Source of the DNA: Lingula anatina
Taxonomy: Eukaryota > Animalia > Brachiopoda
Length of the DNA: 64,000 nucleotides
NCBI GenBank assembly: GCA_051362555.1
Contig: CM120641.1
Location: 37,702,401 to 37,766,400, forward strand
Direction: 5' to 3'
Position 1 is the first letter of the stretch. Each line of letters opens with the position of its first letter. Shown piece by piece: positions 1 to 64,000 of this stretch. The notes below the pieces were generated by a model that was given only the letters and a program-made list of their open reading frames with translations, did no database searches and was not told the origin of the DNA. A program made the position numbers and the translations under genes.

Positions 1-3000
1 CTATATAGTGAATAGGCAAGGTAATCTATTGTCAAAGCTCGGTCAGCTGTTTTGTTAACTTCTGTATCAAGTGTGTTTAATGCCTCCTCCATCCATAAAA
101 TACAGTGATAATAATCTCCAGCATTGTAGGCAGTTCTGCCCAATTCAAAGCAATCCTCAGCTGAAACAAAACACACAAACAAGATAGGCACCAAGCAGTT
201 AGTACTAAACAACTAATAAATACATCAACCAGGCCTGTAGACAAGCAATTTTAAGGGGGAGGGGAAGGTGGTTCTTTATCCGAAAAGGTAAACCTTTTTG
301 TGTGTTCACAGAAGCTAAATCAAAATTTGATTCCGAGTGGACCCTTTTCCAACCAAAAAGGCAATCTGTTCCAACCCCCCCCCCCCCCCTTTGCCTAAGG
401 GCCTGTCAACTAAGCTACAATATCTGTGTGCATACTAAATGGCAAGCTCCAGGGATCAAGCATTGGTTTGTTAATATTCAACCCACAATCGTATTCTGAA
501 ATCAAAGCTACTTTTTTAATCTGAAATCAATGTCTAATGAAGTAAAGGACTTGGTAGGCCATAAAGCAATACTGAAGTACTAGTAAATATGTAACTTGAA
601 CATTTACAGTATGTTTAGATAACTGGAATTATTAATTAAACATTTACAAATTTTATAAACAAAATGATAATTAATACCACTGAATCTGCCCTGGAAACGA
701 AGTGAATTTTTACCCTACAAATCAAATCACCAAGTTCACAAATTATTTGATCAAATATTATCTAGAATTTGAAAACAGCTTCCTAGCAGAAAGAACTTAT
801 GGGTAAGACTTACCTGTCATTTCTGGAGAGTTCTTGACTCCCTGCAGTTCCCCCTTGGCAATCTGAGCAGTTGGGAGGTTGTAAGTGTCCTGTAACCTCA
901 GCAGGGCAGTTGCAGCCCCCTCGAAGTCTTCTTGCACTGGGAACTCAGACCCTCTATTGTGAAGCCGAGCAATTAAATCTGAAAATCATATATAAAATGC
1001 AAATAGTAAAAGATTTCACATAATGGAGTGTACACCTCTATTGTCAGGACTTCTGGTCACCCTTGGTTTGACATTCACACTTTGATTCTGAGTTTTTAGC
1101 CTTAAACACTTTTGCTCTAAAACTAATGAATAAGTATAGGAGGTCGATTTCTTTTTCTTCAGAGTGTGAACATATGTTTAAATGTGTGCACCTAGATTTT
1201 TCGACATTAAGTGATCACAGGCCATGCCACATGTAAGAAGACTGAATTATCATAACGGTGAGCAACAAAAGGTTACATAATCAGTCTTACCTGTGGAATT
1301 AGCTTTAACAAGTCCATCTACAATTCTTTCCCAGTCTATTGTGAACCTTTTCACTAACAAGTATGCATTCACTGGGTTGCCCAAATGCTTTTCTATATCA
1401 CTCAAAGCTTCTTGACTATGCCGCTCATAGTCTTCTGCAACTCTGTAATGATATATATAGGTATTATCACTATTCCTTGGTAGTCATAAGCCAAAAAACA
1501 AAACAAAACAAAAAAGATGTGCAATACCCATGCAAATGCAATAAAAATACAAAAATGAGATTGCTTGATACCTGAGTTCAACATAAACATCTTAAAACCT
1601 ACATATCTAAATAAATAATAAAAATAGTACTGTTTTGTGTGAGAAGCATGACTGTTTAGATGACTACCATACTGATAGTGATATCATTTTCTCAGCACAT
1701 TAAAAACAGCACATTAAAAACAAAGTTTTCATCAACAATTGTTTGTGAATTGTGTCAGTGTTACTTAGATAAACCCTGATAACAAGACTACTAAATCATT
1801 TTAATTCAACTCAAAAGAATAGTCATAATTCAAGCCCCTATACCTTGAAGGTAGAACAGATTTTTTTCTTCCTAAAACACGGAAAAGGCAGACATGATGT
1901 CTCTATATAACCAAATAAATGACATTGGCTAAAAATTCAAGGTCCTTGTGACAAGTGACAAATTATCATATCCAGGCCCTTTATCATGTTCAGTATCATC
2001 AGAAATCCCTATCTGCATTTGCCTACAGGCATAGGCTAAATAAAAAACATCCACTGCCTAAAGTGAAAACCCATCAAACAAAATTGCACATTTCCCATTT
2101 TTCTAAATGTATATAACAATTTTCATTGCCATATTATTTCTATGTATACTGCCAACTTTTATAGTTTGTAAATGCTTTACCGATGGCACTGAAATGTGGA
2201 TAGTAATTCCAGACGATTACTCAGTCATTATCTTAATTCAAAAAGCATGTGTGTATTAAATTGTAAAGAATAGACGGACATTATATATAGTTAACCTGCA
2301 AATTATACTTTCCCTTATCATAAGCCAGCAAACTTGCAGTATGTTTTTTAATGAAAGTAAGATTAATTAGGTAATATTTTTCAGATAAACAGAATATATG
2401 TAACAGGAAATAACAAGACCAGCTATGTGACCAAAAACAAAAATAACAGCTATTTTCATTTCAATTCTATTTCCTTTGATAACCACAGAGTTCCCACATA
2501 TTATACAAAAATGCATATAGATTTATTTCTTCAGTAAGTCGATCTAAACCTATTAAAATTAATTTACATCTAAACTACTTCAATTAATGTACCTTAACTA
2601 CAATACACATTATAATATACCAGCATGTGATCCAAAAATTACCCACCTAAGCATGTACATTATGTAATTCAGGAAATAGAATTTCCTTTAGTAATCACCC
2701 GAATTAAACTCTGATATCTCCAAAGGCAGTCTAGACAAACTGCAGAGAGTACTTATTGAGCCGAGATATTATCTCCTACAAGGGAGACTGGGGGTAATGA
2801 TAGTGTAGTCTCTGTGATAACATCCACGGTTTTATGATTAAGCGATGATAATGGTCCCCTTAAGTTTGCCAAACCGTGACATCAGTAAAGGTGAATCTTT
2901 TACTTATACTTATTATCAAAGAACGGTTCAATGACTTGTTCTTCTCTAAGAGGAAAAATTGGCAGCAGACAAAATTCACAGAAGGTCATCGCCTTTTGTG

Positions 3001-3790
3001 TCATTAGTCTATTTTTTATTTCCTTTACAGATATGGTAAAATTTATATCATAAAAAATATATGCTAAGTGCATTTAAAAAAGAATTCACACCAGTAATTA
3101 TTTTCTCATAACCCTCTAATTTCTGCATAATAATAATATCAATAAAATAGACAATAAATGAAACATTTTGTTTAATATGCATTATTCCAGTCAAAGAGTA
3201 CTGGTAGAATTTAATTTAAAAACCACATAGCATGAATTCTTCCTACTCAAGCTCATTTCATGTTGATTGCCTGACCTTAAATTCCCCATACATTTCTTAA
3301 ATTGTTCTTATTTTCCCCCCTGCTACTACTTTAGTGATTATAAAATGTCTATGTGAAACTCAAATTAGGTACAGTAAATGAAAAAAATGAAAAAAAAAAC
3401 AAAAACAAAAACAAAACCACTGCAGTTACACAACTAAGTTTTAGCGTAATTGTTGTAAGCAAGCAATAAAATGACCACCTTTATTCTTTTTTAACCATCA
3501 ATTTCACCTCAGTTTATATCCCTCCAGCCACGTTGACTGGGAACAATTTCCTGTGAAATCTGATACTCTTTAGCTGAGCTAAGGCACGTACTGAGTCCTT
3601 ACTTTTTTAATCGTTTTAACCTCTCCTCCTCCATTTCTATATGGCTTTTTATTTCTAGGGCTATATCTTTTTCTGTAAGGAGCACCTTTTGTAGGTCACT
3701 GAGGGAAGTAAAGACCTCAGATCCCGCAAAGTCTACTAGAGTAACAACGGCTAGAATTTGTAGAAAGTTCGCCGTGGGTAGCAGCTCCAT
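1..3790 (-). CDS. P4HA: Prolyl 4-hydroxylase alpha subunit, 5' part (gene continues beyond the left edge)
   Basis: Coding exons 3790-3603, 1442-1291, 978-814 and 160-<1 join in frame through GT-AG introns. Translation gives a signal peptide MELLPTANFLQILAVVTLVDFAGS then EVFTSLSDL, followed by HLGNPVNAYLLVKRFTIDW, FPVQEDFEGAATALLRLQDTYNL and AEDCFELGRTAYNAGDYYHCILWMEEAL...IDYLAYSLY. These are the collagen P4H alpha N-terminal and TPR substrate-binding motifs. Confidence 0.95.
230..405. mobile_element. ~175-bp MITE, CAGG..CCTG termini, 5-bp TSD (family A)
   Basis: Runs CAGGCCTGTAGACAAG to TTGCCTAAGGGCCTG, with TCAAC on both sides (225-229 and 406-410). Related copies are at 14845-15028, ~54099-54268 and ~57023-57190. 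Confidence 0.7.
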
Positions 3791-4160
3791 CTTTCTCCGC
3801 TCTGAAAATGAACTGTGAATTTCAACAAGAGGCGCTGGGATTATAAAAAGACAATAAATTACAGTCACGAGGCGCTACATTGTATAATACGTCCTGTGGA
3901 GACAGTGAGAAGGGTGTGTCCCTACACCCACCCAGAGGCCAAATACGCAATGACCCACACCGGGCATTGTGCGCCGATTGCTTTGCCATTGACTAAGATC
4001 TAAACAAACATTTAAACACATCGGCTTCATGCTTTTAGACTTTTTAAAAATGAAATGTACGAACTTTAAGGGCTTTATACAGTTACTTAATATCTTAGGT
4101 AGAAACCTGTTTATACAAATAGATACTAAATGATGCTTTTGATCAAATACAACTACTTAC

Positions 4161-4256
4161 CCTTCTAGAACCACAGTGAAACACGTCAACTGGCTGACCC
4201 AGTTTTTATTGAAACCTCAATTAGTCACATGACCCAGAATCACATGACAAACCAAA
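4161..4256. promoter_or_regulatory. Compact bidirectional promoter region shared by P4HA (minus) and ceramidase 1 (plus); probable P4HA non-coding exon 1
   Basis: Minus-strand donor GTAAGT at 4160-4155 and acceptor TTTTCAG ending at 3802, just upstream of the P4HA ATG. The ceramidase ATG is at 4257. Two TCACATGAC motifs lie at 4225-4233 and 4240-4248. The region is locally CpG-retaining. Confidence 0.55.
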
Positions 4257-7200
4257 ATGGTGGACTGTAGAGTTGCCTGGAAAAGTAGTTTTGCCTTCTT
4301 GGTTTGTTTTGTCGTCGGCTGTCATGGAGTTGCTCATTATTATATAGGAACAGGGATCGCTGATGTTACGGGACCCGCGGCAGAAGTTGATATGGTATAA
4401 GTGGACATCTCGAGTAATGTTTTTGTCTCGAATGTTGCCTAACAACCAAGATAGTGGCCGACAAATGACGATGCTTTTTGGTCCCCGAAAAGCCACTTAT
4501 GATAACACGAAAATGATAACACTTTTTTAATGAATTTTATATGTGGTTGGCTATTAGTTTATTGATAAGTAAATGGTGTCCTTTTGTAAAATGCATGAAG
4601 TCAAGCGAAAACGATATATGAATTATATCCAAGTGTAAGCTTATGGTTACAATTTGTCTTTGGATTTCAGATGTTTTAATTAAAATTAGTAAAAAGAAAC
4701 CATAGATATTTTACATAACAATTTTATGGTTGATTTTAGATGGGCTATGCCAATCCTGCCCAGACAAGCCATGGAATCCATCTCCGCCAGTACAGCAGGG
4801 CATTTATTATTGCTGATGCTGCTAAGAAGTCTAGGGTAGTCTTTGTCAATGTTGATGCATGTATGATATCCGAAATTTTGAAAATACAGGTACAGTTTAA
4901 AATTAGATAGGAAATTTAAGGTTAACTCATTTTGCATTGAAATTGTTTCTAGTAGTTATTTTGTGCATGTTTTTAATATAATGGATTTTCTTATATATAT
5001 ATATAAAAAACTTTAATGTTACTCTTTCATTGACCCAAATTATGTTTAAGAGTCAATTTGACTTCTATATTTAAATACTTCTTATATTTATGTTGGAATA
5101 GATACAATACAGTATTTCTGTTTGTTTCATTTGTAAGCATAACTTCATAATTTTCATATTTTGTGGATACAAGAAGATGTGAATAAAAAACAAAAAATAT
5201 TTTAAAAAGTTGTTGAATTCCACATATTGTAGAATTTCATTAGATTAGACTTTGACTTGTTATGAATTACCTATTCAGTTACATATTAACTTGGATGGCA
5301 TCACATTGTTTGTATTTAGGTAGTCCAAAAGCTGCAAACATTATATCATGGTCTTTACAATGATTCTAATGTCTGCCTAAGTGGAATTCATACTCACTCT
5401 GGACCTGGTGGATTCCATCAATATGTGTTGTTTGACGTCACATCTCTTGGCTTTGTGAAGGAAAGTTTGGATTCTCTAGTGAATGGAATTGTGAAGGTAA
5501 GCCTTTAATTCTTTGGGAATGGGTCTTTCTACATGTAGGTATTAAAATTGTAATCATAGAATCAAGAGGAAGATTGACAAAGCACAGTTATACATATGGT
5601 TGCAATATACTGTCATAAACAAGTTGGATTGGTGCTGTCACCAGGATAAAGCTTGCACTCACATATATATATCCAACATTGTAGACTGCTACATGTACTT
5701 GTGCTCAACAAACTTTTTTTGGATTTAACATACATTAAATCAATGAAAAACTATTCTTCTGGCTTTCTTTTACATATAATTTAATCCCCATTGCAAAGAA
5801 AATTGTTTCTTATCATTTGGTTCTGAAAGCTGCCATGGTTTCAGGCCAGGAAGAGGCGTGTCAGTCAGTAAAAGTCCCCACATAATTGGAGTGATCTACA
5901 TAGACCGATAGTTTCTTTGAAAAAGGGGGTCTTATTGGTGCACCTCACTGAGGTCCATCCACCAATATTATAAAATCATATTTTCTGATAAGCATGCATT
6001 TTTGGCCCTTTAATTTCACATGGTACACATGTCACAATGCTGTTAACCTTCTTCTTTTTTGAAGACTGTTGATGTACAAAATTAGATATTCTAATTATAG
6101 AGCATCCAAAATGCCCACAACAACATGGTTGCAGGAAATATTTACATCAATACAGGAGAACTGTTGGATAGCAACATCATCCGCAGCCCTTCCGCATACC
6201 TAAATAACCCAGCAGAGGAAAAGGCCAGGTGAGAATTAATCGTGACTTAGTAAAAAAATTCAGGTGTTATTCTTCATATTTTCTTACAAAATATGGATTT
6301 CCTTCCAGTAAATTTTTTGTCTGCATTGTGCTTATTTCTTAAATGGATTGGATATTATATTTGACATTATCTTATGATTGATTGTGCTCTTTATCTCGTA
6401 ATCATCTCATGTTACTTTATTTTATAGATACAAGTACAATGTGGACAAGAACATGACTGTTTTGAAATTTGTTGATGAAAACAGCAAACCTCTCGGCATG
6501 ATCAGGTATATTCTTTATCTACCCTCTTTTTTGATCTTGAATTTTACCTGCCATTATGTTTGTCTTATTAAAGAAGCAGTGTTTCTTAAGCATTTCTCTA
6601 ATAAAGTTACTTTTTTTTTCACAAATGATCATAAAATTTTGTAAGAAGAAGAATGTCATAATAAAGCTATAGAGGTTAATATTTAAGAAGGCAAATACTC
6701 AGTACAATCCATTTCCAGCTGGTTTGCTGTTCATTGCACCAGTATGAACAACACCAATGGTTATATAAGTGGAGATAACAAAGGATATGCAGCACAGCTG
6801 TTTGAAAGAGAGATGAACCCAGGGAGTCTGCCAGGAGAGGTAAATCTGGGACATTTGGTTGTAAATATTGTATTCATATTTGGACACTCTATCTTTCTTT
6901 TGTATGTATGTACCCAATGTATTCCCATTCCAACATGTTTGGTTGATGAAAGAATTAATTAAGCTTTAATTGTATGTTAAAAGGTCTTTTTTTTATTTCA
7001 CATGCAAGAAGATAGAAACTGATTAAATGCACATAAATGTCATGTGTAAATTTATAAGCTGTCACACAGTTTACTGCTGTCATGTTCCTGAAATTTTTGC
7101 CTATCCTATCACTTGACTTTTATTAGGGGAAGTTTGTGGCAGCTTTTGCCCAGAGTAATGAAGGTGATGTATCTCCAAACACCAAGGGACCGCACTGCAT

Positions 7201-10200
7201 CAACACTGGGAAACCATGTGATATCTTGACCAGCACTTGCGAAGGAAAGGTATGGGACATGTCTCACATATTGAAACTCGTGCAGAGTTGCCTGATATGT
7301 TATTTACTGCATCCAGTACCATTTTAGCAATAGTTATTGTAGAATGCAAGAATTATGATTCTTATATAACTTGGTCAAGCATAGGAGTTATCTACCAATC
7401 CAAGCTCCCACCTACTCAATGTGCTGATCTGGTTTATGTAAGATTTACAAGATTAACAAAGTCTCTTTTTCCTGCTGTTTTTTTTTTTTTTTTTTTTTTT
7501 TTTTTCAAGAAATAAGTCTATCCAAAGATGTAAATGTATATCATTTGTAGGATAAAATGTTGTTGGAGATAATCATTCCACTTTAGTTGTAACCCTCTGT
7601 TATGAGTATAACTTTTGTTAAATACTTTCAGAATGAGCTTTGTATCGCATCAGGTCCAGGAAGAGATATGTATGAGAGCACAAAGATTATTGGAGGAAAC
7701 CAGTTCAAGAAAGCAAAAGTAAGTTTTATGTACCACAGATTTACACCAGCAATTTATATATATATTACTGTAAACCTTTACATAATGTCTGATGTATTGA
7801 AATAGAACAAGAAATTAAAAGTTCATTTAAATGTAATGATAATCTTTTACAATAATATCAATGAAAAAAGGACCTCACTGATGCTGATTAAGCACACAGT
7901 TATAGCTCTTTTATACAAATATGCCCAATCACTTGTTTTTCCTGTTTTTTTCCACAGGAATTATTTGATAGGGCCAGCACTCTTCTGACCGGTCCAGTGG
8001 ACTACAGGCATCAGTTTGTGAACATGTCCATCCAGATTGTCCAAGTAAATGCCACACATAATGTAAGTAATGCATGTGATGGGAGTATTGCTTTTATAGT
8101 ATTACACAATATCTTAGACTGCATCTTTTTTTACTTAAATCACTATTAATAGTGATTTTTAAGGTTGTAATGTATTTTAACAAAAGTGATTTTTTTCAGG
8201 CCACTACTTGCCCTCCAGCTATGGGATATAGTTTTGCTGCAGGAACAACTGATGGGCCAGGCATGTTTGACTTCACACAAGGTGAGTTGCAGGCATGCAA
8301 ACAATTTTTTCTCTCTACTTAACATATTTTATGTAAATATTTTTAAAAAATCTTCTGACACTTTTTTAAAGAGCCAAACTATTATTATTAATGTAAGTAA
8401 AATAATTATGATGTTCAGGTTGTCTCATATTTTGGAAATATAATCTTTCAATATTTTGAACAATATTTTAATAAAATTTTTTTAGATAGAAATACTTTGA
8501 GGATACTAAGTACCAGAAGGCATACTGCTTAGATATGTTGTGAGAAAATTAACAATATTCAAATTCTATCACTATGTTTGCTTGACTGTTGCCCTTGAAG
8601 GAATGTCTTTTTTTGCTTAAAAATCTTGAGGAGTAAGAAGCGGTTATGTTCATAACTGCAAATTGGACCAGACATTGGGTGCAGTTTTTTGTTTTTACAT
8701 ATTTAGCTCATATTCTTCTTAGCATACCAGTGCATGCTCACAAGTCTACAAATGTGTATATGTACATTTTGCTTGACAAGGTTCTCGGCAAACCTCATTA
8801 TTTTGGAATGTGGTAAGAAATATGGTCAAGAAGCCAAGTTCACACCAGGAGCAGTGTCATCATCCTAAACCAATACTTCTTGATACTGGAGAGGTAGAGG
8901 AGGGACATGCATGCCACAAGATGTCTGAATGAACATAAATAACCTTTTTTACCCTGGGGAATGCACTTTATAAGATAGCACAGACTTTCTCTACTTCTTT
9001 ACAGAGACTTATGTCATTCATCCACAGTTTTCTGATTTTATAAATGAATTAGATTTTTATAACATCTTTGAAGAGGAAAAGTACTTGTATGTCAATTTTT
9101 TTTTAAAGTATTTGATTCAAAGAACTCCAATTTCATCATCATCATCATCATTTAGAGCCTATAGTGTTCCACTGTTGGACAAAGGCCTCAGCATGCTTTT
9201 TCCATTGTTTCCTATCCTGAGCCTCAGATTTCCAGTTTGGCCAAGGTTTCTTCTTCCAAGACTTCCAGTAGTCATCTAATTCATCCCTCCATCGTTTGAC
9301 CGGCCTTCCTCTTTTTCTTTGTCCATACCTTGGGATCCATTCTGTAAGTCTGATTGTCCACCTATTGTCCTTCATTCTTTTGACATGTCCTGCCCACCTC
9401 CATTTCATTTCTTTAACTGTGAGCAGTACGTCCTTAACTTTGGTCTGTTCACGTAACCATACATTCGAACTCCAATTTGTCATTATTGATATCCATTTGA
9501 CAACCTCTTCAGAGATGTTATTTTTTATTCATCTTCTTAATATCTGCATGCTAACGTCTCCAAACAATTCAAGCATGGCTCCATTTTGCACTCTCAAATC
9601 TGAAAATGGTTCCCTGAAGACCTAAAGAATAATGTGCATGTTATCTATCCCTTCTAACACGTTCCTCACATGTTTATAGGTTCAACTACAAGCAACCCAT
9701 TTTGGAATGTTATCCGTGACTTCTTATCCAAACCCACTCCTCAACAAATTAAGTGTCAGCATCCTAAGCCCATCCTCTTGAACACAGGAGAGGTAAGTGT
9801 GAAAACCTGTTGCATCCAGTTTTGGATCCATAATTTATTACAAGGCCATAAAAGTGATACTGATTGAGTAAACACAATTGCTTAAAAATTAAATGAGATG
9901 GTTTGAACAGTAGATTTTTCTTTTTAGCTACTTACATGATATTTGAGTTTGATAGTATTCTACAGGTCCATAAGTGCAAACCTAAAACTTTCATGTTGAT
10001 TTTAGTTTGCCTCTTAGACTAATGAAAATTTTATTTCTTGTAGTGATTTTTGGTCATTAACGTTCTCACAATATTGTGTGGTTTTCAATAGATTTCTTTC
10101 CCATATCCATGGCAACCAAGTGTAGTTCCCACTCAGATTCTGAGGATTGGGGAGCTGATGATACTAGCAGTTCCTGGAGAATTTAGGTAACTTATTTTCA

Positions 10201-13200
10201 GTGGGGATATGTATTTATCCTGAAAGACCAAATCAAACATGACTGTTATTAGCATTGTTATTCAACACAGAAAATTTATGATGGATAATATAAGTAAAAA
10301 AATTGATGAAACTCTGATTTGTTCAAGTTTTGGAAAAATAGTTTTGATTTTCTAATCTTTCAGCACCATGTCAGGAAGAAGGTTGAGAAATGCAATTACT
10401 GAGGTAGCAAATATATACACCTTTATTTTATAAGTAATATCGATTGTAATATAAGGCCGTAGGCCTAATTTACAGAAATAAAGACCTTATTTAATATAAT
10501 TGATGAAATGTGCAAATTATGAAATACATGTGTTAAAACCAAACATCATACTCACTGCAAATAATACATAACATCTCACATTTAGTGTAAATTTAACCAG
10601 ACAAAAATTTGACTTGCTTTAGTTGATATTCCATGCAGCAAAACTTGCTAAGGGATACTTCAGAGCTGTATGCGACATTTACATCATTAGATAACTAGAT
10701 AAGTTTTATACTACTTCAGGAATTTTTTTTTTTTAGATTGCCATCCAGCATGGTTTCCCCTCCAACACCACCACTGTTGTTGCTGGACTGTCTAATGCCT
10801 ATGCAGATTACATTGCAACATATGAGGAATATCAGGTGAGTCTGAACAATGAAAAATATGTATTGAGTTCATGTAGATTATCAATAAAAAACACAATGAA
10901 ATTCAATTCAAAAGCTTAATTATCACAATGTCACAATGTTGAGCTTACATCTGCCATGCTTCTTGCCCTCCCACAAACTGATGTAGACAAGACTGACCAA
11001 AAAGTGAGATTTTTACTGTTTGTTATTCAGGAAACCTTTTATTTTGCACTACACATACTAGCTGATTAGTTTTTTGTTCACTTCGTGAAAATAGTTGAAG
11101 AGTATAGAGATTTTCTTACTTCACTGACAAATTGGGTAATAAAGTTTGTTTGTAAAATTCTTCAAGGTTAGTGTAAAGCCTAAAAGTTGAATGTGAACTT
11201 AGATTTTGATTCTGTATTTCAGATTCAGAGATACGAAGGTGCATCAACCATATTTGGCCCCCACACATTACAGGCCTATATTCAGAAGTTTAAAACATTG
11301 ACTGTGGCAATGGCTAGGGTAAGGAACAGGAGGGACTATGAACCCAGACAGCCTCAGTAATCTGGCCCACGTCTGGCCCAGATCTGGCAACGTCTGGCAA
11401 TATCTGGGCCAGATTTTGCCAGACACTTGCCAGATCTGGGCCAAGTCTGGCAAAGTCTGGCATTTATGCCACATTTTGCCAGACACTTGCCAGATCTGGG
11501 CCAAGTCTGGCAAACTCTGGCATTTATGCCACATTTTGCCAGATGCTGCCCAGACTTGGGCCAGATATGGTACTTTCATTTTCAATTTTTATTTTCTATT
11601 TATTTATTTTTTATTGACCAGTGAGCTGAATGCATTGAACTGACGTCATTTGATAAATATTGATTTAATTAATCTCTCTCTCTTTTCTTCAAAGTCCCCT
11701 CATAAGTGTGCTATTTGTTTAATTTGACTTGACATTTGAATGAATTCACTGTTCTAAAACTTTTTTGAACTACTCGTTCCGCTGTTGTAAGATTCCGCTT
11801 TTTATGCTAAGCCGGTCAAGGACCCGGATGTAGCGTTTCTTAGAGTTATGGATATGAAAAAAGCACAAGTGTATCAAACTGATAATTTGTTGAGTGATTT
11901 GATTCGTGATGCGATTTATTTCGAAGGCATCAACACTGGCGACGAGGATTAACACTAGTGCAAAACTGTGAGCCAACTTTCTTTGAAAAAATGGAGGAAA
12001 AATGTGAAATTACGAAATTCGAACCGTACAGAAGTCCGGAGACATTAGGGTCACGCTCGACGCGATGGCTAGACAGTTTTAAACTCTTCGCTGACGGAAA
12101 AGATTGATCTTTTCAAAACCAACGGACGGCATGAATAATGAACAAAAATAGAAAATTAAAAATACATGATAGAGGAGACGCGCGCTTATGTTGTATTCAG
12201 CAGGGACAGGTGTACAAGATATTTTCAGGACTCTCCCAAACACGGGTTAGAAACATTAGACAGTTAACGCTTTGAATGAAATTGGAACACCAGAAACTGT
12301 GAGTATGATGAAACCGAAGTCATTTGACAAACCAAGCCAGTCTAAACATTACGAGTTTAGACATGAAAAACGAAGTAGAAACTCCCTGACTGAGAAAACA
12401 TGGAACGTTGGATCACTTTGCAAAAGTCTGCAAAACTGAAACTATTATTCATGTAAATGACAGCTTTGAACATGATAATCCAGGAGTGCATATACATTTG
12501 GTGTGGGAACCAATGCAATATACACAGAAGACATGGAGGAAATAGAGGCGGTGTTAATCTCAGTGTATTACCAGATTCAGGTGCATATTGTAATATCATT
12601 GATGAAAATACATGGAGAATGCTGAAATCCAAGAAAAATAAATGTGGCTCTTGTGGAGGACTAGAAAACAAACAGTATTATTCATACACGTCTGAGAAAC
12701 CTTTAAAAGTGAAGGGAACATTTGAATGTGACGTAAAGGAAGAGACCAGTAGTAGTGAAAGGAAATGGGATTTGATATGAGTTGATAAGTTTTGAGAATT
12801 TTCAGTGTGGTTTAAGGAATAAAAGTTGGAGTTCATATGCTATTCTGCAAATGTTTGAAAGGACATTTTAAAGACTGAACTGTCAATAAACATGTTTTGA
12901 AAGGACCGTTTCTCTCCAAGAAAGGAAGGGATGTTGTGTTTTGACTTGACATTTGAATGAACTGTTAACTTGGTAGAGCTACTTGTTCCATATTGTTGAT
13001 TCCTTTAATAATTATAAGCTTGTCAAGATGTATCATTTCTTAGTGTTATGGATTTGAAAAAAGTGCAAACATTGCAAACTGGTTCAATTCATTGAGTGAT
13101 TTGATTCATGATGTGATTTAATTCAAAAGCATTGATACTGGGGTTTGTTTTTGTGCACATGTAATTCTCTTTTAATTGTACATCTATATCTGTGCTGGAG

Positions 13201-15783
13201 TATACATATTTTTTTTTTCAGAATTTACATGTATGTACAGTACTGTAGCCAGCATGCAAGTTGAATTGAAACAGTTACTGCATGGTTATTTATAATTTTG
13301 TTATAACTCACCATCATCTAAAAAAACAATGTTTTTTCATTCATTATTCAAGATTTATTCATTACAAAACTATATTCATTAGTGATTATTATTATTAATG
13401 ATATGTTTGAATTAGTTTAAAAATGACAATGTGTGCAAAAATATTTCCCCCTCAAACCCCTCCCCCATGTACATGCATGATTAATTACAATTTTTGTAAT
13501 TTGTGTTAATTCAGATTCGATGAGCAGCTTTGTGTTGAAAAAAAAATTGTTGTTATAACTGTTTTCTTTACATGTATGTAAGTGACATTTCCTCCTGTTA
13601 AGTGTCTGTATATTTGCCTTTTTGCAGTGTAGTTTTTTTTTTTTTTTTTTTCAAATATACATTGTTTTGTACAAAAAGACAAGGAGTGACCCTTAATTTG
13701 TTACATGTTAGTTGCCAGCAAGGTTATATAATGTGTAATAATTTTGTTTAGGGTTTTAGCACAGAATAAATACTTGAATCTTGAATCTTGTATGTCTTTT
13801 TTTATAGTAATCTTATTGAATAATTAAAAATAATTTTAAAAAAAGAAAAAAAAACATTCTGGGCCATATGTGGTCCATGTCTGGCCCTAATCTGGCCCAT
13901 TTGAATATGATCTGGCCCACATCTGGCCCACATCTGGCATGCCATACCTTTGCCAGATATTGCCAGATCTGGGCCGACATCTGGCCATATGAGCAAATGT
14001 GGACTGGGCCAGATGTGGCAATGTCTGGGCCAGATCTGGCCCAAACATTGCCACATCTGGCCCACATGTGGCAAGCCATACGTGGGCCATACCTTTTGCC
14101 AGACATTGCCAGACGTTGCCAGATCTGGGCCAGACGTGGGCCAGATCACTGAGGCTGTCTGGGGAATGTACATCTCATTTAGCAACTAAAGTCAGCCACT
14201 GACAATGAATAAGAATTTTTTTATCAAAAGGGAAGAGAAAGAAATGTATGAAACTCATCTTTAGTTGTCATAAAAGGTACATTTCCCTTTTTACATTACA
14301 TCTGTTTTTGCTTTAAGTGTTGTCAGATAAATTAAATATGAAAAATGCTTATGAAATTTATGAAATTGAAAGTTAAAATCCTTAGATTTTTTTTTACTTT
14401 TTTAGGGGTCTCCTGTGCCAGTTGGACCTAGTCCTCCAAATTTTATGAAGGAATTGTTTTCTTTCCTACCTCCTGTGCTGTTTGATCATGCACCAATGGG
14501 ACAGAATTTTGGTGATGTTGTCAAAAAGCCTAACCCTAAATATATGCCGGTAATTATAACAGAAATTTTATATAAATTCTTTACTTAAAATATGTAATCA
14601 TTTGTTTGGAATAGAAATCACTAGATTAGAATTTTTAAAACTGTGTCAATGTCATGACTTCAAAAATATATATAAAAATCATCAAATGGAAGAAATAACT
14701 TGTGGATTATACAAGATTCTGAAGTGTATAATCTCACTTTTGTTAATTTGTTAGAAAGCACGTTGATTTATATTTTCCAGGGAGGTACAGTAGAAGTTTC
14801 CTTCATCAGTGCAAACCCCAGGAACAACTTAATGGTAAGGGTAACAGGCCAATGACCATCAATTTCAGAGGGGGTTCTTTTTCTGATAAAGTGGACCTTT
14901 TTATCCTCTTAGTTAATCCAAGTTCGGAAATGGCATAGAACCTAGAAGAAATATTGATCCAGAATGGACTTTTACTAACCAAACGATTCGTTATTTTGAA
15001 CCCCTAACCCCCATTGCCTATGTGCCTGGGTGATTGGGGGGGGGGGGTAGTTTAAAGAAATCCAAAGGCGTGTAAAGTCATACAAGTCTTGTTGGGATAA
15101 AACATACATAGTTTGCTGCCTTTCTTGAGTTTTGTTTAGTATATGTTGGTGATTTCAGAGTGGTAAGAGTTACCTCACAGTGGAGATGAAACAGGGTGAT
15201 GGAAGCTGGAAAACTATGTTTACTGATGCAGATTGGGAAACAAGGTAACCAAGTTACATAATTATATGTTGTTGTAATACAGTAAAAGCTAGCAGTCACT
15301 TCCGACATACTCATAGTTAACTGGCTGAATTATGTGTAAAAACAGTGTAGTAAAAGCTAACGTTTATTGCATATTAGTAATAAACTGGGTATTTACAAAT
15401 ATACGTTTAGGTGACAGTTGAGGTGGTGCTTTGCAGTCAAATTATTTTTCAGTATTTTTGTAAAAAATGTAGATGGTAATTAAGCTTTTGACTTAAATTT
15501 CTTGTTTAGTTACCATTGGGAACGCACATCCACAATACTCGGGGAAAGCATTTCTGTTATCACATGGAATATACCTGATCAGCAGATGCCAGGCACCTAT
15601 AGAATACGCCATTTTGGATCATCAAAAAGCATGATTGGTGGCTCCATAACTCCATTTGAAGGCTCCACAGATATATTCCAAGTTGCAGCATCTCCCCTGT
15701 CCGAGAAGAAAGGCATTCAAAGCTATTTGAAGTTCTTGAAGCATGTCAAGCTGCAGTCAGAACTTACTGAAAATGTAGCGTAA
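4257..15783 (+). CDS. ASAH2: Neutral ceramidase copy 1 (19 coding exons per transcript, about 729 aa)
   Basis: Exons 4257-4394, 4740-4889, 5320-5496, 6101-6228, 6428-6505, 6719-6839, 7127-7249, 7632-7718, 7958-8062, 8200-8281, [8781-8893 or 9680-9792], 10092-10186, 10364-10403, 10737-10835, 11223-11318, 14406-14549, 14781-14834, 15159-15244, 15510-15783 sum to 2190 nt, open throughout. Motifs: GIADVTGP..MMGYA, SGIHTHSGPGG, WFAVHCTSMNNTN..ISGDNKG, NEGDVSPN, AMGYSFAAGTTDGPG, PGEFSTMSGRRLR, YEEYQIQRYEGAST, GTYRIRHFG. Confidence 0.96.
8781..8893 (+). CDS. ASAH2: Ceramidase 1 alternative exon 11a (duplicate of 11b)
   Basis: 113 nt, AG/GT flanked, phase 1 to 0. Encodes GSRQTSLFWNVVRNMVKKPSSHQEQCHHPKPILLDTGE with no stop or indel relative to 11b. 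Confidence 0.8.
9134..9466 (-). mobile_element. 5'-truncated RTE-clade LINE insertion
   Basis: Translation KWRWAGHVKRMKDNRWTIRLTEWIPRYGQRKRGRPVKRWRD...W..AQDR.QW is the typical RTE ORF C-terminus. It has a (TGA)n 3' tail and a perfect 12-bp target-site duplication GAACTCCAATTT at 9122-9133 and 9467-9478. Confidence 0.9.
9680..9792 (+). CDS. ASAH2: Ceramidase 1 alternative exon 11b
   Basis: 113 nt, TAG/GTAAGT flanked. Encodes GSTTSNPFWNVIRDFLSKPTPQQIKCQHPKPILLNTGE and is the closer match to the single exon 11 of copy 2 (24670-24782). Confidence 0.9.
11343..14163. mobile_element. Non-autonomous DNA transposon with CCCAG termini and subterminal ~11-bp repeat arrays (EnSpm/CACTA-like), in ceramidase 1 intron 15
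   Basis: About 59-bp TIR CCCAGACAGCCTCAGT(A/G)ATCTGGCCCACGTCTGGCCCAGATCTGGCAACGTCTGGCAAT at both ends with one mismatch. GAA flanks both ends (11340-11342 and 14164-14166). TCTGGCCCAGA-type repeats fill 11360-11570 and 13858-14145. The matching intron of copy 2 is only 286 nt. Confidence 0.85.
11707..13137 (+). mobile_element. Internally deleted Gypsy-type LTR retrotransposon relic nested in the DNA element
   Basis: Diverged ~200-230-bp direct repeats (~11707-11935 and 12932-13137). PBS TGGCGACGAGGAT at 11937-11949 is complementary to the 3' end of tRNA-Ser(GCU). PPT AAGAAAGGAAGGGA at 12918-12931 precedes TG. Gag-like fragments RWLDSFKLFADGK and RRRALMLYSAGTGVQDIFRTLPNTG, and protease motif LPDSGAYCNIID. 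Confidence 0.85.
14845..15028. mobile_element. MITE family A copy
   Basis: Runs CAGGCC..GGGGG TTCTTT..AAAGTGGACCTTTT..GAACCCC..TGCCTATGTGCCTG. Flanks are GGTAA and GGTGA. Confidence 0.6.
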
Positions 15784-18042
15784 AAGCCAACATAATTGAA
15801 ATCCAAATTCAGATTGCCATACATACGAGTGTACAGTTATTCTCAAGGGTAAATGTTTTGTTAAAGTATTTTAAAAAGTTGTACACATATTGATGTGATC
15901 AGCTGCTATCGATAAGCCAATATTTAAGCAGATTATATATAAGGAAATTGTACTGTGCAATTTTTAAATTGCACTGAGTAATTTTTAAATTTTAAATTGT
16001 ACTGTGCAATTTTTAAATTTTAGGAATTAAAATTCCTAAATATTGCTAAATTTAGTATTTATGATTATTCTTTTTTTCAGCCACTGTGTATTTATTGTTC
16101 ATGTGTTCCTTAAAATGTATAATATTTAAACAATCAAACTAAATTAGACTTTTGTCGTAAAGAAGTGATGACACTCAAATGAAATCATAGTTTTAAAATT
16201 TCTTTTTTCTGATCATGCAGTTAGTGATAAATTGCAGTTTTCTTTACCATCATATTAAGTCTTTCAGCAGTAAAACGTTAGAATGGCACATGCGAATTTT
16301 GCAATATAAAGTCGTATGTTTATCAATTTAAAAATCTTCATTTGTGTCTTACGTTATGCCTTTCTACTTACTAAAACCATTAACTCAGGTATTTTTTATC
16401 GTACTTTATTTGGTCATCATTCAGATAATATACTTTCCTTATGTTTTCAATTTCTTAAATCAGATGAAACTTTATGATCGTTGACGGTAAAACGAAATAA
16501 AGGAAAATTGAAGCAGTGCATGGTGTTTTGAGAATATCCCCCAAGATTTATCAATTTTAGTCACGACTTCACCAAGACCAACAGCTCCTGTACTATCTGG
16601 CCACAGGTTGCGCTAGTAGTCTGTTACAAAATTGTTATGGCTCGTATTTTAATTTTGTATACTGTTTCAGAAGTCCTTGCTCCCTTCAGTTACGAAACTT
16701 GTGATTTTTGTTATGGACCTCGTTCGCGAAATCGACTTTTCAAACAAAATTTGCGATCAACACTAACGACAGCCGCTTGGAAGAAAAGCGCCGCTGCTTT
16801 CTGAAGAACAGACACGCATTCTTTGAATACCGCAAATGCATGGATCAGGGGCTTTTGGGGGATCCATTACGATTACTGTCAGTTTATATAATATGTATGT
16901 GAATGTGTCAGTTTTGGTATATTACTAAATCGTTTTATTTCCCAGGTCGCCTGACGACTGATTTTGTACGTCACTCATGGACGTTTCGTTTTTACTTTAA
17001 GTCTAGGTGTGTTTTATATATGGGTGTATTTTTTTCACGCACCGCAACAAAGTCATTTCAAAATGTAGGCCTAACATTGTGGAGATGAAAAACGTAGTGA
17101 CAGTTACACGATTTTCAGTCATGTCTTACCTGTCGTAAATTATGGGCATTTACGTGGGCTGCTATCCAAGACGGTGAATACATAATGCACGTCAGTGTTT
17201 GAAATTATACCTCATAGTCAATAGTCGCCCATCCCTCCTAAGACGGACTCTCGCGTAAAAGAACAGTTATGATACTCGGGCCACGATGGCTTTTAAATAA
17301 TGACAATAGAGTTTCGTGTGTTTTTGAGAGCGGATGGTGATTTACGCCAACAGACGTACTGTATGTCAAGGTGGATAATTTTAACCACTTTTTTTTCCAT
17401 AAATAGCACCATGAACTCAATTGTCGCCCCCCTCTGCATAGAGAAAAGACGAACAGTAACGGAGGCATTTTTGTTTGTTATGCTGTTAAATCGCCAAATT
17501 GATATGACCCCAAAGAGCTCAATTAAGCCCGTTTGCACGCACACGTGCATACAGGTTAAATTCAGTCTTCCACACCCGCGTCGCATCAAAACCAATTGTC
17601 ACTCATTTATAACCAATAATTGGTTTTGATTTTTCCCTGGATACTCAGCGTTATTTGCAGAATAGGTGATTGTTTTAAAAGAATATCTAAACAAGAATTG
17701 ATGTTAATAATGATGGTTCTTAAAAATTCTATACACCCACCTTTTACAAGGGACACAGATTGATTTATTGTTTATCGAATTTTTTATATTGACATTCACA
17801 GATATGGCTAATTCATGACAATATTTTGTACTGTCCAACCAGAATTTTGATATGAAATTAATGCCATCGCTCAGTTGGCCTTTTATAGAGTACTACTTTG
17901 CATACACCCACCGTTTTAATTCACGACCCTTGAGCTTGGGAAGTAGATCCCTATAAAGCGCCAGCAAGCTGGCCCAGTTTAGTTTGTTAAGTTACACCTC
18001 GATGAGCTGCATGTCATAAAATCACATATGTGCTTGACCAAA

Positions 18043-18183
18043 ATGGTGGACTGTGTGTTAGCTAGGCATATATTGTTTGCCTGTTTTTTAGCTTGTTTGG
18101 CCACTGATTGCCAAGGAGTTGCTAATTATTACATAGGGACAGGGATCGCCGATGTTACGGGACCAGCGGCAGAAGTCAATATG
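18043..18183 (+). CDS. ASAH2: Ceramidase 2 alternative first exon 1a (signal peptide)
   Basis: Encodes MVDCVLARHILFACFLACLATDCQGVANYYIGTGIADVTGPAAEVNM, then donor GTAAAC. A TATA-like CTATAAAG lies at 17951-17958, and there is an in-frame upstream ATG at 18028. Confidence 0.8.
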
Positions 18184-21100
18184 GTAAACCTTTTCTATTA
18201 TGTCTTATGTCTATTTTTGTTTTTCCGTGTTTTCAAAAGACAAAATGAAACTAGGCCATTAATATAATACAATTTGTTCACATACTGTTGAAATTTAGAC
18301 TTAAACTTTGATCAGAAAGAAAGGCATTAGATTACAAGAGTGAAAATTGAAACGCTTTTGACTGACATATATGAGATTGATATTGAACATTTTTGTTGAT
18401 GTTTGTTTTGCTGGTAACGGGATGATAAAATGAGAAAAGTAACTTTTTCTTTAATCTAAGTTGGTTTGATTCCGACTTTCTCTGACTGATGTTTTACTGT
18501 TAGGTTAATGATCTATATGATACATTTATAGCGTTAGTGAAATATTTAATAAGTGCCAAACGATCCAAAAACAAAACACTACATGGTTTTGAATTTATGA
18601 GTTTTTACGTCTATTAGTATCACCCGAAAGTATACGTATTGCTTTTAGGAATGGAAGATATATTAATAAAAACGTTGGGATATTTTGCATAACTTGTTTT
18701 TTAAATCAGCATAATATTTGCGGAGTTTTCAGTGATAATCATATTCAAATCCTTAAACTGAATGTAAATTAAAATCATGTACATTTCAAATTGTGTACAA
18801 AATTCCCCTTTTTGGAAACAAAGAGATAAGCTTTCCTCATAAGGATGTGGATGTCGATTTAGTCCTTACAAATAGAATATAATGGATATATTTGAATATG
18901 ATTTATTTAGCATTTACAACACGAGTCGTGCACTCAGTAGACGATGAGTAGTTGTAACTGACTTATCCCACGGCTGACGCTTCGAAAAACAGGATGAATG
19001 TAACGAAGAGTATGAAAATACAGTGGAGCGTGTAAGTGAAATACAGGTTGAATTATCCTATTGTTCGAAGCGCCGGCTGTAGATAAGTTAAGAGAAGTGT
19101 TCTACGGAGGTCCATCCGCCCACCATTTAACTAGCCCCGAAAAAGTGCCAGCTGGTTGACCCGGTTTAGATGTTTACATTGCACATTTAAGAGATACGTG
19201 TCTATGTCATAGAATCACTTATACTGGTATAATTGACCGAAATGGTGGACCGTGTATCAGCCTGGAAAATCATTTTTCTTTTTTATTTGGTCACTGGCTG
19301 CTATGGAGTTGCTTATTATTACATAGGGTCAGGGATCGCTGATGTTACGGGACCAGCAGCAGAAGTCAATATGGTAAACCTTTTTTTGGAGTTTTTTTTT
19401 TTGTTTTGTTTTGCGTTAATTTGTAATTCTACTTTCAGAAAAAAAATAAAATAAAGGTTTTAATAGTTCTGTGCAAATAGTGTGAGAATTCGGCTGTGGT
19501 AGTAATGGTTAGGGGTGGTGTGTGTGTGTGTGTGGGGGGGGGGGGTCGGCTGTTTCTTTCGCCGTGTGTATGCCTAAATTCTGTTAAGTAATTAATATTC
19601 TAATTATTCTAGACCAAGACTTAACTGAGTTGTTTTCATTTGCGATACACTAATTTTTAAACCACAAATTGACCTTATTCGCTTTTACTGGACTCATGAG
19701 GGTGGCCGTTACCATAGGCAGAGTAATAATATACAATTAAAAACATTAACATCCTTTCTTAGTCCGAGTTCTCTCAAAGAGACTAATATTTTTTGCAATG
19801 GGGGTGAATTTTCGCCGGTTCCTCAACACATGTTGTATGTGCCCGCTGTTATATTTTCGCCTAAGCTCAATAGTGCGGATTATTATAATTGTCTAACGCT
19901 TTTTCTTAAACTTAACGAAAAAGAGCCAGGGAAGAATGCATTATAAATAAGGAATAAGCAGAAAAGAAACACTGAGAGATCATGCATTTGTCTTTTAGAA
20001 AAAGAATTTGATGGAATATTTCTATTCTATTATTTTGTATTATTGATCTTTTGATTTATTTACTTACATGATGACACCCTACCAACCTTTTCGGCCTGAT
20101 CCGCATCCCTCGTTTTTGTCTGCAAGTGATTAAGCAAAAAGACTCACCTGGTTTGTCCAAACTATTGTCCGGTAATAGACGCGGGAAAGTATAGTTTTTT
20201 CAGTGTGTTTAACTTATCAAAAATGTTACTGATATGACCAAATGGTAAGTCAGAAGGTGTGGTAAATGGATCTTATTCCGTCTGTCATATTTGTCAGTGA
20301 GGTGGGACTAAACTTTTTTAGTCATTTTGACTACGTTTTTTTTTCGACTCAGTGAAATATCTCTCGACCCCCTTAGGTTCCCCCCCCCCCTTTTTTCTTT
20401 TCAAAAAGATGAGGAAAACCACAAAATGATGTCACGTATCGGGAAATTTCGTTCGTTTACTGGACTTATTTCTTCTCTTTCTTTTATAAGCAACATATGA
20501 TATCCAGTTTCAACACACGTGGAAAAAAAAAACGTAGTCGTTCAATTGTCATAATAATTGTGTCGTTGATTTTAGATGGGGTATGCCAATCCATCCCAAA
20601 AAAGCCATGGGATCCATATGCGACTGTATAGCAGGGCATTTATTATTGCTGACGCTGCTAAGACGTCCAGGGTAGTCTTCGTCAATGTTGATGCATGTAT
20701 GATATCTGATATTATGAAAAAGAAGGTAAAGTTTATAAAAAATATCCACGAAAAATATTTTGTGTTAAAACAGTGCTAAGTACTCTCAACCAATATCATT
20801 TTCTGTGATAATTTGGACTATTTTAATTTAATAGGGTAGAGTTGGCTCTCCAGCGTGTTGCACAGTGTACTACACTTCTTAATATTTGTAGTTGCATTAT
20901 TGTAATTCAAAATATCTCGATTATTTTCACAATTGTAGTTCATTTTTAAAGTTTATCAATATTGCGGAATGCAATGTAGAATAGATTTTTGTCTTCGATA
21001 AATATTACACAGATTATGGACCGTTCGTGCAACATGGAAATGAGATAAACAAAAAAGATCTGCCGTCCGTCATTGTCATTTTCCTGTAACAATTTGCCAA

Positions 21101-21315
21101 ATTTGAAAAATAAAAGGATGATACACATAAAGCCAAAAAAAAAAAAAAAAGAACAGTATTATATCACTTGGTGATTATTCTATTTTGATTTTATTTTTAT
21201 CAATCTATTAATCAATTTATTTCGTATGATTCTATTCGCGTAAAAGCGCGATTTTGGGGCAGAAATTACAATCCAGTTATCAAAAATGATGACATATTGT
21301 TTGAGACATAATTAT

Positions 21316-21359
<44 letters not shown>

Positions 21360-24300
21360 GGTTGCTAATAAGCTGAAGACTCTCTACAATGGTCTTTATG
21401 ATGAAAGCAATGTCTGCGTGAGTGGAACCCATACTCACTCTGGTCCTGGGGGATATCACCGGTATGTGTTGTTTGATGTCACATCCCTTGGCTTTGTGGA
21501 GGAAAGTTTGGATCCCCTTGTTGATGGAATAGTGAAGGTAAGACTTACGTACCATAAGGGTATAGGTAGAGCTACTAGAGGGATTTGCCACGCCCTTCAA
21601 CCGCCGTCTGTTTAAATATAGCAGTCCCCCTACCGTTATCCCGTTATCCTGTTGCGCTTGTTGTATTTTGTCAGCATTTGTATTCTTTCTCTTTGTTTTA
21701 GTTATAGTATTAACGAAGAAATCAATTAAATATCTACGTCCACCGAAATGCATGTGTACGTCATGTAACAAGTACAGTTGAAAGAGAACCCTTCAAGCTC
21801 TTTTTGGAATATTCACTAGAACTGCATGTATACTCATTTGTGTAAAGTCTTTACCACGATACGGTTCTATAGTCCCACGGTTCATTGGCCGAAAAAATAT
21901 GGTTATTTTAAAGTTTACTGTTTTGAAATCCAACGTCGGTTTTAAGAATTTTATACACCAAAATATTAATATCTGGAAATTTCAACGCCCCTTTCGTAAT
22001 CATCAAGGTAGACCCTACACTGTAGTGTATCCAAAATGACATTTTTAAGTCCGGTTTTGAGATCTAAGTTTTTGATGTTCGAGTCAATCTTGTAATGAAG
22101 GCGGGTAGTTGTTGTCATGATAGTGAAAATTAAAATTTTAAGTTCAGAAATAGGTTTAAAACGCATTTTTTTTCAGGATTTTTGGATGGGGTTACTTGTG
22201 ATTAACGGCAAATTTTTAGACTTTCCAGAAAAACCATTCATTTATATAAACGTCAAACGTGCATTGTATACGTTGAAACACCTTATCTTGAAGAAAGTTG
22301 GAACAAATAAGAGAATCTTTGGACCATTTATTCCCTGGACTTTTCAGTCGTCAAGCCAATGAACTTTTATTCCTATTTTTTTAACAAGCAAAAATGTTAT
22401 ATTTTCATATTTGTAGGATCAATGAAACCTTCTGATTAATGAATCCCAGGACTGTTGAAGCAAAAATAACTTTTGAATTTTGATTTTTTCTTGACATTGC
22501 TGTTCTGCCAAAGTAAAATTTTGAGAGCTTTTGTTATTTATTATAAACCTACCAAGGAAAAAAGATTCCCCTTTTTAAATAATTTTAACAAGTGGGAATA
22601 AAAACTTAAAGAGTCAGGCAATGTGTTATCTTTTTGATCATGATAATTCAATCACAAAATATAAGTCAATTTAATTATAGAGTATCCAAAATGCCCACAA
22701 CAACATGGTTGCAGGAAATATTTACATTAACACAGGAGTACTTCTGAACAGCAACATCAACCGCAGCCCTACTGCATACCTGAATAACCCACCAGGAGAG
22801 AAGGCAAAGTAAGTACAAAAATATAACAGAAAATTTCAAGAGTTCATATTTCACATTATTTCATATTTTTAAAAACAGTATGGTATATAAGAATATAGCA
22901 TTTGTTCCTGAAATTTTTTATACTTTTCATATTGATTTTTTTTTCAATATGAATTTTATAGATACAACTACAATGTGGACAAGGACATGACCGTTTTGAA
23001 ATTTGTGGATGCAAATGGCCAGCCTCTTGGTATGATCAGGTCCGTATATCACATTTAATGATATTTTCTTTATTACAGTTACTACTGTAGGGTTTTATTC
23101 CTTGATAACAAAAAAAAAAAAAAAAAACAATCAAATGGTGGAGTGTTTTGTATCTTGGTAAACCCTCAATCCTTACAGATCTTGTCTTATCAAAAATAAT
23201 ATCTGATTCTGTGTATTATTTTAATCATAAAGAGATATGCAAACACTCCTAACACTGTATTTTCAGCTGGTTTGCTGTTCATTGCACCAGTATGAACAAC
23301 ACCAATGGTTATATAAGTGGAGATAACAAAGGATATGCAGCACAGCTGTTTGAAAGAGAAATGAACCCAGGGAGTCTGCCAGGAGAGGTAAATCTGGGAC
23401 ATTTGGTTGTTATGTCACTTATATTTGGACACTGTATCTGAAAGTTGAATATAGTTTTTTTTAATTTGTCAAAATAAAAAAATCAAAAGACATAAAAAAG
23501 AAAAGGACAATGCTACAAAAAGAAATACAATTACAAAATTATTATTATTTTTTACATGATTAAATGGGTTGCACTGTTTGGTTAGGGGAAGTTCATAGCA
23601 GCCTTTGCCCAGAGTAATGAAGGTGATGTGTCTCCAAACACCAAAGGAGCACACTGTATTGATACAGGGAAACCATGTGACGTCTCAACCAGCACATGCA
23701 ATGGAAAGGTATGGGACACGTTTCCATATGTCTTATTGAATACCACTGAATTAACTACTCACATATTTAATCTTTATTTGAATATGTATTCCTGCATGAC
23801 AAATATACAGAACTATTTTCTGAATATCTTCAGCCTGAGCTTTGTGTTGCATCAGGTCCAGGGAAGGACATGTATGAAAGCACAAAGATTATTGGAAAAA
23901 AACAGTACAAGAAAGCGAAAGTAAGTTAAATATGCCAATCTCCTTTTTTTAATTACTTTGTGAGATTTCAAGTATTTTTAACCATAATGTAATTTTTGTA
24001 TTACTTTGCATTTAAAAAAACGTTTTCTAATATTGTAACCATAATGTAATTTTAACATACTTGAAGAAATATAAAAACCATGATGTGTAGTTTGTGCATA
24101 ATATTTAATATTTTTTCACAGGAATTATTTGATAGTGCGAACACTCTTCTGACTGGTCCAGTGGACTACAGGCATCAGTTTGTGGACATGTCCAACCAGA
24201 AAGTCCAAATTGATGCCACTCATTATGTAAGTTTATGTATATATTGAGTATAAAAATTGTTTGTACTGTTTACAAAAGTAGTGTTTACATTTATTTCCAC

Positions 24301-24542
24301 ATCTCGTTATACAAAATAATTATAGAAACAATGTCACTTGAACAGTTGTGGTGTGATATTTGCTACCCTTTGTACAAACATAGTTCACAGTAGATTATTT
24401 TCAGGCCACTACTTGCCCCCCAGCTATGGGATATAGTTTTGCTGCAGGAACCACTGATGGGCCAGGCTCGTTTGACTTCACACAAGGTATGGAGTCTTTA
24501 AAAGTGTATTCTTCTTTTGAATTAGTCATTTCAATTTTCATA

Positions 24543-24586
<44 letters not shown>

Positions 24587-26089
24587 AAGGTATACAGCTG
24601 AGATTTCTGGTAAGATGTATGCCATCAATAATCTTTTAAAAATTAAAAAAAAAACTTATTTATTTGAAGGTACTACCACTGGTAACCCATTCTGGAACTT
24701 CGTGCGTAACATTTTATCTAAACCCAGCCGAGCACAAATCCAGTGCCAGCACCCTAAGCCTATCCTCTTGAACACAGGGGAGGTATGTAAATGCATTCTC
24801 TGAGTGACTTGTTAATGTTCAAAACATTATGGTATCCTAATGCAAAAATGCTACATGGTTAATTTGAATATATCTCTAATGCAATTTTGGTTTTTCCAGT
24901 TGTTTTCCTCAAAATCTTATTTGTATTGACCAACTTGAGTCAGAATTCTAAAATGATAAAGGTACATAGTATTTTTGTTTACATCCCTTTACTTACTCGA
25001 CCCTGATGATTCCCTGTGTTGCTACTCCACCTCTGGTAAAAACTAATTCTTAATTTCAAAAATAATTGTAAATACCTGGACCCAAAAATGGCAACTATTT
25101 TGATTTATCATAAAAAAATGATGAGAATAAGAAACAGTGCTGGAGAGGATCAACACAGGTGCAGGGGAATATCAATGTGGATAATATCATTACTTTTGGT
25201 AGGGGGAATAATGATGTGGAGAAGTAAAGTGAGGGGGACTAACATTGTGAGACAAAAGGGGTAGATGCCTTATTTTTGAAAATTTAATGGACTTTTCATC
25301 AGATGTCCTTCCCATATCCATGGCAACCAAGTGTAGTTCCCACTCAGATTCTGAGGATTGGGGAGCTGATGATACTAGCAGTTCCTGGAGAATTTAGGTA
25401 ACTTATATTCAGTAGGGATGTGTATTTCTCTAGATAATTTGTGAAATTCTACTGAAAACGCAATATATGAAAAAAGCAAAAAAGTTAATAAACTATCCTG
25501 GCTTCTTTATTGAGTTTCAGTCAAGTGCATGGTGGTGCATAAACTCCTATATTCTGAGCCATGATTATGACATACCAGTACATGTACATGAATATATCTG
25601 AAAAAATAAAGAATGTTTGTTTCAGTAACATGTATCTACTTCAGTAGAGGTTAGTAATGCTCTATATTTTTGCAATGCTTGTTAATGAAATAGATTATGT
25701 GATGTTGCTTTTTTTACCTTATATCAGATTAAGGATATTATCCTTATTCCTCCATTAATCTTTCAGTACAATGGCAGGTAGAAGATTGCGAAATGCTGTC
25801 ACTGAGGTATGGTTTATTTGTATTAAGATGATAACTTGTAAAAAAATAATTATATCATGCAAAAGAGAACGGGTTCTTAAAATTATATTTTAGGTACATG
25901 ACACAGTTCATTGTAAATGATGCTGTCTCATGTTCAAATTTCTTGTGTATTTTATTTAACACAGACAGTATTCCTGTTGAGGTAGATAAATTAGTTAGTA
26001 TTTCCCCCCTCCCTCCCCCAATAAAAAAATTGTGAAGAGAATTGTGTTATTCAAAAACCACAGAACTGTGACAAATTACTTGATAATAT

Positions 26090-26145
<56 letters not shown>

Positions 26146-29044
26146 ATTAATATTATTAAATGTCACACAGCAATGTTTGCATCAGGGTCATAAGGTGATG
26201 AGAGATCAAGCAAACTTGTGAATTATTTCTCAAGATATGATCCCACATGGCTGTGGTGCATAACGATATTTAGTACATTGAAACTTGGGAGTATGTTAAT
26301 ATTAAAGATTTATCAGACATTTTGATACAGTTTTGTCTTCACATACTGTAAATATATGACATTTTTGTATGGTTTGTTCAAAATTTTAGATTGCCATCCA
26401 GCAAGGTCTCCCCTCCAACACTAAAACTGTTGTTGCTGGACTATCTAATAGTTATGCAGATTATGTTGTCACATATGAGGAATATCAGGTAAGCCTGTTA
26501 AATTATTCAAAAAAATCAATTTACATGTATGAATTTTCAGACATTGGCAAAAATTTCAGATTTGAATATCATGATATCATGGATATAATTTTACTGAAAA
26601 GTATGCCAGTTTTTTTTTTTTTTTTTACATCTAACAGCCAATAAACTTTGAAAGGGTTAGGCAAGGATAATTGAATTTAGAATACGGTTGCCTGTCATTG
26701 GGCGTTGCAAATGGGTAACATTGGGAGCATTCACATTTTTCATTTTTGTCAGCATAAAAAAAAAATACAGGCTTAGATAAAATGTGGGCAGAGAGTTACT
26801 CATGTAAATTCTTTAAAAGTGTAATGTTTTTATTTATATGGCTGTGTTGAAATGATGTTAACATGCATGATTACAATATTTTCCCTATGTTGACTACTGA
26901 AAAGCATTTGAAAAAAATGGACAGCACATAGAATTTACCAGGCTTGAATAAATATTAACATGAAATTTGTTTTGGTCTTTGTTATTCAGATTCAGAGATA
27001 TGAAGGTGCATCTACCATATATGGCCCCCATACCTTACTGGCATTTATTCAGAAGTTTAAGGGACTGACAACAGCAATGGCCCAGGTGAGAAAAAAATCC
27101 ACAAAGAATGCAAATAATTAAATAACTCTTCAGGAATTCTAAGATTTGTATTTAAATTATCTTTACATGTGGCATTGAATTCTGAGTGTGCATTAACCTT
27201 ACCATGTGTAATTATGTACATGCTTATACGTGTATATAAATACATGTAGCTTGAATTTTTTCAGCTTAACCAATAGATACCACATTTGAAAATGAAAGTA
27301 TACAGTAGCCTTTGAAACTTTGAAATCTTGTTTTACTTGGTCATAATCCTTATTTTTCTTCTCATTTTAAGGGCTCTACATTGTCATCTGGTCCTAGTAC
27401 TCCAAACTTTCCATCAAAACTGATTTCCTTTCTTACCCCTGTTCTTCATGATAGTCCCCCACTTTTTAGAAGTTTTGGTGATGTAATCAAGCAACCAAAA
27501 TCCAAATACATCCAGGTAATTACTTTTTGTTATTCAGATCTCTTTTTTTTTTCATAATTGAATGTACTCAGAAAAGAATTTATTTTTTGTTTTTTATTGG
27601 CATACATGTAGTTGAACTGATACATTGTTTTGTACAGCATAATTGATATCTTATAGATTTGATATTGATATTTTTCTATTTTTGATACTATATATTCCCT
27701 AAAAGATGAGAAAAATTATTTATCAATATTGTAGGGAGATGTAGTAAAAGTGTCGTTTATCAGTGCAAACCCCAGGAACAATGTAATGGTAAGGATAACT
27801 AAAAAAGCACACAGAGTACAGACCTCTGGCAAGGCAAATCCTTTTTCTTTAACGTTTATCATATTTATATAAATCAGTCAATCAATTAATTAACTCAACT
27901 TTTTATTAATTATAGCTTCATGAATTTTATTAGTGGTGGACTGATTATAAACTAATAAATAAACTAATAAATCAGTCATTTACTCTATCACCACCCAAAT
28001 ATAGCTCATTTTGGACCTATCCTTATTCAAATTTTTTTATCAAAATCCCTTCATAACTGTTTGCCTAATGTTGCTAACAGTCAAACAGATGTTATTAATT
28101 AATCATCAACAAAATCTAATTGTTTGCTACTTGGTTCATTCCTGACAGTTAAAAAAATTAATTAACAGATCATCAGTAAATCATTTTAAGTTAGCCCATT
28201 TCTAACATATCCTGAAGATTTCAAAATCCATCCATAACTTTTTTCAATATTATGAGGATGGTGACAAACAGACAAGCAAAAAGACAAATGGGGGTAAAAA
28301 CATAACCTCTTCAGTGGAGGTTGTGAAAAGTGAAAAAAAATTAGAAGAGAAAAACATTTTATGGTGTATTGTAAAGTAGATTTTCGATATACAAATGAGA
28401 GGCAATGGAGCAGCATATTTTAAAAGTGAAACAGTATTGTGCAAGTTTAAATAGGACAACTTGTCGCTTTTCCTTAATACATGGCTTTGGTTGTGAATAC
28501 ATGTATGTTGGGGATTTCAGAGTGGTAAGAGTTTCCTCACAGTGGAGAAGAAACAGAGTAATGGAAGCTGGAAAACTGTGTTCACTGATGCTGATTGGGA
28601 AACTAGGTAATCAAGTTACAAATTCATTATAATAATAATAATAATTTATTTAGCACTAAAATGTTTCAGTACATTTTGCATATATATTTAGACCTATTAT
28701 CACACCTATTATTTTGAAAATAAAACTTGAAAACTTGTCATTTTCACAATCTTCAAAGTAAAATAACCTTGCAGTGATATAATTTCAAGATAATTCTAAA
28801 TAATATACATTTAGGGTAAATGTGGAAATATACAAATGAAATATAATTTCAATATTTTTACAGTTATTATTGGAAGCGCACATCTACCTTACTGGCGCTG
28901 AGTGTTTCTGAGATTTCATGGAAAATACCAGACCAGCAACCAAAAGGCACTTACCGAATTCGCCATTTTGGAACAGCAAAGAAAATGATTACTGGTTCCT
29001 TGAAATCATTTGTGGGGTCAACTAGAGCATTCCAGGTTGTCTAA
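18043..29044 (+). CDS. ASAH2: Neutral ceramidase copy 2 (tandem paralog, about 699 aa with exon 1a or 696 aa with exon 1b)
   Basis: Exons [18043-18183 or 19242-19373], 20576-20725, 21361-21537, 22681-22808, 22962-23039, 23267-23387, 23586-23708, 23834-23920, 24122-24226, 24405-24486, 24670-24782, 25303-25397, 25767-25806, 26390-26488, 26990-27085, 27372-27515, 27735-27788, 28521-28606, 28864-29044. All internal exon lengths equal those of copy 1. Motifs SGTHTHSGPGG, NINRSPTAY and NEGDVSPN are intact, and the protein ends FQVV*. Confidence 0.95.
18960..19090. repeat. Imperfect inverted repeat (MITE-like relic) upstream of exon 1b
   Basis: ACTTATCCCACGGCTGACGCTTCGAAAAACAGGAT pairs imperfectly with ATCCTATTGTTCGAAGCGCCGGCTGTAGATAAGT. 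Confidence 0.55.
19242..19373 (+). CDS. ASAH2: Ceramidase 2 alternative first exon 1b (signal peptide)
   Basis: Encodes MVDRVSAWKIIFLFYLVTGCYGVAYYYIGSGIADVTGPAAEVNM, then donor GTAAAC, in the same phase as exon 1a. Confidence 0.85.
21320..21356. repeat. (TA)n microsatellite abutting the exon 3 acceptor of ceramidase 2
   Basis: Directly visible. Other microsatellites: (CA)n 24546-24582, (TA)n 26092-26143, (CA)n 31508-31541, (TAAA)n ~35226-35270, (TA)n 40461-40503, (TG)n 40699-40723. Confidence 0.95.
27797..28325 (-). mobile_element. Degenerate Helentron/HINE-type non-autonomous element in ceramidase 2 intron 17
   Basis: The reverse strand begins AACCTCCACTGAAGAGGTTATGTTTTTACCCC..GTCTGTTTGTC, like the element at 46305, and ends CCTTGCCAGAGGTCTGTACTCTGTGTGC..TAGTT. 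Confidence 0.55.
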
Positions 29045-31334
29045 CCAGCTTTTTTTAAGTAAAGGGATTTTCAGACCTATTTGAATTTCCAATACTGGAT
29101 ATTGGGTCATAAGCATGTTTAAATGAAGCAATGAAATTATAAGTAGTAAACTAATTACCAGATTTTACAATTTTAAAATTTTACAATTTCCTTCAAATTA
29201 AATAAAACACAGATTCTCATTATGATCAGTCTAACCAGGAAAACACGCTTTTTTTCTCACTAACCTTTATGTTGCATTCGGTATTCTGAAGCATTTTTAT
29301 TCCAAAACTATGTACATGTACATGTATAATACCATAGGTTTTTTAATTCTAAAATTTTTTACGTTATGGGAAAAAATTCAAGAAAATGTATCATTCACCA
29401 GGTTTTTAATCTAAAACAGGGTTACAACATGTATAAAAACAAACAAATAATAAAAAATGCAACATGTAATAGGTAACTGAAAATATTTCTTATATACGTT
29501 TGACTAGAATACTTCATGCTGAATTTGGTCAGGCTGCACCTGGGGCGGACGATTTTCTTTGGTTGCTAAAATGCGTTGCAGTTGCAAAATGCGGCTTTAC
29601 AACCCTCTTCTTTGATCTTAAAACGTGGATTTGCCTATGCACGAACGTTTTGTTCCGTGTTTGCCGCTTTTTAGTTGCATACCTAGTAATCAGTAGTACA
29701 GAAAAAGTTGGTGACAATTGGCAGACAAGTGCAGAATTACCAAAAAAAAAAAAAAAAATTAAACGAAAGATTGACGCATTTTACGGGTGTTCTTACTTTA
29801 TGTATCTGCTTTTTCTCGTGCCAATATCTTATCCCCTATACTTTTTTCACAAATTTTAAATCTCAGACTCAAAAACCTGGACCAGGGTTTTTCTGAAGTG
29901 GATTTCTTCTCCTTAGCCATAACATATTCCGGATTTTTGGCGTCGGAGACCCGCTCTAACCGCAGCCTCTCAGCTTAAGCATTTCTAGGACCACCACGGA
30001 CAGGTCGGCATGCAACTTACTTGACAAACCCTGATTGGGTCCGTGGGCGTCACCGAGATAAGATGAGTGTACCTAAGTGACGTCAGTAACAATCCTCAGC
30101 GTCCATTGGCTGAGCATTGCACCACAGAGAGAACTGACGAATAAAATCTTATTTGAATGAATAATTTACGCGTTTTACGGACGTTTTTTTCACTCGACAT
30201 TAATTTTTTTCTTTAAGGGCCTTTCTGTGTCAGTACCTAATCTCCTTGCCTTTATTTTCACGGAATTATATTATACCCTCAGATTCTAAAACCCTTTTAA
30301 TCTTTGAGAGGCATACGTTTGTTTACTCAAACCTCTTGACACAATTAAAAACTTTTAACTATTACTTTGCAGTGAAGGCAAGGAAGTTCGTCCATGAAAT
30401 AACACAACAATTGAACCTTAAATGTTTATTTAAAGCAAAAGTGCACAAAAAAGAAATTAAATGATATATGTATATAATTGTAATTGAACCTCCCAATTAA
30501 TTTTGTGGGCGTTTTCTTGATTCCGTCCAATTTGTTTGCCTACATTGTGGACCAACATACCGGAATTCACATTACAAACTGTCTCAAAGCAACATCAACC
30601 TGTATGACAAATACCACACAAAATTCTGCTAAATACTTCTACACAAAGTCAAATATTTAGACTGGAAAAAGGTAAGAACTTCTTGAACTTCATCGTTCAG
30701 CAACTGTGCCGAAAGTCTGCTCTGTGTAGAATAACTCAAAATGAATGAGAAAACGTCAAATAAAAGAAGCGCTGCAGTCCCGCCATAGTACCCGCTGTGG
30801 TTGGATAATCGTTGTCCAGTTCCGTTAAAGCTCTCTCTGTCCGAAGTCCGATGTGGCTGACCATGATTCTTGATTCTGTCCACCTTACATTTTCCATTCA
30901 CGGGAGGGAGTGACTGTAAAAAAGGATCTTTTAAGTTATTTAAAAAGAAATTGGGGAATTATTAATTTTATTGTTTGATTCTCTTCATAGATTAAAACCA
31001 CTAGCTAGGCTACAAGGCACATTTAACCACTGGTATCTATTTTATCTATATAAAATAGATTGTTTTAATCTGATAACAGTTCATCCAAGGGTTCACCCTA
31101 TACCCTTCATAGCCCCTTTTTCAAAATATACCACGTTATAATAGGATTAATGATAATGTTTATTGGAACAAGCACAATGGTTGCAAAGACAACGGCCTAG
31201 CGTGTAAATTTTAATTTAAATGTTATGCATTAAAAGGTAGGTTAAGTTGCACGGATCACTGCATAAGTATTAAATAGACATTCGTAATTTGATATTGGTG
31301 ACAAAGAGAGCCTCTATTTTCCAAGTCTCCTCAC

Positions 31335-31504
31335 CTAGTCGTTCGATTTGTCGCCGTCGTTGTCACCACATGGTCCGGCTGTATTACCGATCCACCTTGG
31401 TTCAGCAACGGTTATTTTCACACAGCGACCAGGGCCAATAGTAATGTCAACTTGCTGGACAGGGCACTTAACAAAATATATCCAAAGGGTAATTAATAGG
31501 GATG

Positions 31505-31543
<39 letters not shown>

Positions 31544-32641
31544 GAAAAATATCTTAAGTTCAAAGATCACATAGAGTAATATTTGCCAGAGATTTGGGCA
31601 TTAAAAAGTTTGAAACACTTTTTTTGCATTAGCGTCACGATATATTTATTTTCACTGCTATTGCTAGTAAAACATTTCATTTATCGAAAAGAAACGCTGA
31701 CATAACAGAAACAATTTCCCTTCTTGTTTGCTTTACGTTTTCTATTTATTGGTGCGCTTATTTTTGTCTATTCCTTTGTGATAAATGTGGAAAACTTACA
31801 TCGAATACTTGTACTGGACCGAGGTGTGAAACTGAAGCCATGTCAACCGAGTCCACGTGGTCAGTTCCATCAACCAATCTGCAAGTGAAACTCACTGTTA
31901 GAAGTTTCGTCCTTGGTCCACCCTTATGAAACTCTGTGAGGGCTGTAACCATCCAGCCAGGCGGGTTATTCACGTTATCTTTTGCAAGAACATGCCACTT
32001 ACCGGGAACCAAGTTAACAGGTCCCCTCTTTCCATCAAAAGTTATGAAGTGCGGGTCCCCACAAACAGTGCAGTTATCTGTAGGAAATAAATAAACAAGT
32101 GTCAGTAACACATTTTATGAATACATTTTCAAACAACATGGCATGTACAAGGGTATCTAATGTGTTAACATAAATCTCAGTAAAACTAATTGGTCGTAAT
32201 TGAATCTTAAAAGATGCATACTTACGCAGGGATAATAAAAGCTGTTACCATCTTATAGAAAAAAGAAAATTCATCAAATTTTCATTTCCCCTTAATCAAC
32301 CAGACACACATTATCTTTGAAAAATATCCTTCCCGACCAGGAATTCCTGAGTAGTGGGGAGTTCATTAAAACTTTTTATGATAAATGCATTGTGCAGATT
32401 GACTGAGCAAAATGCATACAGCGTTGAAGGTACATATAGTTTTTTATATTTGTTGTTTTTTAACAACAATGATATATTAGAATGACAGTTGGATTAGATT
32501 TCAAATAATGTCTACAAAATGCTAGTTTTTCTGTCTTGCTACATGAAAAACGTGACACTCACCTGTTGCAATAAACCCTTGGCTACTGCCTTTACCAAGC
32601 ACTGCCATCAAAATGAGAACTACCGGTACATAGGTCTGCAT
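31335..32641 (-). CDS. Small secreted protein with a single von Willebrand factor type D (VWD)-like domain, 162 aa
   Basis: Exons 32641-32563, 32077-31800 and 31466-31335 join in frame (489 nt). Signal peptide MQTYVPVVLILMAVLGKGSS, VWD N-terminal motif CTVCGDPHFITFDGK, VWD C-terminal motif TAGPCGDNDGDKSND*. A probable further exon starts at 30913 (TTTTTTACAG acceptor), with AATAAA near 30430. Confidence 0.85.
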
Positions 32642-35229
32642 GGTCCCTGTAATGGTTATAATCAGTTGTTACTGTCAGAATGAAAGTGTTGTCTATCTAG
32701 ACCCAAGCATGCTCCGTAGATATATACAGGGTATATATATATACACACACGGACACCCACACACCCACAGAAGGTGTATCTGGTAAAACGTGATTGGTGA
32801 CTTGGGTCTTAGTATTTGATTTAGATCATTAGAATGATAGATTGACAGATGACGTTTTGCGGTTATATTTATTTGAATACGACGTACATTCTATAGGAAG
32901 GGAACACACTTTTACAGTTCAAGAAAAAGAAACATTTTAAAATGGTCATTAAAGTTTTCATTGAAAGGGAAGAAGAAAATATTATTTCGGTAAGTAAAAA
33001 CAACAAACTATTCACCATGACCCCGACGTATTGAAAATAATATCATGATGGACATGACAAAACCTCTTACGCTCGGACTAGATATAAGACTGTCAGTTTT
33101 ATTGTCCCATACTCATACTCATGGATATTTATACGGGGAACGTGGACAAGATTTTTCATTTACAAATGTCCAAACAGAAATTTCATTGGATTTTCAATTT
33201 TATTTTAAAATACCTTCACCGTCTCCCAGTAAGGCAACGAATTTTTAAAAAATGTATCATTACCCTGCCTGCCCGCTACCATTTACACGTAATTATTGTG
33301 TTTCTTGATATTTAGACGACTAAACGTTGGAAGTTGGGGCAATAACATCAAATGGACCAGTTTATGTTACAATACAACAAATCAATTCTACACTGAGACA
33401 CATTACATATGGACAGATTGGACTGATGAATTACAAGATGTGTGTTTATTGTATGCTTGGTTTCAAAGATTTCTGTAATGTCACATCAGCTAGAAATAAT
33501 CGCAAAAAAAAAGCAATTTGACCACACCTCAAAATTTTCTAAAGTACAATTAACGTTTGTTTAAACTGATTATTTTTGCGAAAGGCCCGTTTTGTGGTAA
33601 GGACTGGGGGCTTAAAAATGGCTGCTTCCCAATAGTCTTAGAACTGACGATAATTGACAGCCAGCAAGAGACTTTTTTTACACCACAGAAAATACTAGTT
33701 CTTTCTTGTTGCAACAGGTGATATCAGCAGATGGCGTGGGATTCATCTGCATGCACAACTGCGTAGACAAAAATGTAGTTATTTATTCTTTATCTATTCT
33801 CCATCTATAAAGTGTATACAAATCTTATAAAAATAAATAATAAATAATAACAAAGCAGATGTGTAAATATGTAGCTGTTGTCCATCTATTTTACCTCTAT
33901 ATCTTTGGTAAAGCTGTATACAACCCTTAAAAAAGAAAAGAAAACAAAGATGCAATACACATAAAAGAATGCTTATACTTAAATTGACTGAATTGTTGGG
34001 CATGAAGTAGCCCCTGTAATTGTGATTAGGCTGGGTAATATGAAGTACCATTCAAATATTGTCAAAGGCGATGATCTTAAAGCAACAAATAGGCCCCCAA
34101 CAAGAATTTACTCAAATGTTTCAACATATCTAAATATCTAACTGTACTGTTTGAAATATAATTTGAATGATTCAAATGTAAAAACTTAAAATGGAATATC
34201 TATCGCTAACAAAGATGATGTCTGTCACTTCCTGGGTTGATTTGGGTCCTTCATAATATTGGCATACCAATATATGATAAACGCTGCTTCATCTCTAAAC
34301 AAAAATATTTGTTTTTAAGTGATTTTAAAGAAGGTATTTGATTTTGAAATTCTCAGTGTCTAAATGTCAACATCGCAAAAGTTCAGTTTAGTTACTCAAT
34401 GAGATGAAACTGTAAATTTCATTTACAACAAGTTTCCATCTTTCAGATTCAAAATTCAAAATTAAGCACTAATACATGTTTTTCTCCCAATTTTATTACC
34501 AGGGTTTTTCAATCAGCAAATACAAAATGGCTGACGAAGGCAATTTTACTGTACACTGTACTAGTATAGAACTCACAGATGAATACTTTATTTTACTTCA
34601 TTTATTTATTTGTTTATTTTTTTTTTTGGGGGGGGGGGGTTAGTTTCACTTTGTCTACTGATATTGGGGTGTTAGAGAGGGGGAGAGTGAGATGTCGACT
34701 CTACATATGTGTGTCTGGGGAGGGGGTGGGCCATGTACATGATTGAAGCATCTGCAACCATGCAAATTCTGAATTCTGACTACATGAACGTTTACATGAT
34801 ACCAATGAACCTTGGTCACCCGGTTAGACAGAAGGACCAAAATTTAGGGGACTCCCTTCTGGCCTGCTAATCTAAGCTGCTAATGATGCCCAGATATGTT
34901 TCAAAATGTTTCCTCTGGAGTAAAATTTCACTCATTTTGGTCAAATCCATGATAAAAGAATGAAATGACAGGACAATCGGGGAACATCATTCTGATTTAC
35001 GATTTTAGGAACCCAGCACGCACGTTAAATAAAGTTGAACCCTTTTTTATCACAAAGCTTCACTCAGCAAATATGAAACGGTAGACGAGGACAACATTAC
35101 TTTATATATTTGGAAATTGTTTTGTTTTATCTTTAAAGAAGCTGAAATAAAATATTCTTAAAAGAGTGAAATTCAACTTCTGAAAAAAATTTTTTCCGTT
35201 ATTATGCATGTCGTTTACTCAAAGGTTAA

Positions 35230-35268
<39 letters not shown>

Positions 35269-35786
35269 ATATATGAATGAATAAAGTAACAGTGCTAGGA
35301 AGGATACCCGTTGCAAAATCCTATGTTTCCAGATGAATTTATTATTTTTTTCTAATTTTGCTATTCAGAAATAAAATTGTGCAAACTATAAAATACAATA
35401 GAAATTCTAAAAACTGTCATAAAATGCTTTTATAAAAAATCAAAATGACAGAGCAACATTTTGGAGATGTTTTGCTCTTGCAAAGAGCACGATATCTTCA
35501 AATATTTAAGTGGAATTAAAATTAAAGCTTCAGGATATACATATTGCAAAGCAAGAGTGGAGCTATTCTAAATTAACTTGAATGAAAGGAATCCAACGCA
35601 TAACCTGGAAAACTAATTTCCACTTGTGGTCACAGAGCCATATAATATCACCTGATGGTGTGGTTTAATCTCCATGCAAAGCTGTGTTAATAAAAGCTGT
35701 CATGATAATATTTTAAATTTAAATTTCTGTATAATAGCTTAATTCTACCCTCTACCAGGGTGGCAGATATTATAGGCACATTTCAA

Positions 35787-38700
35787 AAACACCGATATTG
35801 ACAAGGGGTCAAATAATAATAATAATATAGGAAAAGTCTTTTTTCTTTTTTGTTTGAAATCAGTTATAATTAATACTGCTCTCTAATGTGATCCTTCTGG
35901 CAAAATCTGCAGATCGGGCGGAGGGTTGAAGCCTCACAAAAGATTCTGCTCCTGATGAACAATGTCTTCATCGTTTGTGATGTACTACCGTGGCATGATC
36001 ACATATACTACCCGAATTTTGCCCTCATGTAAAAATTTGGGTTATTTGGTGGAATGTGGGGTTGGAATGTTTTTTCCTTTCGTGACGACAAAGACAGTTT
36101 TGATGTTAAATTTGTTTCTTCAGATGACACTAAATACTTTAAGCATTTGCATCCATATGCTTTTCTCAGTTAATCTGTTCACGTGTACATTTTTTTACAC
36201 AACATGTATATGCCAGTTGCTCAAGTGCAAATGGTGAGAACTGAAGTACAGTAAAAGTCCTTAAGAGTGGAATGCAACTTCTGAAAATAAATTATTTCTG
36301 TAATTATGCATTTGCATGACTTTTAATCAAAAGAAAATAAACTACAGTGCTAGGAAGGATGCACGTTGCAACATTCTATGTTTTCAGATGTATTTTAATT
36401 TTGCTATTCAGAAATACTGGCTAAAATTGTGCAAACAAAGAAATACAATAGACATTTCAAACACTGTCAAAAGGCTTTTTAAAAAGAATCAAAATTGAAG
36501 ACCAATATTTTGGAGATGTTTTGATATTGCAAAGAGCAGGATATCTCCAAATATTTTAACGGAATCAAAATAAAGGTTTCAGGATATACATATAGAAAAG
36601 CAAAAATGGAGCCAATTTAATTTAATTTGAATGAAAGGAATCCAAACATAACCGTGAAAACTATTTTTCACTTGTGTTCACAGAGTCATATAATACCAGC
36701 TGATGGTGTGGTTTAATTTTCATGCAAATCTGTGTAAAGGAGAATTCTCATGATAATATTTTTGTATGATAGCTGAAATCTGGGCTGCAAGTCTCAAGGA
36801 TACTGTGTACATACCTCAAAAATACAAAGATACACAGTATGTCGTAAGTTGAGGACTGAGAGGAGGCTTAAAAAACCGTTGCTCGCCGATAAGGCCAGAG
36901 TTTCCAACGATTGCCAGTCAGTGACAGTTTTCATTGTTACAGCATGTTCCACCTTACTACACCTATCTGTTTCTCATTTTTTGCCGCTTTTCGATGAAAG
37001 CAGCGGGTGTTGTGGATTTCTAGCATAACCTACCCTATAGGCCTATCTATATAGTGTATACAGAGTAAACACATTTGAAAAATAAAAAAAATGGAATAAA
37101 AAACAGCGACTAAAGATGCAGATTCTACGAAATTTAGGTGAATAAATTTAATATTAAAGATAAAAAGTTATCTGAACAACTTTTCGCAACTATTCTCAGT
37201 AAGTACAAGATGCTAGTGTGACACTGGCAGAGAGCCTCAGATTATGATAGCATATGACACAACACATATTTCACTAAGGTATCAGAAACAGTGAAGTTAA
37301 AACTAGGTTGGGTAACGTAATGGTCAATTAATTTTTTTTTTTTTTTTTTTTTTTTTGTCTTTGAGGGCCTTGGGGCTGATCTGGGATTTTGAAGAGAGTC
37401 CCAGCAAGAGTTCAACTGAAAATTTTCAGTGTGACCAAACTTCCACGTTTTGCCTTCATATTGCGTCGTGATCCCAATGCAAACATAAAACATTAATGTC
37501 ACTGTGGCGGCATGCAAACTACAGTGTGGTCGCTTTCATACTCGATCGCAGAGATTAGCTTTTTTTAATAAGTTTAATTGCGCTACTGAAGATATATATA
37601 TATATATATATGATTCATGCACATCTGTGACCCAGCATAAAATTTTGCAACCTACACGTAACTGTAGGGCGACGTTTTCTCATTAAGAGGGGGGGGGGGT
37701 ATCTCGGAAGGCCCTGGTGTCCAACAAGGGTATATTGAGAGCCAGTTACACGACACAGCTCTGCTCCCAGTTGGTATAAGGTGGATTTACCCAAATACCT
37801 GAACCCGCTAGAAGTGTTTACTCTCCTTCTTTGATTGTGAATTCATCTACTGGGTGATGGATGAGGCAGAAGAGAAACGGTAGGCAACTGGAAGAAAGGA
37901 TTGATGTTCGAAAGACTGAAAATGATGCGATGATTCTGTAAAAAGATGCTGATTTTGAAAAAGTCGTAGATAATAGATATGGCATTTATGTTATTTGTAA
38001 TGAGAAGAAACATGGGACTGGTAGAAATAGTTGCAGATTCAGAAGATCTTGGGTTAAGCATATACAAATTATGTCTGAAATATTTTTATGACATAATACC
38101 TGATAAACCCTAAATCTCAGTTCACTAGTTTAACACGATTTTTTTGCTATGTATTTCACCAAAGAAAAAACTTCTACCGTTATATTCCCCCTCCCGTGCC
38201 TCAGTAAAAAGCAATTTCATCTGGAACCTGGGTTGGGAAAAAACACCGATATTGACAAGGGGCCAAATAATAATATAGGAAGAGGCCTTTTTCTTTTTTT
38301 GATTGCAATCAGTTATAATTAAGACCCCATTCCCGTAGATTTTAGATCGATCTATCCCTGTGGGGAGTCTCACTAGATTACTGTCAGCTTAGCCAGCTTA
38401 AGCGTCTGTCCCGCCTACTAAAAGCTGTAAGGGGGTAATTAACTAAGGTGCGCGCTCGGCTGACTACAATTTAGCGTGGACCCCCAGGGAGTTCGGTCGA
38501 TCTAAATCTAAATCTCTGGATCAATCTAAATCTCTGGGAATGCACCCTAAGACTGCTCTCAGATGCGATTCTTGTGGCAAAATCTGCAGATCGGGCGGAG
38601 GATGGAAGCCTCATAAAAAATTCTGCTCCTGATGAACAATGTCTTCATCGTTTGCGATTGACTACCAGCACATAATTAAATCACATACTACCTGACTTTT

Positions 38701-39420
38701 GCCCTCATGTAATAATTTAGGTTATTTGAAGGAGTGTGGGTTGGAATACTTTTTTCTTTCATGCCGACAAAGACCGTTTTGATGTTACATTTGTTTCTTC
38801 AGATGACACTAAATACTTTAACCATTTGCATCCATATGCTTTTCTCGGTTAGTCTGTTCACGTGTACATTATTTTACACAAATTGTATATGCCAGTCGTT
38901 CATGTGCAAAGAGTGAGAATTGAAGTACAGTAAAAGTCCTTAATAGTGAAAAGCAACTTCTGAAAATAAATTATTTCTGTAATTATGCACTTGCATGGCT
39001 TTTACTCAAAAGAAAATAAACTACAGTGCTAGGAAGGATGCACGTTTCAACATTCTATGTTTTCAGATGTATTTTAATTTTGCTATTCAGAAATACTGGC
39101 TAAGATTGTACAAACTATGAAATACAATAGACATTTCAGACACTGTCAAAAATGCTTTTCGAAAAGAAGCAAAATTGGAGCAATTTTGAATTAATTTGAA
39201 GGAAAGGAATCCAAACATAACCGTGAAAACTAATTTCCACTTGTGTTCACAGAGTCATATAATGCCAACTGATGGTGTGGTTTAATTTTCATGCAAAGAT
39301 GTGTAAATGAAAGCTCTCAAGATAAATATTTTACATTTAAATTTCTGTATAATAGCTGTAACCTGGGGTGCAAGACTCACGCATACTGTGTACATACCTT
39401 AAAAATACAAAGATACACAG
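35787..39420. repeat. Local ~1.05-kb direct duplication (35787-36838 vs 38241-39420)
   Basis: Colinear similarity from AAACACCGATATTGACAAGGGG to AAAAATACAAAGATACACAG. The second copy has a 225-bp insertion and an internal deletion. Confidence 0.85.
38323..38547. mobile_element. PIF/Harbinger (Tourist-like) MITE
   Basis: Absent from the paralogous site near 35872. TAA is duplicated (38320-38322 and 38548-38550). Imperfect TIRs CATTCCCGTAGATTTTAGATCGATC and GATCAATCTAAATCTCTGGGAATG. Confidence 0.75.
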
Positions 39421-39902
39421 TTGTGTATGCCTTTAGTCGCCAATAATTTAGTATTTATTGTTGCTATATGAAAGGAGAGGAAGAAATCATTTGCTCGGTT
39501 CCATCTTTGGTTGGTGTTGGTGGCAAGAGCGGGAGTCACCATGTGTTGCTCGAGCAGGTAAATGGTAAATTACTGAGATGGATACTTGAGCGAGGTTGGC
39601 AATTATTGAAGGTGGGGTCAATAAAGACGCCATAGAGGACTGGGGGGGGGGTGGCGATGGTAGGTGACGGTTATGTGTACAGGCACATCTGTGTCTGTTT
39701 TGATCTCACGGCAGTTCGACTAAGGCTTCAACCAAGACCATTTTAAAGTCTTTCTTTCTTTCTTCTTTTCCAGGTGGCCAAACCATTAGTAATGTATAAA
39801 TTTAACAATATAACACAGGATTATTAGTCCCATGGAATGCCACATAACTAATATATTGCTAATTCCACTTGAATCCGAAATTGATATCAACTGAATGCTA
39901 TA

Positions 39903-39990
39903 GTAATTTGATATTGGTGACAAAGTATATTTGTATCCTCACCTAATCGTTCGATGTTTTGCCGTTGTTGTCGCCACATACTCCAGCTGT
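39903..39990 (-). pseudogene. Relic of a paralogous VWD gene (3' half of the last coding exon plus intron start)
   Basis: Translates TAGVCGDNNGKTSND*, followed by GTGAGG. The adjacent intronic GTAATTTGATATTGGTGACAAAG (plus strand) is identical to 31284-31306. It is cut off by a MITE at 39994. Confidence 0.8.
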
Positions 39991-39993
39991 CGC

Positions 39994-40269
39994 CAGTGGC
40001 GGATTTAGAGGGGGGATTGGGGGGGTCCCGCCCCCCCCCCTTCAATTTCTGAAAAATATATCACACCAATATTCTTGAAATTAGAATTTTGACTAGCTAA
40101 ATCATAGTTCTAAACCGTACAAAAGGACACTGCTCTCCAGAAAACCAAAAAAAAATTTGGGGCCTTGAGCAGGCCTCAAACCCCACACCAAGGGGGCGAT
40201 GGTCGGCTTCGCATCCGAGGTCTGTCGTTCCGGACCCCCCCCCTTCAAATAATCCTGGATCCGCCCCTG
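39994..40269. mobile_element. GC-rich MITE (CAGTGGCGGATTTAGA..TCCTGGATCCGCCCCTG)
   Basis: Imperfect TIRs with internal G/C runs. A 3'-end fragment of the same family lies at ~44368-44437. Confidence 0.7.
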
Positions 40270-40458
40270 TTAACAGTCTGATTGGTAAATAAGTCAGTCG
40301 ACAAAATAAGTAAAGAGACCAAGCGTGTTTTTCAGTAGTCATACTAGAACCCACCAAACTGTATTCGGTCAATTGTTACATGTACTCATTCATATGAACC
40401 TTGGCGTTTCATCAAGGGCCTGACCACATGAAAGACCCGTCAAAAATCTGGTGCAAGT

Positions 40459-40505
<47 letters not shown>

Positions 40506-42967
40506 ACAATGAGAAATTCAAAATGATATGATTCATACATCATTGACGTCTCGCGTCTTTGTTAGCGTTAAAAACCTTAACTTCTGATTCCATGAATGGC
40601 AAACGTGGGCTTGATGCTGAAAATTTGATTTTAGTCAACAGGCCAATTCCCCTAACTGAGCAAAATGTATCGTAGCATGGCAGTAGACCTTATCGATTTG
40701 TGTGTGTGTGTGTGTGTGTGTGTAAAGTAAGACACCCAAGAATGCTGATTTTTCAGAATAATTTTCACATAGGGTAACAGGTGTAACAGAAATGGAAGTC
40801 CTAGGAATGGAAGTCCGGGCTCTTATATGATTAGAACAGGTTATGGTTAATTGGAGTATTGGGGATAGTATATGGACGAATGTCACCGGTACAAAGTAAT
40901 GGGAAGCGGACTACGGTTCCTGGCGGACTCCCATTCCTGTTACACCTGGGCTGCATGTGTAGTAGGCCCAGTTAGACACTTCTGGACTTGTAGAGTATCG
41001 TATGTGACATTGAATATTTGCACGACTTTGAGCATATGAAGTATCACCGCCAGGCTTATTTAACATTCGTGAACAGTTTCAGTAACAACCTCTCACCTAA
41101 AATGAGCCATACCTGTTGTTATTTGCATAACAACAAGTTGTTCATCGTAGTGCGAGCTGTCTAACCGAATACTCACTTGGCAGTTAGACAGAGTCGGGTG
41201 TAGAAGCAACAGTATGTGTGGTGCAGTCAGAAGGTCGAGCTTTTATAAGGCGTGGAAGCAAATGTATATTGTGAGTATCACTATTTCTTCACCACAGCCA
41301 TTAAATACTTAAGGCGCAAAAGAATGAGAAAAATATTTACGGCAAATATTTATGACATGAATCCTTTTACTATATTTCCTTTGTTACTTGTATATCACTG
41401 AGAATGGTAGAAAATATTACTTACAGTGCATTGGGACTCCAAATGTTCAGGATAAACGGGGCATTCATCTGATTTTTGATGATAAACTAAGTTTGCTTGA
41501 AATCCTCTGCACTTTGCAACCCTCTGTTTGAACATTTTGTGTGCCCCGGCCTTGACAATTAATTTTGAATATGTTGACCTAATTTAAAATGTCGTGTGTG
41601 TTTAAATTTAAGTATAACCATCCAAATTAATTAATTTTATGATGCTTGTCACCGTTCTGAGCTTCTGATCCAAGGATTTCGAGTGCTCATTGCACAATGA
41701 TTGACAGATACATGTTTTACACAGCCTGTCGTCTCCATTGTGCCGTGTTTTGTCCATCCATTACGCGGTTCACTGTATGAAAACTTACTATATATGTGCA
41801 ATAAATTTGTTATAATTTTCGAAGAGAAGTTGTAAATGATCTCTTTCTCTGAGATGCAGCAACATATACTACAACACGTGTTATAACTTTTAATATCAAG
41901 AGGAATATATTAACGGTCGTAGCAATAACCTCACCCACCCTGCAAATGAAACGGGTTGTGCTATCAATTTTACTTTTATAACAAGAGGCCTCAAGTAGTT
42001 ATATCATTAACTAATTCCAGATCATAATTTTGGTTTTACGCTAGCTGAACCTGAACATTAGACTAGTTGATAAACGCGCACGCCATTCCATTTATATGCG
42101 CCCTCTGCCCTGTGATATTGCATGCATTATTAGAATTAATTATCATTATTGTACAGAGCCTGTCTGTTTACTTCAAAATTGTAAACATTATTTTATCTTT
42201 TCAGGAGCTCAACGAGATTCTGGACAGCATCCGCCTGAAAGCAACCTATGAAGTCTAGCCTTTGTTTCACACACAGGAACCCACGCTCCTTCGTATATCT
42301 ATTATATGAAAACTCAATAAAAAACTTTTGTAATTTTGTTTTTCACTTTGTTATGAAGTTATTATGATAAGGATAGTAGTAATCATAATGGGAAAAGGGT
42401 TATTTTTAGTGTTTGACGACTTTCAAATTCAATCTGATCTGTAAACAATGTCAGTGTTTTTGTGGTTGGCGGTTTTTATGTGGTACCTAAATTTTAAATA
42501 GTTGTAAAATAACCAGTATTTTCTAAATTACCCCTCCAAGCTGTTTTAGCGCACGGAAATAAAATATCTAAAATGGTTTCCAACAACCTACATTTTACAG
42601 TTAAAATTTATATAAATTTACAATTCTGGTTTATAAAAAATTCACGAGATTTTTGTTCTATGGCATATGGAACTAATTCGTTTGGATATAATTTTTTCTA
42701 TATTTTCTTATATGGGGAGGGTCCAATTTTAACGGGTTTTGGCTTTTGCTATCGTGAATCGTTTTAATTTGGCGGCTTGTTCTACGTATAAATACTTTAT
42801 TTGATATTTGAACATAATAATGAAAAGGTGGGATGATTCTGATGTAAGCTTAAATCAAGTTTTTTTTTAATGGATCAGCTGAAATTGGCCAAAAATTTTT
42901 ATTTCCGAGGGTAAAACAGAATAATCTTTTCAGTTCCTGTTCTCTGAACCAAATCGGGATAATAACA

Positions 42968-43500
42968 AGACTTGCCCCACCTGTCACCCCTCCTGACGCA
43001 ATGGACTCGCCCCACCTGTCACCCCTCCTGACGCAATGGACTCGCCCCACCTGTCACCCCTTCTAATGAAATGGACTCGCCCCACCTGTCACCCCTCCTG
43101 ACACAATGGACTCGCCCCACCTGTCACCCCTCCTGACGCAATGCACTCGCCCCACCTGTCACCCCTTTTATGCAGTGGACTCGCCCCACCTGTCACCCCT
43201 CCTGACGCAATGGACTCGCCCCACCTGTCACCCCTTTTATGCAGTGGACTCACCCCACCTGTCACCCCTCCTGACGCATTGGACTCGCCCCACCTGTCAC
43301 CCCTTTTATGCAATGGTCTCGCCCCACCTGTCACCCCTCCTGATGCAATGGACTCGCCCCACCTGTAACCCCTTTTATGCAATGGACTCGCCCCACCTGT
43401 CACCCCTTCTAATGAAATGGACTAGCCCCACATAACACCCCTTTATTTGGAATCGAGTCGCCCCACCTGACATCCCTCAGATGGAGTGGACTCGACTAAA
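42968..43500. repeat. 35-bp GC-rich minisatellite, about 14 units
   Basis: Unit GGACTCGCCCCACCTGTCACCCCTCCTGACGCAAT, with variants ending CCTTTTATGCAGT or CCTTCTAATGAAAT. Confidence 0.95.
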
Positions 43501-46304
43501 CCCCTCCAATTGAAAGGATTCCCCCAACTTGTCTATCAGATTACCGTGGCGTGCTATTCAGCCTTACTTGCTTCAGTCAAGTCTTCACTGCTAAACCTTT
43601 TCACTACTCCTGTGCTAGCTGACCTTGTAAGCAATTCATTAGAATGAATTTTCTAAAATGAAGATTAAACAATCCATTAATTCATCACGAACGTCAATCA
43701 ACTATCAGGATTACTTGAAAACACCTTTTTAATAATTTTGATAAATCTTATTACATAATTGAAGTCTATTTTTATAGTTTTTTTTTAAAGCATTTTATCA
43801 TGTCGATCGGTAATATCGGGTAGGTACCGACTGCCCGTGGGTTCTAAAATCCTCATTGCCCTAGTCGCCGACTAACCCCAACCCCAATTTGTAATCAGCC
43901 ACTAGGTGTAGTTAAGACAGCGTATGATGCAGGCTTGATGCCCGAGAGCGTATGGCGCGACTACTGTTTGCTATATTGGTAAATATAACCGACATATTTT
44001 TTAAAATTTTTATAACATTGTTAAAAAGTTTTGATACAAGATGTGATGATTTAAGTTGTGCAAATTGTAGTGGTGCAAAGTATTAAATCCTTTGTTCATG
44101 TGTTTTTGCCAGAATTAACAAAAATGTATAATTTGTAGGCTAAATTTCATCAAAATCTGTGGCAACTTGCTGGCAATGTTCCTTGTATCAGTGATGTTGA
44201 CAGTGGCATTGTAGAACGTTAGAATAACGTTCTTTTAACACTTGTTGATGGTCTAACCAATATATAATCCTGCTATCAAAACGTTCTGTGAAGGCTGGGT
44301 ATACGTTACCTTCATTATTTTGCATGTGTTAAAACATTTATTGACAAGAGACCTATTATCTATGAAAAAGGGGGGGGGGGGTAAGGTCGGCTTCGCATCC
44401 GCGGACCCGCCCTCAATTAATCCTGGATCCGCCCCTGCTAGCGTTCCACAAAGCCTGTGGCCAATGATTATCTTAACTCTCTACGGTGGTTGGAAAACCA
44501 GGCACAAGATTCACCTATGGGGGAGGAGGGTCAGCCGGAACTTGTGGAGCTCCACCTACACTCTGAATGTAATTAATATTGACGCATTAAATATTATTTG
44601 TGATGCAAATAATCTTATAAAAATTTTAACAAAATGTAAATTGTTTGAGAGGGTCGTTTCACCAAAGAAAGAGGGGAAAAAAATCAATTCTCAAAACTCA
44701 CCCCTTACCCCAATAATTACACTGAGTGCATTTCATTTCTTTGTTAATTTTTCTATTTTTATGTCTATGTTCTTTTCATTCGGTTTTTAGCGACCTTCAT
44801 CGGTTCATCTTGGAAAAAATAAACTATTTACATATTTACGGCTTTTGGATCTCCTAGGTCCATTCGTCAGAACGCAAGCTTCGAGCTCTTTCTGTAAAAT
44901 ATTTCTGTCATTATGTACTTGCACGGGATTGAGTCAAAAGTAGGCCTATTAAATAAAGAAGCAGTCAGCCTGAGCAGTGCAGGAAAATTAGGAAAGATAC
45001 CCTGTGCAATATCCTACGTTTTCAGATGTAGGCTATTTTTATAAAAAATACTGGCTGAAAATTGTGCAAATTATGAAATATGGCGTATATTCCTAACATT
45101 GTCATGGAATGCTGTAAATAAGGATCATAATTATAGGGCATCATTCTGGAGATGTTTTGTTCTTGCAAGACGCAGGATATCTCAAAATATTTGACAGAAT
45201 TAAAATTAAGGTTTCAAGATGTACATACAGAAAAGCAAAATTTGAGGTAATTGTTTAATGACAATTCAAAGTTTACTTGGATGAAAGGGATCCAAACATA
45301 GGTTTGCACTGGTAGTTACAGAGCCATATAGTCTAATATAATATCAGCTGTGATGTGGTTTTATCTGCACATACACTGTACAGCTGTGTAGATAAAAACT
45401 ATCATAATAAAATTTTAAATTTAAATTTCTGTACGAGATTTGGCTGGGCAATAGAATTAGAATTTAACCTTTTTTGTTCTCAAATAGAGTCTAAACAAGA
45501 ATTGAATTCAATATTTTCAGCACAAGTGCACTGTTTTAGCTGTAATTTGCAAGATATGAAAACTTAAAATATTTATAGCCAACAATGAAACCCACTCTCT
45601 GGGTTTACTCTAGCTTTCTATGATAGAGGTTCAATTATTGATATACTCCTCTCCATCTCCATACAGTACATATTGTCTTCAAATGATGTCAATTTTTTCA
45701 AAATTCTAAATATTTGATCACATTTTGCGTAAATCTGAAAATTGTCGATTTTGTGTGATTTGAATGTTTTTGATGAGTCCCAGCTATGGCAGTTTTTTAT
45801 TATTTTTCGCCAAAATGTAAAGTTGTTATTTTGGTCATTATAGTGACTGGTAGGTGTGTTTCATCATTTTTAGTTTTTATTAAGTACCGGGATGGTGGTT
45901 TTCTCAACATTAAGGATTAAATAAAGAAAAAACTGAACCTACTCTCGAGCCCCTGCTGTCAGCAATGCTAATTAAAAATTGGTAGTGATTATGCTATTAA
46001 TCATTATGAAATATTCCATTAAATTTGACTGAAAAACCTACGTTCTGAGTGCCACCACAAACGTTATGAAAAGAGTATTATTCATTATTTTGTAACTTAG
46101 AAGAACTATTCTTAAGATTGGCATACAGCTTAGATTTGAAAACCAACTTGATTGGATTATCATTTTTTATTGAATTTATGCATTTTTTTTAAATTTTCAT
46201 TTATCTTTTTCTGGGATTTTGAAAGTTCAAACTTGAACTCTCCTGGGTCTGAAGTCTTATGGTAGTTACACATTTACTTACATCCGTATTACTTGTTGTG
46301 CATA

Positions 46305-46687
46305 ATTACCTCCGCCAAGGAGGTTATGTTTTCACCCCTGTCTGTTTGTCATCAACATAGGGCCTAATTCAAAAAGTTATGGATGAATTTCTTTGAAATT
46401 TTCAGGGTAGGTCAGAAATGGGTTTACTTAGAAGTGATTAGTTTTTGGTGGTTATCCGGATCAATAATCAATCAATAATCAAAAATAAAAAAACTAAGTT
46501 ATGGACCGATTTTGATGAAATTTTCAGGAACTGTCAGAAGTAGGCCAAGGAACAGATGATTAGTTTTTGGTGGTGATCCGGATCAATAATCAATCAATAA
46601 TCAATAATCAAAAATATCGAAAATTTGGGGGGTGAAACGGCATTGGATGGAGACTTTGCTGTTTTCCATGAGGGCCTTATCCACTAG
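46305..46687 (+). mobile_element. Helentron/HINE-type non-autonomous element
   Basis: 5' hairpin ACCTCCGCCAAGGAGGT then TATGTTTTCACC and GTCTGTTTGTC. It contains two ~125-bp internal repeats (AGTTATGGA..GAAATTTTCAGG..TTTTGGTGG..ATCCGGATCAATAATC) and ends in CTAG. Confidence 0.65.
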
Positions 46688-48634
46688 CTATTTCACTGTT
46701 ATGTTTTCATAGACCCCTAATTGCTGTAGTGAATTTGGGGATTATTCGCTCAGAACAATTTGTTAAATCAGTAATGCTCCTGTTATTTCGCATGATTATT
46801 TGTTATTTCCAAGGCACTACATGTGTTTCCTTATTTGGTTGTTTGTTGGTTTATTTTCCGATTGTTTTTGTGTTTTACGGGGCTGGTTTAGGATATTGTC
46901 ACCCTTTGACCAAAAGTCTTTATTTAGTTCTCCAAAACCCTGCCTGCTATTTTTTAAGTCTTTGTTCAGATTTTATCGTAGATAAAGCAAAATAATGTCT
47001 TAGTTTAATGAAATTCTGTAATTAGGGGCTCATAACTCCACAACGGAATATTTAAACCAAAATGACGGCACGCGATTGTAGCCTATACACCATGGTGGTC
47101 AACTCTGCCAATTTTCGTGATAAAATCTTGTTCAGGGAACATGCTGATTGCTAACTCCCCTCAAAATAGCTGTTAAAGTGACGATTAAAGCTTTAAGTTG
47201 CCTATATATAAACGCCGACGTTTTATATTTTCGTTTTTTATAGTTTTAAATCAGCAATATTTTTTGCTTTTAAAAACCCTTTTTAATTATTTTTTTTAAA
47301 TAACAAATATCCGATAAATATCCGATATTGGCAAAGTACAGTAACGATAAACGCGTGTTGCAAATCAAAGCATAACAAAAAAGAGCCATTTTAGTTTTCC
47401 GTCCCAGGATGAGCACACGGGGTTATTATTGACCGTGTGTGTTAACGATGTTGTTTTCCAAACTACAGGAAAAGCTTGTCTTGCATAGTATTGACCCTAC
47501 CAATGACCTTGAACTACTTTCACTGTTGTTTGATTCGGAAAGGTGGTTCCTGTACTGTGGAACTTATTTTGTAAGTAAAATGGCACTTCTTTCGACTTAG
47601 GTTAAAGACTGACTTATTTAACTGTGGGGTTCAAATCAGACGCAAAGGGGGACTTTCACTTTTTGAAATACTCTTGATAGAAATCTTAGTAGTGGCAACT
47701 ACCGAATTTCTAACAAGTTGAAAGTCATGTGATAATGAATAACACCACTGGCACTGAAATTACACTGTGCAAATGTGCGATAGATAACATTTTACATCTC
47801 TGTTAATTAAACGGCAAATGTCTTAAATTAGTATTTAAAAGAAAGTTTGCCACCGAATTATTAAGTGAATTTGTAAGCCAGATGAACAGGCTAGCTAACA
47901 TTAAATGTTTACAACGTGCAATGCGCGCGTGCTGTACTACAGCTGTACGCCCCAGCTGTACGTGTGCTAATTACTACTTGAGGTACAATGTAGTAAGCAT
48001 AAGCTTGCATAAACTCAAGTTAGAACTTGTAAGTTTTTTTTCTGTGAAGTACCATGACATTTAAAATATTACTACTTATCGTCTTCGAGCCATGGTCGGC
48101 TCATAAGGCTTGTCAGCATCCTTGCCATCTCCCTAGGTCTATCTTTCAGCTTCACCCCCTGTCTGCCACCCTAATTCTTTTTGCTCAGCTTCAGCACTCC
48201 ATAAAAAATACAGCAGAAGTCAAAAGCTGAGGCATAGGTTTTGGCTGTTTACTGGTACAATTTCATTTATACATAAAAATTTAAAAATTAAATTTTATGA
48301 AGCTCATAGTAAAACACAACAAATTTTTTTCCTTTAAAAATACATAACATTTTTAAATGGAACAGATTGGATATATTTTAACTCATTGAATAGGACATAC
48401 TACATTGGCTCTTTTTTAAAATGATGAAAGTAAATGATTTTCATAGTTTAAAAATATTTGTAACGTACTAGTACTCCATACATTAATTGTGGTGCCTGTA
48501 CTATTCCAGCACTCTATATGCATGCGCATTGTACTTACATAGGACTTTGTACGTGCTTTTTCTCTTTCAGGTTTTTGACACTGATAACAAGCTACAAGCT
48601 ATTGTTTCGATAATCACGACCCTGTTATAGGTAC

Positions 48635-51600
48635 ATGTACCAGTATAGCCAGCATTACATGCTGTGTGCTAGTGCATCCAGAATGCTGCTTATGTGCTGT
48701 CTAAGTCTCCTGGCTGTACATTGTGTATTACTGGGGACCACATGTGCTTTGCCTGCAGATGCTTCATTCTATAAACAACAGATGTTAAATGGATATCGTC
48801 CACAACAGAAAACAGATACCTGTGGATACAAGGTAACCAATATTTGATATGGTACCAGTACATTAAAAAAAAAAAAAAAAAGATATGTACAATAAGTTGA
48901 CAAATGTTTGCTTGACATACAGGGAGAATAGATGTGCTGTCATGTGTCAGTTGCTTTAAATCTGCCATTGACCTATGGACCTATTGTGGTCTTTACACAA
49001 TTAGTTTATTGAAGATTGCTTACTTAACTCATATTGGAGTCATTATATTAAGAATATAGCACTGCAGGCTCAATATTAGTCGAATGTGAGTAGATATAAA
49101 TATATTTGATTTCAACAAATCACCTCGTTCACAATTTTTCACAGGGAAAATAAATACTATGTGACAAACTAATTCATTAATGTGAAATACCAGTGCAAGA
49201 AAACACTTTTTTCAATACCACTCATTAAATTTTCAACTATATGTAGCCTTTTTACTGGCAGATATACACAATAAGTAACTCTAGTTTAATTTTTATGATC
49301 ATGACTCCCGTATTTTGTTGTTTGTGATGAAATTCATGTACCATCTAGGGCTGGTCACCTTGTGAAGGGCATGTCTAGGCAAATGTGATAGAAAACATAA
49401 CACCACATAATCAAATCAAATTATTGTTTCCTGATAAGGGAATGGTTCTTATCAGTGTACTGAATTCTGTCTGATAAGCACAGTGATAAATATGCCTCTC
49501 TCTCATATACATGTACATAAATTATTCCTGTATATATATTTTCAGTCCTGTAATCTTGGCAAGGATGGGATGATAAATGTACATTTAGTGCCACATACAC
49601 ATGATGATGTGGGCTGGCTCAAGACTGTTGACCAATACTTTTACGGTGGTATGAAAGTTTTTTCAAATTATTTTATCTGATTTCTTGAATGTACCGGTCA
49701 CCTTCTGCATTTTTTCACCTTTTAGTTGAATGTGTCTGTAATCGAGTTTGAATCATCTTACTTCATATTTGCATAAGTTGGAGTTGCTCGTTAGTCAATT
49801 TGCTGTTTAATTGTGTAATAAGATAAATTTAAGTAAATTTCCTGAACCGTCAGTATAACAGTTTGATACTTGTCCTTAAAAGTAACAATATGATCTGTTT
49901 TATGTTTAAGCTAACAACACCATCCAGCATGCTGGCGTGCAGTATATCCTTGATTCAGTGGTGGAGGCGCTAGGGAAAGATCCAAACAAGAGGTTTATCT
50001 ATGTAGAGATTGCCTTCTTCTATAGGTGGTGGAATGAGCAGGATGACCCCACAAGGCACTTTGTGAAGGGATTGGTGAACCAAGGTAGGACATTGATGTG
50101 TTGCTTAGTCAGTGTTTTTCCTCAATTATTTGTGATGTGTGACATGGTTTTACTTAATAGCAATAGCTGTGTTTGTAATTTTGCTGAAAAGTTTACACTG
50201 GGCCAGGCAGTAGTCGAATGAGCGTCATTAATTAAGAGAAGCAGATACTTTTATATACTAATGAAAATAATGATGATGAATATTAATGATGTGTAAAAAA
50301 TTACCAAAATATATGGGACTTCATTCATGTCTCAGTGCTGTTTACATATTCATCATTAAAGAATGAAGTTAAGGTTAAATTACTTAACAATTAAAAAAAA
50401 TAACCAAAATATATGGCACTACATTCATGTCTCAGTGCTGCTTACATATATTCAACATCAAAGAATTAAGTTAAGGTTAAATTACTTTACAATTAAAAAA
50501 ACAAGAAAGCTGTGTATTTATTGGCTATGAATGTAAAGTTAATTATGATATATTGCAAGTCTTTTATGAACACTATTTTTTTTTTAATTTGAAAAAAAAA
50601 ATGTCAGCATCATTATAGTAAGGATTGAACTGTCGGTGGGTCCATTGTGGTCCACATTTAGAATAGAGGGATGAAAAGCAAATTACAGTTAGATATTAGT
50701 TTAAATGTTTAAAAACTGTTTTAAAAAATAAAAGATTTTAATGCCAGAATTATCACCTTCAGGTAGACTAGAGTTTATCTTGGGAGGATGGTGTATGAAT
50801 GATGAGGCTTCTACTCATTATAATGCCATCATTGACCAGCACACGGAGGGGTTCCGCTTTCTGGAGACTGTATTTGGAGACTGTGGAAGACCCAGAGTGG
50901 CATGGCAGATTGATCCATTTGGACATTCCAGAGAAATGGCATCTCTGTTTGCTCAGGTGAGTAGTTGCAGATCCATATTTGGCAATAGAATAAAATGTAA
51001 ACTTTTAAGGGAATAAAATATTTTAAGGTGTTTTCTCCTTTCAACTAGTACAAGTTTTAATCTTGACCTATATTTTAATGTTTATTAGTAATTTAACATA
51101 CTTATATTTTTGATATTGAATAATATCATACTCATATTTTTGACATTGAATAATACCATACTTATGTTTTTTTATTGTTATTTTAAGTGGTCACCTAGTA
51201 ACTAATGTGTATATTTTAGATTTTAGCAAATAAGTTACCATCATTATCTGAATTATCTTTTTGAAAAGCTGTTTTACCTGCAGCGACATGCAACGTAGTT
51301 AAACTTACATTGTAATAATAAGGAAATAAACCACTACTGCATCTTTGATCATTTGCCAACATGACTAATAATACTGTGAAGCACAAGTTACAATCGTTTT
51401 GTTATCAAGGTTTGTATTTGCACTTTGCAGCTCTATGTTATGTAATGCCTGTTGTTTTAGATGGGATTTGATGGACTCTACTTTGCCAGACTAGACTACC
51501 AGGACAGAGCAGTGAGAGAGAAGGATAAAAGAATGGAAATGGTGTGGAGAGGCAGTCCTCAAAATCTAGGTATCTGTTCCATGCCTTTGAATAATACTTG

Positions 51601-54600
51601 GTTGTTATTTTTGAATTTTTAGCCACAGTTAACTTTTTCCAACAGTTACCAAAAAGAATCTTTCATTTTTTTGTGGATTATATAAGCTGATATATCAAAT
51701 TGGAATTTAGGCTATGTAACAGTGGGGCAAATATGTTTTCTTATGGACACCCTTCAATTAAATTGTATAGGTACAGTAGCAGATCTCTTCACTGGTGCTC
51801 TAGCCAGAGGAAATTATGGACCACCTGGTGGGTTCTGTTGGGATGTCCATTGTAATGATAACCCTGTGCAGGCAAGTCTATTGGCCATTGGGAAAATTTT
51901 CTTTTTTTTTCATGTCTTTTTCAAGCAAATCTATTAAATTTATAAACAACATTTAAATCTTCACAAAGGCAAATTTTTCCTGTATGTAGTATGCTAATCA
52001 TAGAAAAAAACATTGCATATTCTTACATAGTTTTAAGTTTAATCCGTACACCATGGTTGAAATTTAATTTATTTAATACCCTTTCTAGAACTAATTGCCA
52101 GTTTGAGATACCTACCCATGTCAGTATTGAATAAGTCCATGTTTTCTTGATGTTGTAGGATGACAAACGATTACATGACTATAATGTTGATGACCTTGTG
52201 AAGAAGTTCCTTGCCACCACACAGGAGCAGGTGAGTTTAAACTTTGCATGACTTCTGGTTCTACCATAAATCACATGGCATGAAAATATTTTAGCTTGTG
52301 TTTCGATAATTATCAGATATGATCCAACTACCAAGCTAATGAACATTTTTGCTTATTTTCATATAGTTTCAGAAGGTCAATGAAAAGAATTTTGACAGCC
52401 CTTGAATACATTCACTTGTCCTCCTTGCTTATATTCTTTATACTTTGAATATTTACATTGAAAAAGATTACAATTCCATTCTTAACATTTACCTGTACTT
52501 TTGTTCCAGGCCAAGCAATACCAAACCAACCATCTGATGTGGACCATGGGCTCTGACTTCCAGTTTGAAAGTGCTCACCAGTGGTACAAGAACCTGGACA
52601 AGCTCATAACCTATGTCAATGCTCAGGTACTATTTTACTTTTTAATATGATATGATGTATTAATGAAAGTTTCCAGGGATACAGTGTTGCTTTTTTAACA
52701 TATCCATGTAAGATCTCTTTTATTGAATTGTCATTTTTGACGTGACATTGTTGTGGGCTGTGTAGATTGTATTCAAAGTGTTATGTTGACAGCAAAGAAC
52801 CTTCTTTAATCAGTGGCAGAAACATACTAATTGTCACAGCATCAATATTAAAATCCCATTGTACAAATTTTCTGTCTTATCTTTTTAGCAAGCCAATGGG
52901 AGCAAAGTGAATGCTCTGTATTCCACCCCATCTTGTTATACCTATGCCAAGAACCTGGCTAATGTAACCTGGACAACCAAGGAAGATGACTTCTTCCCCT
53001 ATGCTCATGTTGATCATGGGTTCTGGACAGGCTACTTCACCAGTAGAGCAGCTCTTAAAGGATATGTCAGGTGGACCAACAATTTCTTGCAGGTACGGTT
53101 GATCCCGCAGTTATGCTTGGTCTGCCAGGTAGTATTGACCTCATTGCAGTGATAAGTGAATTGAGAGTACAGACAGATTTTGGAACCTATATGAAGAAAT
53201 TCTTCTACAATATTGATTTTTAAGAAAAATAACTACAGATTAGTTTTTTATCGTACTTTCAACTGATAAAAACTGATGGGATTGTATTTTTGGAAGGGCT
53301 GTAGTGTAACGCAAGTTCATTTTCTCAATATTCCCAGGGAGTGAAACAGTTAGACATTCTGTCAAAGTTGGATACCATGGATAACAGTGAAATAAAACTA
53401 AGAACACTCAGTAAGTTGAATGGTTAAGAAAAAGGATCACTTTAAATAATCAGTGTTTACCATCTCAACTCAGAATTGTTGTTAGTTACAGTTTGTGGTG
53501 TCAAATTGTCAGTAATCAAAATACTTTTTAACAATATTTTTTAATAGAATCAAAGGATATGATATAATATATCCTACAAAATGTATTTTTCAGTATTCTG
53601 TTACATTATTTCTTATACCTAATTTTAGGGCAAGCAATGGGTGTTGCTCAGCATCATGATGCAGTAAGGTAAAAGCTGGATTTTATTTGTTTTTGAAAAA
53701 CTATATGTGTGATTAAATCCATCAAAGATATTATGTAGGTATAAATGGCTCATATAGATCTTGATTTATATTGTTTATAGTGTAGGTCAGATATGCTATA
53801 AATATACTGTGTATGTGGCTTGTTTATGTCATTTCAGTGGTACAGAGAAGCAACATGTTGCATATGACTATGCTATGAGGCTTTCAGAGGGGATTAGCAT
53901 GTGCCAGGTAATTGTTTGTAATTATACTGCTATATCCGATGTTAAAACAATGTGGACTTCCTTTTCATGTGATTTATTAAGGTCTGTTTATACATTCATG
54001 AATATGTCAGTTACAGTACAATAGATAAAGGGACTGCAGAAACTTTACTCAGCAACCTTGCCTTTTATTTAGATAATGATCAAAGAATCAGAAAGAAACA
54101 GGCCCGTAGCCAGCAATTTCAAAAGGGGGGGTTAGTTTTCTAAAAAAAAGCAGACCATTTACCATGAAATCTTAGTGTACCTAAATCAATTTTTACTCAG
54201 AGCATACCTTTTTCCAGCAGAAAGGTTGGTTTCTTCGAACCCCCGAACCCCACCTGGCTACTAGCCTACAATTAATGCTAATTAACACCTTTTTAGGGGC
54301 ATCATATTTTTAAGAATAACAACATGAAATGTTACAGGAAGTGGTAAATGATGCATACAAGAAATTGCTTCCCAAGAACAACAGTGCTACTCCTCCTGTT
54401 CAGATGTTCTGTACTCTCACCAACATCAGCATGTGTAATGTCACTGAATTCCTGAAAAGGGTAAGAAGCACATGACACATACTCTTTAGGCTGCAGAACT
54501 CGTCTTAGATAAAACTGGTGAACATTGGAATTATGCATATGTATATTGAACAGGTTTCAATGTATCCCAGTTATACAGAGTTTGCTATATCTCTAACTAG

Positions 54601-57600
54601 AACATTGTGAAGATTGTAAGCATATAGGGAAGACTCCAATGCCATGATGGTATATTTAGAACGAATTAAACGATTTATTTCAAAAGATTCGTTATCAGTT
54701 GTATAGTTTTATTATTGTCATTATTAGTAGTAGTAATAGTAGTAGTAGAAGAAGTAGTACATGTTGTTGTATTTAATATTGTTATAACAATTATTTTGTA
54801 ACATATTTTAATAAAATTATACATGTAGCAACACATAATAACATCAATCCCTATTTTTTTCAGTTCACAGTTACAGTGTATAATCCTATTGGACGTCCAG
54901 TGATGACCTGGTTAAGGCTCCCTGTACAGGGGTCAGCTTACACTGTGATCGGCCCAGATGGCAAAAATGTACCTGCTCAGGTAAACATTGAATACTATAT
55001 CCCATCAGATCCATTGTCTCTGTCTTGACTAAAGTATGTTAAAAGATGGGATCATTGTGGTGTAAGAGGAATGGTTGTTTGTTGGGTGCTGTAACTATTT
55101 CTCAATACTTTGTACAAGTGACATGCAACCCATGCATGCATAACACAACCCTTATCCTAACCTAACTATCTTATCCATTTCCTGGCACACCAGTATCAAA
55201 TTTGAACAGTTAAAGTTTGAAACTTTGAAGCTTTCATTTTGTCAGCTGAATCCAAGTAATTGTAAATAATTTTATATATTATTGCAGCTCTTTTATCTTT
55301 TAAAAAAGAAATCTCATTTACAGAAGATGTATAAGATACAGTTCTGCATTAGAAATAGTTAGATTGTGTACATAGAAACAGCCAATTCCTCAATTCTGTT
55401 GATGATGTTGTTTGGTCTGTCCTGAAAGAAAAGTGCATTATCACATTTATTGAGACTTATTTATTCTTATCAGTGGGCATGTACATGTGTATGTATAGCT
55501 CATTGTTTTAACCAGTGATTTTAGATAAAATTTTAAAAACAAGCAACATTTTTCCTTGCAGATTGTGCCTGTTTCCAAAAGGACCAAATCTATTCCAGAG
55601 AGAAAGAGTCCAGCCAACTATGAACTTGTTTTCCATGTTAGCCCACCACCACTTGGCTTTGCCACTTACTTTGTGTCTTATAACTCAGGTAATGAACATT
55701 TTTGTTATTTAAGAAAGTCAAAAATACATTTCATAGCACATGTCATAAGATTTTTTATAGTATGTATAATAATTCCAATCAAAATTACCGTGAAACACTT
55801 TAGGATTACTTAAAAGGGAAAATTTGAAATTGAAATGTATCAATTTATTAAATGTGGATGTTTTTTATGTAGCTCTTGAAGTGTTCAAACAACAGCAAAC
55901 TCAAGAGAAAGAAAATGCCTTTTATCAAGATATGGACCTGCGGAATGAGGTAGGATTTCACCAGATTGCATTAGTAATGGTCAATAACTGAGCTATACAC
56001 ATCTGGTGGAAAATACAGAGAATGCATAAGTCGTCTGATTTTTATTATTTTATTTTCTTGTTTCTTCAAAGAAATGGTAATTGTTCCATTAGTTTTAAGT
56101 TATTTTGTTCTGAAATAAAAGCATAGGACTGGCCCTAGTTCTTGAGAAGATTTTTGCTATGCCATTACTCAGAACTGAGAGTTCACTTCTATGCCACATA
56201 GAAAAAATGAGCCTTCTGTGGAGATGCAGCTTTGATATAAATATATTGTTAGGATAGTTTCCACTCATGGATTAAAATTTACAAACTTTTGCTTCCAGCA
56301 CATCTCACTGATATTTGACCAAAATACAGGACTGCTGAAACAGATGACCAACCTGGACAAGCAGATCACCATCCCTCTCCAGCATGAGTTTAAATATTAC
56401 CAGAGTTTTGCTGGCAACAACAGCAAGGGGATATATGAGGCTTCTGGGGCATACATCTTTAGACCTAATGGCACTGATGCTTATCCACTGAAGACAAACA
56501 TGGTCACTAAGTTTATGCAGGTACAGTTTACTAATTTATTCTTGGCTGTTCAGGTATTCAACAACCTGTGTAACCTGAGTATAACTTACCTTATTCATTA
56601 TTTGATTTGCCATATGGTATGGGAAAATTTTCTTTGCCCCTACTGACCAAAATAAGTTGTCTTTTTTATATATGTATTTGATATTGAATGAAAATACCAT
56701 TAGTAATATGTCTACTTAAAATTATTTTCTCTTTTTATAATTGTTAATCATGCAATTTGATTCATCAGTATGATTTTGAACTTCATAGATATTAATATAA
56801 GTAGATATAGTACCGTTGCACATTTTATTTGTGTGGATATTTATGTGTAAATATTAAGCAATTTTTCTATATACATTTTAGGGCATTCTAGTAAAGGAGG
56901 TTCACCAGACCTTCTCCAGCTGGACCACACTGGTGACCAGGCTGTACCAGGGGGCTAGGCACGTGGAGATGGAGTGGACTGTGGGACCTATACCTATTGA
57001 GTAAGCTTGCTGTTATTATATAATAGGCCCGTAGCCAGGGAGAGTCGGGGGGGGGGGGGGGGGGGTTGAAAGAACCACCCTTTTTGCTGGGAAAAGGTTC
57101 ACTCTGGGTAAAATTTGATCTATGTACATGAGGATGAGGGTTTTATGTTTAAAGGTCCACTTTTTCAGAAAACGAACCCCACCCTGTATAACTGTGTTAC
57201 TACTTTAAATGGACAGAAATAATCATATTGACAGAACACAGGATGAAAATTTTATCTCCATTTTAGTTTGCACTAAGGTATGACTTGCTGTATATTTGAA
57301 GGAGTGTTGAAGTGATTTTTGAAAATAATTTTCAAAATTTGTTTTGTTGTATAGTGATAACCAAGGAAAAGAGGTAATCAGCCATTTTGCCACAGATTTG
57401 AAAACAAATGGAATCTTTTATACAGATTCCAATGGAAGGGAAATTTTACAAAGAAAGTAAGTGTTTTTCACTTCAAAAGGATAAATAAATAATTTTAATC
57501 TTTTAAACATTTAGGATGAGAGGAAAATGTTCAGTTCAAGTCACGTAACCAAATGTCAACTGCAGTTTTGTAATTAAGTTGAATATTTCCTTAGAAACTT

Positions 57601-59988
57601 TGCAGCTTCAGTTAAAGAAACTTAACGTTAGATAAAAGTTGGTTCTCAAAACCAAACTACATTTTACATGTACCTTCCAGACGTAACTTCCGTCCAACAT
57701 GGAAACTAAACCAAACTGAACCTGTATCTGGTAACTATTACCCCATCAACAGCAGGATTTATATCAGGGTAAGAATTAGAACATTGCCTTAGGAACAATG
57801 TTTGTATTTATTATAAACTGTACTTAATGATTTGTATATTTGAAAATATGATAATCACATTTTGTCTTTAACAGGACCTTAAACGCCCTTAAAATTGCAT
57901 TTTCTCCAGTTCAAAGCAAGCAGGATAACTGTTTGGTTGCTCTTGTTTATTCCTATGTTGCTGTTTTTCCTGTATTACAGGATGAGACTAAGAATGTCCA
58001 ACTTACAGTTTTGAATGACCGCTCCCAAGGTGGGTCAAGTATTCAAGATGGCTGCCTAGAAATAATGGTGCATCGTAGGAATCTTCATGATGACAGTCTT
58101 GGCGTTGGTGAGCCTCTCAATGAGACTGGGTCAGATGGGAAAGGGTTGATTGTGAGAGGTTAGTAAATGAAGGTCTTCATCTGCATACTGCATTGAAATA
58201 TTGAAATTTATTTAAAGATATTTTCCTGATATATTTGTGCCTGATGCCATGTGTTTTTCATTGATTAAGTTTTTATCATTATGCCCCATCATAAACACCT
58301 TTTTGGCTTTTTTGCAGGTTTGTTCCTTGATTCTGATTTTTTTCTGCAGATAAAAATTTGTTTGCAGGCCATATCCATAATTTATTATCTGTTGTTGCAG
58401 GTAAACATTACTTGGTGTTAGATGATATCAAGTCGTCAGGTCGCATCCACAGAGATTTAGCAGAACAACTCTTCATGGCACCCCTGCCCTCCTTCTCTGA
58501 CCTCAAGATGGATTTCCAGCAGTGGATAAAACAATACAATACAATGGTCAGTGAACATTATTTATGCATATTTTTTCAGTGCTAATTATTTTGCAAGACC
58601 TTAACATTTTTGTCAGGTGACTCCATTGCTTTTGGGACAATTGTTAAAATGACACTCTTGACTTAATCTTTTTTTTCTAGAATTTCATATCATCTTGAAT
58701 ATTTTAATACATAAGATACTCTATATATTCAATGTATTTCATAATCACAAAGCAGATATTTCTACCACCTTTGTATCATTATAATTTTGTTGAGCTGGCA
58801 TTGTTAAGTGTTGAAAATGTTCCTACATTTTTTTTCTCATCTGCAGTGGAGTGGATTAAAACAAAAGCTCCCAGATAATGTGCACCTGTTGACCCTGGAG
58901 CAGTGGTCTGGCACCACAGTTCTACTGAGGCTGGAACATTTCTATGAGAAGGGAGAAGATGATGTACTGTCAAAGCCTGCGGTGGTTTCTCTAAAGGTAT
59001 GTTGTTTTAAATACTGAGTATATGACTGATTACTCAACATAGGGCTCATGCGTGGTAGAGTGCCTTCCTCTGATGCAGGATTTGATGAGCCTGATCCCTG
59101 AAAGGTTCATAGTAAAGAGCATTGCAGATTGGTACTCACTCAATATAAAGAGGTTGTAGCTGGAAATTTTAAGTAGTAATTCTCAGCACCATAAATGCAG
59201 CAATTAAAGGGCATAACTGCTGGGCTAAAATAGAACTTGAAATATGAATGTAAAAAGTACTTATCGTTTTGTTCCTTTTCTGCCTTGTGACCTCTTGTTG
59301 AATTTCTATAAAAAGTTCTAGAGATGTAACAGGAGCGCTTACCAGCATTTTTATTAAAAAGCCACAGAGAAAACTATTACTTTTCAAGTTGTTATATCTT
59401 TTAATTAGTATTAATTATCTCGCACCCCACACATTTATGTTCAGATTCAACCTTTTTATTGTGGGATCCTTTTTACAGGGAATGTTTACTCCATTTGATG
59501 TGAGCTCAGCAGTTGAACTGAATTTGGGCGCCAATCAAAAACTGGCTGACATGAAACGGCTGAAGTGGATGTACAAGACACAGCTCAGTAAGTACAAACT
59601 CTTTATTTTTTCTTTATTTTGAGTTCACACATGATATGCTATGAATTAAAAAGTTCATATTGTAATGGTATAAAGGCTGTCTGTATCTGAGTAAGTAAAT
59701 GTTACCTGCTGATGCTAAACATATACCCAATATACCTAGCTCAAAGACTGTTATGATGAAAAGGCAAATTAAGAATCAAGTTCTACAAACAATTTTCAGG
59801 TAGGTCTGCTTATTTCTGTTATCATATTCCTTAAAAAATTCTTACAATACCATACTATTACCTTTGATATAAAGAGATTATCTTATTTTGAAGGTACTCC
59901 TGAGCATGTGGTGACACCTATTGGAGATGACCTCACTGTGCAGCTGCAGCCAATGCAGATCAGAACATTCCAAGTTACATCAGCTTAA
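48635..59988 (+). CDS. MAN2B1: Lysosomal alpha-mannosidase (GH38), 25 coding exons, about 1035 aa
   Basis: Exons 48635-48832, 49546-49648, 49911-50084, 50763-50956, 51461-51569, 51771-51871, 52159-52230, 52510-52626, 52889-53092, 53338-53410, 53629-53668, 53838-53907, 54338-54460, 54864-54980, 55562-55688, 55873-55949, 56299-56520, 56882-57000, 57355-57456, 57681-57768, 57981-58158, 58401-58546, 58847-58996, 59479-59587, 59894-59988 sum to 3108 nt in frame. Motifs: [88 protein letters not shown]. The true start may be a later in-frame Met. An acceptor at 48570 implies an upstream non-coding exon. Confidence 0.96.
50295..50500. repeat. Tandem duplication of about 100 bp in MAN2B1 intron 3
   Basis: ACCAAAATATATGG..CATTCATGTCTCAGTGCTG..AAGTTAAGGTTAAATTACTT..CAATTAAAAAA occurs twice in tandem. 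Confidence 0.85.
54099..54268. mobile_element. MITE family A copy in a MAN2B1 intron
   Basis: Runs CAGGCCCGTAGCCAGCAATTT..GGGGGG..GAACCCC..CCTGGCTACTAGCCT, similar to 230-405. Confidence 0.6.
57023..57190. mobile_element. MITE family A copy, reverse orientation
   Basis: Runs AGGCCCGTAGCCAGG..(G)n..AAAAGGTTCACTC..AAAGGTCCACTTTT..GAACCCC, the reverse complement of the internal motifs of the other copies. Confidence 0.55.
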
Positions 59989-61839
59989 AGCTAGCTTTAC
60001 CCCTTTTGCAATCAGAAATGTGATTTACACCTATGGCTAAAAGTCCAGATTTTTTGCAGACATTTATTATCAGTTTAAAAAAATTCTCAAAAGTTCCAGA
60101 ACATTTTGAGAATGTTGTGATTGTAATCATGCAGATGACTCAGAATAGATGTACATGTATTCATCATCTTTGATAATGCTGTAAGCACAGAATCGTCAAC
60201 TACTGATACCAAATGTAATTTCTGGTCTTTCATACCAGAATTATTTCATTTCCTTCACATTTATGCATTATTGTACCACCAGCGTTAGCGCTGGCGGTAC
60301 ACATAGTTTCGGTCTCGTCCGGATCGTTCCGCCGGCTCCGCCGGCTCCGCCGGCTCCGCCGGACGGCTACCGTTACCGCTTCTCCTCCTAGACGGTAAGG
60401 CCCCCCATACCCATCTCATGGATTTAGGTCACCTATAATCTCAACTCGTTCCACGTAAAATTTGGGCTTTGTCGGTATTGGGGTCTGGGTGTGGCACTCA
60501 TTGCAATGCACCCTTGTCCAAAAATGGCAAAATTAAATGCTAATTATCTACCCTACGGAAGGAGTTACGGGAAAAATTTCTACAGACGGCTTTCCAAAAG
60601 TCATATGTGTAGATTTCAAATATACCCTCGGATTTGACCTTTGACCTTTACTTCAAGGTCAAATGGGCCAAAATTTTCAAAAAAATGAAATTTTTTACGA
60701 AAAAAAAATTTTTTGCCCTGTTATTCAGACACCACACAGACTTAACCAATAATATTATTGGAAAGTGTTACCCTTCAGGTCATCTTTCATCTCCGTGAAT
60801 TTGGGGTCAATCGGTGCATTTTCACAGGAGTAGCGGCCATAAGATACCGAAACTGAAAACTGTCTCTAATTCGGGAACCGTTAATGCTAGAGACCCATTC
60901 TTTTTTGCATTTTGTAGAGCATGTGAAGCCCAACACTGGAGGTGGTCTCGGTTTTTTTGTATTCCATACGGTTTTCGAGTTACGCTGTATCAAAAAGTAC
61001 ATATTGGTGGTGAAAGGAAAATGTACGGAAGCCCACTGGTGCCATATGTAGAAAAAAAAATTATCTCGAAATTTCGAGATACTATTTTGAAATTTGAACA
61101 AAAAAATTTACCACCAGCGTTAGCGCTGGCGGTACACATGGTTTCGGTCCCGTCCGGTCCGTTCGCCGGCTCCGCCGCCATGTTACCGTTACCGCTTCTC
61201 CTCCTAGACGGTAAGGGCCCCCGTACCCATCTCATGGATTTAGGTCACCTATAATCTCAACTCGTTCCACGTAAAATTTGGGCTTTGTCGGTATTGGGGT
61301 CTGGGTGTGGCACTCATTGCAATGCACCCTTGTCTAAAAATGGCAAAATTAAATGCTAATTATCTACCCTACAGAAGGAGTTACGGGAAAAATTTCTATA
61401 GACGGCTTTCCAAAAGTCATATGTGTAGATTTCAAATATACCCTCGGATTTGACCTTTGACCTTTACTTCAAGGTCAAATGGGTCAAAATTTTCAAAAAA
61501 ATGAAATTTTTTACGAAAAAAAAAATTTTTGCCCTGTTATTCAGACGCCACACAGACTTAACCAATAATATTATTGGAAAGTGTTACCCTTCAGGTCATC
61601 TTTCATCTCCGTGAATTTGGGGTCAATCGGTGCATTTTCACAGGAGTAGCGGCCATAAAATACCGAAACTGAAAACTGTCTCTAATTCGGGAACCGTTAA
61701 TGCTAGAGACCCATTCTTTTTTGCATTTTGTAGAGCATGTAAAGCCCAACACTGGAGGTGGTCTCAGTTTTTTTGTATTCCATACGGTTTTCGAGTTACG
61801 CTGTATCAGAAAGTACATATTGGTGGGGAAAGGAAAATG

Positions 61840-62081
61840 TACGGAAGCCGACTGGTGCCATATGTAGAAAAAAAAATTATCTCGAAATTTCGAGATACTA
61901 TTTTGAAATTTGAACAAAAAAAAAATTATCTCGAAATTTCGAGATAGCATTTTGATATTTGAGCAAAAAAATTTATCTCGAAATTTCGAGATAGTATTTT
62001 GAAATTTGAACAAAAAAAATGCTATCTCGAAATTTCGAGATAATTTTTTTTTTCAACATATGGCACCAGTCGGCTTCCGTA
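61840..62081. mobile_element. Palindromic MITE, TACGG..CCGTA termini, 6-bp TSD (IS3EU-type)
   Basis: TIR TACGGAAGCCGACTGGTGCCATATGT, four internal palindromes TATCTCGAAATTTCGAGATA, and AAAATG duplicated at 61834-61839 and 62082-62087. A half copy lies at 61024-61108. Confidence 0.75.
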
Positions 62082-62332
62082 AAAATGTGCAGTACGGTAA
62101 TGGATAATAAATTTTGAACTCCGGAAAAATAAAACATAATGCTTGGCAAAGCAGACAACTTGTGGTCAAAAATGACATTATTTTATCAAATTTAAACTTC
62201 TGCAACTTCAGAGAACCTCCCATTTCAAGAACTTTGACCAAAATGACCTTTTCTTTATTTTAATTAATTTTTTCTGTAGGAAATTTATGGCACATTATGG
62301 TAACTCCAAAATTATAACATTTAGTCCCTTAT

Positions 62333-62885
62333 ATCTCCAAAACTGGCAGAGATAGGTCCATAGTTACTATTGAAGTTGAATAGGAAGTCATATACTGGCA
62401 ATCTTACTGTGACCTTGACATTGACCTTTGACCTACTTTTCACCTTGAACTGAACTTTGCAAAATTTGCTTCCCTTTTATCTCCAAAACTGGCAGAGATA
62501 GGTCCATAGTTACTATTGAACTTGCATAGGAAGTCATATACTGGCAATTTTACTGTGACCTTGAAATTGACCTTTGACCTTCTTTTCACCATGAACTGAA
62601 CTTTGCAAATTTTGCTTCCCTTTTATCTCCAAAACTGGCAGAGATAGGTCCATAGTTACTATTGAAGTTGAATAGGAAGTCATATACTGGCAATCTTACT
62701 GTGACCTTGAAATTGACCTTTGACCTACTTTTCACCATGAACTGAACTTTGCAAATTTTGCTTCCCTTTTATCTCCAAAACTGGCAGAGATAGGTCCATA
62801 GTTACTATTGAAGTTGGATAGGAAGTCATATACTGGCAATTTACTGTGACCTTGAAATTGACCTTTGACCTACCTTACAATGAAC
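62333..62885. repeat. 146-bp tandem satellite, about 3.7 units, inside the Helentron-like element
   Basis: ATCTCCAAAACTGGCAGAGATAGGTCC starts at 62333, 62479, 62625 and 62771. Confidence 0.95.
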
Positions 62886-64000
62886 TTAACTTTGATTGCA
62901 CCATTTTTAGTTATATATATTTTTTGCATATTTTGAAAATTCTTGTTGATTGCATTTTTACAGCTTGTCAAGCACAAGACTGGTGGCTGCACCCCTTATT
63001 TTGTGTATGTGGGGGTCTATACGAATGCGCTTGCTCCAGCTGGTGGTACAATATTCGGAGGCGGTATCGCCTCTCTGATCCTCTAGTTTATATTTTACAT
63101 GGACATCTAGTACAGTTGTTTTTGAGACAGCCTATGTCTAATAATTGGCTATGCTAAATCCAATGCTTAATTGTGATAATGTATTAATAATTATCAGCAC
63201 AATCAGCTGTTGTATCAAAGACTTTTGGTAGGATTTTACCAACAGATATTCAATGTTTTCCTAATATAATATATTACAAAGGATAGTCTTGAATATGTGG
63301 AGATTGGAAATAATTAATATTTAATTAAAAATTGTGGCAGCCAATACAGCTGAGCTTTTTATTATTTATGCCATCATTTCTCACAAGTGTGACACTCGTT
63401 GACTTATTGCCAATATTTATATGTTCATGCCTCGAAGACTGTCTGGTACACGTCATTGCAGTTGAAGTTTGCATCGTTCGTTAAAATGGCCTGCCAGAAA
63501 ATCTCCAAGTTTGAAATGATAGCGCATAGTGTTAAAATATATGAATTAACAGATAGTATTATAGTACAGTAAATCAAAATGATGTATGAATTTTTTAAAA
63601 AATATTTTGTGGAAAATGTGGAAAATCATTTAAAAATAAACAATTGAAATATATACAAGCATTTTTCTCTTTTCTGAGGAGTGTTTCTTTGTTTGAAGGC
63701 GGATTCGCGTCTCCTCCCAAAAATGAAAAGGTACAATCTGACTTGCAGCTTTAAAAAGTTCTTAAAGGAAAATTAAAATGAGACTGCGTATTAACCGTGT
63801 AGTAAAGACTTAAAAGCTGGCAGCTTATCAAACTAAGTATATGGTCCGGTTTCCGTGTGGAGTCAAATCCTTTGGAAATTTTAATTTGTAAGATTCAATC
63901 TGATTGATTGTCAAGCAAACTGGGAAACAAGAGATAAATAGAGAGGGATTCCTGGAAAAAAAGCCGATTGCAGTTGCACCAACTAGGGTTGTGTGCTGTA

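What the first reader, a model, noticed from the sequence alone, without database searches (positions are those of the whole stretch)
8781..9792. Duplicated, obligately mutually exclusive exon pair in neutral ceramidase 1
Seen: two homologous exons of exactly 113 nt with the same phase, intact AG/GT sites and no stops. They encode GSRQTSLFWNVVRNMVKKPSSHQEQCHHPKPILLDTGE (11a) and GSTTSNPFWNVIRDFLSKPTPQQIKCQHPKPILLNTGE (11b). Because 113 is not a multiple of 3, including both or neither shifts the frame. The DNA is strongly diverged while FWN, KP, the Cys and HPKPILLxTGE are kept, which points to selection on both. Copy 2 has only an 11b-type exon closer to 11b than 11a is, so the exon duplication probably predates the gene duplication and 11a was lost from copy 2. 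Inference: this segment follows the AAGTTDGPG loop and, as I recall the human enzyme structure, borders the hydrophobic ceramide pocket, so the swap could switch lipid-substrate preference. I know of no described mutually exclusive exon in ASAH2-family genes, but I cannot search for one.
Basis: partly seen in the sequence, partly recalled or inferred. Interest (0 to 1): 0.85.

Follow-up and report, generated by a model that had tools for sequence, protein, structure and literature searches.

The report
Switchable pocket-helix exon in brachiopod ceramidase
A ceramide-splitting enzyme gene of the lamp shell Lingula carries two versions of one exon, RNA reads show that each message uses one or the other in proportions that differ sharply between samples, and the swap replaces a helix beside the lipid pocket, which likely tunes how the enzyme handles its lipid substrate.

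Summary
Exons 11a (8781-8893) and 11b (9680-9792) are homologous, 113 nt, same phase; either gives a 729-residue neutral ceramidase, both or neither a premature stop. The gene is from Lingula. RNA reads from 8 of 9 listed runs show all four predicted junctions and no both-in or both-out junction. Use differs by sample: 11a:11b is 28:15 in study P1, 2:74 in P2, 0:43 in P3. The exon equals human G472-E510, the alpha8 half of the eta2-alpha8 element plus Cys498. 11b is family-typical with a strong donor; 11a keeps all nine invariant residues but has smaller helix hydrophobics, the weakest acceptor, and UGCAUG motifs placed as for RBFOX control. No such pair was seen in 19 clusters of relatives, in the human tandem-exon list or in print. 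A substrate switch is untested; three amino-acid-changing alleles in 11a hint at looser constraint; the order of duplications is unresolved. Verdict: a genuine, apparently undescribed member of a known kind (homologous mutually exclusive exons at an enzyme pocket), so far seen in one genus.

The parts
4257..15784 (+). Neutral ceramidase copy 1, 19 coding exons with exon 11 in two versions, 729 residues, N-terminal hydrophobic leader
   Evidence: Exon model and open frame; exon 3 is 100% identical to a partial Lingula anatina neutral ceramidase
8200..8281 (+). Exon 10, constant: Cys448 equivalent and the AAGTTDG loop (eta2 half of eta2-alpha8)
   Evidence: spliced to 11a or 11b
8781..8893 (+). 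Exon 11a, the divergent alternative; weak AAG acceptor, GTAGAG donor
   Evidence: Junction reads 10>11a in X1 9, X2 4, X3 15, X5 2; 11a>12 in X2 13, X3 11; acceptor scores below all 34 constant sites, donor above 6 of 34
9680..9792 (+). Exon 11b, the family-typical default; GTAAGT donor, CTAAC 25 nt before the acceptor
   Evidence: Junction reads 10>11b in 8 of 8 runs; donor above 32 of 34, acceptor above 4 of 34
8731..8736 (+). UGCAUG, 50 nt upstream of 11a
   Evidence: role inferred
8908..8913 (+). UGCAUG, 15 nt downstream of 11a (position that typically activates)
   Evidence: role inferred
9545..9550 (+). UGCAUG, 135 nt upstream of 11b (position that typically represses)
   Evidence: role inferred
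9635..9640 (+). UGCAUG, 45 nt upstream of 11b, next to the likely branch point
   Evidence: role inferred
9134..9466 (-). 5'-truncated retroposon-like insertion between 11a and 11b, with a (TGA)n tail and a 12-nt target duplication (9122-9133, 9467-9478)
   Evidence: (D12); reads here carry many differences and loose ends at 9467, so come from other copies; no Pfam match; the label LINE is from recall
10092..10186 (+). Exon 12, constant
18043..29044 (+). Neutral ceramidase copy 2, tandem paralogue with two alternative first exons (18043-18183, 19242-19373) and a single exon 11 (24670-24782)
   Evidence: matches the two named isoforms P0121 and P0003, which differ only in the leader

Best explanation
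Exons 11a and 11b are a duplicated exon pair of which each full message uses one, with 11b used in all samples and 11a switched on in some, and the swap replaces the alpha8 helix beside the lipid pocket, which likely changes which ceramides enter or how fast. Shown: both isoforms are spliced at both ends, in frame, and their ratio differs between studies. Inferred: 11b is the default because its donor and branch point are strong and the 11a acceptor is weak; an RBFOX-type factor binding UGCAUG just downstream of 11a and just upstream of 11b would turn 11a on and 11b off in one tissue or stage; both-in and both-out messages would be removed by nonsense-mediated decay. Inferred for the protein: all catalytic residues lie outside the exon and both versions keep the disulfide cysteine and PKPILL strand, so both should fold and work; 11a replaces the NP helix cap by SL and the helix hydrophobics I, F, L by V, M, V, which would loosen the mouth of the pocket.
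For: Junction reads, 8 of 9 runs laid: 10>11a 28 against 10>11b 15 in P1, 2 against 74 in P2, 0 against 43 in P3 (Fisher p 3e-18 on pooled reads); 11a>12 13 and 11 reads in X2, X3; no 11a>11b or 10>12 row in either call. 11a reads carry two alleles at three sites in X2 and X3, so more than one haplotype uses it. Frames. Splice-site scores. Four UGCAUG within 150 nt of the two exons, Poisson p about 0.001-0.002, motif chosen after looking; positional rule; UGCAUG near 11 of 29 worm clusters and decay needed for 14. Exon = human G472-E510 by hand count on the alignment, inside Ala451-Ile487 plus Cys498; helix predicted at residues 401-410 of copy 2, model TM 0.92-0.96 to 4WGK. 11a has M at helix position 14 in 1 of 168 and V at 15 in 0 of 168 distinct family segments. 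Precedent: coq-2 exons switch substrate; variable residues of such exons cluster near functional sites.
Against: No activity data. The hydrophobic changes are conservative, and V at position 15 occurs in 8 of 139 segments picked for likeness to 11a. All 3 listed 11a alleles change a residue, while the 3 listed 11b alleles of P1 and P2 counted (9702, 9708, 9789) are silent (Fisher p 0.1; differences that match copy 2 were set aside). 11a scores second lowest against a profile of 26 animal proteins. No 11a-like exon was found in any other organism. X1 shows 9 reads into 11a but under 3 out of it. Tissue and stage of the runs are not known, and P3 carries several fixed differences, so population and tissue are not separated. 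11a also has a UGCAUG upstream, which does not fit a clean activation rule.
Confidence: 0.45

Rival explanations
1. The two isoforms are functionally near-equivalent: the duplicate was kept because it is spliced in some tissue and must fold, and its variable positions drift under relaxed constraint.
For: 3 of 3 listed 11a alleles change a residue, all at variable columns; long 11a branch, 0.57 against 0.11 for 11b; copy 2 and all sampled relatives do with one exon.
Against: A strong sample-dependent switch and motif clustering are not needed for neutral redundancy; the exon has lasted to synonymous saturation.
Confidence: 0.25
2. The swap changes something other than chain selectivity: docking on membranes or micelles, stability, or overall activity, giving one tissue a differently placed or damped enzyme.
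For: The first 19 residues carry net charge +4 in 11a against +1 in 11b, with the same hydrophobic moment of the helix (1.84 against 1.85); variable residues of such exons are mostly surface-exposed (abstract).
Against: Whole-exon charge is equal (+2); the rarest 11a residues are hydrophobic helix positions.
Confidence: 0.25
3. There is no regulated switch: 11a reads come from another locus or from a population-specific haplotype, and the study difference is genetic.
For: No genome is held, so a third copy cannot be excluded; the three studies may be different populations (P3 differs at several fixed sites).
Against: 11a reads match this locus with no other difference and join this gene's exons 10 and 12 at the exact sites; two haplotypes use 11a; P1 runs hold both forms; P2 has 2 reads of 11a.
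Confidence: 0.05

Closest known systems
coq-2 exons 6a/6e of helminths, molluscs and annelids (PMC7434440; abstract and passages read)
   Same: Two homologous internal exons of equal length not divisible by three (134 nt), spliced mutually exclusively, remodelling an enzyme near its substrate site; one family-typical, one derived.
   Different: coq-2e is conserved over phyla and shown by deletion to switch substrate; here the pair is seen in one genus and function is untested.
Human tandem-duplicated exon substitutions in lipid enzymes ACOX1, ACSL6, CYP4F3 (listed in the supplement of PMC8373072)
   Same: Homologous internal exon swap in a lipid-metabolising enzyme. That these swaps alter lipid substrate preference is recalled, not read here.
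   Different: Those events date to chordates or jawed vertebrates in that table; ASAH2 has 0 entries there.
Human neutral ceramidase ASAH2 (PDB 4WGK; review PMC6952831, passages and section 3.5 read)
   Same: Same fold and catalytic residues; the exon maps to G472-E510.
   Different: The described human splice form deletes residues 410-444; it is not a swap and lies elsewhere. The Lingula proteins have a short leader and no mucin stretch before the catalytic domain (alignment starts at residue 25 against human 101).
RBFOX- and decay-assisted mutually exclusive clusters of C. elegans (PMC4165533; passages read)
   Same: Non-3n exons, long flanking introns, UGCAUG nearby.
   Different: Regulation here is inferred from motifs alone.

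Membership tests
Homologous mutually exclusive exon pair | Two adjacent exons of common origin | tested here: met
   54% residue identity over 37 columns, 18 columns invariant with copy 2; 58% nucleotide identity
Homologous mutually exclusive exon pair | Same phase, each alone keeps the frame | tested here: met
   729-residue frame with either
Homologous mutually exclusive exon pair | Each exon is spliced to both constant neighbours | tested here: met
   All four junctions in raw reads
Homologous mutually exclusive exon pair | No stable both-in or both-out message | tested here: met
   No 11a>11b or 10>12 row in 8 of 8 runs, that is under 3 reads or one start each; 6-30% of each run was read; decay could hide such messages
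Homologous mutually exclusive exon pair | Both proteins are made | not testable with these tools
   No proteomics
Homologous mutually exclusive exon pair | Pair conserved in other species (common, not obligatory) | tested here: inconclusive
   No second version in 19 clusters, 91 of 100 members covering the segment, one cluster being Lingula copy 2; best 11a hits at most 70%; no other named brachiopod or phoronid was among the hits and no animal genomes can be searched
Neutral ceramidase (PF04734 + PF17048) | Both Pfam domains and the 4WGK fold | tested here: met
   Copy 2 protein P0003: E 1.7e-232 and 9.3e-57, TM 0.92-0.96; copy 1 matches it exon by exon
Neutral ceramidase (PF04734 + PF17048) | His196, Arg257, Ser354, Tyr579, Tyr591 and Cys448-Cys498 | tested here: met
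   Residues named, placed by hand count, read in both copy-1 isoforms
Neutral ceramidase (PF04734 + PF17048) | Ceramide hydrolysis at neutral pH | not testable with these tools
   Needs an assay
RBFOX-regulated exon | UGCAUG downstream of the activated and upstream of the repressed exon | tested here: inconclusive
   11a +15 and -50, 11b -45 and -135; 4 of 33 constant exons have one upstream and 4 of 33 downstream; conservation and knock-down untested
Dscam-type docking site and selectors | One intron site that pairs with a selector before each exon, better than chance | tested here: not met
   Best common site 8279-8302 at -17.2 kcal/mol, 1 of 13 control triplets is better; intron 10 folds no better than shuffles, z -0.2, and not with this pairing
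Steric or U2/U12 exclusion | Very short intron between the exons, or mixed spliceosome types | tested here: not met
   786-nt intron with CTAAC 25 nt from its end; all sites are GT-AG with ordinary donors; a distant branch point was not mapped

The most novel reading that the evidence does not exclude
Splicing swaps the pocket-gating alpha8 helix of a neutral ceramidase in one tissue or stage and so switches which ceramides it cleaves: the first splice-controlled substrate switch in the ceramidase families, and a natural helix-swap experiment on the element thought to make the animal enzyme more selective than the bacterial one.
Probability: 0.3. Interest if true: 0.7.

Novelty: new member of a known kind. 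Interest (0 to 1): 0.48.

Why it matters
The eta2-alpha8 element is one of two structural differences that a review names between human and bacterial neutral ceramidase. Two natural isoforms that differ only in its helix, in one gene, are a ready-made pair for testing what the helix does for lipid selectivity, which bears on inhibitor design for the human enzyme. It also adds a case where one animal holds both routes to enzyme variety side by side, a duplicated exon and a duplicated gene. If the isoforms behave alike, it is an ordinary lineage-limited exon duplication of interest mainly for annotating Lingula, where no full-length copy-1 protein came up in the protein search.

Tried and rejected
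No whole genome is held, so no search for further copies. A word search with 11a found no candidate, a weak blank because the motif is common in later hits. The region search with copy 2 listed 120 of 2,524 hits and no full-length copy-1 protein. Isoform pairs of amphioxus, Pecten, Patella, Mytilus and Argopecten differ elsewhere; 19 clusters show no second exon version; clusters join only proteins 90% alike and hold only annotated or assembled forms. phmmer with 11a on 1.84 billion representatives gave 157 hits, none above 70%; the three with several stretches are a spurious repeat protein and two fragments with degenerate partial copies. Docking-site pairing rejected as not above controls. 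The 37-column exon tree resolved nothing: AU p 0.12-0.38 for all four groupings. Literature: 'neutral ceramidase' + 'mutually exclusive exon' 1 plant paper, listing only; + 'alternative splicing' + 'isoforms' + 'invertebrate' 0; 'ASAH2' + 'mutually exclusive exons' 0; 'Lingula anatina' + 'mutually exclusive' + 'alternative splicing' 7 papers, 6 listed, none on this gene by title; 'neutral ceramidase' + 'splice variant' + 'substrate specificity' 7 general reviews, listings only. The library lacks most subscription papers and bioRxiv supplements; splicing databases such as MetazExp (listing only) could hold the event unremarked. The two primary structure papers were not held. Earlier scan findings: none. 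The spliced isoforms could not be folded, and model coordinates are not returned, so pocket contacts were not measured.

Full report
Observation. A 19-exon model of the gene gives a 729-residue frame with 11a or with 11b; with both the first stop is at codon 468 and with neither at codon 428, many exons before the end. 11a and 11b are 58% alike in DNA, with synonymous sites saturated (pS 0.84) and pN 0.31. In a simulation of neutral decay, 0.17% of 20,000 exons stayed stop-free with the nine invariant residues at 0.3 substitutions per site and 0.01% at 0.5, so 11a has been under selection since the duplication.

What gene, what animal. Exon 3 is 100% identical to a partial neutral ceramidase named Lingula anatina, a brachiopod. 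The tandem copy 2 (18043-29044) matches the two named isoforms P0003 and P0121, which differ only in the leader and fit its two first exons. P0003 carries both Pfam domains and its model matches 4WGK at TM 0.92-0.96. No full-length copy-1 protein was among the 120 listed of 2,524 hits of a region search, so the exon pair seems unannotated there.

Expression. Nine RNA runs of three studies were listed by species label; eight were laid, 6% of each P1 and P2 run and 25-30% of the P3 runs. Reads over 8281>8781 (10>11a): X1 9, X2 4, X3 15, X4 0, X5 2, X6 0, X7 0, X9 0. Over 8281>9680 (10>11b): 6, 1, 8, 30, 13, 31, 25, 18. Over 8893>10092 (11a>12): X2 13, X3 11, X5 0, X6 0, and no row, so under 3 reads in X1 despite its 9 reads into 11a. 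Over 9792>10092: 11, 19, 7, 22, 16, 26, 12, 20, the P1 figures inflated by copy-2 reads (the copy-2 letter at 9771 in 4 of 11, 19 of 21 and 9 of 11 reads). No 11a>11b and no 10>12 joint is listed in any of the eight runs. Pooled, 11a:11b is 28:15 in P1 against 2:117 in P2 and P3 (Fisher p 3e-18; reads are not independent samples, but all three P1 runs favour 11a and all five others favour 11b). P1 runs also hold copy-2 messages, seen as loose ends at 8283, and the other five show no such row. Tissue and stage are not known to me. 11a reads carry two alleles at three sites in X2 and X3, so more than one haplotype uses the exon.

How the choice is likely made. Against 34 constant sites of the two genes, the 11a acceptor (AAG) scores lowest of all and its donor above 6; the 11b donor scores above 32, its acceptor above 4, with CTAAC 25 nt upstream. 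So 11b looks like the default. UGCAUG stands 50 nt before and 15 nt after 11a and 135 and 45 nt before 11b; four sites in these 600 nt have a Poisson chance of 0.001-0.002, but the motif was picked after looking, is about 2.5 times commoner in this window than base content predicts, and one site does not fit. RBFOX typically activates from downstream and represses from upstream (PMC11874969, passages), and UGCAUG lies near 11 of 29 worm clusters, 14 of which lean on nonsense-mediated decay (PMC4165533, passages). An RBFOX-type switch with decay as proof-reader is thus my inferred mechanism. Steric or U12 exclusion does not fit a 786-nt ordinary intron. A docking site at 8279-8302 pairs with both upstream regions at -17.2 kcal/mol, but 1 of 13 controls does better and the intron's fold does not use it.

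What the swap does to the protein. 11b aligns to 4WGK chain residues 376-412. The crystallised piece is residues 99-780, and counting by hand on the alignment with an offset of 98 recovers His196, Arg257, Ser354, Cys448, Ala451, Ile487, Cys498, Tyr579 and Tyr591. The exon is human G472-E510: the second half of the eta2-alpha8 element (Ala451-Ile487), which the review PMC6952831 (section 3.5 and passages read) names as placed differently from the bacterial enzyme, plus Cys498 of the Cys448-Cys498 bond. That this element walls the pocket is recalled from the primary paper, which was not held. The copy-2 model shows helices at 401-410 and 415-421 and a strand at 426-429 within the exon. All catalytic residues lie in constant exons and are present. 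11b is family-typical (profile score 120.7; 26 animal proteins score 75.5-128.1); 11a scores 79.8, second lowest, yet keeps all nine invariant columns. Among 168 distinct family segments the 11a residue occurs once at position 2 (R), once at 14 (M) and never at 15 (V), 20 (S) or 21 (H); the NP cap is SL. V15 is not unique: 8 of 139 segments selected for likeness to 11a have it. The helix stays amphipathic and its N-terminal half is more basic. I infer a looser pocket mouth and so a change in lipid handling; a change of membrane docking, or no real change, remain open. Against a sharp new function, all three listed 11a alleles change a residue (R>Q, H>R, H>D) while the three 11b alleles counted in P1 and P2 are silent (p 0.1).

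History. Copies 1 and 2 are sisters at 100/100 among 27 proteins that include a bryozoan, a nemertean and 14 molluscs but no other brachiopod. 11b is nearer to the copy-2 exon (pS 0.68, 75%) than 11a is to either (pS 0.84 and 1.05), and 11b and copy 2 share three residues where 11a has the commoner family state; this favours exon duplication first and loss of 11a from copy 2, whose intron 10 is 183 nt and holds no remnant. It is not proven: the exon tree rejects no grouping (AU p 0.12-0.38), and exons 6, 10 and 12 are 95-99% identical between copies, with flanks of 6 and 12 alike too, a sign of conversion.

Elsewhere. None of 19 clusters (91 of 100 members cover the segment; amphioxus, echinoderms, molluscs, flatworms, chelicerates, a sponge, and Lingula copy 2) shows two versions of this exon. 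phmmer with 11a over 1.84 billion representatives gave nothing above 70%. ASAH2 has no entry in the human list of tandem-duplicated exon swaps (supplement of PMC8373072 searched); the described human form is a deletion of 410-444. Five paper searches found no report, within a library that lacks most subscription journals.

Verdict. It works like coq-2 6a/6e (PMC7434440, abstract and passages) and belongs to the homologous mutually exclusive exons, whose variable residues tend to lie near functional sites (PMC7954323, abstract). The splicing switch is shown; its regulator and its effect on the enzyme are inferred. New for neutral ceramidases as far as I could search, but of a known kind and seen in one genus: interest 0.48; 0.7 if a substrate switch is shown, which I put at 0.3.

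Noticed in passing
window 18043-18183 and 19242-19373: Copy 2 has two homologous first exons, each with its own hydrophobic leader; they match the two named isoforms, so a duplicated alternative first exon.
   Followed up: partly
window 6719-6839 / 23267-23387, 8200-8281 / 24405-24486, 10092-10186 / 25303-25397: Exons 6, 10 and 12 are 95-99% identical between the paralogues while others are 63-91%; likely gene conversion, and exon 11 between two such patches is only 75%.
   Followed up: partly
window 9059-9076 and 9504-9521: An 18-nt inverted repeat (94%) flanks the retroposon-like insertion; without the insertion it would be a hairpin with an 82-nt loop between 11a and 11b.
   Followed up: no
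window 8535-8552 and 10057-10074: An 18-nt inverted repeat (83%) spans both alternative exons and covers the likely branch point of exon 12; may be chance.
   Followed up: no
window 15685-15784: Copy 1 has a C-terminal extension of about 30 residues that copy 2 lacks.
   Followed up: no
window 6179-6181: The window reads Ile just before the catalytic Arg where the named partial protein, copy 2 and the human enzyme have Asn: an allele or an assembly error.
   Followed up: no
window 11323-11640 and 13820-14190: Two related GC-richer repeat tracts inside intron 15 of copy 1, matching each other on both strands.
   Followed up: no
window about 48600-60000 (+): Multi-exon family 38 alpha-mannosidase gene.
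   Followed up: partly
window about 31300-32100 (-): Exons with a weak von Willebrand type D match, just under the Pfam cut-off.
   Followed up: no
proteins P0010/P0012, P0122/P0123, P0022/P0147: Amphioxus neutral ceramidases have an optional 37-39-residue basic and aromatic insert in the C-terminal domain, kept across species.
   Followed up: no
runs X7, X9 on window 9718-9768: Study P3 differs from the window at several fixed sites in 11b, two of them changing residues; it may be a separate population.
   Followed up: no
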